Virus record (IMG/VR): IMGVR_UViG_3300020119_000151
Coordinates: 1-53,856 of that record
Source of the DNA: a virus
Taxonomy: Duplodnaviria; Caudoviricetes
Length of the DNA stretch: 53,856 nucleotides
Reading direction: 5' to 3' (one strand)
The notes beneath the pieces are model-generated. The model worked only from the letters and a program-made list of their open reading frames with translations. It was not told the origin of the DNA and did not search any database. Of the stretch, positions 1-53,856 are shown in pieces (the stretch's first letter is position 1; each line of letters starts with the position of its first letter). The translations under genes were made by a program, and so were the position numbers.

Positions 1-127
1 CCAGGGTAATGTTGACATCAAGGTTTATTACCGACCTGATTTTTACTCCTGTTGGACGCTTTGGGGAAATCCGAAAGTCTGCCAGTCATCGGACGCCGGC
101 AATTCAAAGCCGGGATACCGGATGCGG
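1..127. repeat. Terminal overlap, left copy (circular assembly overlap)
   Basis: 1-127 is identical to 53730-53856; 127 is a common assembler k-mer length. Confidence 0.97.
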
Positions 128-1147
128 GTCGGTTTAGGTCAACCGAGCGCCGACGCCTGCGAGATTGGAAATAACCGCCCGTTGCGAAACGGATATTTCT
201 TCCAGTTCCGAATCGTCATCTCCGGCCAGTGTGTTTTCAAGGGGATGCGCGTCAAAGCCATCACCATCACCCAGCCTGAATTCGCGCGGATTATCTGTGA
301 CACTGAAAGTTGCCAGGTCATCGACTGTGACCTGCCCGACCCCTACGACCTTTACAACCTTCAGGGGACTCCGCCGGTTGTCCAGCCGCCGGATAACACC
401 CCGCAGCCGTTCACCAATCAAACAACAGTTCTGGCGAATTACTGCGCCAATGGGAAGCCTTACTTTTTCGGCACAAACCTGCCGCCATGGGTAACAGTCG
501 ATTCGGCGAACAACCAGATCATCGGGGCCGCGGGCATGTTCCGTGGGGAAACCCAGGATGCGGCGAATGCGGCCGGCGTTGCTGGCCTACAAGCCATTGT
601 TCCATCGCTCAACATCGTGTGCGGTTTCTATAATACGGCTCAAACCGTCACCTGTGCCGACACGACTACGCAGACCGTTGACGCGGGCGTTTTCTTCTCG
701 ACGATTTCACAAGCCGACGCCAACAACAAGGCAATCGCACTGGCACAAGTTCAATGCGCGAATCCGGCTTGTGATGGAACGGATACGACCCTGTACAAAA
801 TCGAGGGCTATTACGACGGCCTTTTCTCCGGCGGCGGCGACAATCCCCAACCCGGAGACGTGCCTTGGGATGGAACATTTAAATTCAAGGATTCATCGTG
901 CGTATGGATTGCCTGCAATCCCTATGCAGCCGGAACAGTTCTCATTCAAGGAAAGCGGGCATGTATCAGGCTGGTCTTTCATACTGGACCGAATTTCTGG
1001 TACATATCGGTTTGTGCTAACATCGGCGGAGGATGCTATGAGGTCTATTCCTGTCAGAAAAACAAAGGTTCATCGCCTGCCGGTGTGTACACCCGAGCCA
1101 GTGGCAGCTTGACACCCCTCACGGTCACGGTGGTTCCAATAACGTGA
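1..1147 (+). CDS. 3' part of the origin-spanning tail protein starting at 51283; C-terminus has DUF5977-like repeats
   Basis: ATGCGG at 122 equals ATGCGG at 53851, in frame with GTG 51283; motif FYNTAQTVTC..VDAGVFFSTISQADANNKAIALAQ. Confidence 0.85.
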   Translation, partial: QGNVDIKVYYRPDFYSCWTLWGNPKVCQSSDAGNSKPGYRMRVGLGQPSADACEIGNNRPLRNGYFFQFRIVISGQCVFKGMRVKAITITQPEFARIICDTESCQVIDCDLPDPYDLYNLQGTPPVVQPPDNTPQPFTNQTTVLANYCANGKPYFFGTNLPPWVTVDSANNQIIGAAGMFRGETQDAANAAGVAGLQAIVPSLNIVCGFYNTAQTVTCADTTTQTVDAGVFFSTISQADANNKAIALAQVQCANPACDGTDTTLYKIEGYYDGLFSGGGDNPQPGDVPWDGTFKFKDSSCVWIACNPYAAGTVLIQGKRACIRLVFHTGPNFWYISVCANIGGGCYEVYSCQKNKGSSPAGVYTRASGSLTPLTVTVVPIT

Positions 1148-1191
1148 AAACCATTGCGAAAACCTGAATTTCGAGCGATAAAGAGACAGTC

Positions 1192-2220
1192 ATGTATAAG
1201 TACACCCTCAACGATGCGATGAACGCCCCCGAGCTAAAGGCTGTCGCTGGGGTTTGCTCCGGTTCAAAGGATTTCATCAGCCTGGTGAATCAGGCACAGC
1301 GGCGCCTGTTGAAAAGGGGCGATTGGTTCGATACTGAATTCACGCTTCGTCTCTGCGTTTCGGGTTGCAATATCGCCTGGCCTTCTTTTGTGGGGGCAAT
1401 TCGCGCGCTGAAATTTGGAGGATGTTTCAACCAGCAGGCGAGCATTTTCAATCAGTGGTATTCCTTCATCAACCCGATAGCTGGCTATTGGGGTGGCGGC
1501 GGAAACGGATGGGGAGCAAACTGGCCTTCATCGAATCCGGTCATCCAAGACATAAACATGGCGCCGGTTTTCAACGATGTGACCGGAACAACCGGCAAGC
1601 TCATCCGGTATTACGTTGTCAATTACGAGGACGTCGGCAAGACCATCACGATCAACGGCACGGTGTACGGCGGTCAACCGCTTCAGGAACTTTCCGGAGG
1701 TGTGACCGTCAACGGCGTGACCCTCACAGCCGCCGCGCCGTATGCCTCAACTTCGGCGTTGGTCACCCGCATCGACGCCATCAACCGGCAGGCAACGACG
1801 GGGCTCGCCTACCTGTATGAGTATGACCCGGTGGCGAACACGCTCCGCGACCTGGCGGTTTTTCAGCCGGCGGAAACCAACCCCCGATTTCGGCGTTCAA
1901 AAATTCTCAACAAGCCAATCAGCCTGAACCCGCCCGACCCGAACGGCATTTGCTGGACGAATATCGATGCCTTGGTGAAGATTGAATTCATCCCCGTCGT
2001 CAGCGTCAGGGATTACCTGATGATAGATGACTTCGACGCTCTGAAGTTCATGTTCCAGGCGATCAATGCGGAAGAAGCGCGTGATTACACGTCTTCGGAG
2101 ACGAACATCACCCAGGCGATACGCGAGTTGAATTTTGGATTGAGGAACAAGAATTCTGACGGTCAAACATCGGTGTTCGTGAACGCTTTGAGCGGGCGCG
2201 GAATCGTCAACCCTTATTGA
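1192..2220 (+). CDS. Putative head-tail adaptor / tail tubular protein
   Basis: 342 aa; helical N-terminus (DFISLVNQAQRRLL) and C-terminus as in adaptors; next to tail gene. Confidence 0.5.
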   Translation: MYKYTLNDAMNAPELKAVAGVCSGSKDFISLVNQAQRRLLKRGDWFDTEFTLRLCVSGCNIAWPSFVGAIRALKFGGCFNQQASIFNQWYSFINPIAGYWGGGGNGWGANWPSSNPVIQDINMAPVFNDVTGTTGKLIRYYVVNYEDVGKTITINGTVYGGQPLQELSGGVTVNGVTLTAAAPYASTSALVTRIDAINRQATTGLAYLYEYDPVANTLRDLAVFQPAETNPRFRRSKILNKPISLNPPDPNGICWTNIDALVKIEFIPVVSVRDYLMIDDFDALKFMFQAINAEEARDYTSSETNITQAIRELNFGLRNKNSDGQTSVFVNALSGRGIVNPY

Positions 2221-2223
2221 TTT

Positions 2224-2739
2224 ATGGCAATGACAAAAAGTTTTACGACGACGCCGACGACCAACGCGACGGCGACGAACCAGAATTTTCTGGAATCCGT
2301 CCTGCCCGGCATCGGCAATCTCACCAGCAGCGCAACGGGCGTGATTGGCAACCTGTTGAATGGCCTGCCATCGGTATCTCAGGCGCGTACCAGCAATGCG
2401 TATTTCGGAGTCGGCGCCGGCCAACCCGCAACCGGCGGAGTCGGCACATTTACCGCAAACCGTGGCGCCGACCTGTACGGACAGCAGGCGAACCAGAACC
2501 GGCAGACCGGCCTGAGCGACCTGCTATCGACCCTTGGCAGCTATTCATCCCCGATCTTGTCGAATCAGGGACAGCAGTTGCAGAACACGCAATTCAATTC
2601 CCAGCTTGGACAGCAGGCGAGCGAGTTTAACCAGAATTACGAATTGCAGAAATTTCAGGCGATGCTGCAAGCCCTTGGCTTGGGCAACCAGATCACCGGC
2701 ACGAACACCGGGAACATTCCATTGAACACAATCGCATAA
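2224..2739 (+). CDS. Putative internal virion/ejection protein (G/N/Q-rich)
   Basis: Low-complexity composition; position upstream of the giant virion gene. Confidence 0.5.
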   Translation: MAMTKSFTTTPTTNATATNQNFLESVLPGIGNLTSSATGVIGNLLNGLPSVSQARTSNAYFGVGAGQPATGGVGTFTANRGADLYGQQANQNRQTGLSDLLSTLGSYSSPILSNQGQQLQNTQFNSQLGQQASEFNQNYELQKFQAMLQALGLGNQITGTNTGNIPLNTIA

Positions 2740-2751
2740 CCCACCACCATT

Positions 2752-3219
2752 ATGGACTTTTCCTCAATGCTTCAATTTCTGCAAGGTTTGCTTGGCAACA
2801 AGCAACAGCAGAACGCATCACAGTTCGGCCAAAACCTTGGCTTGCAGAATCAGGAACTCACCCAGCAGGGTCAGCAGTTCGACAAGAACCTCGCCTTCCA
2901 GCAACAGCAGCTTGGACAGCAGGGCAACGAATTCAGCCAGAACCTTGCGCTTCAAAAGCAGATTCAGGACGAGGCAAACGCGCTCGCCCAGGGCAATTTT
3001 GGTTTGACGAAGCAGGGTCAGCAATGGCAGGAAGGTTTTCAGGACCGGATGAACGTAACGCCGGGAAGCCCGCTGTGGTTCCAGATGCAGGATGCCCTGA
3101 GAGCCCCAGCCGCACCTTCAGGGCCGTATGCCGACCCCAACAAACCCGGCGGCGCAAACAATCCGTTCAACAAGGTGACCTTCACCCCCGCTTCGGCGGC
3201 GTGGAGAAGCATTTTTTAA
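2752..3219 (+). CDS. Q-rich putative internal virion protein
   Basis: Repeated QQGxxFxxNLxxQ units. Confidence 0.5.
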   Translation: MDFSSMLQFLQGLLGNKQQQNASQFGQNLGLQNQELTQQGQQFDKNLAFQQQQLGQQGNEFSQNLALQKQIQDEANALAQGNFGLTKQGQQWQEGFQDRMNVTPGSPLWFQMQDALRAPAAPSGPYADPNKPGGANNPFNKVTFTPASAAWRSIF

Positions 3220-3220
3220 G

Positions 3221-4144
3221 ATGGACGAAGCAACGCAATATCTGAACGAGTGGCAGCAAGCGCAGGACCGTTATCGGGCCGGCGTCAATGCCGGTTACTC
3301 GGACGCGGACGCGCAACAGTTGTACCTCGCGCCCGTGCAAGCGAAATGGGACGTTCTGAAGTCGGTTCCGCCGGCATTGAAAACAAAAGCCGCGACTGAT
3401 CTGGATACGGCACACATCAACTTTTTGAAGGGCGTTCAGGCGGGCTATCAACCCGGGCAGGCCGCAGACCTCTATTTGAAACCCGCCCTGGCCGAATGGC
3501 AGGGCGCGGCCAACCTGCCCCAGCGCCAGCTTCCCAAGACTTTGGAACAAAGAACCGAGTGGTACGCTCAAAATCCGGCGATGCAACAGGAGGAATCCGA
3601 GGCCCAGCAGCAAATCGCGGAGGGCGTTCCGATCAAGGATGCCATCGAGGGACACCCGATGCTTTTGAAAGCGCCTGGCTTTTCCCAAGTGTGGCGTCCC
3701 ATGTATGAATCCGCCGTTCGCCGCGGTGAAACCGCACAGGCGAAAACGGAACAGGAAAACAGCCCTGAAGGACTGGCGCGGCAGATGTTTCAAATCGCCG
3801 CCGGACGCAAGAATTTCGCCGCTGATTCGCCGGCACAGGCGTTTTTCACCCAGCGCCTTGGTGAGCTTGAAAATCAGGCGACCAATGGGCCGGCGGCAAC
3901 CGCGCCGAACGTCGTTCCCGTGCCGTCGCAGAGATATGCTCCGAAACCGCCAGATGAAGGCCCAACGCCCGAAGAACTGGTTCAGGAGCAACATCCCGAC
4001 TGGACACCCGCACAGGTTAAGCTAGGGGTTTCCGGTAGATTGGGAGGGGCAATCACCCTACCCGAAGTAGGGGAAGTTCGTAAGGGATACCGCTACAATG
4101 GCGGCAACCCTGCCCTTAAATCTAATTGGGAAAAAGTCGAATGA
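3221..4144 (+). CDS. Putative ejection/DNA-transfer protein
   Basis: C-terminal PEVGEVRKGYRYNGGNPALKSNWEKV resembles a motif recalled from podophage internal proteins; ATGA overlap with next gene. Confidence 0.55.
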   Translation: MDEATQYLNEWQQAQDRYRAGVNAGYSDADAQQLYLAPVQAKWDVLKSVPPALKTKAATDLDTAHINFLKGVQAGYQPGQAADLYLKPALAEWQGAANLPQRQLPKTLEQRTEWYAQNPAMQQEESEAQQQIAEGVPIKDAIEGHPMLLKAPGFSQVWRPMYESAVRRGETAQAKTEQENSPEGLARQMFQIAAGRKNFAADSPAQAFFTQRLGELENQATNGPAATAPNVVPVPSQRYAPKPPDEGPTPEELVQEQHPDWTPAQVKLGVSGRLGGAITLPEVGEVRKGYRYNGGNPALKSNWEKVE

Positions 4145-7100
4145 GCGAACCTTGGGAAGATTTTCAACAAGGCGCGACGGTGGCAGACGCGCCATCTTCG
4201 GATACTCCACCGTGGGAAGATTTCAAGCCCGCCGTCCTCTCAGACCAAGCCAAGGCTGATTTGGTTGAAACGGCCAAGAAGAACGCCCAGCGGCAGGCCG
4301 CGCTGGGTCAGCCGTTTGCCGAGGTTCAGCCCGGCGGAGACGTGCAGCAACGCGCTCCCGACAACAACGCCGAAGCCAACCGTCAGGAATTCGCCAGCCT
4401 TCCGGGCCGGCTATCCAATGCGGCTGAAGAAGTCGGCGCGGAGATCCTGAACTATCCCGCCGAACTGTGGCGGGCTGATACCGGCAAACCCATGCAGTTT
4501 GTCGTCAAAAAGGACGAGAACGGCAAGGACCAGCTTACGACCGAGGAAAAGCCGCTTCCGTTCCAGCCTGGCATTTCCAAGTTTGAAAACTTCCAGATGG
4601 CGAATGAGGACATCGATCCGGTCAATTCGCTCATGGGCAAACTCGTCCGCGGCGCAGGGACGCCGGGGATGCTTTTGACGTTGCCCGCCGGAGAAGCAGA
4701 CCTTGTGAAAGGCTACTTTCTAACGCAAACCGTTCCTGGCGTCGTCGAGGGGGCGCAAGGCGCTTTGGACACCAGCAAAAGCACGAAGGAGCGCGTTGAA
4801 TCCGGCCTGTCGGGTACGGTGAACGGCCTTTTCTCATACCTGTTGGGGTTGAAGGCCGCAAAAACGCCGCCTGAGAAACTGGCGAGCGAGTTGAACGCTA
4901 CCACCCCTTTGCAGCGGGAAACGCCTGAAGGAGCCCAGCCGTCGCCAATCGTTCAAAAGGTGAATCAAAATCCTTGGGACGATTTTAAGCAGCCGGAGAC
5001 GCCGCCCGCGTTTGTAGGTGAGAAGCTTCCCGCCGGAATGGAAATCCAGCCCGTTGAAACGAAACCGGCTGAAAGTGAAACGAAACCGCCTGTTTCTGAA
5101 ACGGGCGAGCCATTAACTTTACAGCAAATTGCTGATAACCAAAAAGAGCAACACAACAAAACCGTCGCCATAATTCAAAAATTGCGCCCCGGCCTTGATG
5201 TCCAATCTGGGGGGCCAATGGGGGGTATTGAAATGTCTCCCAACGGAAAAGTATTGCGGGTTGGGCCGGAACTTCTTCAAAACGTGCAGGAAATGTATCC
5301 CGGAAGGGAGGAGGAAATAATTAGCCGATTGCTTGACGAGGAGGATATACACCGAAATCAATTCGACGAGCTAGGGGAAGGATTTCAGAAAAAACTTAGT
5401 GACTTGTGGAATGATGCGCCACAAGAAATAAAAAATCTGGTCAAAAGTATTTATTCAACAGACCCAGGAATGGAGGCGCATCATTGGGGCGCAGAATTGT
5501 TGCGAATGGGGCAACAGGCAAAAAACGGAGACTTAACCGAAACCGTCCATCCGACGCGCGGAGATACCGCAGCTAATGGGATTTCCAAGTTAAAAGATTG
5601 GGCGGAAAATCAAACGGGAGACATTGGAAAAGTATTGGGCAATAAGTCCCCAATCGAATCGCTGGGTGAAGGCATCGACTTTGCCACCATCCAAAAGCCG
5701 CATTTGGTCGGCGTCGAGGCAGGACTGAAGCTCACCCCTGAAGATGTTCCAGCGCTCCAAGCCTTGCAGAAGCAATCAGTCGGTGAAATGACCGCCGCCG
5801 CGCAGACCGGCGACAACGCGGCCTTTCAAACCCTGATGGGTAAAAACTCGTTTATCGGCGGCGCAATCGAGGGCGCAAGGCGTAAGGGTCCGAATTACGA
5901 TGTTTATCAATCCCTGAAATCTTCCCCGCCACCGGAATCACCAATTCCAGCGCCGGCAGTTCCGACAGCCGAACCAGCGGCGCAAACTCCCGTTCCGGCG
6001 GCGGGTGAAGTTCCGTCTGGATTCAAAGCTCCGCCCATGCCGGAAACATTCAATTCGGCAGAAGATGTTTTGAAGTATCGGCAGGCATATAAAGACGCCG
6101 AAATCGAGTTTTACAAGTCGCTTGGATTGACTGATGCCGAAGCAAACAAGTTTTTCCGCGCTGGAGACAGCCGAAGCAGCTTGGATGTGTCTAAAATTGA
6201 AGAAAAACTGACGCCTGAAAATCAGGCGCGACTGGATAGTTTTTCGCGTGGCGACGGTGGAGCGGTTTACCAATGGGACAGGCAATACAATCCCGAAGAA
6301 TTGGTTGACGAAACCAGCAAGTCAGATCTTGCCAGAAGCCTTGTCCAAAACATAGCCCGCGAATCTGCCCCGGCTGATTTTGGGGATAAGCTGCTTCATG
6401 GCGTCATCGCCTTACGAAACCTGAAAGCAAACGGGGGAACTTGGAGCGATGTTGCACGTGAGTTGGATTCATTCACTACACGTAATTCAGGTTCTCAAGG
6501 TGACAAGGCTGAATACTTTAAAAACCTTGGATTACAGTTAAGAGAATTTGCCGCCCGTCAGGGCATTGAATTGCCACAGGGGGATATGGGCGGAAAAATA
6601 CCCGATGTCCTGACGCACGGCGACGAGGTTCATGCCACCATGCCGGACGGCACGGAAGTCCAAGGCCACGTCATCGGCGCGGACAAAGAGGGCAACTCCG
6701 TCATCATCCAAAAGACCGGCGAAACGGTCACATTGCCAGAAAAACTAACGGAGGAAAAATCCCATGCCAATCCAAAGTCAAAAACAGTGGAAGTTCTTCG
6801 CAATCCACCACCCGGACCTGTTGAAGAAGTGGCAGGCGGAAAGCCCAGTGAGATTCAGCAGCCTGCCCCAGCACGTACCGCCGAAAGTGCGGGATTACCG
6901 ACCCAAAAAACTGCCGGTGTTCCTCAAGCCGGTTCCGGCGACGTAGCGCCAGAAGTTGAGTTTGTTGATTCGACAGGTTTGACTTCAATGCAGAAGGGCA
7001 AGCTAAAGAAAACCCTGTCCACCACGGTTTCAAAGCGAAACAGCCAAAAGACCTACACCGGCAGCAGGGCTAAAGTTGTCTCTGAAATGGTGAACGATGG

Positions 7101-10100
7101 GTACGAGCCAAAAACCGAACAAGTCAACGCCGTCCCAGATTTGAGCCGGAGACAATTTAATAACATGGACGGTCGGCAGCAGGAGGCGTTTGCAAAGCGT
7201 CAAGCCGAGGCTGGGAAGAAAACTGAATATCGGCTTGAGCATCCAAGCGGATCATTTTTTGATGTCACCAAGGCGGAACACGATTACGCAAAATGGCTAT
7301 CCGAAAGGAATCAAAAACCCGTCGAAACCCCGGTTCAGGCGACGGCGAAGGTTGCGGAGCATATTGCTGAAGTGAAGCAGGCCGAAGGCGCACGTCCCGC
7401 GAAGGAAATCAAAAACGAGTTGGTTGACCATCTGGAAAAGGCGGTTGAGGACGCCAAAGATGAGGATGAATACCTGAAATTGGAAACGGTCAAAGTTCAA
7501 ACCGGAACCCGAGCCAACGCTGCTTTGATGATGGAAGACAAGCCGCTTTCCGAAGTCAAAAACTTAACTAACGCCAATGGTGTTAGGTTTTTCAGCCAGC
7601 ACATTCAACGCGCTTTGGAAAAACATGCTCCGAAAATCGAAATAAACATTCCCGGCGATGGAGACTTCAAGATTTTCAACACCAAGCAGGCGTTGACCAG
7701 TGTTTTGGAACGTGCCAAGAAGATTCAGACAAGTTCAACTGAACCTGTTGCAATAAGCCGTTCTGGAACCTCCAAAGCAGACCGCGAATGGATTCAAAAA
7801 CAGCTTGAAAAACAGCCAGTCGAACCGCCCCCCGCGCAGCCCGCTGAAAAACTGGTCGGCATGGGCGCGGCCATCCCTGAAGAATTCAAGCAGGGCCAGC
7901 AATCGCCGACGAGTATCAAGAACGCCACCGTCGAAAACGAACGGGCCGCACGGGGATTGCCGCCGGCCATCCAACCCGCCAAGCGCGGATTTGGCCGCGT
8001 GTGGGATGAAGCCATGGCCGCGATTGACCAAGACCCGGCAATTCAAGACCGGCTGATTGACGAACTCCGCGCCAAACCCCGCGCATTGACTGATTTTGAA
8101 GATGCGTTGCTGCTCCATCGCCAGATCGAACTGCAAAACCAGTACGGCAAATTGACGCAGGAAATGGCCCAAGCGTTCGACGACTCCAAGGAGTTTCCTA
8201 ACCGGCTGGCTGACGTGGAGGAATTGAAGCCGCGCATTGCCAACGTCAAAGACCAGCTTTTCGACCTGTACGAAATCAACAAGCATGTCGGCACGGAAAC
8301 CGGACGCGGCCTGAACGCCCGCAAGATGCTGGCGTATGAGGATTATACCTTGGCGAAGATGGAACTGGACGCCCGCGCAGCCAATGGTGGACGACCGTTG
8401 ACTGAGGAAGAATCCGCGCAAGTAAAAGCGCTGCACGACAAGATTGAAAAACTTCGCAAGGAATATGATACCTACACCGCGCAAGCGCAGGCGCGAATCT
8501 CCGCGTTGGAAGCGGAAAAGGCCCTGAACGAAATCAAACAGGAGCCGCCGGTTGAGCCGCATGTCCGCATCATCGCCGACAAGGTGAAGAAGTATTTTGA
8601 TGGCCGCGCCATGGCCGCACAAAAGCGGTTATCGGGCAAAACCTTCTCGTTCGAGGCGGCATTGCCCGACCTGATTGATTTGGGAGTTTCAACCATCCTG
8701 TCCGGCGCGGCTGATTTCACCATCTGGTCATCCAAGATGCTGCAGAAGCTGGACAAGAGCATTGAGCCGTATCTGAAAACGCTTTGGGACAAGTCGCAAA
8801 ATGCGCTGGATGACCATCTTCAAAAAGGGATGGCTCCGCAAAATGTCCCGAAGGTGAAACGCGCCCTGAAAAACGTCCCCGCCGCCACCGCAAAAGAGCA
8901 GATTGTTGCCAAGCTCCGCAAGCGCATCGAGGCCGGAAAAAAGGATGAAATCACCGGATATGTTCTCAAGCTGGCGCGATTGCTGGTGTCCGAAGGCATC
9001 AAAGACCGCGATGTTCTGATTGATACCATCCACGAACACCTGAAGGAAATCGACCCGACTATCACCCGGCGCGAGACGATGGACGCCATTTCAGGCTATG
9101 GCGATTTCAAGCCGCTTTCCAAGGATGCCGTCTCAAAAGAGTTGCGCGACTTGAAAGGGCAAATGCAACAGGTTGCCAAGTTGGAGGACATGCAAGCCGG
9201 ACAGCCGCCGCTGAAAACCGGCATTGAACGGCGCATTCCGTCGAAGGAAGAAAGCCGGCTGATAAAGCTGGTGAACGAGGCGAAGCAGAAATTTCAGATC
9301 CCCATCACCGACCCGAACACGCAGCTTAAATCCGCCTTGGACACGCTCAAGACCCGGATGCAGACGCGCATCGAGGAGCTTCAGCAGAAAATCAAAGATA
9401 ACGACTTTTTGCCGCGTCCGAAGCGTGAACCTCTGAAGCTCGACACCGAAGCCTTACGCATCAAGGCCAATTTTGAGCGAGCCAAATTGGAATTTGAGCG
9501 GGCATTGCAGGATTACCGGCTGAAAAACCGTAAATGGTGGGAAAAGTCGGCGGATACGCTGGTAAAATGGCGGCGCGGCTTCCTGCTTTCGTCACCTGTC
9601 ACCCTGGCTAAGTTGACCAGTGCAGCGATTCAACGGCTGGCAATCACTCCCCTTGAGGAAGCGGTTGGCGCTGGCATCGGCAAGGCAATCCCACAAGTCG
9701 CGGCCAAAGCCCCCCGCGAAGGCGGGTTGAACACTAAAGCTGAAGCCAGAGCGTTGACGAGTGTTTTTAAACAAGGCATGAAGGACGCGGCCGAAACCAT
9801 CAGGACCGGCACAAGCCCGCTGGACGTGCTTTACGGGCAGGGCCGCGAGGGGTATGTCCGCGAAAGCATGAGTTTACCCCGTTCGGTCATCGACTTTTTT
9901 GGCAATCTTCACGCCATGCTGAAGGCTCCGGTGAAGCGGGCAGAGTTTGAACGCGCCTACGAGAAGCGCACGGAGCAAGCCATCCGTGAAGGCATAGACG
10001 TGACTGACCCCATGGTTCAAACCCGCATTGCGGTGGATTCTTACAAAGACGCCAATCGCTCAATTTTCCTGCAAGACAACTATCTTGCCACGAAGGTTAA

Positions 10101-10881
10101 AATGTTCTTCTCGGCGCAAAAGAAAAAAGGTGAGCAAACGATTGCCCCCGGCGCGAAGGCTTGGGAAACGACAGGGAAGGTCTTACTGCCCATCGTGCGC
10201 GTTCCGACGAACATCGTCGCCGAGACGTTCACCTATGCCTTTGGGCTTGGCTCAGGCAGTTTAAGGCTCGCCAATGCGCTCAGGAAGGGTTTTGACACGC
10301 TTCAGCCACAAGAGGCCGACTTAATCATGCGCGAGCTTAAAAAAGGCTCGCTGGGCTTCGCGGCGCTGCTTTACGGCTATTTCAACCCGACCATGTTCGG
10401 CGGATATTACCAACAGGGCCAGAAACGTGATCCCAATGATGCCAAGATCGGCAGCGTCAAGGTTGGTAGTGTCAACATCCCCAGCTTTTTGGTGCATAAC
10501 CCGCTTTTGGAGGTATTCCAGCTTGGGGCAACCGTCCGGCGCGTGGCTGATTCTAAAATCAAAGGCGAAACCCAGGGTTTGCCGGCCGGACTGATGGCTG
10601 GCGCACTCGGTTTGTCTGACGAGGTTCCTTTCGTGCGCGAAATGTTCGGGGAAATCCCGAAAATGTTCAATCCGCGCGAGCGCGGGGCATTTTTCGGAGA
10701 ACTGGCGAAGTCGATTTTCATCCCGCAGTTGCTCCAATGGCTTGCAAATTACACGGACAAAGACCAGAGTGGAAACACCAATCCGCGTTCGCCGCAGACA
10801 CCCTGGCAGCATGTCGAAACCGGAATTCCCGGCCTGCGTAAGAACGTGCCTGAAAAGAAACCAACCCAAATCAGCCAATGA
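4141..10881 (+). CDS. Giant (2,246 aa) internal virion / polyvalent-type protein
   Basis: ATG 4141 overlaps upstream TGA; PWEDF/PWDDF repeats; long helical C-terminal half. Confidence 0.7.
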   Translation: MSEPWEDFQQGATVADAPSSDTPPWEDFKPAVLSDQAKADLVETAKKNAQRQAALGQPFAEVQPGGDVQQRAPDNNAEANRQEFASLPGRLSNAAEEVGAEILNYPAELWRADTGKPMQFVVKKDENGKDQLTTEEKPLPFQPGISKFENFQMANEDIDPVNSLMGKLVRGAGTPGMLLTLPAGEADLVKGYFLTQTVPGVVEGAQGALDTSKSTKERVESGLSGTVNGLFSYLLGLKAAKTPPEKLASELNATTPLQRETPEGAQPSPIVQKVNQNPWDDFKQPETPPAFVGEKLPAGMEIQPVETKPAESETKPPVSETGEPLTLQQIADNQKEQHNKTVAIIQKLRPGLDVQSGGPMGGIEMSPNGKVLRVGPELLQNVQEMYPGREEEIISRLLDEEDIHRNQFDELGEGFQKKLSDLWNDAPQEIKNLVKSIYSTDPGMEAHHWGAELLRMGQQAKNGDLTETVHPTRGDTAANGISKLKDWAENQTGDIGKVLGNKSPIESLGEGIDFATIQKPHLVGVEAGLKLTPEDVPALQALQKQSVGEMTAAAQTGDNAAFQTLMGKNSFIGGAIEGARRKGPNYDVYQSLKSSPPPESPIPAPAVPTAEPAAQTPVPAAGEVPSGFKAPPMPETFNSAEDVLKYRQAYKDAEIEFYKSLGLTDAEANKFFRAGDSRSSLDVSKIEEKLTPENQARLDSFSRGDGGAVYQWDRQYNPEELVDETSKSDLARSLVQNIARESAPADFGDKLLHGVIALRNLKANGGTWSDVARELDSFTTRNSGSQGDKAEYFKNLGLQLREFAARQGIELPQGDMGGKIPDVLTHGDEVHATMPDGTEVQGHVIGADKEGNSVIIQKTGETVTLPEKLTEEKSHANPKSKTVEVLRNPPPGPVEEVAGGKPSEIQQPAPARTAESAGLPTQKTAGVPQAGSGDVAPEVEFVDSTGLTSMQKGKLKKTLSTTVSKRNSQKTYTGSRAKVVSEMVNDGYEPKTEQVNAVPDLSRRQFNNMDGRQQEAFAKRQAEAGKKTEYRLEHPSGSFFDVTKAEHDYAKWLSERNQKPVETPVQATAKVAEHIAEVKQAEGARPAKEIKNELVDHLEKAVEDAKDEDEYLKLETVKVQTGTRANAALMMEDKPLSEVKNLTNANGVRFFSQHIQRALEKHAPKIEINIPGDGDFKIFNTKQALTSVLERAKKIQTSSTEPVAISRSGTSKADREWIQKQLEKQPVEPPPAQPAEKLVGMGAAIPEEFKQGQQSPTSIKNATVENERAARGLPPAIQPAKRGFGRVWDEAMAAIDQDPAIQDRLIDELRAKPRALTDFEDALLLHRQIELQNQYGKLTQEMAQAFDDSKEFPNRLADVEELKPRIANVKDQLFDLYEINKHVGTETGRGLNARKMLAYEDYTLAKMELDARAANGGRPLTEEESAQVKALHDKIEKLRKEYDTYTAQAQARISALEAEKALNEIKQEPPVEPHVRIIADKVKKYFDGRAMAAQKRLSGKTFSFEAALPDLIDLGVSTILSGAADFTIWSSKMLQKLDKSIEPYLKTLWDKSQNALDDHLQKGMAPQNVPKVKRALKNVPAATAKEQIVAKLRKRIEAGKKDEITGYVLKLARLLVSEGIKDRDVLIDTIHEHLKEIDPTITRRETMDAISGYGDFKPLSKDAVSKELRDLKGQMQQVAKLEDMQAGQPPLKTGIERRIPSKEESRLIKLVNEAKQKFQIPITDPNTQLKSALDTLKTRMQTRIEELQQKIKDNDFLPRPKREPLKLDTEALRIKANFERAKLEFERALQDYRLKNRKWWEKSADTLVKWRRGFLLSSPVTLAKLTSAAIQRLAITPLEEAVGAGIGKAIPQVAAKAPREGGLNTKAEARALTSVFKQGMKDAAETIRTGTSPLDVLYGQGREGYVRESMSLPRSVIDFFGNLHAMLKAPVKRAEFERAYEKRTEQAIREGIDVTDPMVQTRIAVDSYKDANRSIFLQDNYLATKVKMFFSAQKKKGEQTIAPGAKAWETTGKVLLPIVRVPTNIVAETFTYAFGLGSGSLRLANALRKGFDTLQPQEADLIMRELKKGSLGFAALLYGYFNPTMFGGYYQQGQKRDPNDAKIGSVKVGSVNIPSFLVHNPLLEVFQLGATVRRVADSKIKGETQGLPAGLMAGALGLSDEVPFVREMFGEIPKMFNPRERGAFFGELAKSIFIPQLLQWLANYTDKDQSGNTNPRSPQTPWQHVETGIPGLRKNVPEKKPTQISQ
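6764..6946 (+). CDS. Candidate nested 60-aa gene in the +1 frame of the giant gene
   Basis: GGAGG at 6750-6754, 9 nt before ATG; MPIQSQKQWKFFAIHHPDLLKKWQAESP. Confidence 0.55.
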   Translation: MPIQSQKQWKFFAIHHPDLLKKWQAESPVRFSSLPQHVPPKVRDYRPKKLPVFLKPVPAT

Positions 10882-11285
10882 TGACGATTCGAACAAATAT
10901 AGGATTCCCGCCCGGCGGATTCATCTACGAAGACCCGCGAGTTCAAACCGCGAAATGGCTCGACGACCATACGAGCGTCGATGACCGAACGGCGGAGGTT
11001 GTAAAGTACCGTTCGGCAAATCCATCCATCTATCCCGAGCCGGAATGGACGCAACCGGACTATGTAAAACAGCAGATCATGGAGTTCAACTGTTTGCGCT
11101 GGGGCAACAATCCGCTGTATTGCGTGGATTCGAATGCGTTCAAGTCTGCTCCTGTTGTCCCCCAGGCGGCGCGGCTGTGTCCTGATTGCAACGTCGAAAT
11201 CACCCCAAAGTTTTGCCCGACCTGTTCAGGCCGGCGCATCATCGCTTACGAATGTCCCCAATGCAAAAAAGAATACCCCAAGTGA
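10878..11285 (+). CDS. Hypothetical protein with C-terminal Zn ribbons
   Basis: CPDC, CPTC, CPQC; coupled to both neighbours. Confidence 0.7.
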   Translation: MMTIRTNIGFPPGGFIYEDPRVQTAKWLDDHTSVDDRTAEVVKYRSANPSIYPEPEWTQPDYVKQQIMEFNCLRWGNNPLYCVDSNAFKSAPVVPQAARLCPDCNVEITPKFCPTCSGRRIIAYECPQCKKEYPK

Positions 11286-11665
11286 ACCATTTGACCGAAA
11301 GAGTAGGGCAATTCGCCGAAGGCGTCCGCATCCTCACGGACTGGCTGGGAAGCGGCGCGGTCACGGTTGACCCGGCGACGGCGCAACGACGGGCCGACAT
11401 CTGCCTGAAATGTCCGATGAACGTGAATGAATCGTTCACGGCGGAGACGATTGCCGCCGCCATACGGAAGCAGGTTGAGATAAAAAACCATCTTCAGTTG
11501 CGCGTGGGCGGCGAAAAGAATTTGAAAATCTGTTCAGGGTGCGGATGCGTTTTGAGATTGAAAATCCATGTGCCATTGGGCAATCTTGGCCTAGACGAAG
11601 AAGAATTGAAAAAGTTCCCTGATTTTTGCTGGATGCAATCGGAATTCAAAAATCTTAAAAAATGA
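11282..11665 (+). CDS. Cys-rich Zn-finger protein
   Basis: GTG overlaps upstream TGA; ICLKCP...CSGCGCVLRLK...CW. Confidence 0.7.
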   Translation: MNHLTERVGQFAEGVRILTDWLGSGAVTVDPATAQRRADICLKCPMNVNESFTAETIAAAIRKQVEIKNHLQLRVGGEKNLKICSGCGCVLRLKIHVPLGNLGLDEEELKKFPDFCWMQSEFKNLKK

Positions 11666-12330
11666 CCGTCAAACTTCCACCAAATGCGCGGCGGTCATCC
11701 AACCGCAAAATTCGTGCATTATATTGGCGGGAATACAGACGCAACCATTCAGGGGCTACGCGGGCCGCATTACGCCGGTCATATCGCAAACATTTGGTAA
11801 ATAGGAAGGCTGGAAAACGGGAGTATTATCGTAAAAACAGGGTTAAAATTCTTAAAAATGGCGAGGTTTATCGCCGCAAAAATCTTCTCAAGATTAAGGC
11901 CAAACAAAAGGCTTATCATGCCACTCGCTACCGGAGGGACGCCGCATACAGGGCGAAACTGATTGCTCAATCAACGCGCTGGGGTTTGGCTAATCCTCAA
12001 AAAAGACGCGATGCTGTAAGGAAATATGCCCGTAGAAACCCGCATGTTTATTTGGCAAAACATCATGCGTATAGGGCTGCTAAAATGAAAGCAACCATTA
12101 ATTCTACTGGCATTTCAGAATACATAAAATCGGTCAAAAATGCGCCAGTCGTATTTTGCTTCTTTTGCGTCCGACCCGTGCCAAATAAAAAGCGCCACAT
12201 TGACCACAAAACTCCGATCAGTCGCGGAGGAAAACACACCCTTGATAACCTTTGCTGTGCCTGTGAGCATTGTAATTGCGTTAAGGGTGATAAAACCGTA
12301 TTTGAATATAGGATGCTGGCTCCAAACTAA
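11662..12330 (+). CDS. HNH endonuclease
   Basis: CFFC..HIDHKTPISRGGKHTLDNLCCACEHCNCVKG; basic N-terminus. Confidence 0.9.
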   Translation: MTVKLPPNARRSSNRKIRALYWREYRRNHSGATRAALRRSYRKHLVNRKAGKREYYRKNRVKILKNGEVYRRKNLLKIKAKQKAYHATRYRRDAAYRAKLIAQSTRWGLANPQKRRDAVRKYARRNPHVYLAKHHAYRAAKMKATINSTGISEYIKSVKNAPVVFCFFCVRPVPNKKRHIDHKTPISRGGKHTLDNLCCACEHCNCVKGDKTVFEYRMLAPN

Positions 12331-12334
12331 AACC

Positions 12335-12925
12335 ATGAATACCACTGAACCCAACCCACCCGCACGCAATTACTTCCTCGACACAGAATTTATCGAGGAT
12401 GGAAAAACCATCGACCTTATCAGCATCGCGCTCGTATGCGATGACGGCAGGGAGCTTTATCTCCAAAACGCGGAATGCAATTTCGCAAACGCCTCAGATT
12501 TCGTTTGGAGAAATGTCTTTCCCAGCCTGAAGGACTTCGATATGCGCGGAACGCGCTCCTGCAATCAGCAGAAAATGACATCATGCAGCGACAAGCTGAC
12601 TGGCAAATGTTACAACACACTGGAATGTCCTTGGAGATTGCGCTTTGAAATCCGCGATGAAGTCAGGGAGTTCTGCAACCCTGAAAAATATGGAAAGCCT
12701 GTGTTTTGGGGTTATTTCGCAGACTATGATTGGGTGGCATTCTGCCAGTTGTTCGGAACAATGATGCACCTGCCTAAAGATTTTCCGATGTTCTGCAATG
12801 ACATCAAGCAACTGTGCAACAGCCGGGGAAATCCGTCACTTCCAGAACAGGGCAAAGGCGAACACAACGCCTTGGCCGACGCCAAATGGAACAAACAGGC
12901 TTATTACTTTCTTCAAACCAAATGA
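12335..12925 (+). CDS. DEDDh 3'-5' exoribonuclease, Rv2179c-like
   Basis: YFLDTEF, LISIALV, WGYFADYDW, HNALADA motifs. Confidence 0.85.
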   Translation: MNTTEPNPPARNYFLDTEFIEDGKTIDLISIALVCDDGRELYLQNAECNFANASDFVWRNVFPSLKDFDMRGTRSCNQQKMTSCSDKLTGKCYNTLECPWRLRFEIRDEVREFCNPEKYGKPVFWGYFADYDWVAFCQLFGTMMHLPKDFPMFCNDIKQLCNSRGNPSLPEQGKGEHNALADAKWNKQAYYFLQTK

Positions 12926-13617
12926 ATACACGCCTACTTGTAGTTATCCCCTTCTCCGCAAATGATGGCGTTCTCGCCGAACACTTGTGCGATTTTATCC
13001 ACCTCGTCAATAAGCGCCAGCAGGAGGGTCATTGCCTCCTGGTCTGTGCCGGCGACGTCCACGATGAAATGAAGGCCAAGGTTGAACTGGCGGCGAAGGT
13101 GGCATTCGAGGGCGTCGAGCTTATCACCGTGCCGAAGATGACTGACCCGAACAAGAATCTTCACATCAACAATATGTTCAAGACCGCCGCCGGCCACGTC
13201 ATCGGGACGTACCGGACGCCGTTCCTGTGGCTTGAGCCCGACTGTGTGCCAGTGAAACACGGATGGCTTGAGGCTGTCGCCGAATCGCATTTCAACCAGG
13301 CGAAGCGTTATTCCGGTCCATGGCAAAAACTGATGACCGCCGAGCCGGTGATATTTCTCAATCGCATCGCCGTCTATCCGCCGGACTGTTTGCGCGAGTT
13401 GACGGCGCCGCTGGGTACGCAGATGGCTTTCAACATCAACGCCGGCCCCATCGTCGCGCCGAAGTCCACCAAGACCGCCGTGATTCAGCAGGTTGCAATT
13501 ACGGACGAAAGCGCGAAGGTATTGCCGACGACATACATCGCCCACTCCGACAAGCAAGGCATCCTGATGGCTGCTTTGCGCGAAAGGTTTGAGTCGGCGG
13601 CGAGCAAGAAAAAGTGA
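12922..13617 (+). CDS. Putative GT-A-fold glycosyltransferase-like protein
   Basis: N-terminal LLVVIPF strand; FLWLEPDCVP (DxD-like); late H-S-D-K. Confidence 0.5.
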   Translation: MNTRLLVVIPFSANDGVLAEHLCDFIHLVNKRQQEGHCLLVCAGDVHDEMKAKVELAAKVAFEGVELITVPKMTDPNKNLHINNMFKTAAGHVIGTYRTPFLWLEPDCVPVKHGWLEAVAESHFNQAKRYSGPWQKLMTAEPVIFLNRIAVYPPDCLRELTAPLGTQMAFNINAGPIVAPKSTKTAVIQQVAITDESAKVLPTTYIAHSDKQGILMAALRERFESAASKKK

Positions 13618-13620
13618 TTT

Positions 13621-16146
13621 ATGGCCGAGAAAGCAGCAACCAAGAGTTTTATCAAATCCGAGTTCGGGACGCCCGCCAAGGTTATCAACGTGGTGAAGCG
13701 TATGCAGGACGTGGAGCGCCTGCGCGCGGAGGACCGGGCTTTGATTGACGCGCTGTTTAACGGCCAGCGCCCTTACTCCGACGAGGAGGTTAAAAAGTTC
13801 AACATCCAGGTCAACGTGAATTGGGGACAGGGCAAGCGCATCATGCGGGATGCGAACACGCAGTTGAACAACGCCCTGATTCACACCGGGACCATGTTCA
13901 CTTGCACGATCAACGAAGGCCCGGTTGAGAAGCGGGACGAATGGGGTCAAATCTTCACCAAAAATCTCCATCGCCCGTTGCAGAAGGGAGTCAGCGGAAA
14001 AAAGAATTTTTTCCTCATCAAGAACCGCAATGCGTCCGTCTGTATGCACGGAATCGGCGCCTTGCTTTGGCCTTCACCTTACGCTGCGCTTCCCCGCTTT
14101 GTCGGGCTCGAAGATTTGCTGATACCAACCGAGACGCTGGTTGATTTTTCGAACATGCGTTATTTCGCGGTGAACCTGAACCTGTCCATCGGCGAACTGA
14201 TCGATTTGGTGATGAAGGACGATTCCGAAGTCATGGGCGAATGGAACAAGACCATGATTGGCGAAGTGCTGGATTCCCAGCAGGGCATCTACAACGAATC
14301 GACCCCCTCGACATGGCGCGACCAACCCGAGGCGATGGAGCAGGTATTTTTCCAGAATCGCGGCTATTACTATTCCGATGCCACGCCCAAGGTGCGTTGT
14401 GTGATGTTCTTCTATCAGGAAATGGACGACCCTAAAAAATGGTATCGTGTCGTCTATCTGAAGGAGAATCCGGGCGACAAGGTGAAGGACATTGACACGA
14501 AATTTCTGTTCGACGGCACCAAAAGACCTTTCGCCGACGAGATCGGGCAGGTTTTGAACGTGCAATACGGCGACGGCAACCTCGTCCCTCCGATGAAATA
14601 CCACAACGTCCGCGGCATGGGCGTTGACCTGTATGCGCCCGTCGAGACAGACAACCGGCTGCGCTGTGAGTTTGTTCAATCGGTCTTTGAACACATGAAG
14701 ATGTATTTCAAGATCAAGGACCCGGCAGACCGTGACCGGCTGAAGGCCCAAATCTTGCAGCAATACGGTTTCATCGTGGACGGGTTGCAGATTGTCCCCC
14801 GGACTGACCGCCATCAAATCGACCCGAACCTGGTTGAAAGCGCCATGAACCAGATGGGCGAAATCATGCAGGACAGTTCATCCTCGTACCTGCCTGGCGA
14901 AACCGGCAGCGAGCGGACGATGACGGCGAAGGAAGCGACCATCCGGGCGAATCAGGCCACGGTCCTGGTGTCGTCCATGCTGGCGTCCATGTACATGCAG
15001 GAGGGTTTCTATTACGAGGAAGAAAAGCGGCGCTTCCTGCTCAAAGATTCCACCGACCCGCTAGTTAAGCGTTTCCGCGCGAGTTGCATCAGGGAGGGCA
15101 TACCTGAAGAATTTCTTGTTCCGGAAAAGTGGGAAATCGTTGTTGAGCGTGTCTTGGGCGGCGGCGATACCACGAAGGCCCAGCAGCAATCTCAATGGTT
15201 GTTGGGCATCAAGCCCATGCTTGGACCGGCCCAGCAAACGATTGCCTTGCGGGAGTCGGTTTCCGCCATGCTGGAAGACCCGGCGAAGGCGCTCATGTAC
15301 GTCCCCTCTGCCCCGTCGCAATCTTCGCCTGGCTCCGAAATGGCCGAAGCGTTATTTGGCACGATGATGCAGGGCGTCCAGGTGGCGCCGCGCAAAGGCA
15401 TCGACTTGCAGGGTTATGTGACCCAGCTTTTGAAGATGATGGCGGAGGTCATCCAGCGCATCACGCAAACCAACAACATGGGGACGATGGAAGAAATCAT
15501 CGGTTTGGGCATCGTGTCGCAAAACGTCGAGGAATACATCCGTGTTCTCCAAGGCGACCCGCAACAGAAGCAGAACGTCAAACAGTACGGGGATGCCTTG
15601 GGCAAGATGCAGAACCTTATCAAAGGCTTTGCCCAGCGGTTGCAGCAATCCAGCCAGATGAACCAGCATCCGAAGGTTCTCGAATCCATCTCTTACAAGG
15701 ATGTCCCCGAGGACGTGAAGCGGCAGATGGAGGCGGCGGCAGGCCTGAAGCCTTCGCAGATGCAGGTGACCGACCCGAAGATGTTGAAGGCGCAACAGCA
15801 GTTGCAGATCACGGACGCGAAGTTTCAACAGAAGTCACGCCACGCGGAAATCGCCTTCCAGATGGAGCAAATCCGGAAGAACACGGAAGCGGCGAGCAAC
15901 CTTTCGAGAACCGAGCAGGTTCACCGGCAACAACTGGCACACGCGGCGGTTGCCAAGCTTGCCGAACTCATGTCCCAAACCGACGAAGGCGGCGGGGAAC
16001 AGAACGGTTCTCCGAACGGGCGCCAGATGGTCACCATGGACGCCAGCAACCCGGCCCATGTTGTCCTGGCGAAGCATTTCATGAAGCAGGCCGGCAACGA
16101 CAAGATGAAGGCGCTTCAACTGGCAAATCAACATGGCTTTCAATAA
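13621..16146 (+). CDS. Portal protein (podovirus/P22-like) with long C-terminal extension
   Basis: 841 aa; ERTMTAKEATIR portal-like motif; Q-rich coiled C-terminus; upstream of scaffold. Confidence 0.75.
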   Translation: MAEKAATKSFIKSEFGTPAKVINVVKRMQDVERLRAEDRALIDALFNGQRPYSDEEVKKFNIQVNVNWGQGKRIMRDANTQLNNALIHTGTMFTCTINEGPVEKRDEWGQIFTKNLHRPLQKGVSGKKNFFLIKNRNASVCMHGIGALLWPSPYAALPRFVGLEDLLIPTETLVDFSNMRYFAVNLNLSIGELIDLVMKDDSEVMGEWNKTMIGEVLDSQQGIYNESTPSTWRDQPEAMEQVFFQNRGYYYSDATPKVRCVMFFYQEMDDPKKWYRVVYLKENPGDKVKDIDTKFLFDGTKRPFADEIGQVLNVQYGDGNLVPPMKYHNVRGMGVDLYAPVETDNRLRCEFVQSVFEHMKMYFKIKDPADRDRLKAQILQQYGFIVDGLQIVPRTDRHQIDPNLVESAMNQMGEIMQDSSSSYLPGETGSERTMTAKEATIRANQATVLVSSMLASMYMQEGFYYEEEKRRFLLKDSTDPLVKRFRASCIREGIPEEFLVPEKWEIVVERVLGGGDTTKAQQQSQWLLGIKPMLGPAQQTIALRESVSAMLEDPAKALMYVPSAPSQSSPGSEMAEALFGTMMQGVQVAPRKGIDLQGYVTQLLKMMAEVIQRITQTNNMGTMEEIIGLGIVSQNVEEYIRVLQGDPQQKQNVKQYGDALGKMQNLIKGFAQRLQQSSQMNQHPKVLESISYKDVPEDVKRQMEAAAGLKPSQMQVTDPKMLKAQQQLQITDAKFQQKSRHAEIAFQMEQIRKNTEAASNLSRTEQVHRQQLAHAAVAKLAELMSQTDEGGGEQNGSPNGRQMVTMDASNPAHVVLAKHFMKQAGNDKMKALQLANQHGFQ

Positions 16147-17083
16147 CCCGACCATCTTCGACGACCCGCGCGTAACTGCCGCCGGGGGAAACATCTTTGA
16201 ACAGATGCAACCCACCCAGGGCGGCAGCAAGTTCGTCATGTGCAAGCCGGAATATCTTTCCACCAAGATACCCAACAACGTGTTCATGGAGGGAAAGGCG
16301 AACGAGCCGGCTGACGTGCCACGGGCGAAAAATCAGTGGGACAGATCGGTTCACATCATGGAGGCGCTGGGGGTGGAAGTCTTCCAGATACCCGCCGTGA
16401 AGGGATGCCAGGACCAGGTTTATGTCGCCAACGTCGGCATAGCCATCGACCCGTTTATTGTGCTGGCGCAGTACAAGGCTGACGGGCGCGCCTGCGAGAT
16501 ACCGCCGGCCAAGGCGTTCTTCGAGGGCATGGGCTATCAGTGCATCCAGCCGCCGGATTTCTTCGAGGGCGAGGCCGACCTGAAGCATTGGAAGGACAAC
16601 ATCTATTTCGGGGGCTGGGGATTATTCTCGTCCAAAAAGGCGTTCGACTGGATTTCGCAGAAAACGGGCGCAATCATCATCCCGGTTCAGGAGATCAATC
16701 CCAAGACGTATCATTTGGACTGTTCGCTTCTCGTCGTCGATGAGGAAAACTTTCTGGTTACGAAATCCGGCCTTTCTCCGGCCAGCATCAAGGAACTTCA
16801 GCGGCGCGGCAAGGTGACGTTTACCCCGGACAAGATTGCGACGACAGGCATCACCAACGGCATCCTGATACCCGAGAAGAAGATTTACCTGTCGGGCGCC
16901 TTCAATCCCGAGCAAAAGGATTATCAGCAGGCGATGGAGTTCCTTTTGGAAACGATGGATGGCTTTGGCTACACGACCATCTTTGTGGATGTGGATTCCT
17001 ACAACCCGAGCGGCGCCGACTTGAGTTGTAGCGTTTTCCACCTTACATTTCCCCCGACTGGAAAACCAATCATCACCCCATGA
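16133..17083 (+). CDS. Amidinotransferase / DDAH-like pentein-superfamily enzyme
   Basis: MCKPEY..NNVFM, DQVYVAN, FEGEAD, YHLDC, terminal GADLSC with catalytic Cys. Confidence 0.85.
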   Translation: MAFNNPTIFDDPRVTAAGGNIFEQMQPTQGGSKFVMCKPEYLSTKIPNNVFMEGKANEPADVPRAKNQWDRSVHIMEALGVEVFQIPAVKGCQDQVYVANVGIAIDPFIVLAQYKADGRACEIPPAKAFFEGMGYQCIQPPDFFEGEADLKHWKDNIYFGGWGLFSSKKAFDWISQKTGAIIIPVQEINPKTYHLDCSLLVVDEENFLVTKSGLSPASIKELQRRGKVTFTPDKIATTGITNGILIPEKKIYLSGAFNPEQKDYQQAMEFLLETMDGFGYTTIFVDVDSYNPSGADLSCSVFHLTFPPTGKPIITP

Positions 17084-17295
17084 AATACTCCGATGAAACT
17101 GTGAAATTCGTCCTCTCCCGCCATTGGCAAAAAGTCCCCGTTGCCGACATCGTAAAGCAGGCCCGGCCTGGTCTTAAAAAGAAGCTCGCCCCCCGTGAAG
17201 TCAGGATAATCATCGGTTCCTACACGTTGCGGCATCATGGCACGGTCACCACGCGGAAAAAGATGGGTCTTGAGCCCTGCACAGTTGGTTGTTGA
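17080..17295 (+). CDS. Small basic hypothetical protein
   Basis: ATGA overlap with amidinotransferase stop. Confidence 0.55.
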   Translation: MKYSDETVKFVLSRHWQKVPVADIVKQARPGLKKKLAPREVRIIIGSYTLRHHGTVTTRKKMGLEPCTVGC

Positions 17296-17320
17296 CAAGT
17301 TGGGGCAAAAGGTGGATAAC
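17292..17320 (+). promoter_or_regulatory. Putative sigma70 promoter, near-leaderless
   Basis: TTGACA-N17-GATAAC; ATG at 17328. Confidence 0.45.
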
Positions 17321-17327
17321 CGAATCC

Positions 17328-17498
17328 ATGCAAGTCAAGTTGTGGTCACAGAACGAGTCTGCGTTGAAGAAAATAGCCGCCGAGCCGGAATACAAGAGCA
17401 TCGGCGTCTCTGTGGCAAAAATAGCCAACCTTGCAATTTCTCAGTACGTCATAAGCAGAAAGCTTGCAAGCCGCCCAAAGAAGGCCGGCAGAGGTTAA
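17328..17498 (+). CDS. Small putative ribbon-helix-helix-like regulator
   Basis: MQVKLW strand followed by two helices and a basic tail. Confidence 0.45.
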   Translation: MQVKLWSQNESALKKIAAEPEYKSIGVSVAKIANLAISQYVISRKLASRPKKAGRG

Positions 17499-17499
17499 G

Positions 17500-17784
17500 A
17501 TGAATCCTGGCGAACAATTTGCAAAGTATCAGAAACCCCACGCGGAAATGCTTCGCGTCGAGTCGCAAAAGGGTTGGTTTCTGACTTCACTCATTTACGC
17601 CCAGGCTGCGGTTGTCGATGCCGGCGCCAGCGCGGAGGAAATCAACGGCATGAACCGGCTGATCGAAACGCTCACCCAACTGGCGGCGGATAAACCGGAA
17701 TTCAAGCGCCTGCCGGTAAAAGTGCTTGCGGTCCTGGACCGAACCGGCGGAAAACCTGCCGAGTCCGAAGAAAAGAAATCCTGA
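17500..17784 (+). CDS. Hypothetical protein
   Basis: ATG 1 nt after upstream stop. Confidence 0.6.
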   Translation: MNPGEQFAKYQKPHAEMLRVESQKGWFLTSLIYAQAAVVDAGASAEEINGMNRLIETLTQLAADKPEFKRLPVKVLAVLDRTGGKPAESEEKKS

Positions 17785-17787
17785 TTT

Positions 17788-18045
17788 ATGTCAAAACTCA
17801 CCCAAAGTTTTTCCGCCAACCTGAACAAAGTGGTTGCCGAAGCCATTGCCGCCGGCACTCCGCTGGACGGGATGATTCTCGAACTGGACTTGTGCCATTT
17901 TCAGGTTCACGAACGGTATGCGTTCCAAGTCAAAAGAGAAATGGTGAGAGCCCAAGCCGCCAAGGATGCCGCAACCGCGAAGGTCGTCATCGAAGGCGGC
18001 GGCGCCAATGTGAACGGCGGCGGTCCAAAAATCCCCCTGAACTGA
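17788..18045 (+). CDS. Hypothetical protein
   Basis: TGATTTATG junction. Confidence 0.6.
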   Translation: MSKLTQSFSANLNKVVAEAIAAGTPLDGMILELDLCHFQVHERYAFQVKREMVRAQAAKDAATAKVVIEGGGANVNGGGPKIPLN

Positions 18046-18308
18046 TGAGCCGAGCAGACACCATCAAGAAGCTGGGGAATGCCATCCGTGCGTACAAAGG
18101 AACGCGGAATTTTGTTGACGGCCCGTTTGTCATCCAGCCGCAGAAGTCGAAGATCAACCAGGTGCGCGAGTTGCTGGGAAAGCTGACTTACGCCAACGGG
18201 ATTGACCGATTCACCACCAAGGAAGAAATTGACGCGGAAGTTAAACGAATCGAGGGATTCAAGACTTACGACGATTACAACAAGTGGATAACCGAACTTA
18301 GGAACTGA
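18045..18308 (+). CDS. Hypothetical protein
   Basis: TGATG overlap. Confidence 0.6.
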   Translation: MSRADTIKKLGNAIRAYKGTRNFVDGPFVIQPQKSKINQVRELLGKLTYANGIDRFTTKEEIDAEVKRIEGFKTYDDYNKWITELRN

Positions 18309-18317
18309 GCTAAATTT

Positions 18318-19631
18318 ATGGCCTATTATACACGTCTCTTACTATTCCCCGACGCACCCGCCGGAACCCCACCCCCGCTTGAAGTCCCTGAAGGTGGCGA
18401 CATGGTAGCCTCAATGGTGGCGTCCATGGAGTCCCAATCCGGCGGAGCGCCAGCGGCGCCAGCCGAAGCCGCGCCTGCCGCGCCACCGGCAGCGGCGCCC
18501 GCGCCTGGCGCCAAGCCGCCCGAGCCAGCAAAAGCCCCGGCGCCAGCGGCGAAGTCCACCCCGCCCGCGCCTGCCGCGAAACCGAACGCGCAACCCCCGA
18601 AGCCCGCAGCGCCCGCGCCGAAGCCCGGCGCCCCGGCTGCTCCTGCCGAGAAGCCACTGGACTGGAAAAGCGCCCCGGAGCAATTCCGCGCGGCGCATGA
18701 AAAGCTGGTCCAGGTACACCAGCAGGAAACCACGCGCCTATCAACCGAGCTTCAGCAGACTTCCGCCAAAATGCGCGAGTTGGAGGGCAGGAAGTTTCTC
18801 ACCCCGGACCAGGAGCAGAAATACGCCAATCTGGAAAAGGAACAGCAGCGCCTTGCGGCTGAACTGTACGCGCGCGACTATGAGCTTTCGCCTGAGTTCA
18901 AGGAGAAATACGAGAACAAGGCAATCGCCGTGTTCAAGGACATGGATGTTGAACTGAAGGGCATGATGGTCAACGGGGAGGATGGCAACCAGCGCCAAGC
19001 CACCCGCGCCGACTTCAACAAGGTCGTCACCGCCGCATATACGTCAAAATCCCTCGCCATCAAGACGGCGAAGGAGTTGTTCAATGAGGATGACGCCCAG
19101 GTTGTGATCGACGGCGCCCGACAACTGGCGAACATCCAGCGCGAAGGCCAGGCGGCAATCGAAGCGAAGCGCACCGGCTATCAGTCCGAGCGTGAACAGC
19201 AGCAACAGCGGTTTCAGCAGGAGTCCGAACAGGCGCGCCAAAGCTTCACCCAATACGACGGGATGCTCGCGCAGAAGTTTCCGCAATACTTCGCACCCAT
19301 CGAGGGAAACGAGGCCTACAACAAGGCGCTCGAAGAAGGGTTGAAGTACGTCGATGAGACGACCCAAGCCCTCAACAACCTGACGCCGGCCGCGCGCGTT
19401 CAGCAGACCGCGCTTTTGCGGCGCTTTGCCGCCGTGTTCCCGGCCTCGCAGGTCATCATCAAGCAGAAGAACGAGGAAATTGCCGCCCTGCAAGCGCAGA
19501 TTGCCCAACTCCGCGGCACGGACCCGGGCGAGCTTGGGCAAGGCGGCGGGGGCGGAGGCGGCGAGCAGACCGAAGCCGGCGGCACGGACGGACTGGCGAA
19601 CGAGATCGAGAACATGATGAAGAATGGATGA
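18318..19631 (+). CDS. Putative capsid scaffolding protein
   Basis: Pro/Ala-rich N-terminus, long coiled coil, Gly linker and short C-terminal helix; between portal and capsid genes. Confidence 0.65.
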   Translation: MAYYTRLLLFPDAPAGTPPPLEVPEGGDMVASMVASMESQSGGAPAAPAEAAPAAPPAAAPAPGAKPPEPAKAPAPAAKSTPPAPAAKPNAQPPKPAAPAPKPGAPAAPAEKPLDWKSAPEQFRAAHEKLVQVHQQETTRLSTELQQTSAKMRELEGRKFLTPDQEQKYANLEKEQQRLAAELYARDYELSPEFKEKYENKAIAVFKDMDVELKGMMVNGEDGNQRQATRADFNKVVTAAYTSKSLAIKTAKELFNEDDAQVVIDGARQLANIQREGQAAIEAKRTGYQSEREQQQQRFQQESEQARQSFTQYDGMLAQKFPQYFAPIEGNEAYNKALEEGLKYVDETTQALNNLTPAARVQQTALLRRFAAVFPASQVIIKQKNEEIAALQAQIAQLRGTDPGELGQGGGGGGGEQTEAGGTDGLANEIENMMKNG

Positions 19632-19634
19632 TTT

Positions 19635-19895
19635 ATGAGACTTTTAGGAACCAGAGTCGTCATCCAGCCCCACGTTCAAGACAAGATCGGGAGCATTCAT
19701 CTTGCCCGCATGTCCCGGCAGATGCCCAACCGGGGGACTGTGCTTCATATCTCCGACAAAGGCCGCGCCATGTGGAACAACGACGTTCTGCCTGGCACTG
19801 AAGTCATCTTCGACAAGCATCACCAGAAGCTTGCCGACGACGAAAAGACGACTGAAATAGACGCCAAACATTTGCTCGCCATCATCTTAAAATGA
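19635..19895 (+). CDS. groES: GroES-like co-chaperonin
   Basis: MRLLGTRVVIQP..GSIHL..RGTVL..PGTEVIF..LLAII, 86 aa. Confidence 0.8.
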   Translation: MRLLGTRVVIQPHVQDKIGSIHLARMSRQMPNRGTVLHISDKGRAMWNNDVLPGTEVIFDKHHQKLADDEKTTEIDAKHLLAIILK

Positions 19896-20317
19896 GAAGC
19901 AAGACCGTCATCCGGTATTATTGCGACCATTGTTCTAGGGGTGGATTCCGAAAGCCTGACATGGCCCAGCATGAAGCAACCTGCACGTTGAACCCAAAAC
20001 GCGATTGCTGGCTCTGTGAGGACGCTGGCGCTGGACGTGACTACAAAGCCCTTGTTAATCAGATGCGGTTGAGAAATGATGTTCACGCTGATACGGAAGA
20101 AGAAACCGGAAGGCCGGACAGTTATTCAACGCAATCAAAAGAGGCGATTGGCTGGCTTTCATCGGAATGTGGTGGTTGCCCAGCCTGCATTTTATCGGTT
20201 CTTAGACAGGGCAAGATTTTCGCCTTTGAAGTGTTCAACTACAAAGAATGCGTGGCGTCATGGCACAGTGAACAAAACCGACAATTCAGAGACATGACTT
20301 TTCATCCAATCGCATGA
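19892..20317 (+). CDS. Zn-finger hypothetical protein
   Basis: YYCDHC..HEATC, CWLC, CPACIL. Confidence 0.7.
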   Translation: MRSKTVIRYYCDHCSRGGFRKPDMAQHEATCTLNPKRDCWLCEDAGAGRDYKALVNQMRLRNDVHADTEEETGRPDSYSTQSKEAIGWLSSECGGCPACILSVLRQGKIFAFEVFNYKECVASWHSEQNRQFRDMTFHPIA

Positions 20318-21945
20318 AGGCATACGTCCAGCTTGGCAAAATCGGCGACGTGCTTTCAATCCTGCCGATACTGCAACACGATTACCAACTTCAGACACCG
20401 CTTCAATCGCTTCCCGGCACTGTGTCAAAAGTTCCTTTGGTGATAGCCAAAGAGTTTGCTTCCATCCTCGAAGGCGTGTCCTACGTCGAGCCGGTGATCT
20501 GGAAAGGCGATGCGAACGACTTGGCCGGCGCGATCATGTTCGCCAAAAAGCGTTTCAGTCAGGTTGTCGTCCTTCAGACCTGGGGAAATGTGCCGATTCA
20601 GCATCAAACGCCGTCCTTCCAGTTCGACCAGTGGAAGCGGGCGGGCGCGGTGCAATTCTTCGATGATTGGGCGCTTACTTTCGACAGGCGAAACCATGAA
20701 CGGGAAGCGCAATTCATGTCCCAAATCGGATGCGATATTAATAAGTGGAAATCTTACATCTTATTCGCAGACCATTCCCAAAGTAGTCCGTTCCTGCACA
20801 AAGAGGAACTTTATCAAATCTTGAACGAGATTGGCATGAGCCATCAGCCATTTCCCATAAAAGTGGTTCGCTTGTCAGAAATAAAAACTTTCAGAATTTT
20901 CGACCTTCTCGCCCTTTACGATAAGGCGCTGATGCTCGTCACCGTCGAAACAGCCCATTTACATCTTTCAAGAGCTTCCCATGTTCCAACCGTCGCGCTC
21001 GCGGCCCCAGGCTGGCGCGGTTCGGCGTTCTCGAAGCGATTCGCGTTCTTCATGCGCTATCCCGAGTGGGACAGCCGGAAGCAGGACTTGATTGCCGCCG
21101 TTCGCGCCGCCGTCGAAGGCCGGTCTATTGCGCCGAAGGTTGAGAAGCTGGATACTCGCCCCCTGCATTGCTACAACCTAGCCCATATTGATTTCAACGG
21201 AACAGAGCATTATTGCTACCGCGCTCACACGAACGGGAACTGGAAAACCAAGCTGTTCCTGAACGGAAACGAATTGCGGTTGCCGCCGAAGTACAAGGAC
21301 TATTCGCACGAAGATTTACGCTTCTTTGAGTTCAACGGCAAGCTTCACGGTGTCTATGTGATGTCAACGACGGTTGATAACTTCTTTCGCTGCTACGTTG
21401 CTTACGGCGAGATTCGCGGGAACGAGATTGACCACATCCAGATTCAGATGCCGGATAACAACCTGCTTGGGATGACCAAGAATTTTGTTCCATTCGTCCA
21501 TGAAAACCGCTTACATTTCGTGTATGGCATCAAAGGCCAAAATCAGATTGTCCTGGGAGTGGACCGAGACAAAGTGGTTGCCGAATATAAAGCGCCGGCC
21601 CCTGCCTGGTCATTCGGTGAGATCAGGGGCGGTTGCATCGTGCCTCACAATGGCGCATACCTTCGATTCTTTCATTCAAGGGCGCAGTATAGCGATAAGA
21701 CCCAACGCTACTTTGTCGGCACGTCCATCATCGAGGCGAAACCGCCATTCAAGACGCTGGCGGTAAGCAAGCGCCCCATCTTACAGGGCGACGAGTGTTA
21801 TACCCCTAATTGCCATCATTGGAAGGCGAACGTGATTATCTGCTACGGGTGCATAAAACAGGGGGATAAATTCCTTTTAAGCTGTGGAAGAAATGACGCG
21901 GAATGTATCATTGTTGAGTTGAGCGAGAGCGACTTAAACCTATGA
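20314..21945 (+). CDS. Fusion of a GT9-like glycosyltransferase and a five-bladed beta-propeller glycan-active domain
   Basis: QLGKIGDVLSILP and VETAHLHLSRASHVPTVAL; then HEDLRFF, KNFVPF, IRGG, FFHS. Confidence 0.65.
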   Translation: MKAYVQLGKIGDVLSILPILQHDYQLQTPLQSLPGTVSKVPLVIAKEFASILEGVSYVEPVIWKGDANDLAGAIMFAKKRFSQVVVLQTWGNVPIQHQTPSFQFDQWKRAGAVQFFDDWALTFDRRNHEREAQFMSQIGCDINKWKSYILFADHSQSSPFLHKEELYQILNEIGMSHQPFPIKVVRLSEIKTFRIFDLLALYDKALMLVTVETAHLHLSRASHVPTVALAAPGWRGSAFSKRFAFFMRYPEWDSRKQDLIAAVRAAVEGRSIAPKVEKLDTRPLHCYNLAHIDFNGTEHYCYRAHTNGNWKTKLFLNGNELRLPPKYKDYSHEDLRFFEFNGKLHGVYVMSTTVDNFFRCYVAYGEIRGNEIDHIQIQMPDNNLLGMTKNFVPFVHENRLHFVYGIKGQNQIVLGVDRDKVVAEYKAPAPAWSFGEIRGGCIVPHNGAYLRFFHSRAQYSDKTQRYFVGTSIIEAKPPFKTLAVSKRPILQGDECYTPNCHHWKANVIICYGCIKQGDKFLLSCGRNDAECIIVELSESDLNL

Positions 21946-22538
21946 AAAAGCCTGAAAATTTCGACCGATGGCAAGACATGCTTCGTCGTTGCTATGATAA
22001 AATGCGACCCATGTTCAAATATTATGGAGCGCGGGGCATTCGGGTGTGTGAATTTTTAAGGGCATCCCCAGCCAATCTTACGGCCGTGCTTGGCAAGCAG
22101 CCTACAAAAAAACATTCAATGGACCGGAAGGAAAATGACGACAATTATTCATGCGGCGCTTGCGCGGAATGTCTATACAAAGGATGGAAGCTGAACCTTC
22201 GTTGGGCAACGCCTGTTGAGCAATCAAGAAACCGGCGATTTGTTCACCGAATAGAGGTTCATGGTGAAATCCTAACTCCGCCTGAAATCGCCGACAAATA
22301 CAAGATTCCATACCGCACCATAAAAACCAGGATGGCGAACGGCGAGACGGGCGATGCTCTTGCATTACCTGTGACCAAAACAGCAACCTATCGGTATCAG
22401 GGTAAGATGCGTTCCATCCCACAAATAGCAAAGCTTTCAGGCGTTCCAAAGAGAAGGATTTATTTGCTTCGAGAGCAGTATGACGATTTTTTAAAAAAAA
22501 TAGGCGACTATCCCCTCACGACAAGTAATGAAAAATAA
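21942..22538 (+). CDS. HNH-type homing endonuclease-like protein; C-terminus extended by the inserted cassette
   Basis: WQDMLRRC..YYGARGIRVC..SMDR..NLRWATPVEQSRNR. Confidence 0.8.
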   Translation: MKKPENFDRWQDMLRRCYDKMRPMFKYYGARGIRVCEFLRASPANLTAVLGKQPTKKHSMDRKENDDNYSCGACAECLYKGWKLNLRWATPVEQSRNRRFVHRIEVHGEILTPPEIADKYKIPYRTIKTRMANGETGDALALPVTKTATYRYQGKMRSIPQIAKLSGVPKRRIYLLREQYDDFLKKIGDYPLTTSNEK

Positions 22539-23168
22539 GCCAAAACTTTTAGACCTTTATTGCTGTGCCGGTGGCGCAGGCGAAGGCTATCGCCTTGCGG
22601 GCTTTGATGTGACCGGCGTTGACATCCAGCCACAGCCGAAGAATCCGCATCGTTTCGTGCTGGCCGATGCGTTGGAATATTTGGCGGAACATGGGCACGA
22701 ATACGACGCAATCCACGCCTCGCCGCCGTGCCAAGCCTACACGAAGGCGGGAAAGCAATGGCGAAAAGAAGGCCGCGAATATCCAGACTTGATTGCATCT
22801 ACACGCGCTGGTTTGGAAAAGACAGGAAAGCCATGGGTAATAGAGAATGTGCCGGGAAGTCCGCTGCAAAATCCAATATTGCTGAACGGTTCAGTGTTCG
22901 GAATCCGAGTCCACAAGCCGCGACTGTTTGAAACCAGCTTCCCCATTGAACAACCGGAGGTGCCGTCGATGAAACCTGTTAAAATGGGCCGTCCGATTAA
23001 AGACGGTGAAATAGTTCAGCCCGTTGGTCACTTCTCTGGTGTTCGTTACGCCGCCAAAGAAATGGGACTGTTATGGATGGGGCAAAGTGAACTGGCGCAA
23101 GCTATCCCGCCAGCCTATACAAAATGGATAGCAAAATACCTCTTACTTGTCGTGAGGGGATAGTCGCC
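22503..23168. mobile_element. Non-autonomous IS1595-like mobile insertion cassette carrying a DNA methyltransferase
   Basis: Perfect 26-bp inverted repeats GGCGACTATCCCCTCACGACAAGTAA (22503-22528, 23143-23168); 8-bp direct repeat AAAAAATA (22495-22502, 23169-23176). Confidence 0.9.
22528..23163 (+). CDS. Compact DNA (cytosine-5) methyltransferase
   Basis: LLDLYCCAGGAG (motif I), HASPPCQ (IV), VIENV (VI), ELAQAIPP (X). Confidence 0.9.
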   Translation: MKNKPKLLDLYCCAGGAGEGYRLAGFDVTGVDIQPQPKNPHRFVLADALEYLAEHGHEYDAIHASPPCQAYTKAGKQWRKEGREYPDLIASTRAGLEKTGKPWVIENVPGSPLQNPILLNGSVFGIRVHKPRLFETSFPIEQPEVPSMKPVKMGRPIKDGEIVQPVGHFSGVRYAAKEMGLLWMGQSELAQAIPPAYTKWIAKYLLLVVRG

Positions 23169-23175
23169 AAAAAAT

Positions 23176-23787
23176 ATGAACATCTTCGACAAAATTGAAA
23201 CCGTCCACGCTTCCACCGAAGGGTGGTGTTCTCAAAAAAAAGCGTTCACGCTCGCCGCCATCGTCATTTCAACCCAGCCAGAAATCAGCGTTGAGATCGG
23301 AGTCTTTTACGGCAAAAGCCTCCTACCCGTCGCGCTGGCACACCAGCATATCGGCAAAGGCGGCGTTATCGCCATCGACCCATGGATGGCGGAAGCGTCC
23401 ATCGCCGGCCAAGTGAATCCCCAGGATGTTGAATACTGGAACCGTCAGCACATTCATCAAACCGCCTACGAAGCATTTCGTAAAAAGGTGTACGAGCTTG
23501 GCTTGCAGAACATGGTACGCATCGAGCGCAAGAAATCGGACGACTTTGAGCCGCCGGCCGACATCGGGCTTTTGAGCGTGGACGGAAATCACGGCGAGCA
23601 GGCGATTCGGGACGTGGAGCGATACGCCCCGAAGGTGAAGCGCGGCGGCTTCCTCGTCGCCGATGACATTGAATGGACCGGCGGCGCGGTGGGGAAAGCA
23701 ATCTCCCTGTTGCCTGGAATGGGCTTTGTGGAAATGTATCGGGTGAAGAACGAACAAGAATCTTGGGCGGTTTTCCAGCGTCTATGA
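23176..23787 (+). CDS. Class I SAM methyltransferase (Methyltransf_24-like)
   Basis: VEIGVFYGKS, IAIDPW, LLSVDGNH, GGFLVADD. Confidence 0.85.
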   Translation: MNIFDKIETVHASTEGWCSQKKAFTLAAIVISTQPEISVEIGVFYGKSLLPVALAHQHIGKGGVIAIDPWMAEASIAGQVNPQDVEYWNRQHIHQTAYEAFRKKVYELGLQNMVRIERKKSDDFEPPADIGLLSVDGNHGEQAIRDVERYAPKVKRGGFLVADDIEWTGGAVGKAISLLPGMGFVEMYRVKNEQESWAVFQRL

Positions 23788-23972
23788 AAATTCTACATCA
23801 AGGTTTGCCGCAAGAGCCTACTTTGCGTGGTAGGTGTGAAAAATGCCAATGCCGAATAGAGTGTAAAAAGTCGGAAACAACAACGCTTGTTGACCGTGAT
23901 ACTCAACCAGGCATGGCAACCCAGCATGTAAAATGCCCGAACTGTGGAAATGAATTTTTATGGGTCAAATGA
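23784..23972 (+). CDS. Small Zn-ribbon protein
   Basis: CEKCQC...CPNCG; ATGA-coupled on both sides. Confidence 0.7.
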   Translation: MKILHQGLPQEPTLRGRCEKCQCRIECKKSETTTLVDRDTQPGMATQHVKCPNCGNEFLWVK

Positions 23973-24886
23973 AATCTTTAACCGTCGTCTATGTGACCAG
24001 CAGGCCGGAACCAGAATTTGAGTGGTTCATGGACTCCCTTCACTCTCAAATAAACGATTGGGAGCATGTTGAAATTGTCATCGTCGATTCGCTTCGCGGC
24101 AAGCGCCCGCTGGGGACTGAAATAAATCCCGACTATCATCTTCCGAAATTCAATAGCGTCAGGTTTTCAGTCCCAAAGCCTACTATTTGGCAGGGGGAGC
24201 ATCGCATCACGAAAGAGGATTGGTGGGATGTCTCCAACGCCCGCAACACCGGCATTTGCCTTTGCCGTACCGAATGGATTGCCTTCCTTGATGATCGGTG
24301 CGTTCTCATGCCGACCTGGTTGCAAGCCATCCGAACCGCCATGGAAGGCAATTACGCCGTGTGTGGGACGTACGAGAAGCGGCACAACATGACAGTCGAG
24401 AAAGGCGTCATCAAAAATGGCGGCATCGTGACCGGGCGTGACAACCGGGACAACGGACGCGAGCCCTTCACACGCGCGGCTGACGGCGGTTACTGGTACG
24501 GTTGCACGAACGCGCTGCCCTTGGAATGGGCGCTTCAGGTCGGCGGCTATCCCGAGGATAAATGCGCCGGCTTGAGCTTCGAGGACATTCCGTTTGGGCT
24601 CATGCTCAGAAACAACGCTTACACGATACGCTTCGACCCGACCATGAAGATGATCGAGGACCGGACGCCCGAGAAGCTGGGGACGGTGATGAAGCGGAGC
24701 GATTACGGGATTTCACCGAACGACAAAAGCCATGCGGTTTTGCATCACTTCCGCCAGGCGCGGCATTCGGGCAATTCGTACGACATTCGCGCCGTGCGGG
24801 ATGCGGTCTTGCGTGGGGAACCTTTTCCGCCGCCGAGCGCGAGTCATAATGAATGGTTTACGGGAAGGCCGATTGCGGAGCTTTAG
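23969..24886 (+). CDS. Glycosyltransferase family 2-like
   Basis: LTVVYVT, IVIVD, SNARNTGI, WIAFLDD, VGGY, FED. Confidence 0.8.
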   Translation: MKSLTVVYVTSRPEPEFEWFMDSLHSQINDWEHVEIVIVDSLRGKRPLGTEINPDYHLPKFNSVRFSVPKPTIWQGEHRITKEDWWDVSNARNTGICLCRTEWIAFLDDRCVLMPTWLQAIRTAMEGNYAVCGTYEKRHNMTVEKGVIKNGGIVTGRDNRDNGREPFTRAADGGYWYGCTNALPLEWALQVGGYPEDKCAGLSFEDIPFGLMLRNNAYTIRFDPTMKMIEDRTPEKLGTVMKRSDYGISPNDKSHAVLHHFRQARHSGNSYDIRAVRDAVLRGEPFPPPSASHNEWFTGRPIAEL

Positions 24887-25087
24887 TTAAGTCCACTCCA
24901 AAACTACTTTTCCGGCATCGGAAAGCCGTATAAGTTTTTCGGTTTCATGGCACCACACCAATTCTTTTGGAATCATTTTTGCGAACGGCCAAACGGTAGA
25001 GCTTACAGGTGTCCATCCATCGGCTCTTTGGTCTTTTAAAATCAGGCGCATCAAGTGCCTGTGTTCTGCGCTCAATTTCTTACTCAT
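24887..25087 (-). CDS. Small hypothetical protein
   Basis: Last gene of a coupled minus-strand run. Confidence 0.55.
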   Translation of the reverse strand: MSKKLSAEHRHLMRLILKDQRADGWTPVSSTVWPFAKMIPKELVWCHETEKLIRLSDAGKVVLEWT

Positions 25088-25335
25088 GGCTTTTCATTGG
25101 TTAGCGATCCCATCAACGCGAAAACGGCAGCGCGACACTTTGGGTCTTTTCCGCGCTGCCACATACCTTCTACATTTTGAGCGGCCGCCCGCTCACTGCA
25201 ACCGCTTTCGGCTTGGCAGAGGCGCGACCCATCGCAGCCACAATCCGGAAAGCAGCAATTTATGATCCTGTCACCGCTGGTTGGATTGCCGTATTTATCA
25301 ACCGGATCATCTTCCGACAATGGCGCATTTTTCAT
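25084..25335 (-). CDS. Cys-rich hypothetical protein
   Basis: CCFPDCGCDGSRLC; ATGA coupling. Confidence 0.6.
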   Translation of the reverse strand: MKNAPLSEDDPVDKYGNPTSGDRIINCCFPDCGCDGSRLCQAESGCSERAAAQNVEGMWQRGKDPKCRAAVFALMGSLTNEKP

Positions 25336-25631
25336 AGTATCATCTCCCCGCAGTCCTTGCACACGTCGATTGCCTCCGGCGAGCATTGGATATGCTCAAT
25401 GGTTGGATGCTTGCATTCGGCCTGAATAGCATTCGATGCCCGGCGTAGCTCGCTAACTGCCTTGGCGTGACGAATGTCTTCTTCCGTCTCAAGCTTTTCC
25501 TGAGCAGCCATGCGCTCTTTAATGGATGGCTTGGGTTCTTGTGCGCGACGAACGTATTCACGCCCTTCTTCAAATGGGTTGCCCTGTGGCTGCGAGTATG
25601 CGTCAGATAGATTTGCCATAAATTTATACAA
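25332..25631 (-). CDS. Hypothetical protein with Zn ribbon
   Basis: CKH...CKDCG. Confidence 0.6.
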   Translation of the reverse strand: MYKFMANLSDAYSQPQGNPFEEGREYVRRAQEPKPSIKERMAAQEKLETEEDIRHAKAVSELRRASNAIQAECKHPTIEHIQCSPEAIDVCKDCGEMIL

Positions 25632-26418
25632 GTTCTGCTTGGTGCGGTTCCGGCATGGAGTCGTGTTTCTGCCGATTCACCAATTTTATCAGCGGTCGGC
25701 AGTTGGAGTAGTGGAAGGCATTTTTCAACTGGGCCTCGTCGCGTAAATCAAAGCTCGCCAGCGGAATTGTGTGGTCGATCTCCCAATAGGTTCCCCAGTT
25801 CTCCCAAGTCATGTTCGCATCAAAGCGTTCTTCTAAGTACGCCTTGTAAAACTCCACCGTGCAGCCGATGAGTTCAAAGGTGCGGTGAGACTTGGCTATG
25901 CCACCTTCGCGCAACGCATCGCCAATGGTGCGGCGGGAGCCTTCGCGCAGGCGATAAAGTGGGTCGGTAGCCCACCGAATCTTTCTCAACTCGCGGCGGC
26001 GCGGGCCGTATGCTTTTCGATATTCCTTAACCCATTCCTGATTTTTTGAAAGCCAGGATTTCACATCGGCACTCAGCTTCTCTTTATTTTTGTGGTAGTA
26101 GGAAACATTTCTGGCCCTGATTTTATCAGGGCTTCGCTTCGCTGACTCAATGGACTGTTTGCGACGCTTCTCCTGATTGGCCGCATAGAAGGCGTTTCCC
26201 TGCGCCCTCAATTTATCAAGATTTTTAAGCCTGTAAGCGCGGTAATACTCACGGTTCTTTTCGCGGTTTGCTTCACGCCAAGCCCTGTTGTAGGCCACCA
26301 TGTCAGGAATTCTTTTGGCCTGTGATTTCTTCTCGATGGTTCTAATCTTTTTCAGATTTTCAGCGCGATATTTACGCGCACGAACATTCGCTGGCGACAT
26401 TGAAAGTTCTTTACTCAT
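25624..26418 (-). CDS. HNH-type homing endonuclease
   Basis: MTWENWG..WEIDHTIPLASF..FHYSNCRPL..NRQK; basic repetitive N-terminus. Confidence 0.85.
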   Translation of the reverse strand: MSKELSMSPANVRARKYRAENLKKIRTIEKKSQAKRIPDMVAYNRAWREANREKNREYYRAYRLKNLDKLRAQGNAFYAANQEKRRKQSIESAKRSPDKIRARNVSYYHKNKEKLSADVKSWLSKNQEWVKEYRKAYGPRRRELRKIRWATDPLYRLREGSRRTIGDALREGGIAKSHRTFELIGCTVEFYKAYLEERFDANMTWENWGTYWEIDHTIPLASFDLRDEAQLKNAFHYSNCRPLIKLVNRQKHDSMPEPHQAELV

Positions 26419-26588
26419 TTTGATTCCATCCTTCTTTTCAATTCGATCATGGCGAGCTTACCGGGGGTTCTTTTTCCATACTCGTACTTCCGATAGGTTG
26501 GCAGTGGAATGTCTAAATCCGAAGCCGCCTCCTTCGCAATTCTGGAACCGCGCCACGTTTTTAATTCTTTAGCAAATGTTTTTGACAT
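26415..26588 (-). CDS. Cro/XRE-like HTH regulator (57 aa)
   Basis: FAKELKTWR..KEAASDLDIPLPTYRKYEYGKRTP. Confidence 0.85.
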   Translation of the reverse strand: MSKTFAKELKTWRGSRIAKEAASDLDIPLPTYRKYEYGKRTPGKLAMIELKRRMESK

Positions 26589-26593
26589 AACCC

Positions 26594-26623
26594 AGTGTAT
26601 CACATGAAAAAGTTGCAAGTCAA
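26594..26623 (-). promoter_or_regulatory. sigma70 promoter for the HTH gene, leaderless
   Basis: Minus strand TTGACT-N18-TACACT, ATG 5 nt downstream. Confidence 0.6.
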
Positions 26624-26773
26624 GGAATTTGGACTTAATGGTTGGGTGCGAATCGCATTGGTCGCTGAAACCTTTTCGCCAGCAGAGGTTATAGAAGGCT
26701 CCCTCACCCTTCCGCAAAAGTTCCCAAACAAACACAGTCCGCGCAAAGCGCAGACGCAACCATAGGTAATATT

Positions 26774-28084
26774 GTGGCGATTTCATGTTCCTTATTGTCA
26801 ACTACTTTAGCCCGGCAAACGCCCGTGTACGATAAGGAGTTCCTGAAGGACTTCATTTCGGACATGCCCGGTATGCCCTTCATGGGTCGTCACCAGACGG
26901 AAACCTGGGAAGATGGCGCGGAAACCCGCACGTTTGACAAGGTGCATGTCGGCCAGCCCGATTATACCGTTCCCTGGACCCGCCGGGTCGGTACGGATTG
27001 CGCGAACACCACGCCCGGGCGCCAGTTCATTGCCGGCGGTACTACCCGTGATACCTACTTCACGGAAAGCAAGGTGGTCACGTCCCAACTGTGGAACCTG
27101 GACCAGCTTCGCACCATCCCGAACCTCGCCGGCCAAATCCGCGAGATGTACCGGAACATTCGCCGGATTCCCCAAGGCTTCGTTGCTGACTATCTCCGCA
27201 CCCGGATGATGTCCTTCAACGACACGCTCTACATCTGTGGCGCGAACTTCGTGGAGAACCCGATCACGACCACGAACATGGACTTCAATGCGAACGTCAT
27301 CGAGCTTGGCTCGAACGCCGCGCTGCCGACGTCCGACCTGACGCTGACGTACCTGAACTATTACCAGCAGTTGCTTGGTATGAAGGGTTACGACATCGAT
27401 TCGGGCATGGCGAAGGGTATGCGGAACATGGTCACCCATCAGCGCACTTATCAGCGCCTGGTTGGTCTGAATCCGGAAGTGAAGGCCCAGCTTCACCTCG
27501 AAGGCGTCAAGGACGTTTCTCCGCTGTACGAAATCGGCAAGGGCATCAACGCCACCCCGTTTGGCTCGTTCGCCCCGACGTTCGACGATCACCAGTTGCG
27601 CTATCAGGATGCCGGCAACGGCTTGCTGACCCGCGTTCTGCCGTACACGAACGTCAGCGCGACCACGGGCTTGAAGCCCCAGGTGAACCCGGCCTACCTG
27701 AACGCGCGGTATGGCATCACCTACATCATCCACCCGAAGGCGACGACGTTGTTCACGCCGAAGCCCAAGAAGGTGCATGAAATGATTCCTTCCATCAATT
27801 CCTCCATGTGGGGAACGTGGGAGTACAAGAACGGTGACGTGCTGTTCTACCAGAACCAGGACGGGACGACCTGCCAGATGAACAACGACCTGAACTTCCT
27901 GTTCTACTGGATTTGCTACCTCGAACTTGGCTTCAAGTACGAACAGCGCCCGCTCGTCCTGCCGATTCTTCACCTGATCGACGGCGCCGGCAAAGCCTGC
28001 ATGGTGGATAACCCGATTTGCGGCAATGAGCCGCAGTATTACCAGTACCAGACTGGTGATAATCCGCCGATCTGCAACGTCTAA
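26774..28084 (+). CDS. Major capsid protein (putative)
   Basis: 436 aa; strong C/G-ending codon bias; long leader; downstream hairpin; head-module context. Confidence 0.75.
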   Translation: MAISCSLLSTTLARQTPVYDKEFLKDFISDMPGMPFMGRHQTETWEDGAETRTFDKVHVGQPDYTVPWTRRVGTDCANTTPGRQFIAGGTTRDTYFTESKVVTSQLWNLDQLRTIPNLAGQIREMYRNIRRIPQGFVADYLRTRMMSFNDTLYICGANFVENPITTTNMDFNANVIELGSNAALPTSDLTLTYLNYYQQLLGMKGYDIDSGMAKGMRNMVTHQRTYQRLVGLNPEVKAQLHLEGVKDVSPLYEIGKGINATPFGSFAPTFDDHQLRYQDAGNGLLTRVLPYTNVSATTGLKPQVNPAYLNARYGITYIIHPKATTLFTPKPKKVHEMIPSINSSMWGTWEYKNGDVLFYQNQDGTTCQMNNDLNFLFYWICYLELGFKYEQRPLVLPILHLIDGAGKACMVDNPICGNEPQYYQYQTGDNPPICNV

Positions 28085-28102
28085 GCGACGTGTGACTGTC
28101 AC

Positions 28103-28135
28103 GGGTTGCGCGGTGTTTGAGCCGCCGCGCAACCC
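28103..28135 (+). terminator. GC-rich hairpin after the capsid gene
   Basis: GGGTTGCGCGG...CCGCGCAACCC followed by only TT. Confidence 0.55.
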
Positions 28136-28161
28136 TTCTAAGGAAGCTCAAAGATTTTCGT

Positions 28162-28458
28162 ATGATGACCAATCCAAAAGGCCCGGTTCCGGAAGGCGCT
28201 TCACAGGCTCCAGGCTCGCCATCGCCCGCGGCCAGCCCCTCCGGGGACGAATCCGAGACGTTCGATGTGCCGATGTCGGCGCTGGGGGACGTTCAGGAGG
28301 GCGCCATGGTGACGTGCCGGGTTGTCTCCCTGGACCAGCAAAATGGAACCGCCACGCTCGCGCTGGCTCAAGACGAGCCCGAGCCGGCCGGCGGCACGGA
28401 TGGCATGGCTGACGAATTCAAGTCGGCCAGCAGCGCGGCCAACTCTCAACCCTCCTAA
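28162..28458 (+). CDS. Small acidic protein with S1/OB-like segment
   Basis: DVQEGAMVTCRVVSLDQQNGTATLAL; C-terminal AGGTDGMADEF. Confidence 0.6.
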   Translation: MMTNPKGPVPEGASQAPGSPSPAASPSGDESETFDVPMSALGDVQEGAMVTCRVVSLDQQNGTATLALAQDEPEPAGGTDGMADEFKSASSAANSQPS

Positions 28459-28463
28459 TTTTT

Positions 28464-28883
28464 ATGGCAAATCCGACATGCACCAAAGCCAGCCTGAACA
28501 TCGCCTGCTTCGATGGGACGGTTCTCAATCCAATCGCCCGCAAGTGGTTCATGATTTGGTTCAAGGTGAACGAACTTCAGCTTATCGGCGGCACGAACTA
28601 TTTGACCGGCTTGGTATCCGGCGCATCCGGCGGGCTCATCGGTGACACGACGGCTCTCATGGATGAAAAGGTAAGCCTCGACGAGATCGGCCGGCGTCAC
28701 ATCGGACAGTGGGAGCTTGCGGTGTCGTACAATACCGCCCTGCAAGCTGGCATGGCCGCGCAGACGAACAGTCAGATCATGCAATCGGTGAAATGCCTGA
28801 TGAACGTCCGAGAATCAATGCTGGACCGGATGATTCTGTTCCTCGACTGTCAGCTTGGCGTTCACAAGGCGTATCCGCAATAA
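28464..28883 (+). CDS. Putative virion protein with Cys module
   Basis: TAATTTTTATG start context; C-terminal KCL..MILFLDCQL. Confidence 0.6.
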   Translation: MANPTCTKASLNIACFDGTVLNPIARKWFMIWFKVNELQLIGGTNYLTGLVSGASGGLIGDTTALMDEKVSLDEIGRRHIGQWELAVSYNTALQAGMAAQTNSQIMQSVKCLMNVRESMLDRMILFLDCQLGVHKAYPQ

Positions 28884-28885
28884 CC

Positions 28886-29110
28886 ATGGCTGAAACCTGC
28901 AAACCGGCTGATTTGGTGCGGGAGTCAGATTGTTTCGAGTGCATCAGCGTGAAGCAACTGATTGCCGTCCAGACCTATTTGCTGGCGGTGAAGGCCGGAA
29001 TCGCCGCTGACCCGGAAAGCTTGGTGAATGCAAGCGTCTGTTTTAGCTGTCTGCCGGTGAAAAAGTTGCTGGCGATTCAAACGTACCTTTACTGCCAAAT
29101 TGCACCATGA
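28886..29110 (+). CDS. 74-aa protein made of two Cys-module repeats
   Basis: PADLVRESDCFECI..QTYLL and PESLVNASVCFSCL..QTYLYCQI. Confidence 0.7.
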   Translation: MAETCKPADLVRESDCFECISVKQLIAVQTYLLAVKAGIAADPESLVNASVCFSCLPVKKLLAIQTYLYCQIAP

Positions 29111-29571
29111 GCCAAAGTTGCACACCGAAAGACCTGGTTGCCGCCGCCACTTGCCTGGAATGCTTGAGCATTGCCCAGCTTGAGGCGATTCAGGCGTACT
29201 TGCTTTGCCAGATCGCCAACAATGGCGGAGGTGGCGGTTCGACGGCCAAAGTTTATCGGGCTTTGCTTACTCAATCTGGTGCTAATGCCCCTGTTGCCAC
29301 AGTTTTGGAAAACACACTTGGTGGGACACCAGTTTGGTCTTATTCTGCTCCTGGTACTTATGTGGTTACGTTGGCGGGTGCTTTTACGGTTGGAAAGACA
29401 TTTGTTATATCAGGCTCAACCGCCCAAGTTGGAGATGTTACAATAGGCCTTGGAATTTTAATGGCTGGCGCAACTGTTAATGCCATCGAGGTTCATACAT
29501 TCGACAACGGTGGTTCAGGGCTTGATGGGATTTTAAATAATACCGCAATCGAAATTCTAGTTTATCCATGA
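29107..29571 (+). CDS. Cys module + Gly linker + beta-rich domain (head fibre/decoration-like)
   Basis: CTPKDLV..CLECL..AIQAYLLCQI, NNGGGGGS, KVYRALLTQSGANAP..IEILVYP. Confidence 0.65.
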   Translation: MSQSCTPKDLVAAATCLECLSIAQLEAIQAYLLCQIANNGGGGGSTAKVYRALLTQSGANAPVATVLENTLGGTPVWSYSAPGTYVVTLAGAFTVGKTFVISGSTAQVGDVTIGLGILMAGATVNAIEVHTFDNGGSGLDGILNNTAIEILVYP

Positions 29572-29939
29572 AAACATTTACATCATCCCTACAATCCATG
29601 CCGGTTGGGCAAGGTCTTTCGCTGGCCATACCCCACGGCCTTGATTCCGTTCCGGCCGTCGTTCGTGGTGTTCTGGTATGTGAAGCGGCAGATATAAACA
29701 CCGGCCTTTTGCCGGGGCAGGAAATCGACGTTCTTTGCCTGTTTGAGCCAGTCGACCCGGACAGTGGAAAGCCCGCGCCTGCCGCGAGCGTGTTTGCGGA
29801 TGCCAGCAACGTGTATCTGAACAGCAGTAGCATCTATCCCGGCAACGAAACGAACGTCATTATAGCCAACAGTGGCGCTCCCGGTGTCATTCAGGACTTC
29901 AATAATTTCAAGCTCAAGCTCTACGCTCTGGCTTTTTGA
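29568..29939 (+). CDS. Beta-rich putative structural protein
   Basis: IPHGLDSVP (HGL-x-x-x-P fibre-like motif). Confidence 0.55.
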   Translation: MKTFTSSLQSMPVGQGLSLAIPHGLDSVPAVVRGVLVCEAADINTGLLPGQEIDVLCLFEPVDPDSGKPAPAASVFADASNVYLNSSSIYPGNETNVIIANSGAPGVIQDFNNFKLKLYALAF

Positions 29940-30415
29940 TGAAAACTTTCGCCTTAACCTTGGGTTTGGCGCTTCTGTCGGTCCTCACAAGGGCCGACAT
30001 CGTTTTTACTTGGACCAACTGCCCGAACCGGCTCGCCGGCTCCGCCACGCTCGTTTGGCGCGGGACAACCGCCCCCCTGAACTATTCCGTCTCCTACTCG
30101 ACCTTTGGGACGAACCTCGTATTTCCTGATGCGGCCCTGACGCCTGGCTTCAATTTCTTCGCCGTTCAGCAGATTGCCACGAACGCCGCCGGCCAAGTCT
30201 CCGCTACGATCATGTCGGGCGAAATTCAGGTCCAGGTGAACCCCGCCGTCAATGTGGACGTGCGGACGATGGCAAGCACGAACCTTGGCATGGGCTGGAC
30301 GGTTGTAGGCCAGCAAACATTCACCTTCCCGACCGCGGACGCCCAGCAACAGTTTTTTCTGACCCAACAGCGTATCAGCCGGACGAACATCGTAATTTTA
30401 CCCCCACACCCATGA
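29936..30415 (+). CDS. Secreted FN3-like beta-sandwich protein
   Basis: Signal peptide MKTFALTLGLALLSVLTRA; FTW, LTPGFNFFAV, ASTNLGMGW..QFF. Confidence 0.6.
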   Translation: MMKTFALTLGLALLSVLTRADIVFTWTNCPNRLAGSATLVWRGTTAPLNYSVSYSTFGTNLVFPDAALTPGFNFFAVQQIATNAAGQVSATIMSGEIQVQVNPAVNVDVRTMASTNLGMGWTVVGQQTFTFPTADAQQQFFLTQQRISRTNIVILPPHP

Positions 30416-30825
30416 GCGAAAACCTTTTGATTGCCTTGTTCACGATGTTTGGGGGATGGTGCCTCCTTCACTCGGGAATGATTTGGTCTGCCAAGCAGGA
30501 CTCTAAAAAGATGTTCTTGGCACTCGAACTGTACTTCAAAAAGATGGAGGCAGCGGCTTTGGAGGTATTGCACAGCCCAAATAATCACTTGGGGCTGGAT
30601 TATTACATAGACAAGTATCGGGAGGGTCACAACGACATGACAAATGAGGAATGGATTGAATTCCATGAAAAATGCGAGCGGCTATCAACTGACCCTTCCG
30701 TTACCGTCGAAGAAAAACTCGCGGCGGCTCAATTTCTGGCTATATTTGGGGCGTTGGTATCCCTGCACAAACTGTCTCGGGTTCCGCCTGAATTGCGGGA
30801 TAGGCTGATAAAAAACCGAAAATAA
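30412..30825 (+). CDS. Membrane protein (possible lysis accessory)
   Basis: N-terminal hydrophobic helix and a second hydrophobic stretch. Confidence 0.55.
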   Translation: MSENLLIALFTMFGGWCLLHSGMIWSAKQDSKKMFLALELYFKKMEAAALEVLHSPNNHLGLDYYIDKYREGHNDMTNEEWIEFHEKCERLSTDPSVTVEEKLAAAQFLAIFGALVSLHKLSRVPPELRDRLIKNRK

Positions 30826-30835
30826 ACCTAAAACT

Positions 30836-31306
30836 ATGAAAAAAATCCTCGTCCTACTGTCGGCTGTCACCCTGTTCGTGGTGGCAGGTTGTTCCACGTT
30901 CGATAAAGCCGCGCTGACGGCAACGCCGAACATCACCCCGGCGGTTACGAATGCCGTCACGGGCGCTGTCACCCCGCCGGCTACGAATACCACCTATGCG
31001 CCCAATCCCGCGCTTGTGGCGGGCATCCAGCAGGCGCAGACCTATACCGGCCTGATTCCACCTCCATACGGCACGGCTGTTGATGGTGTGCTTGCCCTGG
31101 CGCTGGCGGGGCTCGGGCTTTACGCTCGATCAAAGAACGGCAAGCTTTCGACGGCGAACAGCGTCATTAATGCCGTGGTTTCCGGCGTCGAGGCGGCAGG
31201 GCATCCCGAGACGAAGGTTGCCATCCAAAAGGCGGCAGTTGCGGCCGGCGTACAGGGAAGTCTCGAGCCCGTTGTTCAGTCCGTAGGGCAGCAAATGAAG
31301 GTTTAG
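30836..31306 (+). CDS. Lipoprotein with an additional TM segment (spanin/holin-like)
   Basis: Lipobox VAGC at residue 19; VLALALAGLGLYA followed by RSK. Confidence 0.6.
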   Translation: MKKILVLLSAVTLFVVAGCSTFDKAALTATPNITPAVTNAVTGAVTPPATNTTYAPNPALVAGIQQAQTYTGLIPPPYGTAVDGVLALALAGLGLYARSKNGKLSTANSVINAVVSGVEAAGHPETKVAIQKAAVAAGVQGSLEPVVQSVGQQMKV

Positions 31307-31325
31307 CCGGTCCAGGACCATTTAC

Positions 31326-31356
31326 CGCCGCCTGGCTTACGTCAGGCGGCGTTTTT
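31326..31356 (+). terminator. Rho-independent terminator
   Basis: CGCCGCCTG...CAGGCGGCG followed by TTTTT, at a convergent junction. Confidence 0.8.
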
Positions 31357-31615
31357 ATTGCTTCGACCAGTGGGTAAGACCGCATTTCATGCACTTCACA
31401 TAGTCACCTTCGCCGGTGTGGGTGACAATCCGGCTCCCGCCATGGAACAGGAGGCAGGACACCGCGGGGTGAAGCTTCCCGCGCCGATCTAGTTCCGTCA
31501 GGATGATGGACGCAAAGATGATGATGGTGATGATGATTGCCGGCAGTATGACTAGCCAGATCAGAAGCGAAGTCGGCTCGATGGCGCCGCCGTAAGTGTG
31601 GTTTATGAGTTTCAT
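31355..31615 (-). CDS. Membrane protein with C-terminal Zn ribbon
   Basis: Long Ile-rich TM; CLLFHG..CMKCG. Confidence 0.65.
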   Translation of the reverse strand: MKLINHTYGGAIEPTSLLIWLVILPAIIITIIIFASIILTELDRRGKLHPAVSCLLFHGGSRIVTHTGEGDYVKCMKCGLTHWSKQ

Positions 31616-31692
31616 TTTTTGAGCGCGATACAGACGAGAAGCATAGCCAAGTCGAAGGCGATGCAGATACAGGCGGCGACGTGAGAAATCAT
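31612..31692 (-). CDS. 26-aa hydrophobic peptide absent from the ORF track
   Basis: MISHVAACICIAFDLAMLLVCIALKK; ATGA overlaps at both ends. Confidence 0.6.
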   Translation of the reverse strand: MISHVAACICIAFDLAMLLVCIALKK

Positions 31693-32447
31693 TTGGTTGT
31701 GGGTTGGGTGGGTTGGAGGGCAGCAGCTAATTTGTGGGCAGCAAGCACACAATCATGATTAGGGTTTCCGGCCAGTTGCTGATAGACTTCTTCGATTACT
31801 GTCTTCATCTTCCTCTCCCGCTCCAACAGGGCCAGCGCGGCTTGGGGAGTGACTCTAATGGTCGCAGCATTAAAACTTTTCTCGCAAGTTTCTGTCCAAG
31901 ACTCTCCGCAATTGATAACTGACCGGAAGAATGCAAGACACTGACAAGCCTTTTCATGCGCCTCACTCATCACCGCCATTTGAGCGGTGGCGAGGGTGAG
32001 TTCTTCACGCAGTAGTGCTTGGGCTTCGTCAATTTCATTAAGTGCGTGACTGTGGCCAAACTGATTTGACCACTCAGGAGATTTGCCAGTGATTAGATAA
32101 TAGGATTGGCTTAACGCCTGCGCTGCGTCATCGCGTTCGCCAACCGTTCTGTTCAAGTCCTGCTCCAACTCCTTCACGCGGGAATGGGGGGTGTCGCGTT
32201 CAACTGAATGTGCAAATCTTGCATCATCACGATGTCTTAAAGCCTCCGCCAGTTCGCGTTCGAGTTGGCTGATTCGTTCGTCTTTGTCCGCATGGCAAAG
32301 CTGAACAAGGTTAGAATAACCACAGTTGCATGGCGTTCCTGCGTATGGTTTGCCTGACAGGTCAAACAATCCGCCGCAATTAGGACAGGTTTTAAGACTA
32401 TCAGCCTCCGTCCTCGGCGTTGGTGGGGTGGTGGGTGTGGTGCTCAT
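31689..32447 (-). CDS. Coiled-coil hypothetical protein
   Basis: TPRTEA start motif, CPNCG, coiled coils. Confidence 0.65.
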   Translation of the reverse strand: MSTTPTTPPTPRTEADSLKTCPNCGGLFDLSGKPYAGTPCNCGYSNLVQLCHADKDERISQLERELAEALRHRDDARFAHSVERDTPHSRVKELEQDLNRTVGERDDAAQALSQSYYLITGKSPEWSNQFGHSHALNEIDEAQALLREELTLATAQMAVMSEAHEKACQCLAFFRSVINCGESWTETCEKSFNAATIRVTPQAALALLERERKMKTVIEEVYQQLAGNPNHDCVLAAHKLAAALQPTQPTTK

Positions 32448-32863
32448 AAATCCTCTTTTCCAAGCAGCCATTTGAACCACTTAGGTTGCGCCAGGCTGAT
32501 ACAGTCCTGGGAACAGTTCGGGCTGCCGTGACACCTTTTACCATGCCTCATTTGATAAGCGTGGTGGGTTTCAGTCTCGGGGACATCGACGAGCTTGGTC
32601 CAGCCAACCGTATCACTGAACCAGATCAGGAACCCGAACCAGTTATCGTGAACTGACTGGTGAAGCGCCTGCTTGAACATTTCCCGAACGGCGCCCCACT
32701 TGCCCCCGTAGTAGCTTTCCACAACAAGCTGGCATTCCATGTTTGCCATCGGCTCAATCTTCATGATGAAGCGCGCGTTTGGGTCGGCGCAATGTGCGAC
32801 AAGGCGCTCGCATCGTAGCTTGAACTGTTCCGGCCTTCTCGGGAATTTACGCTTCTTGCTCAT
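32444..32863 (-). CDS. Hypothetical protein
   Basis: ATGA coupling to neighbours. Confidence 0.6.
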   Translation of the reverse strand: MSKKRKFPRRPEQFKLRCERLVAHCADPNARFIMKIEPMANMECQLVVESYYGGKWGAVREMFKQALHQSVHDNWFGFLIWFSDTVGWTKLVDVPETETHHAYQMRHGKRCHGSPNCSQDCISLAQPKWFKWLLGKEDL

Positions 32864-33336
32864 AGCGCAGCGTCCCGAATGTTGATCGAGCAACCCGGTT
32901 GACCGCCCTGGACGTACTGCTTGACGACCTTCAGGATGACAACCTGTGCATCGTCGCGCCACGCTCCAACTTCGGTCAGCACGTCCATTACAGCCTTCGC
33001 GTAATTGTCCGCGTCAGGTTTTTTGTCGGCGAATTGCGGAGCGTTCGGTTTGAGGATTCCCTTGGAATTGAAGTGAGACTTTGGACGCGGAATATTGAAA
33101 CACAACGTCAGCATGATCGGTACTTCGACCTGGACCCAGCCAGGCGCCGCCGCCGGCCACGCGCCTGTAATTTGCTCCTTCCACACCGCGCACGGGTGGC
33201 GTTTGGTTACGCCAGTCGTTTTGTTCTTCACCGTTGTTGGCGTGTAAATCTGCGTGAACTTGCCCGTGTAGCGGGCTTTGATGCGAGGCTGGCCGGCGGG
33301 TTCGCCGAAAACGTAGAAGGTTAAAGGTTCAAACAT
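32860..33336 (-). CDS. rusA: RusA-family Holliday junction resolvase
   Basis: GEPAGQPR, KKPDADNYAKAVMD, WRDDAQVV. Confidence 0.9.
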   Translation of the reverse strand: MFEPLTFYVFGEPAGQPRIKARYTGKFTQIYTPTTVKNKTTGVTKRHPCAVWKEQITGAWPAAAPGWVQVEVPIMLTLCFNIPRPKSHFNSKGILKPNAPQFADKKPDADNYAKAVMDVLTEVGAWRDDAQVVILKVVKQYVQGGQPGCSINIRDAAL

Positions 33337-33380
33337 GAGCCGACTTTGCGCCAGTCGTTTCAAATTTGCAAGAAAAAAGT

Positions 33381-33419
33381 TTGACATAGTGAACCACTTT
33401 TGTTTAATGTAGTGAACCA
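33381..33419 (+). promoter_or_regulatory. sigma70 promoter with operator-like direct repeats
   Basis: TTGACA 33381-33386, N16, TTTAAT; TAGTGAACCA at 33387 and 33410. Confidence 0.65.
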
Positions 33420-33631
33420 TGAGCCGCAGAAATTTAGAACTTGTCAGCGCCAAAATCACAATGACCCGCATTCAAGCGGGTTTTACGCTGCCCCAACTCG
33501 CCGCCCGCGCGGAGATCAGCAAGGGCAATCTTTCCAAAATCGAATCTCACGCAAGCAACCTTTCCGTCGATACGCTGCTCAAGCTGGCGAAGGCATTGGG
33601 CGTTCACCCCGCAACTCTCCTGCCAAAATGA
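33419..33631 (+). CDS. XRE-family HTH regulator
   Basis: RIQAGFTLPQLAARAEISKGNLSKIES..LLKLAKALGV. Confidence 0.92.
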   Translation: MSRRNLELVSAKITMTRIQAGFTLPQLAARAEISKGNLSKIESHASNLSVDTLLKLAKALGVHPATLLPK

Positions 33632-33933
33632 GCAAAATAAATAACAATCCCCTCGGCTGGCATTACCCGGCGGGTTGCTCTGACAGGGACATCGAGCGTC
33701 ATTTCGGAGGACCGGATGAATTGCCGATGAAGGAATGTCCCGAGTGCGAAGGCTCCGGCAAGGTGATGGACGACGGCGCACCTGACGCCGTGCCGGTGAC
33801 GTGCGGCAAGTGCAAGGGCGAAGGCGAGGTCGAAATGACCTACGAGGAAGCGGCTGAACAGGCTGCTGATGCCCGCGCCGAAAAAGCCGACCGCCAGCGC
33901 GACGACGACATTGACCGTCAGATGGGGCTTTGA
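33628..33933 (+). CDS. DnaJ-type Zn-finger protein
   Basis: CPECEGSG..CGKCKGEG. Confidence 0.75.
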   Translation: MSKINNNPLGWHYPAGCSDRDIERHFGGPDELPMKECPECEGSGKVMDDGAPDAVPVTCGKCKGEGEVEMTYEEAAEQAADARAEKADRQRDDDIDRQMGL

Positions 33934-33937
33934 ATTT

Positions 33938-34171
33938 ATGAAAACACTTATCCGCAAAAGTGAGGCTCAAATCACTCCAACGCCGGAGGAACTGGCTGAC
34001 TGCTGGTGTTCCATGGATGCCGATGAGCAGGCTGAATTTTTCAATCGCGTCGGGTTAGCCGTCGAGGGGTGGGACAAACCCTTCTGCTTCCAGCTTCAGG
34101 CAATTCAGGATTGCCCCAAGCTCAACCACAAGGCGCGATTCGTCATGCACCAAATCGGTCAATACTCTTAA
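33938..34171 (+). CDS. Hypothetical protein
   Basis: TPEELADCWCSMDADEQAEFFN; AT-rich start context. Confidence 0.65.
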   Translation: MKTLIRKSEAQITPTPEELADCWCSMDADEQAEFFNRVGLAVEGWDKPFCFQLQAIQDCPKLNHKARFVMHQIGQYS

Positions 34172-34190
34172 CTCAACAAAACCACAACTT

Positions 34191-34457
34191 ATGAAACTGA
34201 AAGAAATCTGCATCACCGAAAATGCCAACTGGCAACCCAACCCCGGCCAGTACACGGCAAAAATCAAATACGAAGGCCAAAACGGAGCCATCGAAATGAG
34301 ATTGGACGAAAAGGTGTCCGAAGCTTTGTTGATCTGCATCGGCGAAACCATCACCGCCTTTGCCGCCAAAGCCGCACAGCAGGTGCAGAGTAACATCATC
34401 GCCAGCATCAACGAGGCGAAGAAACCGCAACTCGAAGCCAAGACGGTTGAAGGCTGA
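34191..34457 (+). CDS. Hypothetical protein
   Basis: A/C-rich leader, clean ORF. Confidence 0.65.
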   Translation: MKLKEICITENANWQPNPGQYTAKIKYEGQNGAIEMRLDEKVSEALLICIGETITAFAAKAAQQVQSNIIASINEAKKPQLEAKTVEG

Positions 34458-34488
34458 CAATCGGTGAAGAAATGACCGGAGAACCACT

Positions 34489-35376
34489 ATGAAGAACGCC
34501 ACCCCAACCCCACCCGAACAACAAAGCCTTCAGGTCGTAGGACCGGAACCAGGCGCCGCGCTGACCCAACGCCAGCAATCCCCGCCGCCGGCCGCGTTCG
34601 ACATCGAAAGCATGTTCAAATTCGCCATCGAAAAAGCCGCCGGCCCCGAGGCGATGACGACGCTGATGAACATCCGGCGCGAGCTTAACGCGGAGGCGAG
34701 CAAGAAGGCCTTCGATGAGGCGCTGTCAGCGTTCCAGGCTGAATGCCCGGTGATCGTGAAGGGCAAGATTGTTCCCAACAAATCCGGCGATGTCGCCTAC
34801 AAGTTCGCGCCGATTGAGAAAATCGAGGAAATCATCCGTCCCATCGAGCGCAAGCATGGATTCACGCACACCTTCGACACGGACGTAAATAGCATTCCAG
34901 GTTTCGTCATCGCCAAGGTCATCGTCACCCATACCGGGGGTCATACGCGCGAGTCTGTCATCAAGCTTCCTTTGGGTAGCCAAACAGCAATCATGTCGAA
35001 CACCCAAGTCTATGCCGGCGCGATGACCTTTGCCAACCGGCGGGCGCTGGCGAACGTGTACGGGCTCGTCCTGGCCGGCGAGGACATCGACGGCGCCGAC
35101 AAGAAGCCCCGCCCAACCGGGCCTTCACAGCCGAAGGCGGAGGCATCCGGCACACCCGGGGGTGAATTGAGCGCGGCCAGAGATCGGCTTTGGAAATTGC
35201 TGAAGCCCGTCGTCAGCCAGAACAAGGACTGGAATCCAAAGACGTGGGACGGTCACAATGCCTGGCTCCGCAACGCCAAGATCATCACCAAGCCCGAGAC
35301 GAAGGTTGAAGCCCTGCCCGTCGAGGACGTGAAGGAAATTATCGAGAAGGCTCAAATCGTGCTGGGGGATATGTGA
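34489..35376 (+). CDS. erf: ERF-family ssDNA-annealing protein
   Basis: ALSAFQAECPVIVK, YKFAPIE, HTGGH, QVYAGAMTFANRRAL, EDIDG. Confidence 0.85.
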   Translation: MKNATPTPPEQQSLQVVGPEPGAALTQRQQSPPPAAFDIESMFKFAIEKAAGPEAMTTLMNIRRELNAEASKKAFDEALSAFQAECPVIVKGKIVPNKSGDVAYKFAPIEKIEEIIRPIERKHGFTHTFDTDVNSIPGFVIAKVIVTHTGGHTRESVIKLPLGSQTAIMSNTQVYAGAMTFANRRALANVYGLVLAGEDIDGADKKPRPTGPSQPKAEASGTPGGELSAARDRLWKLLKPVVSQNKDWNPKTWDGHNAWLRNAKIITKPETKVEALPVEDVKEIIEKAQIVLGDM

Positions 35377-35379
35377 CCT

Positions 35380-35622
35380 ATGGGATTACCACAGCCACCA
35401 AAGCGGAAAAAATGCTCGAATTGCGGGGGCAAGAAATGGTTTCAATCTGCCATCGGCTTGCTGAGTTGCCAGATGTGCCATGCCACCGGAGAAGGCGGCA
35501 TCGATGTTGAATGGTTGGTTCAGGACTGGCAACGGCTGAAGCGGCTTGAGGAAAAGGAGCGCGGGACACCTGAATGGCTGTCCCAAGCATTGAACGAAGG
35601 TGATGGAACTTATAAACCCTGA
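35380..35622 (+). CDS. Small Zn-finger protein
   Basis: CSNCGG..CQMCHATG. Confidence 0.65.
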   Translation: MGLPQPPKRKKCSNCGGKKWFQSAIGLLSCQMCHATGEGGIDVEWLVQDWQRLKRLEEKERGTPEWLSQALNEGDGTYKP

Positions 35623-35625
35623 TTT

Positions 35626-36723
35626 ATGTTTAAAAACGCCAAAGTCGTAACTGTCGGCGCTGATGCCGCCGAATATCACAAGCAGGACAAACCGCGCGGC
35701 TCACAGTCGTTCGTCATGTCGTCATCGTCGCTCCGCCTGTTCGCCGCCTTCCCGTCGAAATGGCGGGCCGGGTACGAGTTGCCGGCCTCCGCTTCCCTCG
35801 AATACGGTTCATTGTTCGACATGCTCGTTCTGACGCCCGACCAGTTCTCGAAGCGGTATGTCATGCAACCCGAGAAATACCAGTCGAAGGCGCTGCGCTG
35901 TCCAAACTGCGGTTCGGTCAGCGATGCGGCCAAGTGTACAAAGTGCAAAAAGGAGCGCGAGGAAACGCTGATCGAAAAGGATTGGAACAACAATTCGGAC
36001 ACCTGCCGGGCTTGGGTCCAGGACCAGACCAGCAAGGGGGTGGAGATAGTCTATGCCCAGGATTACAACGATGCCAGTGATGCGAAGAAGCGGTTGCTGG
36101 CAGATGCCCCCATCAAACGGTTTCTGGATGCCTGCGAGAAACAGGTTTGGGTCGTCGCCGAGTGGCAGGATGAAGCCACCGGCCTGGTTATCCCCGTGAA
36201 GTGCCTGATTGACCTCGTAGCCCGCACGGATTCGGATTTCCCCAAATCCATCGGCGATTTGAAGTCCACTAAGAACGCCCATCCGATAGCATGGGCGAAA
36301 TGGGCGAGCTTCGCGGGGTACGACATCCAAGCAGCTTGGAACACTGACCTGTTCGTTGCCGCCACCGGACGCGAGATCGTGAACTTCTGTTTTGTGCTGT
36401 CCGAGAACTTCGCGCCTTGGGAGATTGGCCGGCGGTTCATGTCCCAGGACATCGATGAGCCAGGCATGGACGCCGGCTCGATCGCTTCCGGGCGCCGGCA
36501 ATACCGCGCCATCCTCGCCGACTATTGCCAGTGCCTCAAGACCGGCAAATGGCCGGGGTATGATGACACGGACGAGGCGAGCGCGGACGGCTGGACGCTC
36601 GTAACTCCCAACCCGTACGACGAGCAGCGCCGTTTGTTCGCGCCGAAATACCAGTTCAAGGAACCAGGTGAGGACGATGCGGACACCCTTCCTGAAGACC
36701 CCAACGGGGATGTCATCCCCTGA
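35626..36723 (+). CDS. RecE/ExoVIII-like PD-(D/E)xK exonuclease with Zn-ribbon insert
   Basis: SSSSLR, KCLIDLV, GDLKST, YDIQAAW, WPGY; next to ERF. Confidence 0.85.
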   Translation: MFKNAKVVTVGADAAEYHKQDKPRGSQSFVMSSSSLRLFAAFPSKWRAGYELPASASLEYGSLFDMLVLTPDQFSKRYVMQPEKYQSKALRCPNCGSVSDAAKCTKCKKEREETLIEKDWNNNSDTCRAWVQDQTSKGVEIVYAQDYNDASDAKKRLLADAPIKRFLDACEKQVWVVAEWQDEATGLVIPVKCLIDLVARTDSDFPKSIGDLKSTKNAHPIAWAKWASFAGYDIQAAWNTDLFVAATGREIVNFCFVLSENFAPWEIGRRFMSQDIDEPGMDAGSIASGRRQYRAILADYCQCLKTGKWPGYDDTDEASADGWTLVTPNPYDEQRRLFAPKYQFKEPGEDDADTLPEDPNGDVIP

Positions 36724-36732
36724 AAACAAATT

Positions 36733-36775
36733 CCCCGCGACCAGCTTTAAAGAAGATACGGCGCTGGCCGCGGGG
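36733..36775. terminator. Hairpin between convergent operons
   Basis: CCCCGCG.CCAGC...GCTGG.CGCGGGG. Confidence 0.45.
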
Positions 36776-36793
36776 TTGAAGGCGTAAGTGCCT

Positions 36794-37750
36794 TCAAATC
36801 TTCATGGCTTCAAACGCTGCTTGGATGAACTCCGCCGCGAGGACCGGATTGATAGCGTTGCCAAAACCAGTGATGACAGCCATTCGCGCGGGAAACCCAT
36901 TAACCAGCGGGAATGCTCCGGGTTCAAAACGCCGGGCTTTACCGTCCCGGCATTGGGCGATGCAATACCTGGACCAGAAGCCGGGAGAACTTCCGTGATA
37001 TATCCGCCAGTCCTTCCCGTCGCTATCCGTGAAGGCCGCAGGTTCTTCCGGTCTATCACATCCATGGCTGTGCACGTCGGCCAGGGCGTCAATGGCTGCG
37101 CGGCTTGGTCTAACAACGATTGGCCGGTATGCGCCCCCCCGCGCCTTCTTGTCCGCGTCCGTCTCCGGGCTCCCCCTCGTCGCATCGCAACAGTTCGGAG
37201 TCGCCCAAGGCGCCAGCGGCGCCCCGCCGTGAACGACCTGGTTCGCCAGTTGGTCAACAGCAATCCAGTGGAGTCTTGGGCGGTTATGCGGCGCTTTGAC
37301 GCCCGCAGAGCAGAGATCGGCGCCCCCGAAGGCATAGCCACCGTTTTCCATGTCAGAACGAACTCGGGCGAGCCATCCAAATCCATCCTTCTTTGCAACC
37401 TGCTCACCAAGGACGATTGCAGGACGGCAGATGCCGATGAGGTTGCGAAAATACGGCCACAGATGGCGCTCGTCAGCTTCTCCCAATCCCTGTCCAGCAA
37501 CGCTAAACGGCTGGCATGGGCAGGAGCCGGTCCACAGGGTATGCTCGTCGCTGATGCCGGCGAGCCGGAGGGCGAGACTCCACCCGCCGATGCCGGCGAA
37601 GAAATGGCATTGCCGGTATCCGGCGAGGTCTTTTGGTGTGACATCTTGAATGTTCCTTTCGTCTATGTCGCCGGCCGGGATGCTTCCCTGCTCAATCAGG
37701 GCGCGGAGCCACTGGACGGCTTTTGGGTTGTGTTCGTTGTAGTAGTTCAT
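36794..37750 (-). CDS. DNA (cytosine-5) methyltransferase, alpha chain
   Basis: HFFAGIGG (motif I), GSCPCQPFS (IV), GEQV (VI), APHNRPR (VIII), GFGNAI (X). Confidence 0.9.
   Translation of the reverse strand: MNYYNEHNPKAVQWLRALIEQGSIPAGDIDERNIQDVTPKDLAGYRQCHFFAGIGGWSLALRLAGISDEHTLWTGSCPCQPFSVAGQGLGEADERHLWPYFRNLIGICRPAIVLGEQVAKKDGFGWLARVRSDMENGGYAFGGADLCSAGVKAPHNRPRLHWIAVDQLANQVVHGGAPLAPWATPNCCDATRGSPETDADKKARGGAYRPIVVRPSRAAIDALADVHSHGCDRPEEPAAFTDSDGKDWRIYHGSSPGFWSRYCIAQCRDGKARRFEPGAFPLVNGFPARMAVITGFGNAINPVLAAEFIQAAFEAMKI
36802..37644 (-). CDS. Overlapping beta chain of the C5 methyltransferase (start uncertain)
   Basis: Alternate frame open for 280 codons, ending LNPEHSRWLMGFPREW (motif IX-like). 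Confidence 0.75.
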   Translation of the reverse strand: MSHQKTSPDTGNAISSPASAGGVSPSGSPASATSIPCGPAPAHASRLALLDRDWEKLTSAICGRIFATSSASAVLQSSLVSRLQRRMDLDGSPEFVLTWKTVAMPSGAPISALRASKRRITAQDSTGLLLTNWRTRSFTAGRRWRLGRLRTVAMRRGGARRRTRTRRRGGAHTGQSLLDQAAQPLTPWPTCTAMDVIDRKNLRPSRIATGRTGGYITEVLPASGPGIASPNAGTVKPGVLNPEHSRWLMGFPREWLSSLVLATLSIRSSRRSSSKQRLKP

Positions 37751-38673
37751 TCGCACAGTCCTGACTGACAGGGCGCGTGTGAATCGTCCTGGTTAAAATC
37801 TTCTTCCTCCAACATTTCGGCGGTGATCGCCAGCTTTGCCCCGCGCTGTGTCATCGACCACTTCGCCACGTCGTCAATCGTCGCCACGTTCATGGCGCCC
37901 TTCTTGGTCATCACCGGACGGGAACGGAACCTTTCCGGAACCGTCTTGCGATGGAACCACGATGAATAATCGGTGATGCTGCCCCGGGAAACCCGGTAGG
38001 CGCTGACAACCAATTCCCACACCCGGTAAATGGTAAGCACCTCGGGACGTTTCCGCAGCGTCCTCCGGACGTCGGGTTTGTTCGACATGATGCAGATGCG
38101 ACAGCCAACCCGCTTCCATCCGAGCGTGTACAGCGGATTGATGGGCAGCTTCCAGCGGCGATGCGCGTCCCACACTTGCGCGATGGTCCAGGTGAGCAGC
38201 GGACGGCGTACGCGACAGCCGAAGATGTCGTTGCCCCATTCCTCCATCATGCTGCGCTCAATCGATTCGTTCGCCCGCACTCCTGAATGGCTTACGATTT
38301 CGTGTCCCTTCGCCCGCAGTTCGGCGATGTATTTCTCAAGCGGTTTGATCTTCAGGAACTCGGTACAGAAGCGCGTCTTGGCCGATGGAAATCGCCCCTT
38401 CCAGATGGCGAGCGCGAGGAACAGCGGGAACATCCAATACTTCTCGACCCAATCGCCCGAAGCCCGCAGGTACACGACTGGCGCCACCCCATGCTTCAGG
38501 CAATAGGCGTTCAGGTCTTTGATTTGCTGATAAACCTCGTCGTATTCGTTTTCCGTGTCCGTAAAGACACAGATGATGCTGTCCCTGGGGTAACCGCTCT
38601 CATGGATTGCCCACCCCAAAAGCGCGGTGGAGTCCTTGCCGCTCGACAGTCCGATGAGGTTCAGGCGTGACAT
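37747..38673 (-). CDS. PAPS reductase-family (CysH/DndC-like) protein
   Basis: SSGKDS PP-loop, FTDT, RFCTEFLK, GVRANES, PLLTW, NPLY..RVGCRIC. Confidence 0.9.
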   Translation of the reverse strand: MSRLNLIGLSSGKDSTALLGWAIHESGYPRDSIICVFTDTENEYDEVYQQIKDLNAYCLKHGVAPVVYLRASGDWVEKYWMFPLFLALAIWKGRFPSAKTRFCTEFLKIKPLEKYIAELRAKGHEIVSHSGVRANESIERSMMEEWGNDIFGCRVRRPLLTWTIAQVWDAHRRWKLPINPLYTLGWKRVGCRICIMSNKPDVRRTLRKRPEVLTIYRVWELVVSAYRVSRGSITDYSSWFHRKTVPERFRSRPVMTKKGAMNVATIDDVAKWSMTQRGAKLAITAEMLEEEDFNQDDSHAPCQSGLCE

Positions 38674-38897
38674 AGCTTCTCGTAGATTAGGCAGGTTGCA
38701 ACGAACGCTTCAAGCCCGCCGTCGTAGTGGCGCCGCACTCCTTCGATGATTTGGTCATCCGTCAGTTCGGCGATTTCCTCGGGGTCCAGGTCGGCCCAAC
38801 AACAGTCTGCCACCCACTCGCGCATCGCCTTGATTGTGGCAATGTCGAATTGTGTCATCGGAATTTGCCGTTCGGATATAGGTAGATTGCGTTTCAT
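38661..38897 (-). CDS. Small hypothetical protein
   Basis: MREWVADC..RRHYDGG; coupled operon. Confidence 0.65.
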   Translation of the reverse strand: MKRNLPISERQIPMTQFDIATIKAMREWVADCCWADLDPEEIAELTDDQIIEGVRRHYDGGLEAFVATCLIYEKLCHA

Positions 38898-39280
38898 GAT
38901 TTTTTCGCCTTGGTTTTTGCCTGTGCCTGGTTCTGAGGCAGGCCGGGATGGAAGCCTTCATCCTGTGCGATTTGCCATGCCTTCACCCACAATTCCAGCG
39001 TCGTCTCGTCGTTCAGGTCGGCGCTGGCCGGTTGGCCGGTCACGATGGCGAAGGCCTCATCCATCGCCACGTTCGCATCGCAGAACTCATGCGTGGCACA
39101 GATGTTTTTGTTCGGGTTCTTGCGGTTCATGATGACCACCTGCGAAAGCTGCAACGGGGTCAGCCAGCGCCGGATGATTTTGGAGAATTCAACCGCCAGC
39201 TTGCGCGGCGTTTCTTCCGCCCGGGCGCGGTCCAGGTCAGCGCGTACGGCGTCCACGTCGTCCATGATGATGGGCTTCAT
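38894..39280 (-). CDS. Hypothetical protein
   Basis: CATHEFCDANVAM motif; ATGA coupling. Confidence 0.7.
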   Translation of the reverse strand: MKPIIMDDVDAVRADLDRARAEETPRKLAVEFSKIIRRWLTPLQLSQVVIMNRKNPNKNICATHEFCDANVAMDEAFAIVTGQPASADLNDETTLELWVKAWQIAQDEGFHPGLPQNQAQAKTKAKKS

Positions 39281-39705
39281 GCTGTCGCCTCCAAGTAGGC
39301 CTTGCGCGTGGCTTCGCTCCGTTCGCGGGGCGTGGCCTTCAGGCAATAGGCGGAAAGTTCAAGATCGGATTCCCAATCCCACCCCGCCGCTTGCGCGGCG
39401 TCGAGGGAACGCTGAACCATTTCGTTGTACTCGTCCGACTCCACCCCGCTGCGCTCGTCAATCTGCGCCAGCGTTATGGCTGTCGTCATCATGTCCAAGG
39501 CGGCTTGGCTCCGCTTCGGCTTCACCGGCACGAATGCCGCGAGGCTGTCAGCCAGTCCATAAAGCCGGTGTTGGGTTGCCAGCACGACGATGCGGTTCAA
39601 ATCCGCCTCCTTGTCGTGCTTGTACTGTGTCGCAAAGTCGAACGCCCAAATCAGGGAATTCAGCTTCGCCGTTTGCGGTGTCACTTCGATGGTGGTTCGT
39701 TTCAT
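39277..39705 (-). CDS. Hypothetical protein
   Basis: Coupled in the minus-strand operon. Confidence 0.65.
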   Translation of the reverse strand: MKRTTIEVTPQTAKLNSLIWAFDFATQYKHDKEADLNRIVVLATQHRLYGLADSLAAFVPVKPKRSQAALDMMTTAITLAQIDERSGVESDEYNEMVQRSLDAAQAAGWDWESDLELSAYCLKATPRERSEATRKAYLEATA

Positions 39706-39708
39706 AGG

Positions 39709-40218
39709 TCAATAGTTGAAATATCCGAGTTCGCGCATACTGGTGTATTCTTTTTTGCCGCCGCCCGCCTGCCCGAGAATGATGTGGTCAACCACTTCAA
39801 TCTTCATCATCTGCCCGGCTCGCATAAGTTCGCGGGTCACCTTGATGTCAGCCTCGCTCGGGCTGGGGTCACCGCTCGGGTGGTTGTGGCACAGGATAAT
39901 CCCCGCCGCGTTCATCACGATAGCCGCCTTGAACACTTCCCGGGGATGGACAAGCAGCGTGTCCAACGTGCCATTGCTGACAATCTCGAAACCGATTGGC
40001 TTCTTCCGCGTGTTCAAGCAGATGACGATCATGTTCTCCACGTCGGGACGGTAAATCAGCGATTCCCCAAGCTTCGGGCGGAGGTAGCGGTTCACGATGT
40101 CGGGACAGTCGAGCGCGGCGTCGTCGCCCAAGCTCGGGGCGTCGTTCAGGCGCATTACCTTAAATTCTCCCCCCTGAAGCTTGGCAAGCCACGTCGCGGT
40201 GTTCTTGATGGTTCTCAT
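39709..40218 (-). CDS. radC: RadC-family JAB-domain protein
   Basis: GTLDTLLVHPREVFKAA, HNHPSGDPSPSEAD, DHIIL. Confidence 0.95.
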   Translation of the reverse strand: MRTIKNTATWLAKLQGGEFKVMRLNDAPSLGDDAALDCPDIVNRYLRPKLGESLIYRPDVENMIVICLNTRKKPIGFEIVSNGTLDTLLVHPREVFKAAIVMNAAGIILCHNHPSGDPSPSEADIKVTRELMRAGQMMKIEVVDHIILGQAGGGKKEYTSMRELGYFNY

Positions 40219-40412
40219 GGCAGGTCAATCGTTTCGGTGTCCATGTCGGTTTCCAGAAGCTTCGCTTCCGCCGCGTCCGTGCTTTCCGGGTCACGGTCAT
40301 CAACGCGCAATTCAATCACCGCCAGCTTCAGCTTGCGCGGCGTCAAAATCTTCACACTGCCGTTGCTGCTGTCGATGCAGACATAAACCGTATTTTCAGT
40401 GTCGAGATTCAT
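40215..40412 (-). CDS. Small acidic hypothetical protein
   Basis: A-rich leader; ATGA overlap with radC. Confidence 0.55.
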   Translation of the reverse strand: MNLDTENTVYVCIDSSNGSVKILTPRKLKLAVIELRVDDRDPESTDAAEAKLLETDMDTETIDLP

Positions 40413-40482
40413 AATTTTTTTGGTTTTGCCCGGGTTTGACTGGCGCCCCAAACGGGCGGCGCCAGCCAGTCACCGGAGCGAA

Positions 40483-40986
40483 TCAGGCAACCGGCAAAGC
40501 CTCCTTGGTTTCAAGCAGGGACAGCGCGAGCGCGCCCGCTTCCAAAGCCTGCACGATGCGCTTCTCGTCCCGAATCTGCCGCGCCATCGCTTGGGCATAG
40601 TGCGCGACCAGATCAATCTCCAAATCTTCACTCGCGCTGATTGCCTTCTCACGGGTCTTGTGCGCGTCCTCCAACTTCTCGCGGCTGATGCAGGTGCCGA
40701 ACACGTCGAACACGCAAGCCCGGAAACCCCGGCGGGTGTTGTTCATGTCGAGCGCATCGGAGCAGGTAACCCGCAGGAGCAGCCCGCCGTGCATCACCGT
40801 GCAACCCACGATGCGGCTGTGATGCCACCGCAAAGTGTCGTCGTCAACATAGTGCGTCAACCCCTTCAGGTTCCGCTGTGCGTTCGCCTTGTTGTCGTTG
40901 CTCTTGGTGTCAAACGGGAGCTTGTGCAGCTTCCCGAGGGCGGAAATAATGCCCTTAATCTGTTCGTCTGTGGTGTTGGTTTTCAT
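40483..40986 (-). CDS. Hypothetical protein
   Basis: A-rich leader; NAQRNLKGLTHYVDDDTLRWHHSRI. Confidence 0.7.
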   Translation of the reverse strand: MKTNTTDEQIKGIISALGKLHKLPFDTKSNDNKANAQRNLKGLTHYVDDDTLRWHHSRIVGCTVMHGGLLLRVTCSDALDMNNTRRGFRACVFDVFGTCISREKLEDAHKTREKAISASEDLEIDLVAHYAQAMARQIRDEKRIVQALEAGALALSLLETKEALPVA

Positions 40987-41000
40987 GTGATTCGCTTTTG

Positions 41001-41219
41001 TTATTTGGTTTTGATTTTCTCCATCAGGGACGTGACACGCACACTCAACAGGTGAGCCACCCCGCCGCAGACAACCCACACAAACAGGTTGCGCCCGTCG
41101 CCCACTTCGGCGCTGACGAATTGCTTCAGGTCGTCCCATGTTTGAAACGGGCCTTCCTTCGGCGAGCGCAACCCGCGACTTGCGAGCCAGTAACCGCTTG
41201 CCAGCTTGGTGAATCTCAT
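41001..41219 (-). CDS. Small hypothetical protein, first gene of the minus-strand operon (alternative start 41234)
   Basis: Leader CAACACAAAACG before ATG; directly after the sigma54-like motif. Confidence 0.5.
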   Translation of the reverse strand: MRFTKLASGYWLASRGLRSPKEGPFQTWDDLKQFVSAEVGDGRNLFVWVVCGGVAHLLSVRVTSLMEKIKTK

Positions 41220-41248
41220 CGTTTTGTGTTGCATGACACCTGAACAAT

Positions 41249-41265
41249 AGCAGCGCCCGTGCCAA
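41249..41265 (-). promoter_or_regulatory. sigma54 (-24/-12) promoter
   Basis: Minus strand TTGGCACGGGCGCTGCT versus consensus TGGCACGNNNNTTGCW. Confidence 0.65.
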
Positions 41266-41316
41266 CCAAAACACCCGCGCATTTATTGGGGTTTCCACGT
41301 TTGAGACACCGCCGAT

Positions 41317-41404
41317 TGTCCCGAAACCAGGCATGTCCAAAATGCACAGTGTAGAAACAGGACAGTCAGTGTCCCAGGCGTGGACATTGCCCAGGACCAG
41401 GACA
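41317..41404. repeat. Array of TGTCC/GGACA half-sites and dyads
   Basis: TGTCC at 41317, 41334, 41370; GGACA at 41360, 41382, 41400. Confidence 0.65.
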
Positions 41405-41441
41405 GTTTGACAAATCCAGCCTTCCCGCGCATGTTCCACGC

Positions 41442-41786
41442 ATGAAAGCGCCAAACTTCACGTCAGCCAATGCCGCAGAAATGGCCCGACGCGCTACCAA
41501 ATCCCGCCTTGCCAGAATCCAGCGCGAAAAGGAAGAAGCCGAACGCGCCGCGCGTGAAGCAGCGCCGACGACGGACGACGCGAGACGCGAGCGAACTTTG
41601 AAGCAGCTTGACCTGCTAGACAAGATGATTGACGACTCACTTGCCGCCGGTTCTGCCAAGCTTTTCCTTCAGCTATCAGCCGCAAAGGAAAGGCTCTGGA
41701 AGCTCGTTTCACCCACGGCTGGCGTCCTGAAGCCCGGCAAACGCGCCGCCGGTATGACGTCGAGGCCAACGGTTCAGCCGACGTGA
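41442..41786 (+). CDS. Helical basic protein, possibly terminase small subunit
   Basis: FTSANAAEMARRA start; TTGACA at 41407; function is a guess. Confidence 0.45.
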   Translation: MKAPNFTSANAAEMARRATKSRLARIQREKEEAERAAREAAPTTDDARRERTLKQLDLLDKMIDDSLAAGSAKLFLQLSAAKERLWKLVSPTAGVLKPGKRAAGMTSRPTVQPT

Positions 41787-42253
41787 CACCACAAGCGGGC
41801 TGCGTTGCCGATCTCGTTCCGGCCTTTCGACACCCCAACAGGTTGTGTCTTGTGGTCGGGGGTCTTGCTCCTGCTGAAGATTCTGCGAGCCGAAAACCAC
41901 AAACACGCATAAACCCCAATGATTGCGCGGGTTTTGTATTGAACATACCTATGATTGTGTGTCCTTAATTCGTCGCGGCCTTGTGGTGTCGAGGATGGTC
42001 GATGGTCGGGCGAGGTAAGGAATCTCTTTTGCCAGGCGCGACCGTCCCCACACCCTGCCGCCGGCACCCCAAAACGCGATTGCCCCGCGGTTTTGCGTGA
42101 CTCCCCTCTTTGAAAGGAAATGAGTTTTTGGGTTGTGCTGAATTCCTCCCGTACCCTCCTTTATCTGTATCTGTATCTGTATTAGATGACGGTGCGATGA
42201 CGTGCGATGACATTGGGCTTGCAATTTTAGTCCGATTTTGGGAAGATTTTGGC

Positions 42254-42433
42254 ATGTTTAAAGAGCTTCTTGTTAACAAATTCATGGACAAATCAACCGT
42301 CAAAGTCCTCACCGCATCGCAGATTTACTACGAGGGCCGAATAACCTTCGTTGGTTCGGAATACATCACAGTTACGACCATCGATGGGCAGGCATACATT
42401 CCGATCTCAGCCATCAACTGCGTTTTTGAATGA
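42254..42433 (+). CDS. 59-aa Sm/Hfq-like beta-barrel protein
   Basis: Helix, then VKVLT..YEGRI..YITV..AYIPISAI. Confidence 0.5.
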   Translation: MFKELLVNKFMDKSTVKVLTASQIYYEGRITFVGSEYITVTTIDGQAYIPISAINCVFE

Positions 42434-42903
42434 ACACATGGACACCCCTTTGGTCTGGTATCGTGGAAAGCTCGCTTTGGGCTGAATCCGATGCGGTTCG
42501 CATCGTTTTCGTCACCATGCTGGCGTTGAAGGATAGCGACCATATCGTACGTTGGTCGGCCTTTGCACTGGCGCGGAAGGCGAACAAGACCGAGAAGGAG
42601 GTTTTGGCGGCATTGAAGGCGCTTTCGTCGCCGGACAAGCGGCGCCTGGAGAAGCAGCCGTTTGACGGCCGGCGGATACAGAAGGTTGAGGACGGCTGGC
42701 TGATACTCAATGGAGAGCTTTACCGGAAGAAGATGCAGGAGGAAATGAAGAAAGCCCGCTGGCGGCGGGCGCAGGAAGCCAAGCGGCGGCGCGATGGTGC
42801 GAAGGGGCGTTCTACGCCGTTGCCTGGGGAAATGCGGGCGGTTGAGGCGATGGAGAACGGGAATCACGAACTGGCTGACCGGATAGCGGCGGGGGAGGCA
42901 TGA
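42430..42903 (+). CDS. Replication-initiator N-terminal-like protein
   Basis: WTPLWSGIVESSLW..RIVFVTMLA..DGWLILN..YR. Confidence 0.6.
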   Translation: MNTWTPLWSGIVESSLWAESDAVRIVFVTMLALKDSDHIVRWSAFALARKANKTEKEVLAALKALSSPDKRRLEKQPFDGRRIQKVEDGWLILNGELYRKKMQEEMKKARWRRAQEAKRRRDGAKGRSTPLPGEMRAVEAMENGNHELADRIAAGEA

Positions 42904-43121
42904 GCCTGTATCTGCCATATCTCGGTAAGCCGTCCCGTAAGCGTCGGCGCAAGTGGAAACGGCAGCTTTTGAGGCTTAATCCTGGGTTAAATCCCAACTG
43001 GTTGGATGCGCGATATGCGATTGCTTTTATCCACACATACCACCGGCACAAGAATTTTTGTTCAGCAACCCAGTTTTGTGGGCGCTCTGCAAAAGACCAG
43101 TTGGAAGGGTTTAAGCTATGA
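42900..43121 (+). CDS. Small basic hypothetical protein
   Basis: ATGA-coupled. Confidence 0.5.
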   Translation: MSLYLPYLGKPSRKRRRKWKRQLLRLNPGLNPNWLDARYAIAFIHTYHRHKNFCSATQFCGRSAKDQLEGFKL

Positions 43122-43273
43122 GCAAGAAGTCGATCAACTGGAAGGCCGTTAAGCAGCGCGAGGCGCATTTCCTGAAACATGGTGCGTTTCCTTCGGAATT
43201 TCCCACCACGGCGGCGAAGGTGAAGCAGTCCAAGAAATCGGTGGTTTTGATTTACGGCCAAGGCAGGCGGTAG
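43118..43273 (+). CDS. 51-aa basic hypothetical protein absent from the ORF track
   Basis: MSKKSINWKAVKQREAHFLKHG..; ATGA overlap. Confidence 0.45.
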   Translation: MSKKSINWKAVKQREAHFLKHGAFPSEFPTTAAKVKQSKKSVVLIYGQGRR

Positions 43274-43312
43274 GGGCTTGTCAAATCGGCCTGGCTGTGG
43301 CAGGGTGGGCTT

Positions 43313-43389
43313 GCAGAGGTCGTCTAATGTCACAAGACGCTGGACCTGAAATCCAGTGGATGCGGGTGGAATGCCCGCCCTTTGCGCCA
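43313..43389 (+). tRNA. Atypical tRNA or tRNA-like RNA; central anticodon TGA (Ser?), encoded CCA
   Basis: GCAGAGG/CCTTTGC acceptor, GTCT/AGAC D stem, CTGGA-CCTGAAA-TCCAG, GCGGG-TGGAATG-CCCGC, G-CCA. Confidence 0.8.
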
Positions 43390-43406
43390 ATTTCGACAAT
43401 GAATCA

Positions 43407-43453
43407 CCCGTTCAGGAATCGCCGGCTGTCGCGGCATCCTGGACGGGCTTTTT
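43407..43453 (+). terminator. Hairpin plus T-run after the tRNA
   Basis: CCCGTTCAGGA...TCCTGGACGGG then CTTTTT. Confidence 0.6.
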
Positions 43454-43477
43454 AATTTTCCCATTTTTCTCTTGCAT

Positions 43478-43668
43478 GGGGTGGGACAGCGGTGATACAA
43501 CCTTCATGTCAGCGCAAGCTGGCCGGTCTGTGAGAGGACCGTTGCGAGAAAAATGAAACCACGAAATTTCAATGCTGCCGTTGTGCCGACCTTTCCCAAA
43601 GGGCGGCAATTCGGTTCCTCCTGCCCGTCCTTCTCGCGGACTCTCACCGGCGCGACGGTAGCATTGAA
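43478..43668 (+). ncRNA. Candidate structured non-coding RNA or leader
   Basis: GCAA-tetraloop hairpin, CGGTC/GACCG hairpin, 21-bp stem 43568-43588 with 43648-43668. Confidence 0.45.
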
Positions 43669-43682
43669 CTTTTGAAGGTCTA

Positions 43683-44132
43683 ATGAAAATTAAAGTCGTC
43701 AATAACAGCGTGGATGAACAGGCAAACCACCGCTCTAATTTCACAACCTGCCCCCACTGTTACCACGAAATGAAAAGCGAAGTGTGGGAAAAGGCGGTTA
43801 CCATCATCGCGCTTGAACCCCGTTGCTACAAGTCCGGTTGCGTGGCGATGATCTCGGAATGCCCCGAATGCTTCAAGCCGTCCTGGGTGCATTGGCAGAT
43901 GGACCATTTCGACAAATGGAGCAGTTGGCCGAAGCACGTTCAGGAAGCTGTCTCCAAAAAGGGCGAGGCCGTCAAGCTCTCCGCCTTGCGGACATGGGGC
44001 CGCTGTATCTGCCATTCCTGCAAGCATCTTACCTCTGGAAAGGTCCAGTTCACCGCATGGCGTGAATGCAAGCGGGGATTCGGGCCGGCGGTGGAAGTCA
44101 AAGAAGGGTGTGAAACCTACGAAAAAGTATGA
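43683..44132 (+). CDS. Cys-rich hypothetical protein
   Basis: CPHC, CPEC, CHSC. Confidence 0.65.
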   Translation: MKIKVVNNSVDEQANHRSNFTTCPHCYHEMKSEVWEKAVTIIALEPRCYKSGCVAMISECPECFKPSWVHWQMDHFDKWSSWPKHVQEAVSKKGEAVKLSALRTWGRCICHSCKHLTSGKVQFTAWRECKRGFGPAVEVKEGCETYEKV

Positions 44133-44497
44133 ACGACCATATCGCCGTAAAAATTCCGGGCGAAACCGCCTACCGTTGGTACGACCTGCGCGAAATGCGG
44201 AAGGCGCCGCCGGCTGATGCGCTTCCGCCCGGCGTCGGGACGGTGATGGGCATTAAGTTTCACGCAACAAACAAGTTTATCGAACGCGAAGATGGCGAGT
44301 TGGCGCAAATTTACGAAATCGACGCAACCCCGGGCTCGCTCGTACACCAGGACCAGTTACGCGCGGCGCGGGATGAGTTTAAAATCCGTTGGGAGGATTA
44401 CAGGCTGGAACACACTGTTAAATTTCCGGGTCGGACAATCGCAGGCGAGCCTTTGGCTTGGCGGTTCTTCCTGATCGGCAAAGGACTGAAACCGTGA
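44129..44497 (+). CDS. Hypothetical protein
   Basis: ATGA coupling. Confidence 0.6.
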   Translation: MNDHIAVKIPGETAYRWYDLREMRKAPPADALPPGVGTVMGIKFHATNKFIEREDGELAQIYEIDATPGSLVHQDQLRAARDEFKIRWEDYRLEHTVKFPGRTIAGEPLAWRFFLIGKGLKP

Positions 44498-45141
44498 ATA
44501 CGCAAACCGTCATCGTCTATCAAATCAGGGATTGGGACGTGCATTTCGAGAATGACCGCAGCCGCAACCGGGCGCGTTGCTCCTTCGTGTGCGTCCCGAA
44601 CAAACAGCACGGGCTTGGCTTCTCCCGCATCATGGCGGAGCCGGACGGCGCCGCGATTTACGGCATCTGGCATTGCATCGTCGGGGCATGTTCCCAGCAG
44701 GCGAAGCGTAACGGCTGGCTCACCGTCGATGGTGACCACAAGGGGAGTCCATGGTTAGTGGATGACCTGGCCTTAAAGTTCCGACGGCCGGCCAAAGAAA
44801 TCGAGCGGGCGCTCGAAATCCTCTGTAATGACAAGGTGAATTGGATGATACGGCATGAAAGTAACCGTCCAGTCACCGTCAAGTCACCGCCTGGTCACCT
44901 AGAAGGGAAGGGAAGGGAAGGGAATAGAAGAGAAGGGGAAGGGAATGGACTGCCAATCCCCCCGGTCTTAAAGACAGCAGACCGGATTAGCTACGAGCGC
45001 GAGCTTGGCGAAATAAACCGGGAGCTTCCAAAGCTGGGAAAGCTGTCTGACCATGAGAAGGATGGTAAAAATTACAAGCGCATCCTGACGCTGCGGACGC
45101 GGCGCGACACGTTGCGCGAACTGCTGGGGGTTGTCGCATGA
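44494..45141 (+). CDS. Putative replication initiator
   Basis: GTG overlap; YQIRDWDVHFEN; EGKGREGNRREGEG linker; upstream of dnaB. Confidence 0.65.
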   Translation: MNTQTVIVYQIRDWDVHFENDRSRNRARCSFVCVPNKQHGLGFSRIMAEPDGAAIYGIWHCIVGACSQQAKRNGWLTVDGDHKGSPWLVDDLALKFRRPAKEIERALEILCNDKVNWMIRHESNRPVTVKSPPGHLEGKGREGNRREGEGNGLPIPPVLKTADRISYERELGEINRELPKLGKLSDHEKDGKNYKRILTLRTRRDTLRELLGVVA

Positions 45142-45344
45142 CCGCCAATGGTAAAACCACCCGGCGGGACCGGTGCTACCTGTTCGGCCGGCGAGCGTTC
45201 AGGCTGAATCCGCGGCAGGCGGCTACGGCGTGGGCGAGCTTGGCGCAAGCGGTTGAAAATTTAGGGTCGAAGGATGTGCCGAAGTTTAACGACCTGTTGA
45301 ATGGTTTTCGCAAGGCCACACTGGAAGGTTTGAAAAGAATATGA
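45138..45344 (+). CDS. Small hypothetical protein
   Basis: Coupled on both sides. Confidence 0.5.
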   Translation: MTANGKTTRRDRCYLFGRRAFRLNPRQAATAWASLAQAVENLGSKDVPKFNDLLNGFRKATLEGLKRI

Positions 45345-46816
45345 TCGACTCCGTTTCAGAAAAGGCCAGCGGCGCCCCCGACTTTAGAAAGTCGCGCCGT
45401 CCGAAATCGCTTTCCGAGCGCGGGGCGGCGAGCCTGGACCGTCTGCCACCGAACAACCTTCAGATGGAAATGGGGGTGTTGGGCTGCATCATGCTTTCGC
45501 CGAACGAGTGCATGATGGAGTGCCATGAGAAGTGGAAAGGGCAGGGCAAGGAGGTGTTTTACGACCTCCGGCATCAGACGATCTACGAACACATTTGCGC
45601 GATGTACGAGAAGCGCCAGCCGATTGACCTGATAACCCTGCAAGCCCGGCTGAAGACCGCGAACCTTTTGGAACAGATTGGCGGCATCGCCTACCTGTCA
45701 CAGATTCAGGACAGCGTTCCCAGCGCGGCGAACCTCGGGTATTACCTGGTTGAAGTTGAGGAAAAGTATTTGCTCCGCGAAATGATTCAGACCTGCACTG
45801 GGGTTGTCGGGCGAATCTACCAGTACGAGGGCGAGGTTGACCAGTTGCTTGATGAGGTTGAGAAGGAAATTTTGCGCGTGAACCAGCGCCGGACGGTAAT
45901 GCCCCTTCCGGATGTGAAAAGCTTGGTGAACAAATCCATCGTTCAGATTGAACAGATGTTCAACCGGAAGGGCGAACTGGTCGGCATCCCCAGCGGATTT
46001 CCCGACCTGGACCGGCTGACCGGCGGATTCATGCCCGGTGACATGATCGTGATAGCCGCCAGGCCAAGCATGGGAAAAACGAGCCTCTGTATGAATATCG
46101 CCGAGCACGTCGTCATCGAGGCGAAGGCTCCGGTGGGCGTGTTCTCGCTCGAAATGAGCGCCGAAAGTCTGATGACGCGGACGCTTTGCTCGCTGGCGCG
46201 GGTGAACATCCGGATGATTCGGGACGGGTTCATGAACGAGGCGGATTTTCCGAAGCTGATGACGGCGGCGGGGAAGCTTTCCAACTCTAAGCTGTTCATC
46301 GACGCGACGACGGGATTGACCATCCTGCAACTGCGGGCGCGCGCGCGACGAATGGTGGTGGAGCATGGCATCAAGCTGTTCGTGATCGATTACCTGCAAC
46401 TGCTCCATTCGAGCATCAAGCGCCGGGAGGAAAACCGCCAGCAGGAGATTGCGGAGATTTCCAGCGGCATAAAGGAAATGGCGAAGGAGTTGGGCGTCCC
46501 GGTGATTGTGGCCGCGCAGTTGAACCGCGAGGTTGAAAAAACCCAACGCAAGCCGCGCATGAGCGATTTGCGGGAATCCGGTTCCATCGAGCAGGATGCC
46601 GATCTGGTCGGTTTGCTGTACAAGCCGGAATCGGAGGACGATGACGACGAGGCCGGGACGCCGGCAGAGGAACTGGAAGGCATCCCGGTGAACCTCCTGA
46701 TTGCGAAGCAGCGCAACGGACCGACTGGCGAAGTGAATTTGACGTTCCTGAAACCATACACAAGATTCGAGAGTGCGGCGAAGTTCTCGAATGAAGATGT
46801 CCCTGACGGTAAATGA
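45341..46816 (+). CDS. dnaB: Replicative DNA helicase
   Basis: AARPSMGKT, FSLEM, VIDYLQL, QLNR, DLRESGSIEQDAD, KQRNGPTG. Confidence 0.98.
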   Translation: MIDSVSEKASGAPDFRKSRRPKSLSERGAASLDRLPPNNLQMEMGVLGCIMLSPNECMMECHEKWKGQGKEVFYDLRHQTIYEHICAMYEKRQPIDLITLQARLKTANLLEQIGGIAYLSQIQDSVPSAANLGYYLVEVEEKYLLREMIQTCTGVVGRIYQYEGEVDQLLDEVEKEILRVNQRRTVMPLPDVKSLVNKSIVQIEQMFNRKGELVGIPSGFPDLDRLTGGFMPGDMIVIAARPSMGKTSLCMNIAEHVVIEAKAPVGVFSLEMSAESLMTRTLCSLARVNIRMIRDGFMNEADFPKLMTAAGKLSNSKLFIDATTGLTILQLRARARRMVVEHGIKLFVIDYLQLLHSSIKRREENRQQEIAEISSGIKEMAKELGVPVIVAAQLNREVEKTQRKPRMSDLRESGSIEQDADLVGLLYKPESEDDDDEAGTPAEELEGIPVNLLIAKQRNGPTGEVNLTFLKPYTRFESAAKFSNEDVPDGK

Positions 46817-46835
46817 ACAAACAAAAAATAAAACT

Positions 46836-47231
46836 ATGGCTACAACATTCACAGAATCAGTAACGCTTGAGCGCCTTAGCTGCGGAAGCTGCGGCGGAGT
46901 GTTCGCGTTGAACTATGAAGTCTTGCAACATGCCCGCAACAATGCCGGGGGCTACAACTGCCCATATTGCCGGTCTCGCTGGTCTTGGACAAAGACGGAA
47001 GCCCAGCGATTGCGCGAGCAACTTGAGCAGGCGCAGCGCGAACTGCAGCAGGAGAAATGCAATGTGATGACCGAACGCCAAATGCGGGAATCGGTTGAAC
47101 TGGAAAACAACCGGCTAGGTAAAAAACTGAAGCGCGTTCACAAAGGAACTTGCCCTTGTTGCAAGCGCCATTTCGAGAATCTTCAGCGGCACATGGAAAC
47201 GAAACATCCTGAAGCCACAAAAAAGGCATGA
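46836..47231 (+). CDS. Zn-finger and coiled-coil protein
   Basis: CGSCG, CPYC, CPCCKRHFENLQRHMETKH. Confidence 0.75.
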   Translation: MATTFTESVTLERLSCGSCGGVFALNYEVLQHARNNAGGYNCPYCRSRWSWTKTEAQRLREQLEQAQRELQQEKCNVMTERQMRESVELENNRLGKKLKRVHKGTCPCCKRHFENLQRHMETKHPEATKKA

Positions 47232-47599
47232 GAAACATTTCATTCATGCTGACGACGGAACAGGTTCGGTCCAGGACCAAGACGGTCACGCGGCGCCTGG
47301 GTTGGAAGAACGTGAAAGTCGGCGAGCGCCTTCAGGGTTGCGTGAAGTGCATGGGTCGGAAGCACGGCGAGCCGCTTGAGAAGCTGGCGGTGATCGAGGT
47401 TGTCAGCGTCCGGCGCGAGCAGCTTGTTGCGCTCACCGATAACATCGAATACGGATTCGAGGAAGTGAAACTTGAAGGACTGGCAGAACATCCCTTGGTG
47501 ATGGGATTCCCGACGCAGTTCATAGATTTTTTCTGCAACTCACACAATGGTTGCCTGCCGTCAACCGAAGTCACCCGCATTGAATTCAAATACGTCTGA
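47228..47599 (+). CDS. ASCH-domain protein
   Basis: ISF..KTVTRRLGW..EG..VTRIEFKY. Confidence 0.85.
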   Translation: MRNISFMLTTEQVRSRTKTVTRRLGWKNVKVGERLQGCVKCMGRKHGEPLEKLAVIEVVSVRREQLVALTDNIEYGFEEVKLEGLAEHPLVMGFPTQFIDFFCNSHNGCLPSTEVTRIEFKYV

Positions 47600-47602
47600 C
47601 CC

Positions 47603-47905
47603 ATGGCGCACCGGAACACCATACGCGCGAAAGCGATCAAGGCCGAGCTTATCGAAAGGCTTGGCGGAAAATGCGAGCTATGCCCCAGCAGCGACGACCT
47701 TCAATTCGACCATCGGGACGGGAGCGATTGGGTGTTGAACAAGCTTTCGTATCTGGCACGGATGAACCTTTACAAGCGCGAGGTCGAAGAAAATAAAATC
47801 CGCCTGTTGTGCGGGACGTGCAACCGAGCCGTCCGTGTGCCGGGTGAAAAAGGCTGGCAGCGCACCGCCTACGCGGGAATACCATCCGAACGGATACCAT
47901 TTTAA
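47603..47905 (+). CDS. Small HNH-like nuclease
   Basis: LGGKCELC..LQFDHRD..LLCGTCN. Confidence 0.8.
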   Translation: MAHRNTIRAKAIKAELIERLGGKCELCPSSDDLQFDHRDGSDWVLNKLSYLARMNLYKREVEENKIRLLCGTCNRAVRVPGEKGWQRTAYAGIPSERIPF

Positions 47906-47942
47906 AATTTCCGGCATGTCGCCGGAGAATCAACCAAAAACG

Positions 47943-48638
47943 ATGAAAACCATAACACGCAGCGTAAAACACACGTTCAAGACCGAAGAAATCGCCAACC
48001 TGAACACCGAATTCAGGCAGGCATTTGCCAACCTAAAAGCCGTCGAAGCTGAATTCGATAAGGTGAAGGCGTCCTACAAGGCCAAGACGACCGAAGCCGA
48101 ATCCATCATGGAAACCCTGAACGCGACCCTTCAGGCCGGCTTCGAATACCGCGACGAAAAATGCGTCGTCGTTCTCAACGCGAAGGACTCGAAGAAGCTG
48201 TTCTTCCTCGAACTAATTGCCGCGTTCCTCAGTGAACAATCGCCCGATCCTTTGGACTGGCCGGCGGATAAGGCGGCAATCGTCGAGGCGATGACGGCGG
48301 AGGACTTCCAGAAGGAACTCGTCGAGGCCGAAAGCAAATTCGAGTTGTTCAAGGAAATCACCATCTTCCCCGCCGCCGGCAATGACTTCGGCGTTCTGGC
48401 GGTTGGCCGGCTGGGTGGCAAGTGGTTCTCCGCGCTCCGCGTGACCATCGGCGGGCGCAAGATCGAGGAACGCCTGGACAGCGAGCAATCCTGTTCCAAG
48501 AAGCGGAGCGTCCAGATTGACCGGAGCCTTGGCCGGTTTCTGGTTTGGGTGGAAGAACAGCTTGGCCGCGAGGCGGCGAAGGGCTTCAAGAATCACGTCG
48601 AGCTTGTCAAAGCTGACCAGGCCGAACTGGAAGAATAA
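47943..48638 (+). CDS. Hypothetical protein with coiled-coil N-terminus
   Basis: Long ORF; stop abuts the terminase stop. Confidence 0.7.
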   Translation: MKTITRSVKHTFKTEEIANLNTEFRQAFANLKAVEAEFDKVKASYKAKTTEAESIMETLNATLQAGFEYRDEKCVVVLNAKDSKKLFFLELIAAFLSEQSPDPLDWPADKAAIVEAMTAEDFQKELVEAESKFELFKEITIFPAAGNDFGVLAVGRLGGKWFSALRVTIGGRKIEERLDSEQSCSKKRSVQIDRSLGRFLVWVEEQLGREAAKGFKNHVELVKADQAELEE

Positions 48639-50429
48639 TCACGACCTCTGCAACTGGCGGCGCTGGCTGCTTTCTTGGTAATCCTTCAGGAGAGCATCCA
48701 GCCCGTCAGGTTTCTTTTTCTTCTCGATCTCCTGCCCGATGCGTTGGATTTTGAAACCGCGCTGGCGAGCCCCTTCAACGGCGATGGCAAACCAGTCGTA
48801 CAAGTCGGGCGAAATCTTGATGCGCTCCTTCATTTCGTCCTTCGGCTCGACTTCGACCTTGTTGCCGGCGACGACTTTGAACAGGCGAAGCTGACCTTCG
48901 TTCGCAACGATGCGGGGAAGGTTTCGGACTTGCTGGGACTCGATGGCTTCGCGTGTGGAGAACCACATTTCGGTGACAAATTTCGAATAGTGTTCATCGC
49001 AACGCTTCAGGCGCTTGCCACCGGATGCCGCCTTGTCCTCAACGTAAAGGTCAAACCGGACGGGCCGCGCGGTGGGCTTGGCGCCGGAATCCACCGGGAT
49101 GGGGCAGGTATGGCCGAACACCTTGGCAAATGCGTTCCCCAGCGTACCGCGCCCGAATGAATCATAAAATCCGTTCTGTGCCGGTATGTTGGCCTGGTCC
49201 ATTCGCATCTTCATGAACTCCGCAATCTGGTCTTCAGGCTCGACGGAACTGTTCACCCTGATCGGCAGGATTTCAGGTGTGCCGACTGAAAGAATTTGGA
49301 TGCCGCCAAGCTCGTACCCGATGCGGATTGAGCCGACAACGCATCTGTCCCCGCCGCCATAGGCCGGGTCACAGGCATAGATGTCCGTAAAGCTTGGACC
49401 GTTCCAGATCGGCGCGTCAAAAGCCTTGTTGCGGGTGCAAAGCCCGATGGTGATGACACGGTTGCTCACCATGCCCTTGGATGGCTTGCCGATGGCTTGC
49501 TGGTAGAACTGCCAGGAATCTTCGCCGTGAGTGGCCTTCATCAACTCGACGAAATCGCTGCCGATGAGAAACGGGAAGCTGTCCTTCGGCTCGTCGTTGT
49601 TCGGCGTGTCGCGCCCGTCGAACGCAACCACCCATGCCTTGTACCAGCGCGAGCGCCATTCCTGGGTAACCTTCGTGTCAATCCAAGCTTCCCAGCCTTC
49701 TTCCGGTTCAGCCGCGGTGCACAGCGGGTCTGAAATGTCGGTGGGGTTTCCACCCATGACACCTTTGAAGCCCGGACTGACCATCCAATTTGCGTAAGCG
49801 TCCAGAAACGAGGGTTGCATCACCGCCGCCTCGTCGCCGTAGTGCTTCAGGATGCCGTCATTCTTCCCGGGCGAGTGCGGGGGCTTGGCACCCTGAAATT
49901 TTCCCATGCCGACAAACCTGCCGCCGGAGACGCAAGGCACACAGACGATGCCACGGTTCAATTCCCGGGCCATTTCGTTTTCGTCGTCGATGTCGTCGGG
50001 CGTGATTGCCATGTGCGATTCGAGGATGAAGCCGCCGAGCCAGGACCGTTTTTTCTTGGCGCGATTGAACAGCGTCTTTACGCGACCCCAAACTTTGATC
50101 TCAAGCGAACGCTTTTCGGTGGAAGAAATCAGGCTGAAAGATGTCTGCGGAAAGCAGAAGAAATCAATTAGGGCATGGACGGCGAACAGGTAGGTTTTGT
50201 TTGAGGATGCCGGGCCAAGAAAGACCGTGATTTTTTCCTGAACGATGCGGGTGATGCCTTTCACAAACCAGCGATGCTGCTTGTCCTCGGGCCAAAGGAT
50301 GCGGTGTGCGGCGAGGTAATGGGCTGGCTTTTCTTCCACTGGACCCTGCTCGATCATCCAAAATTCGATGTACAAATCATCGGTGCCAACCGGCCAGTTC
50401 TTGCCGTATTTCTCGAAGGTGTCAGCCAT
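48639..50429 (-). CDS. terL: Terminase large subunit
   Basis: VFLGPASSNKT (Walker A-like), HYGDEA (Walker B), GGNP, ACDPAYGGGDRCV and SPDLYD nuclease motifs. Confidence 0.85.
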   Translation of the reverse strand: MADTFEKYGKNWPVGTDDLYIEFWMIEQGPVEEKPAHYLAAHRILWPEDKQHRWFVKGITRIVQEKITVFLGPASSNKTYLFAVHALIDFFCFPQTSFSLISSTEKRSLEIKVWGRVKTLFNRAKKKRSWLGGFILESHMAITPDDIDDENEMARELNRGIVCVPCVSGGRFVGMGKFQGAKPPHSPGKNDGILKHYGDEAAVMQPSFLDAYANWMVSPGFKGVMGGNPTDISDPLCTAAEPEEGWEAWIDTKVTQEWRSRWYKAWVVAFDGRDTPNNDEPKDSFPFLIGSDFVELMKATHGEDSWQFYQQAIGKPSKGMVSNRVITIGLCTRNKAFDAPIWNGPSFTDIYACDPAYGGGDRCVVGSIRIGYELGGIQILSVGTPEILPIRVNSSVEPEDQIAEFMKMRMDQANIPAQNGFYDSFGRGTLGNAFAKVFGHTCPIPVDSGAKPTARPVRFDLYVEDKAASGGKRLKRCDEHYSKFVTEMWFSTREAIESQQVRNLPRIVANEGQLRLFKVVAGNKVEVEPKDEMKERIKISPDLYDWFAIAVEGARQRGFKIQRIGQEIEKKKKPDGLDALLKDYQESSQRRQLQRS

Positions 50430-50483
50430 TGGAATCACAATACGCTTGCCATAAAGGAAATTCCATGCGAAAAGTGAATCGTC

Positions 50484-51281
50484 ATGTCAACGACAAACCC
50501 AAACCCATGCGCGTGTCCTTCGCCGGACGTCGTTGCTGTGCCTGGCGTTCAGGGCGCCCCGGGAGCCCCGGGTTCAAACGGAACGAATGGCGTAAATGCC
50601 TACACGGTCACGACCCAAAATTTCACCATTCCAACGACGGGCAGCACGGGTACGGTATCGGTGGCGAATGTTTCGTGGATGGTTGTCGGCCAGTTCCTTT
50701 TCATCAGTGACGGCACGAACCTGGCTCACTTTCAGATTACGGCGATTCAGGCCTCGCCTCCGGTCATCACGATCAAGGCGCTGGGGAACAACGGCGACAC
50801 GGCGGCGACGAACGTGATAAACAACGGGGCGAGCGTATCGCCGGGCGGCGTACAAGGATCGAACGGTTTCACGGTCCTGGGAACGAACAGCGCGGCAACC
50901 GCCGGCTCCCAAAACGTGACCGCGACCCCGGCACAGGCGCTTTCCGCCACATTGACGCTTGCCGGTTCCGCGAACAAGACCTACCTGCTCATGGCGCGCG
51001 TTCGCCTGGACATGGTTGGGGCGACGTTTGCCGCGATGCGAAACGTGACACTCACCTTGCGCCGGACGAATAACACGGGCGCGAACATTTTAAGCACGTC
51101 CATCGGGACTCCGATTGTTACGACGGTCACCTATGGCATGGGTGAACTCACGATTTTTGCGACCTACACGACGAACGGGGCATCGGACGTTGTTCAGCCT
51201 TTCATCTCGATTGACACGATTCCATCGGCAGGCAATTTGAATGTCGTCGAGGCATCCATCACCGCGCTGGAACTTACTTAA
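50484..51281 (+). CDS. Collagen-repeat fibre/structural protein
   Basis: GVQGAPGAPGSNGTNGVN; Thr-rich beta domains. Confidence 0.7.
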   Translation: MSTTNPNPCACPSPDVVAVPGVQGAPGAPGSNGTNGVNAYTVTTQNFTIPTTGSTGTVSVANVSWMVVGQFLFISDGTNLAHFQITAIQASPPVITIKALGNNGDTAATNVINNGASVSPGGVQGSNGFTVLGTNSAATAGSQNVTATPAQALSATLTLAGSANKTYLLMARVRLDMVGATFAAMRNVTLTLRRTNNTGANILSTSIGTPIVTTVTYGMGELTIFATYTTNGASDVVQPFISIDTIPSAGNLNVVEASITALELT

Positions 51282-51282
51282 T

Positions 51283-53856
51283 GTGGCGACTGAATTTAAA
51301 CCGCAAACGCTGATAGATTTCATTTCGACCTTGGAGGGGGGAATGAGCGGAGGTAAGTCGCCGCTGTTGATTCCAAAAAATCAGATTTCATTCGGTCAGA
51401 ACCTTTCCCTTCGCGGCGGATTCGCCCAGCCAAGAAATCCGCTTCAGGTTAAAAAGCTCAACTTCAACGGAAGTACCGACCTGCAAAACCTGGTTCTGAA
51501 CGGGCGCTTTCAGGGCGCCGGTTATTACCGTCCCGATTCAGGAACGGAGTCGTTGGTTGCACAGATTCAGGGACATCTTCTCCTTTTCACTGAAGTTGGC
51601 AACGGTTGGAACGTGACCGACATCAGCATACCGAACGACCTGAACGACGCGAATGTTTCTCAGGTGTGGATGTGGCAGGCTGAAAACTTTCTCATCGTTC
51701 AAGACGGCACTGGAACATTGCCGATCTTCTACAACGGAACGACCTCGCGCCGTTCGTTTGGTCCTTCAGTTTTGCTGGGAACGGCGGTTGCGTTCAATCC
51801 ATCTACCCCGCCGGCAATCGGCGTTGCGGTCCAGGTGACTTTGAGCGCCCCATATACCGGCCCGTTCAACGTGCCGGTGATTTTCAACAAGGAATTTTAT
51901 CAGCCTTCCAGTTCGCTCGCCGGGTATCCGGTGATTTTAAAGAACAACAACGACACGCCCGGAAACACCGTGCCGGTGAATACGCCGGTCATCGCAATCC
52001 CGACTTCCGGAAACTCGAATTACAACATCGTCTCTTTTTCAGATGTGACGGCAAGCGCGGTTTTTCTGACCGCATCCGGCGGCGTGTTCACCTATAATGG
52101 AAACAAAATCGATACCGGAGGACCGATGTTTCACACCGGGTCAGTGGCATTCTTGGGAAGCCAGTTTGACACCATTTGGTTTTTGCCGAACGGAACCAGT
52201 GCCACGATCTCGATTAACACGCCGTTTTTGCAACCCGTTGGAACCGTCCTGACGATAGGCATGACGCAAACCCTGACGGCAGACGGACACACTTTTACGG
52301 AAACCCAAATCGGCGGCGGTACTGGGGCATACCAGAACGGTGCGAATTGGACTGTGACATCAGTTTCGCAGGATGGAAAAACGCTAGGGATAACCCTGTT
52401 GAACAATGCCGGCGGCGCGTTTTATTTCGGCAATGGTCCGTATCAGGACAACGGCGGAGGGGGACACGTTGCGGCCAACACAACCCCGCTGTCTTTTTAC
52501 AACCAGACATTTTCGGCAAGCTTCACTTCGCCGTCGTACATCATCGGGACGACGGTTCAGCCGTACGTTGTGCCTGCCCTGGGTCAAAATATAACCGTGC
52601 TGTTGAGCAACGCCTATACCGGACCAAATAACGCGGGCGCGACGGTTTTGGGAAAAAGCTATCAGATTTCAAATCCGGCAAATCCAGCGCCATCAACGAC
52701 GCTTTACCTGATAAATCTCACCGACAACACAACCGGGGCTTACGTCAACCCTTCCCCCATCATGTCCGTGCCTGAACTTCCCGCCGGCCGCAATGGGGCG
52801 TATGGCATGGGGTGTAATTGTTGCGTCCTGACGGACGGCATCAGCTATATCATCAGCGACGTGGTTGGTTCTGGCGCCGGCACCCAGGCGAACAACTTCA
52901 GGGATGCGGTTTTGAAGGTCACGCAGAACGATTTTCTTTTCGGAGGAGGCTCTTTCCGTTTGCCCGGCACTGGCGAAATCGCAACGGCGGTAATTTTCCC
53001 CCCGAACCTGGACACGTCACTTGGGCAAGGCCCGCTTCAGATCGGGACGCCATTCTCTTTCTTCACGAACGTCGTGCCTGGAACCGACCCGGCAAACTGG
53101 CCGACGCTGACGACCCCGATTCAGACCGAAAGCCTGAAGGACAACGGACCACTCGGGCAAAACTCGACGATTTCGGTCAACAGCGACACTTTTTTCAGGT
53201 CGAACATCGGCATAGGTTCATTGGTTCTGGCGCGGCGAGCGTTCCAAGGCTGGGGCAACAAACCAATCAGCTATGAAGTCATGCCGCTGTTCGACCCGGA
53301 CGACCAGAGCCTTTTGCAGTACAGCAGCGCGATTTCATTCACAAACCGCTTCCAATGCACGGCGAATCCGATCACTTCAAGCAACGGCGTCGTGCATCGT
53401 GGCGTCGTATCCCTGAATTTTGAGCTAATCAGCACTTTGCGCGAAGTCATTCCGCCGGCATGGGAAGGATTGCTTACCGGACTGAACATTTTTCAGATGG
53501 TTTCCGGGCGCGTCAATGGAAGCCTCCGGTCCTTTGCATTTACGTTCAATTACAACACGAATAATTTGGAGCTTTACGAGTTTTTGAGCGAGAGCGATTC
53601 CAATTATTTGGACAACGGAACGACGCCGATAGTTTGGGCGTTTGAAACCGCCTGCCTTTTCAACTCGGACGTGAAGCCGCTGAATGAACTCGTCATGCTG
53701 CACGATGGCGAGATTTATATCAGCGACATCCAGGGTAATGTTGACATCAAGGTTTATTACCGACCTGATTTTTACTCCTGTTGGACGCTTTGGGGAAATC
53801 CGAAAGTCTGCCAGTCATCGGACGCCGGCAATTCAAAGCCGGGATACCGGATGCGG
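51283..53856 (+). CDS. 5' part of a ~1,197-aa tail nozzle/stabilisation-like protein (continues at 128-1147)
   Basis: GTG 51283; MATEFKPQTLIDFISTLEGGMSGGKSPLLIP..; frame appears open to the window end; missed by the ORF track. Confidence 0.8.
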   Translation, partial: MATEFKPQTLIDFISTLEGGMSGGKSPLLIPKNQISFGQNLSLRGGFAQPRNPLQVKKLNFNGSTDLQNLVLNGRFQGAGYYRPDSGTESLVAQIQGHLLLFTEVGNGWNVTDISIPNDLNDANVSQVWMWQAENFLIVQDGTGTLPIFYNGTTSRRSFGPSVLLGTAVAFNPSTPPAIGVAVQVTLSAPYTGPFNVPVIFNKEFYQPSSSLAGYPVILKNNNDTPGNTVPVNTPVIAIPTSGNSNYNIVSFSDVTASAVFLTASGGVFTYNGNKIDTGGPMFHTGSVAFLGSQFDTIWFLPNGTSATISINTPFLQPVGTVLTIGMTQTLTADGHTFTETQIGGGTGAYQNGANWTVTSVSQDGKTLGITLLNNAGGAFYFGNGPYQDNGGGGHVAANTTPLSFYNQTFSASFTSPSYIIGTTVQPYVVPALGQNITVLLSNAYTGPNNAGATVLGKSYQISNPANPAPSTTLYLINLTDNTTGAYVNPSPIMSVPELPAGRNGAYGMGCNCCVLTDGISYIISDVVGSGAGTQANNFRDAVLKVTQNDFLFGGGSFRLPGTGEIATAVIFPPNLDTSLGQGPLQIGTPFSFFTNVVPGTDPANWPTLTTPIQTESLKDNGPLGQNSTISVNSDTFFRSNIGIGSLVLARRAFQGWGNKPISYEVMPLFDPDDQSLLQYSSAISFTNRFQCTANPITSSNGVVHRGVVSLNFELISTLREVIPPAWEGLLTGLNIFQMVSGRVNGSLRSFAFTFNYNTNNLELYEFLSESDSNYLDNGTTPIVWAFETACLFNSDVKPLNELVMLHDGEIYISDIQGNVDIKVYYRPDFYSCWTLWGNPKVCQSSDAGNSKPGYRMR
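53730..53856. repeat. Terminal overlap, right copy
   Basis: Identical to 1-127. Confidence 0.97.

What the first reader, a model, noticed from the sequence alone, without database searches (positions are those of the whole stretch)
6750..6946. Shine-Dalgarno-led small gene nested out of frame in the giant gene
Seen: GGAGG-N9-ATG opens a 60-codon +1-frame ORF where the host frame is a low-complexity linker, in a genome that otherwise rarely shows SD motifs. From memory only, MPIQSQKQWKFFAIHHPDLLKKWQAESP..LPQHV resembles a recurring small phage ORF type (MPFKSxxQxxxxxAxxPxxxKxW). Inference: a conserved overprinted gene.
Basis: partly seen in the sequence, partly recalled or inferred. Interest (0 to 1): 0.7.

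Follow-up and report, generated by a model that had tools for sequence, protein, structure and literature searches.

The report
Conserved small gene inside giant gene
A 60-codon gene for a small basic protein lies out of frame inside a giant phage gene, the same arrangement recurs in many unrelated phages, and both reading frames appear to be kept by selection.

Summary
ORF length and SD alone are within chance. Homology makes it real. P0002 belongs to a large, unnamed family of small phage proteins (core MP[IF]xSKxQ...P...W...LP, then a basic tail). In 21 of 21 nested loci, including two GenBank phage records where it is unannotated, the family ORF sits +1 inside giant ORFs of 408 to over 3,800 codons that are otherwise largely dissimilar in sequence. 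In nested-only comparisons pN/pS is 0.15-0.57 in the small frame and 0.77-1.99 in the giant frame. Synonymous resampling leaves the giant frame open in only 0-19% of draws. The nested start lies in unusually unstructured, A-rich mRNA in 12 of 13 loci. So this is a genuine dual-coding segment, and the giant gene reads the small gene as a low-complexity linker. The small gene is probably the older frame. Function is unknown. Context suggests a head-module or virion-associated protein; that is inferred, not shown. No translation data exist.

The parts
6764..6946 (+). Nested small gene, 60 codons plus TAG, +1 relative to the giant gene. Product P0002: conserved 40-residue N-terminal core, then a Lys/Arg/Pro-rich tail.
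   Evidence: Family membership. AF2 with family alignment gives pLDDT 85.7 and helices 6-15 and 17-26. It is the only family copy in the window.
6750..6754 (+). GGAGG, an SD-like pentamer 9 nt before the ATG. In the giant frame it comes from the codons ACG GAG GAA.
   Evidence: An SD-like core at -16..-5 is present in 6 of the 16 nested loci that completed, so it is not conserved. Gene starts of this phage show no SD enrichment.
6734..6793 (+). Putative translation-initiation region of the nested gene: weakly structured, A-rich mRNA.
   Evidence: dG -5.4 kcal/mol against a gene mean of -13.6 (z 1.83; 98% of windows in the giant gene are more structured). A fraction is 0.45 in -20..-1 against 0.28 for the gene.
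6746..6748 (+). TAA stop in the +1 frame, five codons before the nested ATG. It closes that frame to ribosomes arriving from upstream.
   Evidence: (open frame 65 aa).
4141..10881 (+). Giant host gene (2246 codons from ATG 4141; ORF opens at TTG 4126). Multi-module protein with no Pfam or PHROG domain found.
   Evidence: L001 has a single 1839-aa ORF that matches aa 1-623 and 1059-2246.
6763..6948 (+). Giant-frame reading of the overlap (about aa 875-936): low-complexity, low-hydrophobicity linker.
   Evidence: The giant frame is no better conserved than the unused third frame.
6949..7320 (+). Domain of the giant protein just downstream of the overlap (about aa 937-1061). It recurs in other giant phage proteins.
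   Evidence: 42-43% identity to L003 and L005, 30% to L004.

Best explanation
6764-6946 is a real protein-coding gene that shares its DNA with the giant gene. Ribosomes start at its own ATG, which lies in an unstructured, A-rich stretch of the giant mRNA. They make a 60-residue basic protein: a two-helix N-terminal hairpin that needs its Met-Pro N-terminus, then a Lys/Arg/Pro-rich tail. The giant gene reads the same bases one position earlier as a disordered inter-domain linker. Amino-acid selection acts on the small frame. The giant frame is selected mainly to stay free of stops, which restricts synonymous codon choice in the small gene. Shown by comparison: family membership, recurrence of the nesting, selection in both frames, and a start-site signature. 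Inferred: that the protein is made; that the small gene is the older frame, which the giant gene has grown across at least four times; and that it acts in the head or virion module, for example as a small docking or DNA-binding partner packaged with or acting on the giant protein. I put about 0.8-0.85 on the real dual-coding gene and about 0.3 on the head/virion-partner function.
For: Family. An exhaustive phmmer search gave 30 hits at E<=1e-3, about 27 of them 43-100-aa proteins aligned from residue 1 at 33-67% identity. hhalign against the free-standing MPFKSKAQ branch gave probability 98.2%, E 2.9e-14.

Recurrence. The ORF is nested in 5 of 7 loci, 10 of 16, 3 of 79 and 1 new of 7. It is also nested in both GenBank records examined: NC_062743.1 inside a 3694-aa 'structural protein', and MW202828.1 inside a 3859-aa CDS. 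The small ORF is +1 in 21 of 21 nested loci, across GC 31-61%. The window's giant protein shows no blastp similarity at E<=1e-4 to any of the other 13 host proteins tested, and the others share only scattered modules.

Selection. Mismatch by small-frame codon position 1/2/3 is 0.305/0.220/0.458. Amino-acid identity is 63% in the small frame, 42% in the giant frame and 45% in the third frame. Nested-only pN/pS is 0.48, 0.57, 0.19 and 0.15 in the small frame, against 1.92, 0.77, 1.26 and 1.99 in the giant frame. The chance that the giant frame stays open, given the small protein and local codon usage, is 0.19 for the window, 0.01-0.07 for the other high-GC loci, and 0-0.0004 for the low-GC loci. 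In L024, L025 and L028 DNA identity is 0.85-0.89 over the nested ORF and 0.11-0.47 in the other 90-nt windows of the MAFFT alignment of the giant genes.

Start site. The -30..+30 window is less structured than 91-99% of host-gene windows in 12 of 13 loci, and the upstream 20 nt are A-enriched in all 13. The start codon is ATG in 18 of the 19 distinct nested ORFs and GTG in L007.

Fold. pLDDT is 85.7.

Context. L023 reads TerL, SU10-like portal, a 100-aa ORF, the small gene, a 317-aa ORF, capsid. In L011 the small gene abuts an SU10-like portal gene. In 7 loci it starts 2-5 nt after an ORF of at least 1330 aa.
Against: There is no direct evidence of translation. No sequencing run was listed, and no Ribo-seq or proteomics is available. 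The nearest relative of the giant gene (L001 contig, 68% complete) has a different middle module and no detectable copy, so the gene is not indispensable to this giant-gene lineage, or it lies in the missing part. The SD is not conserved and is probably irrelevant in this host. The low-structure signal is partly shared among loci, because the first 30 nt of the ORF are conserved sequence. The window's own chance of an open giant frame (0.19) is not significant alone. pN/pS in overlapping frames is biased, because each frame's synonymous sites are the other's replacement sites. Function: Pfam, PHROGs, PDB sequence search and Foldseek gave no annotated relative, and the window's portal was not identified. 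The head/virion role therefore rests on gene neighbourhood in other phages.
Confidence: 0.82

Rival explanations
1. Absorbed relic. A once free-standing small gene was swallowed when neighbouring genes fused into a giant gene. The ORF is still intact but is no longer translated or needed.
For: Free-standing copies are the majority in the wider family: 50 of 56 unique. Seven loci have the small gene just after the stop of a giant ORF, and in their sister L106 the giant frame reads through. No expression data exist.
Against: Nested-only comparisons show purifying selection in the small frame (pN/pS 0.15-0.57). The nested ORF is the best-conserved part of otherwise diverged giant genes. All 19 distinct nested ORFs seen are intact, with a start codon and the invariant residues. 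The start region keeps an initiation-like signature.
Confidence: 0.07
2. Frameshift product. The conserved frame is reached by programmed frameshifting. Either +1 from the giant frame adds the hairpin to a truncated N-terminal product, or -1 out of the small frame fuses the hairpin to the C-terminal part of the giant protein.
For: In other phages the same 40-residue core is the in-frame N-terminus of longer proteins: L030 and L031, 523 and 380 aa; 4 unique; P0020, P0030, P0031 and P0033. A -1 shift from the small frame would land in the giant frame.
Against: The +1 frame is closed by a stop 1-9 codons before the ATG in the window and in six further nested loci (L015, L016, L018, L022, L025, L028). 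I saw no shared slippery heptamer in the sequences printed; this was a reading by eye, not a formal scan. The start codon and the Met-Pro N-terminus are conserved at the same column in free and nested copies. Tails of close relatives are conserved in the small frame up to about residue 50.
Confidence: 0.05
3. The conserved object is the giant-frame peptide, or a DNA/RNA element such as a recombination or regulatory site, and the +1 ORF is a by-product.
For: The island is conserved at the DNA level (0.85-0.89). It is sometimes the only segment shared by two giant genes (L024 against L025), as expected of a recombination junction.
Against: The giant frame is no better conserved than the unused third frame (42% against 45%; pN/pS about 1-2). 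The protein sequence is kept across GC 28-66% with different codons, and in free-standing copies the giant frame is broken there. Variation follows the codon positions of the small frame.
Confidence: 0.03
4. Chance ORF with a chance SD, or the giant ORF is really two genes joined by an assembly or sequencing error.
For: An ORF of this length and a GGAGG-ATG pair are expected by chance. The region lies in a variable module.
Against: Homology at E down to 1e-9 from residue 1. The architecture recurs in independent assemblies and in two GenBank phage records, one of them a cultured isolate. L001 encodes the N- and C-terminal parts as one ORF. The joint probability of open giant frames is 4e-7 for five loci.
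Confidence: 0.02

Closest known systems
Rz/Rz1 spanin gene pair of phage lambda and relatives (recalled knowledge, no call)
   Same: A small gene lies wholly embedded in the +1 frame of a larger phage gene. The arrangement is conserved across phages, and free-standing or partly overlapping architectures occur in relatives.
   Different: Rz1 is an outer-membrane lipoprotein with a signal sequence and lipobox Cys, and it pairs with Rz in lysis. P0002 has no Cys and no signal peptide. It is a basic helical hairpin, and its host gene is a 2246-codon multi-module protein in the structural region. No interaction between the two products is shown.
Unnamed family of small phage proteins; the MPFKSKAQ branch weakly matches phrog_1375 (unknown function)
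   Same: P0002 shares the invariant M1, P2, S5, P17, L34 and P35, the near-invariant Q8 and W23, the length class and the basic tail. The profile-profile match has probability 98.2%.
   Different: P0002 and the other nested-branch members tested do not hit any PHROG at E<=0.01. Most phrog_1375-like members are free-standing. No function is attached to the family, and database names are 'hypothetical protein' or none.
Polyvalent proteins of phages (Iyer et al. 2017, PMC5512222)
   Same: The host genes are giant, mosaic, multi-module phage proteins. L006 carries ART-PolyVal (PF18760, E 1.2e-13) and L015 carries AAA_34/ResIII. The Elemovirus host gene is annotated as a structural protein.
   Different: The window's giant protein has no Pfam domain. 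A language-model lead to LPD38 was not confirmed by HMM, and that search's control was silent. A term search of the paper found no mention of overlapping or out-of-frame ORFs (passages only).
Pfam DUF3008 (PF11450)
   Same: Small size and viral occurrence. One distant ESM-Atlas cluster has DUF3008 on 15% of its members (score 0.82).
   Different: No HMM match: P0002 and 25 family members, and six-frame searches of the window and four carrier contigs. Not a member on present evidence.
Classical overprinted genes of small phages (phiX174 B in A, E in D; recalled)
   Same: Two proteins are read from one DNA stretch in different frames, and one of them is compositionally biased.
   Different: Here the structured, widely conserved protein is the short one. 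The biased, poorly conserved reading belongs to the long gene, and the genome is a 54-kb dsDNA phage under no obvious size pressure.

Membership tests
Small phage protein family MP[IF]xSKxQ..P..W..LP + basic tail (unnamed) | Significant sequence similarity from residue 1 to independent members | tested here: met
   30 hits at E<=1e-3, best small-protein hits at 1.2e-9 to 4.8e-9 and 54-67% identity. The profile of A2 finds only the nested ORF in the window, at E 2.4e-28.
Small phage protein family MP[IF]xSKxQ..P..W..LP + basic tail (unnamed) | Invariant or near-invariant residues M1, P2, S5, Q8, P17, W23, L34, P35 | tested here: met
   All are present in P0002.
Small phage protein family MP[IF]xSKxQ..P..W..LP + basic tail (unnamed) | Two-helix N-terminal hairpin followed by an extended basic tail | tested here: met
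   AF2: pLDDT 85.7, helices 6-15 and 17-26. The top BFVD matches are uncharacterised 43-44-aa phage proteins at 32-39% identity, though E is only 0.14-0.46.
phrog_1375 | HMM match | tested here: not met
   P0002 has no PHROG at E<=1. 2 of 25 A2 members hit at best E 0.0034. 5 of 5 MPFKSKAQ-branch members hit at 2e-7 to 1e-4, and 0 of 5 others.
Embedded out-of-frame gene pair (Rz/Rz1-type architecture) | Small ORF wholly inside a larger same-strand gene in the +1 frame, conserved in other phages | tested here: met
   21 of 21 nested loci are +1.
Embedded out-of-frame gene pair (Rz/Rz1-type architecture) | Both frames maintained by selection | tested here: met
   Small frame pN/pS is 0.15-0.57. 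The chance that the giant frame stays open is 0-0.19 per locus.
Embedded out-of-frame gene pair (Rz/Rz1-type architecture) | Both products made | not testable with these tools
   No RNA or DNA run was listed. No proteomics is at hand.
Spanin Rz1 proper | Signal peptide with lipobox Cys; host gene is Rz | tested here: not met
   P0002 has no Cys and no hydrophobic N-terminus. The host gene is a 2246-codon protein.
Pfam DUF3008 | HMM match at or above the 24-bit cut-off | tested here: not met
Polyvalent proteins (host gene) | Giant protein carrying recognised polyvalent-protein domains | tested here: inconclusive
   Window giant protein: no Pfam domain and no PF18857 match, with a silent control. 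Host genes in L006 and L015 do carry such domains.
Programmed frameshift site | Conserved slippery sequence, with the target frame open across the shift site | tested here: not met
   A +1-frame stop lies 5 codons before the ATG in the window and 1-9 codons before it in six other loci. No shared slippery motif was seen by eye; no formal scan was run.

The most novel reading that the evidence does not exclude
The 40-residue hairpin is a portable module that needs a free N-terminus and docks cargo to the capsid interior, the portal or the giant internal protein. Phages keep its gene inside giant polyvalent/virion genes because the two products work together. The strongly conserved island would then double as a homology patch at which phages recombine and shuffle the N- and C-terminal halves of these giant genes. 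That would explain why the same small gene is embedded, always +1, in giant genes that share little else, and why nesting was gained or lost at least four times.
Probability: 0.2. Interest if true: 0.85.

Novelty: new variant of a known kind. Interest (0 to 1): 0.72.

Why it matters
Out-of-frame embedded genes in tailed phages are known mainly from the spanin pair. Here a different, widespread small-protein family is embedded in giant virion/polyvalent genes across phages from 31 to 61% GC. It is not annotated in the two GenBank records examined (Flavobacterium phage Elemovirus, Podoviridae sp. ctfjg026), and standard gene callers generally do not report fully nested same-strand genes (recalled). 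The case gives a clean, testable example of dual coding in which the short frame carries the amino-acid constraint and the long frame survives as a linker. It flags a missing gene in many phage annotations. It also links an uncharacterised small protein to the poorly understood giant proteins of phage particles. A cultured carrier exists, so start-site profiling, virion proteomics and frame-specific silent knockouts are feasible. My searches of the paper library found no description of it. Subscription journals and supplements were not searchable.

Tried and rejected
Pfam and PHROGs on P0002 and the giant protein gave nothing significant, and the same holds for the 25 family members. tblastn of P0002 against GenBank phages gave only E=2 chance hits in mycobacteriophage PRPP-transferase genes. 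Megablast of the giant gene gave none. The word-indexed protein search with P0002 found none, whereas the exhaustive search did. A genome-contig scan with A3 found none. tblastn of the L010 and L068 small proteins against phages gave no match. Foldseek against PDB gave 0 hits, and the PDB sequence profile gave only E of about 1. phmmer of the giant protein against PDB gave nothing.

Portal search of the window with PF23899 found none, and blastp of the 872-aa end ORF against the L011 portal found nothing. PF18857 in the window: none, and the control was silent.

Complex prediction of the L011 small protein with its neighbouring portal gave 'no answer' and is not used as evidence either way. 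The look-up of sequencing runs listed no run.

L012 was set aside. Its match is internal, 45% identity over residues 12-53, inside a 337-aa ORF.

Of the 79 GenBank records hit, only H16 was opened (H13, is the same record as its H18). The Streptomyces (7), Prochlorococcus (1) and other records were not inspected and may be chance matches at E<=1. One search analysed 79 of the 80 kept loci (L023 had been counted earlier), out of 233 relatives reported. The tree used 55 rows, namely 16 nested, 34 of 52 free loci picked without a rule, and 5 fusions. It has 42 columns and many unresolved forks. One search mixed six nested loci with the free L011; one search repeats the test on nested loci only.

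A chance ORF, a giant-frame or nucleic-acid element, and frameshifting were considered and rated low; see the rival explanations.

Supplements of papers were not consulted.
Full report
OBSERVATION. The sequence is as described. GGAGG lies at 6750-6754, nine bases follow, the ATG is at 6764, and 60 codons run to TAG at 6944-6946. The giant ORF runs 4126-10881. Its likely start is the ATG at 4141, where the homologue in L001 begins. The small ORF is +1 relative to it. The giant frame reads the overlap as a Pro/Gly/Ala/Glu/Gln-rich stretch with 15% hydrophobic residues. Taken alone, none of this exceeds chance. Codon-shuffled giant genes contain on average 4.0 same-strand alternative-frame ATG ORFs of 60 codons or more, and the real gene has only this one. 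GGAGG-N5-10-ATG occurs six times on the + strand. Gene starts in this phage are not enriched for SD cores: 7 of 63 crude gene calls, against 9.8% of random windows. The SD is therefore weak evidence.

A REAL FAMILY. Pfam, PHROGs, GenBank-phage tblastn and the word-indexed protein search gave nothing. An exhaustive phmmer search of 1.8 billion representatives found 30 proteins at E<=1e-3. About 27 of them are 43-100-residue proteins aligned from their first residue, at 33-67% identity. The alignment shows a 40-residue core: M1, P2, a hydrophobic residue, S5, Q8, A13, P17, W23, P28, L34 and P35, followed by a variable Lys/Arg-rich tail. The closest relatives also share a tail motif with the window protein up to about residue 50. 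A second, much larger branch (consensus MPFKSKAQxRFMFAKHPKIAKRWAKET..LP) is homologous by hhalign, at probability 98.2% and E 2.9e-14. One IMG/VR scan reported 233 relatives of that branch. Only the MPFKSKAQ branch weakly matches phrog_1375, of unknown function. DUF3008 does not match.

THE NESTING RECURS. I fetched DNA around family members. With alignment A3, 5 of 7 loci carry the ORF nested in a giant same-strand ORF of 1379 to over 2525 codons. With A4 it was 10 of 16, including loci at 32-36% GC where long alternative-frame ORFs are very unlikely. With A5 it was 3 of 79, or 2 of 56 unique. With A7 there was one new case, L114. Two GenBank records show the same arrangement, and neither annotates the small ORF. 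In Flavobacterium phage vB_FspP_elemoC_14-1A a 42-codon member lies inside the 3694-aa 'structural protein' gp20. In Podoviridae sp. ctfjg026 a member lies inside a 3859-aa CDS. The small ORF is +1 relative to the host ORF in 21 of 21 nested loci (19 distinct small proteins). The host proteins are mosaic. The window's giant protein has no blastp similarity at E<=1e-4 to any of the 13 other host proteins. Several pairs share only the overlap region.

WHICH FRAME IS SELECTED. Across seven loci of the window's clade, pairwise mismatch by small-frame codon position 1/2/3 is 0.305/0.220/0.458. Mean amino-acid identity is 63% in the small frame, 42% in the giant frame and 45% in the unused third frame. 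In nested-only sets pN/pS is 0.48, 0.57, 0.19 and 0.15 in the small frame. It is 1.92, 0.77, 1.26 and 1.99 in the giant frame, and 1.0-1.2 in the third frame. Amino-acid constraint therefore sits on the small protein, also in the nested state.

The giant frame is constrained in another way. I resampled synonymous codons of each small gene with the host gene's codon usage. The giant frame stayed open in 19% of draws for the window, in 1-7% for the other high-GC loci, and in 0-0.04% for the low-GC loci. The product over five independent loci is 4e-7. In the free-standing copy L011 the giant frame is broken by a TAA formed across a Ser-Lys codon pair. In L024, L025 and L028 the giant genes are otherwise almost unalignable at the DNA level (identity 0.11-0.47 in 90-nt windows). 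The nested ORF stands at 0.85-0.89.

START SITE. The 60 nt centred on the nested start are less structured than 91-99% of windows in the host gene in 12 of 13 loci; L015 is the exception at 55%. The 20 nt upstream are A-enriched in all 13. This signal is partly shared, because the first ten codons are conserved. SD-like cores precede the start in some loci (window, L007, L010, L015, L016, L114) but not in others. A stop closes the +1 frame 1-9 codons upstream in the window and in six other nested loci (L015, L016, L018, L022, L025, L028), which argues against entry by frameshifting.

THE HOST GENE. The window's giant protein has no recognised domain. Its N-terminal 623 and C-terminal 1188 residues match a single 1839-aa ORF in L001 at about 76% identity. 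The middle module that carries the nested gene is replaced there. L001's contig is 68% complete, and no family copy was found in it. The domain just downstream of the overlap recurs in three other giant proteins. Other host genes carry ART-PolyVal (L006) or an AAA_34/ResIII helicase (L015), as in polyvalent proteins, and the Elemovirus one is annotated as structural. Filing the window's gene with these is an inference.

FREE AND FUSED FORMS. In L023 the gene order is large terminase, SU10-like portal, a 100-aa ORF, the small gene, a 317-aa ORF, capsid. In L011 the small gene ends where an SU10-like portal gene starts. Of 52 free loci, 8 have an ORF of at least 700 aa ending at the small gene's start. 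Seven of those are ORFs of at least 1330 aa with a 2-5 nt gap. Their sister L106 has the giant frame reading through. The core also occurs as the in-frame N-terminus of longer proteins. A tree of 55 cores (42 columns, poorly resolved) needs 8 changes of the nested state, and at least 4 are forced by well-supported branches. I infer that the small gene is the older frame and that giant genes have repeatedly extended across it. The opposite order is not excluded.

STRUCTURE AND FUNCTION. AF2 with the family alignment gives pLDDT 85.7, with helices 6-15 and 17-26 and an extended tail. Foldseek finds nothing in PDB, and only uncharacterised 43-44-aa phage proteins in BFVD at weak E. My working model has four parts: a small basic head-module protein; an N-terminal hairpin that must be free; a tail that binds DNA or an acidic partner; and co-inheritance with the giant protein. 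It rests on neighbourhood and composition only, and I give it about 0.3.

COMPARISON AND NOVELTY. The architecture is that of Rz/Rz1 (recalled), but the family, the host gene and the likely biology differ, and the spanin features are absent. A term search of the polyvalent-protein paper (PMC5512222, passages only) shows no mention of overlapping ORFs. Other library searches (listings and abstract starts only) found no description. I rate it a new variant of a known kind.

LIMITS. There is no expression evidence. Selection statistics in overlapping frames are inherently entangled, and the loci were found by similarity to the small protein, so they say nothing about how often giant genes lack it.

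Noticed in passing
window, all gene starts: Gene starts show no SD enrichment: 7 of 63 crude calls against 9.8% background. Seven starts are preceded by ATTT. This suggests a host that does not use SD-led initiation; Bacteroidota-like is my guess from recalled knowledge.
   Followed up: partly
window 4141-5010 (giant protein aa about 9, 29, 283): Three short PWEDF/PWDDF motifs lie in the N-terminal part of the giant protein, and all are conserved in the L001 homologue. Their meaning is unknown.
   Followed up: no
window about 6010-7315 versus L001: The middle module of the giant protein (aa about 624-1058) is swapped for unrelated sequence in the closest relative, while both flanks are about 76% identical. 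This is cassette-like mosaicism inside one gene.
   Followed up: partly
L029 (NC_062743.1) 5340-16424: The 3694-aa Elemovirus structural protein contains no cysteine at all, whereas the 42-aa ORF nested in it has two.
   Followed up: no
L064, L071, L082, L089, L093, L094, L098 (about 3995-4001) and L106: In seven low-GC contigs the small gene starts 2-5 nt after the stop of an ORF of at least 1330 aa. In the sister contig L106 the giant frame continues through it for 1616 codons. This looks like a snapshot of fusion or fission.
   Followed up: partly
L030 3403-4974, L031 772-1914: In 29%-GC metagenome contigs the family core is the in-frame N-terminus of 523- and 380-aa proteins. ATT sits at the aligned start position behind an AGAGGG motif.
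   Followed up: no
window 11662-12330 and 12140-12925: An HNH endonuclease ORF and an RNase H ORF, as listed, overlap by about 190 nt in different frames. The true starts were not examined.
   Followed up: no
window 51241-53856 and 2-1147: An 872-codon ORF runs off the 3' end and a 381-codon frame is open at the 5' end of a record with direct terminal repeats. They may be one gene across the ends.
   Followed up: no
window 7813-10878: The nearest ESM-Atlas cluster with a Pfam family for the C-terminal half of the giant protein carries LPD38 (PF18857) on 63% of its members, at score 0.93. An HMM search of the window found nothing, but its control was silent too.
   Followed up: partly

Follow-up and report, generated by a model that had tools for sequence, protein, structure and literature searches.

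The 666-bp segment that separates two co-oriented genes of a phage genome is, with a probability of roughly 0.85, a non-autonomous, passenger-only mobile insertion cassette (MIC) that derives from a phage-resident lineage of IS1595 insertion sequences and was inserted by a transposase supplied in trans. The segment occupies positions 22503-23168 of the virus record IMGVR_UViG_3300020119_000151, a complete genome with direct terminal repeats that was analyzed over its whole length of 53,856 bp (hereafter, the window). Its only passenger is a compact DNA methyltransferase of the C5 type, which lies between an endonuclease-like gene and a second methyltransferase gene. The features that define the element and its surroundings are as follows.

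21942-22538, plus strand: upstream gene, HNH-endonuclease-like with a helix-turn-helix (phrog_3377 HNH endonuclease, E 9.9e-31; HTH_23)
22495-22502, no strand: left copy of the 8-bp target-site duplication AAAAAATA, read in the sequence and identical to 23169-23176
22503-22528, plus strand: left terminal inverted repeat, 26 nt, 100% complementary to the right arm
22528-23163, plus strand: compact C5-type DNA methyltransferase, 211 aa (phrog_363 DNA methyltransferase, E 6.2e-39)
23143-23168, minus strand: right terminal inverted repeat, 26 nt, encoding the final six residues of the cargo (LLVVRG) and its stop
23169-23176, no strand: right copy of the 8-bp duplication AAAAAATA, its final base being the A of the ATG of the gene at 23176
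23176-23787, plus strand: downstream gene, class I SAM methyltransferase (Methyltransf_24; PF13578, E 9.9e-14)

The sequence-only reading of this region had described perfect 26-bp terminal inverted repeats, an 8-bp duplication around 666 bp, a methyltransferase whose ATG includes the final base of the left repeat and whose last codons and stop fall inside the right one, and an ATGA overlap that excision would restore; each of these points was borne out. The two 26-nt arms are 100% complementary and are separated by 614 nt. With up to three mismatches allowed, the repeat matches the two arms and no other position within the window, and none of 100 dinucleotide shuffles matched it. The single open reading frame (ORF) of the element starts at 22528, the final base of the left arm, and stops at 23161-23163, 8 nt from the element end, covering 636 of the 666 bp and giving strong family matches. 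In silico removal of the element together with one duplicate leaves an upstream frame that ends in AAA ATA TGA, the TGA of which shares bases with the start codon of the 23176 gene. The element shows no anomaly in GC content.

The same reading had characterized the insertion as recent and non-disruptive. The latter description holds on the downstream side, where the duplication preserves the start of the next gene and the ATGA junction can be restored, and needs one qualification on the upstream side, where the endonuclease-like ORF runs through the left arm and gains an 11-residue tail, the inserted repeat supplying its final 11 codons together with the stop (22503-22538). A recent date is suggested solely by the perfection of the repeats and of the duplication. 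Because the flanking genes are without close relatives in viral contigs, there is no sister phage for comparison: the relatives of the downstream gene reach 34-35% identity at most (five loci), and none of 50 candidate stretches was confirmed as a relative of the upstream gene.

Independent assemblies of the region were compared as contigs, not reads, from four runs (X1-X4). A contig of a different study (X3) spans 23066-23209 with zero differences, placing 103 and 41 letters on either side of the right junction. The X1 contigs agree with the window throughout but are fragmentary, and one X1 piece (22939-23196) was not counted as bridging, since it extends 28 letters past the right junction; those from X2 and X4 cover short conserved parts only. 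None of the listed pieces from the four runs bridges the left junction, and no contig of these runs joins across the element in the manner of an empty site. A metagenome-assembled virus with a left junction unbridged by the listed independent contigs invites the suspicion of an assembly artefact. However, an artefact would neither recur at the right junction in another study, letter for letter, nor yield a repeat family common to more than 20 other contigs with duplications of their own, and we consider it exceedingly improbable. Given that the same right junction stands in another study's contig, the insertion is also inherited, vertically or through recombination in the flanks.

The passenger has the SAM-binding glycines (G15 and G16), the catalytic Pro-Cys motif (C68, preceded by P66-P67), and the ENV motif (E106-N107-V108) of a C5 methyltransferase; G15, G16, C68, and E106-N107-V108 are invariant across 20 aligned homologues. 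Its score against PF00145 is 19 bits, under the curated cut-off of 22 bits, and a precomputed PF00145 match is present in many of its close homologues. The best match among solved structures, a weak one (E 0.0045), is a cytosine-specific methyltransferase. Relatives named 'DNA methyltransferase' occur in 49 GenBank phage records, 48 of them Mycobacterium and one Gordonia. We infer that the enzyme would methylate phage DNA and protect it against host restriction. One further protein, P0019, is also 211 aa long, is 80% identical to the cargo, and is the sole other among 134 proteins to end in VVRG; it probably represents a second C5-methyltransferase cassette. The search for P0019-related loci in genome contigs gave an 80% relative in a metagenome-assembled genome (MAG) of Planctomycetaceae (L020), without flanking repeats, as well as one Streptomyces locus.

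The closest relatives of the cargo (81-87% identity) reside in unrelated phage contexts without such repeats, and the gene therefore also exists outside cassettes. This distribution, along with the match of the upstream gene to HNH endonuclease families, would accommodate a gain of the methyltransferase through homing of the adjacent endonuclease-like gene, or through illegitimate recombination, the repeats being incidental. Yet the endonuclease-like gene lies outside both the repeats and the duplication, and in the loci read no such neighbour accompanies the other cassettes with the same repeats. Homing leaves no terminal inverted repeats and no 8-bp duplication, whereas a perfect (8/8) duplication flanks 13 of the 23 distinct repeat pairs in our census, with a further pair at 7/8 and nine with none. 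We judge this origin very improbable.

The connection to IS1595 is provided by relatives of the repeat itself. The sequence-only reading had named a repeat that never flanks a transposase or any other locus as grounds for abandoning its proposal; the repeat was instead found both around IS1595 transposases and around other cargo. Full-length transposases of this family are bracketed by repeats that agree with the window's at 20-22 of 26 positions (L030, L031/32, L033/34, L035, L036, L037, L038, and L042), the best value around any transposase-bearing element being 22/26 (L030, L036, and L037). Perfect 8-bp duplications surround the transposase-bearing elements at L030, L035, L037, and L038, and the outer 14 nt of the window repeat are those of the L037 element. 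The transposases give PF12762 matches at E 1e-40 to 1e-43 and NF033547 scores of 205-217 bits against a cut-off of 75. Among the viral loci examined, no transposase-bearing element with exactly the window's repeat was found.

Truncated members extend this connection. At L028, the repeat-bounded region encodes a 96-aa stub with Zn_ribbon_IS1595 (E 2.5e-5); the best 12 matches of this stub among the 120 listed of 667 significant proteins are 84-93% identical to it, all carry PF12762, and span 203-289 aa, with 11 of the 12 at 285-289 aa. Relatives of one such PF12762 protein (60-77% identity) are encoded at 10 viral loci, and family repeats lie beside the gene at nine of these. At L026, N-terminal and C-terminal stubs of a transposase are both retained.

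Within the window, by comparison, the reported lack of a transposase was upheld: the full 53,856-bp record, searched in all six frames, gave no match to PF12762, the IS1595 DDE domain, and none of the 33 ORFs scanned (out of 76) matched a transposase, recombinase, or integrase family. PF12762 is likewise missing from the five viral records that hold the cassettes L025-L029. With no PF12762 match in the record, the element is treated as a derivative of an insertion sequence and not filed as an insertion sequence, and the lack of an IS1595 transposase domain in the window makes it a passenger-only cassette of the MIC type. Some IS1595 groups have ends resembling GGnnAyTAT, and sub-groups that carry passenger genes were reportedly described by Siguier and colleagues in 2009. 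Members of the family generate 8-bp duplications and encode a transposase with a Zn ribbon and a DDE_Tnp_IS1595 domain (PMC8101967). The window element shares the 8-bp target-site duplication and, at 20-22/26, the terminal inverted repeats of transposase-bearing members; it encodes no transposase with DDE_Tnp_IS1595 and, usually, an N-terminal Zn ribbon, as an autonomous member does.

A short stretch between perfect inverted repeats could also be an invertible segment that a site-specific recombinase flips. Several observations make this hardly credible: an 8-bp direct duplication sits outside the repeats, and its removal restores the gene junction; the same repeats enclose DDE transposases elsewhere; inversion would place the sole long ORF antisense to the operon; and the scanned window ORFs include no match to a recombinase or integrase family.

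Two degenerate-repeat scans of viral contigs yielded 5 and 23 loci, and three forms of the family (autonomous, internally deleted, and passenger-only) are distributed over more than 20 viral contigs. One 1874-bp element (BLAST match of 1879 bp at 100%) stands unchanged at different positions in L031 and L032, whose phage DNA is otherwise 100% identical, which speaks for activity of such elements in phage DNA. The exact 20-mer of the window repeat is present in three metagenome contigs. Repeats that agree with the window's at 25-26 of 26 positions (L022, L023, L024, and L026) all belong to transposase-less or truncated contexts; at L024 a possible second repeat, degenerate and recovered by gapped alignment only (14 aligned nt), was not counted. 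The L023 cassette, 304 bp in length, has its own perfect 8-bp duplication, carries a different cargo of 89 aa, and has a stop codon on one side and the next ATG on the other. The exact 20-mer had no match in viral contigs beyond the window's own record, nor in genome contigs representing one genome each of 185,579 species. A 34-nt repeat query gave four partial matches at chance level, none longer than 18 nt, in GenBank phages and no match in plasmids. With the exact 20-mer absent from the species genomes, other viral contigs, GenBank phages, and plasmids, no host-borne partner is known. The phylum of the Planctomycetaceae MAG was chosen as a host guess; IS1595 transposases occur in 53 of its 401 genomes, at no more than 44% identity to protein P0144, and no close partner is among the 401 genomes searched.

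These census data bear on the possibility that the element is a stranded relic, which arrived by IS1595-type transposition and is now immobile for want of a matching transposase. The complete phage is devoid of an IS1595 DDE domain, no transposase-bearing element exceeds 22/26 repeat identity, the exact 20-mer is missing from the species genomes, and the right junction is the same in another study's contig, all of which speaks for such a relic. Against it, the arms are mutually 100% identical and the duplication is intact, the outer 14 nt match those of the transposase-bearing L037 element, and repeats of 25-26/26 identity surround different cargo in three unrelated contexts, a sign that the window's repeat variant moved recently. 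On balance, immobility of this kind seems rather unlikely.

For the cassette as a trans-mobilized MIC, the following course may be envisaged. A related element, carried by a co-resident phage or prophage or by the host, would provide an IS1595-type DDE transposase in trans, and this enzyme would bind both 26-bp terminal repeats. Staggered cuts 8 bp apart would then admit the cassette into the AT-rich ATGA junction between the two co-oriented phage genes. Given an ORF that extends from the inner edge of the left repeat to a stop within the right one, the cassette gene would slot into the operon, its translation probably coupled to that of its neighbours. Mobilization in trans is presumed, the one indirect line of evidence being that near-identical repeats enclose different cargo at unrelated sites.

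Methyltransferases are not the only genes found between such repeats. Other transposase-less cassettes carry an N6_N4 DNA methylase (E 5e-22), a Phd/YefM antitoxin (E 1e-9), a SAM-methyltransferase-like protein with a weak Methyltransf_11 match, and small proteins without a known family. Several transposase-bearing relatives have passenger genes beside the transposase, and a PAPS reductase (phrog_424, E 1e-43) is cargo in autonomous copies. The window has a PAPS-reductase gene of its own (37747-38673), which is 23% identical to the cassette-borne one and is without repeats. We tentatively entertain the broader idea that the IS1595 lineage could be a plug-in system, shuttling single DNA-modification or counter-defence genes between unrelated phages, through transposase-less cassettes of shared layout. 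DNA methyltransferases from two or more unrelated families might then belong to its repertoire, as might another protein resembling a methyltransferase, an antitoxin, and a PAPS-reductase-like enzyme, the last in autonomous copies. The layout held in common would conceivably place the start codon where one repeat meets the interior and a fixed stop 8 nt before the opposite end, so that a cassette could enter AT-rich junctions of translationally coupled genes and cause no polar effects.

Gains of single genes between intact phage neighbours are mostly unexplained; at this locus the vehicle can be seen, and DNA modification recurs among the cargo of its repeat family. Provided that the cassettes can be mobilized in trans, they would allow anti-restriction methylation and other small functions to pass horizontally from phage to phage, whatever the relatedness of the phages. 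Were the plug-in idea correct, it would supply a concrete mechanism for the precise acquisition of 'moron'-type genes between existing ones, and the compact repeat-to-repeat layout could provide a natural template for adding genes to phage operons while avoiding polar effects. The mechanism is already known; what appears to be undescribed is its occurrence in a phage, the cargo for DNA modification, and an ORF that stretches from repeat to repeat. No description of IS1595-derived cassettes in phages was found in the literature searched, a body of work to which the primary IS1595 paper and the supplements do not belong, and an earlier mention is possible.

The closest known systems include the MIC, a passenger gene enclosed by insertion-sequence inverted repeats that lacks an internal transposase, is flanked by a target-site duplication, and is moved in trans by the transposase that recognizes its ends (PMC3913671). 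Its examples, MIC231 of Bacillus cereus and the mic elements of qnrD and qnrS2, share IS-type repeats, a passenger in place of an internal transposase, and a duplication with the window element, which has two IS-type repeats, an unrelated passenger, a duplication, and no transposase inside or, among the ORFs scanned, nearby. The MICs of that account are derived from IS231 (IS4 family) and reside on bacterial chromosomes or plasmids, whereas the window element is IS1595-derived and resides in a phage. It differs from them, furthermore, in its DNA methyltransferase cargo and in an ORF that runs from the edge of one repeat to a stop inside the other. With IS1595 insertion sequences it has in common the repeat family and the 8-bp duplications of its relatives, but not the transposase. 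One study (PMC11602168), whose main text does not contain the words IS1595, methyltransferase, passenger, or cargo, reports that phages rarely harbour insertion sequences and describes MITEs as non-coding and as rare in phage genomes. Similar to the MITEs of prokaryotic viruses, the window element is non-autonomous, repeat-bounded, and located in a phage genome; unlike these small, non-coding elements, it consists almost entirely of coding sequence. The ultra-small mobile elements of mycobacteriophages (MPME) each encode a single conserved protein that belongs to the element and end in short repeats of 11 bp. They are likewise very small, repeat-bounded, mobile, and phage-resident, but are not known to have interchangeable cargo or IS1595-type ends. 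A final parallel is offered by phage morons and orphan phage DNA methyltransferases, which resemble the cassette as single accessory genes between two phage genes. Morons are defined by transcription signals of their own, and the route of their acquisition is, to our knowledge, mostly unknown; in the window element, by contrast, the vehicle is visible as a pair of repeats and a duplication.

The 666-bp element at 22503-23168 is a passenger-only derivative of an IS1595 lineage, of the mobile insertion cassette (MIC) type. It resides in a complete viral record of 53,856 bp that carries direct terminal repeats at its ends, and it has the perfect 26-bp inverted repeats (arms), the 8-bp duplication and the repeat-to-repeat methyltransferase ORF that the sequence-only reading had attributed to it:

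22495-22502 and 23169-23176: 8-bp duplication AAAAAATA, immediately outside both arms
22503-22528: left terminal inverted repeat, 26 nt, 100% complementary to the right arm
22528-23163: cargo ORF, 211 aa, its start on the last base of the left arm, its stop within the right arm
23143-23168: right terminal inverted repeat, 26 nt, 100% complementary to the left arm

These two arms are the only matches to the arm within the window (≤3 mismatches), matches appeared in 0/100 shuffled-sequence controls, and the element shows no GC anomaly. The cargo stop codon begins 8 nt from the element end. The upstream ORF (21942-22538) extends through the left arm, gaining 11 codons; with the element and one duplicate removed in silico it ends AAA ATA TGA, the TGA overlapping the ATG of the 23176 gene, which is the restored junction noted earlier. 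A contig of X3, a sequencing run from a different study, is identical to the window at 23066-23209 and thereby reproduces the right junction independently; none of the independent contigs listed reproduces the left junction. The X3 identity continues from the right repeat through the duplication and 33 nt into the next gene, beyond which the sequence is similar but diverged, as if a related phage carried the same insertion or the insertion had been gained with its flanks via recombination. No empty site for the window insertion was found in searches of viral contigs for relatives of either flanking gene or in the assembled contigs of four runs.

The cargo matches phrog_363 'DNA methyltransferase' (E 6.2e-39), reaches 19 bits against the Pfam C5 methylase model (under the cut-off of 22), finds a cytosine-specific methyltransferase as its top solved-structure match (E 0.0045), and retains the invariant residues of 20 homologues, including G15, G16, C68 and E106-N107-V108. 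The upstream gene has HNH-endonuclease family matches (phrog_3377, E 9.9e-31), and the gene downstream encodes a class I SAM methyltransferase (PF13578, E 9.9e-14). Since a glycosyltransferase and a second methyltransferase are also found at 20.3-24.9 kb, the cassette sits within a cluster of accessory or modification genes. Two more HNH or endonuclease-VII-like genes occur at 11662-12330 (+) and 25624-26418 (-). A 2251-aa ORF (4126-10881) and most large ORFs of the structural half lack a PHROG match (at E ≤ 1e-5 for the former), and the phage is therefore far from described phages.

The cargo methyltransferase family is large (E ≤ 0.001 for 7983 of 8000 scored candidates; top identity 87%). 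No inverted repeats flank the four closest viral methyltransferase loci (81-86% identity), which share with the window the methyltransferase gene alone. That the methyltransferase is found outside repeat-bounded cassettes too counts against the cassette reading. A C-terminal VVRG is confined, among 134 proteins compared, to the window cargo and the homologue P0019, also 211 aa long and 80% identical to it.

Outside the window's own record, an exact 20-mer of the repeat occurs in no viral contig; GenBank phages gave chance-level partial matches only, and plasmids none. It is present in three metagenome contigs (L022, L023 and L024), which place the repeat at other loci with other cargo, as the sequence-only reading had proposed to look for. 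The L023 element (304 bp, 3442-3745) has imperfect arms and a perfect 8-bp duplication, carries a different ORF of 89 aa that likewise ends ...RVVRG within the right arm, and lies precisely at the boundary of two genes, with the stop of a 684-aa gene before it and the ATG of an NlpC/P60-like gene after it. L022 holds a single arm at 25 of 26 identity and L024 one at 26 of 26; after each arm comes a small ORF, a different one in each case, and both contigs end before any place where a second arm could show. In L022 (1-1974) the arm adjoins a putative GroES/GroEL-like pair, and in L024 (1-1002) a putative tRNA-like stretch at the contig start.

The link to IS1595 runs through repeats matched by a degenerate pattern, which retrieved five viral loci showing clear pairs of repeats along with 8-bp duplications. 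Within a repeat-bounded region of L028, a 96-aa ORF (the stub) matches the Zn ribbon of IS1595 (PF12760, E 2.5e-5, 24.6 bits versus a cut-off of 25.4). The best 12 of 667 significant proteins (120 listed) are 84-93% identical to this stub, measure 203-289 aa (11/12 at 285-289 aa) and all contain DDE_Tnp_IS1595 (PF12762). The next tier among the listed relatives (72-74% identity) comes from contigs 124-588 kb long, a hint that the lineage may not be confined to phages.

Searching viral contigs with P0144, one of these 12 best proteins, gave 10 loci at 60-77% identity. In nine of the ten, arms of the window's repeat family lie beside the transposase gene, with 20-22 of 26 identity to the window arm, and four loci (L030, L035, L037, L038) have perfect 8-bp duplications. 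These transposases match DDE_Tnp_IS1595 at E 1e-40 to 1e-43 and score 205-217 bits on the NCBIfam IS1595 model (cut-off 75). The repeat family flanks full-length transposases, candidates for the autonomous partners for which a search had been proposed; no transposase-bearing element exceeds 22 of 26 identity to the window arm. No host-borne partner was found, the exact 20-mer being absent from the genomes searched (185,579 species, one genome each), and transposases in a sample of 401 genomes of one guessed phylum reached at most 44% identity to P0144. PF12762 is absent from the window, in agreement with the earlier claim that it holds no transposase, and from the five viral records holding L025-L029. 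In L026, the transposase is reduced to its first ~27 and last ~36 residues; this is an internal-deletion intermediate.

A second repeat variant yielded 23 loci. After identical contigs were merged, there were 23 distinct repeat pairs, window included, flanked by perfect (8/8) duplications in 13, a 7/8 duplication in one and none in nine, the last counting against the reading. Elements with full transposases span 1.7-1.95 kb and carry passenger genes; transposase-less cassettes span 218-1137 bp, their cargo including proteins without a family match besides those named below.

Passengers and cargo of repeat-bounded elements; "common stop" denotes a main ORF stopping at the codon that begins 8 nt from the element end
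L033, L035, L038: PAPS-reductase-like passenger beside a full transposase (phrog_424, E 1.4e-43; PF01507 just above its cut-off)
L042: P63C-domain protein beside a full transposase
L030, L031, L037: passengers of unknown kind beside a full transposase
Window, 22503-23168: common stop
L023, 3442-3745: common stop
L027, 8415-9394: common stop
L028, 2168-2685: common stop
L041, 2320-2537: common stop
L048, 3408-3663: common stop; Phd/YefM antitoxin (E 1.1e-9)
L052, 4663-5380: common stop; N6_N4 DNA methylase (PF01555, E 5.2e-22)
L054, 128-533: common stop
L055, 165-721: common stop; weak Methyltransf_11 match (22.4 bits versus a cut-off of 21.2)
L025a, L025b, L026, L029, L047: transposase-less, without the common stop

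The window has a PAPS-reductase-like gene of its own (37747-38673, -; phrog_424, E 6.6e-44), without repeats, whose product falls in the broad family of the L033, L035 and L038 passenger but is only 23% identical to it.

The common stop, in a constant frame, occurs in 9 of the 14 transposase-less cassettes examined, with C-terminal tails LLVVRG, LRVVRG, LLVVKG, LRVVKG, LPVAKG or IPVAKG. In five of the nine (window, L023, L048, L052, L054), the first start codon falls at element positions 26-30, which places it on the final base of the opposite arm or no more than 4 nt beyond it. An unsystematic look at transposase-bearing copies revealed no such layout, and a VVRG-type tail ends none of the 120 transposase homologues listed. 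In part the shared stop is a trivial consequence of the frame, in which every outward ORF has to end at that codon, as two antisense ORFs illustrate; this does not account for the constant frame. Despite unrelated cargo, the window (23080-23142) and L023 (3657-3719) remain similar for ~20 nt inward beyond the right arm, and their cargo proteins align over the last 16 residues, hinting at a common subterminal segment or at interiors exchanged between cassettes.

Signs of activity and rearrangement are found in several contigs. L031 and L032 share phage DNA (100% identical over 2125 bp, 99.9% over 1447 bp) and hold an identical 1874-bp transposase-bearing element at two different places (1879-bp BLAST match, 100%):

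L031, 3066-4939 and 7065-7405; L032, 3066-4939: the stretches concerned

The L032 site lacks a 341-bp stretch that L031 has, and a clean duplication flanks neither copy. In L033 and L034 the right flank of the element is common and the left flank different. L025 carries two different cassettes 90 bp apart (10464-11266 and 11357-12145), each with a perfect 8-bp duplication, one of which retains the first 13 residues of a transposase. The five repeat copies of L028 (672-697, 2134-2159, 2168-2193, 2660-2685, 4000-4025) form a nested or rearranged structure, in which a small two-ORF cassette abuts the truncated transposase stub; the neighbouring 292-aa gene (1282-2160) terminates inside a solo repeat, and its C-terminus is therefore repeat-encoded.

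A transposase supplied in trans would have inserted the window cassette into the ATGA junction, where the cargo could be expressed through coupling to the operon and its methylation may protect phage DNA. In the literature passages searched, among them some from a 2024 survey of MITEs in viruses, no account of coding cassettes derived from IS1595 in phages was found. As characterized in PMC8101967, the IS1595 family makes 8-bp duplications and has a Zn ribbon together with DDE_Tnp_IS1595, features that fit the repeat family. The MIC definition, as it stands in PMC3913671 (two inverted repeats, an absent transposase, a duplication and movement in trans), likewise fits the element, its own movement in trans being presumed. 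The mechanism itself is already known; what appears to be new is its occurrence in a phage, with DNA-modification cargo and an ORF laid out from repeat to repeat.
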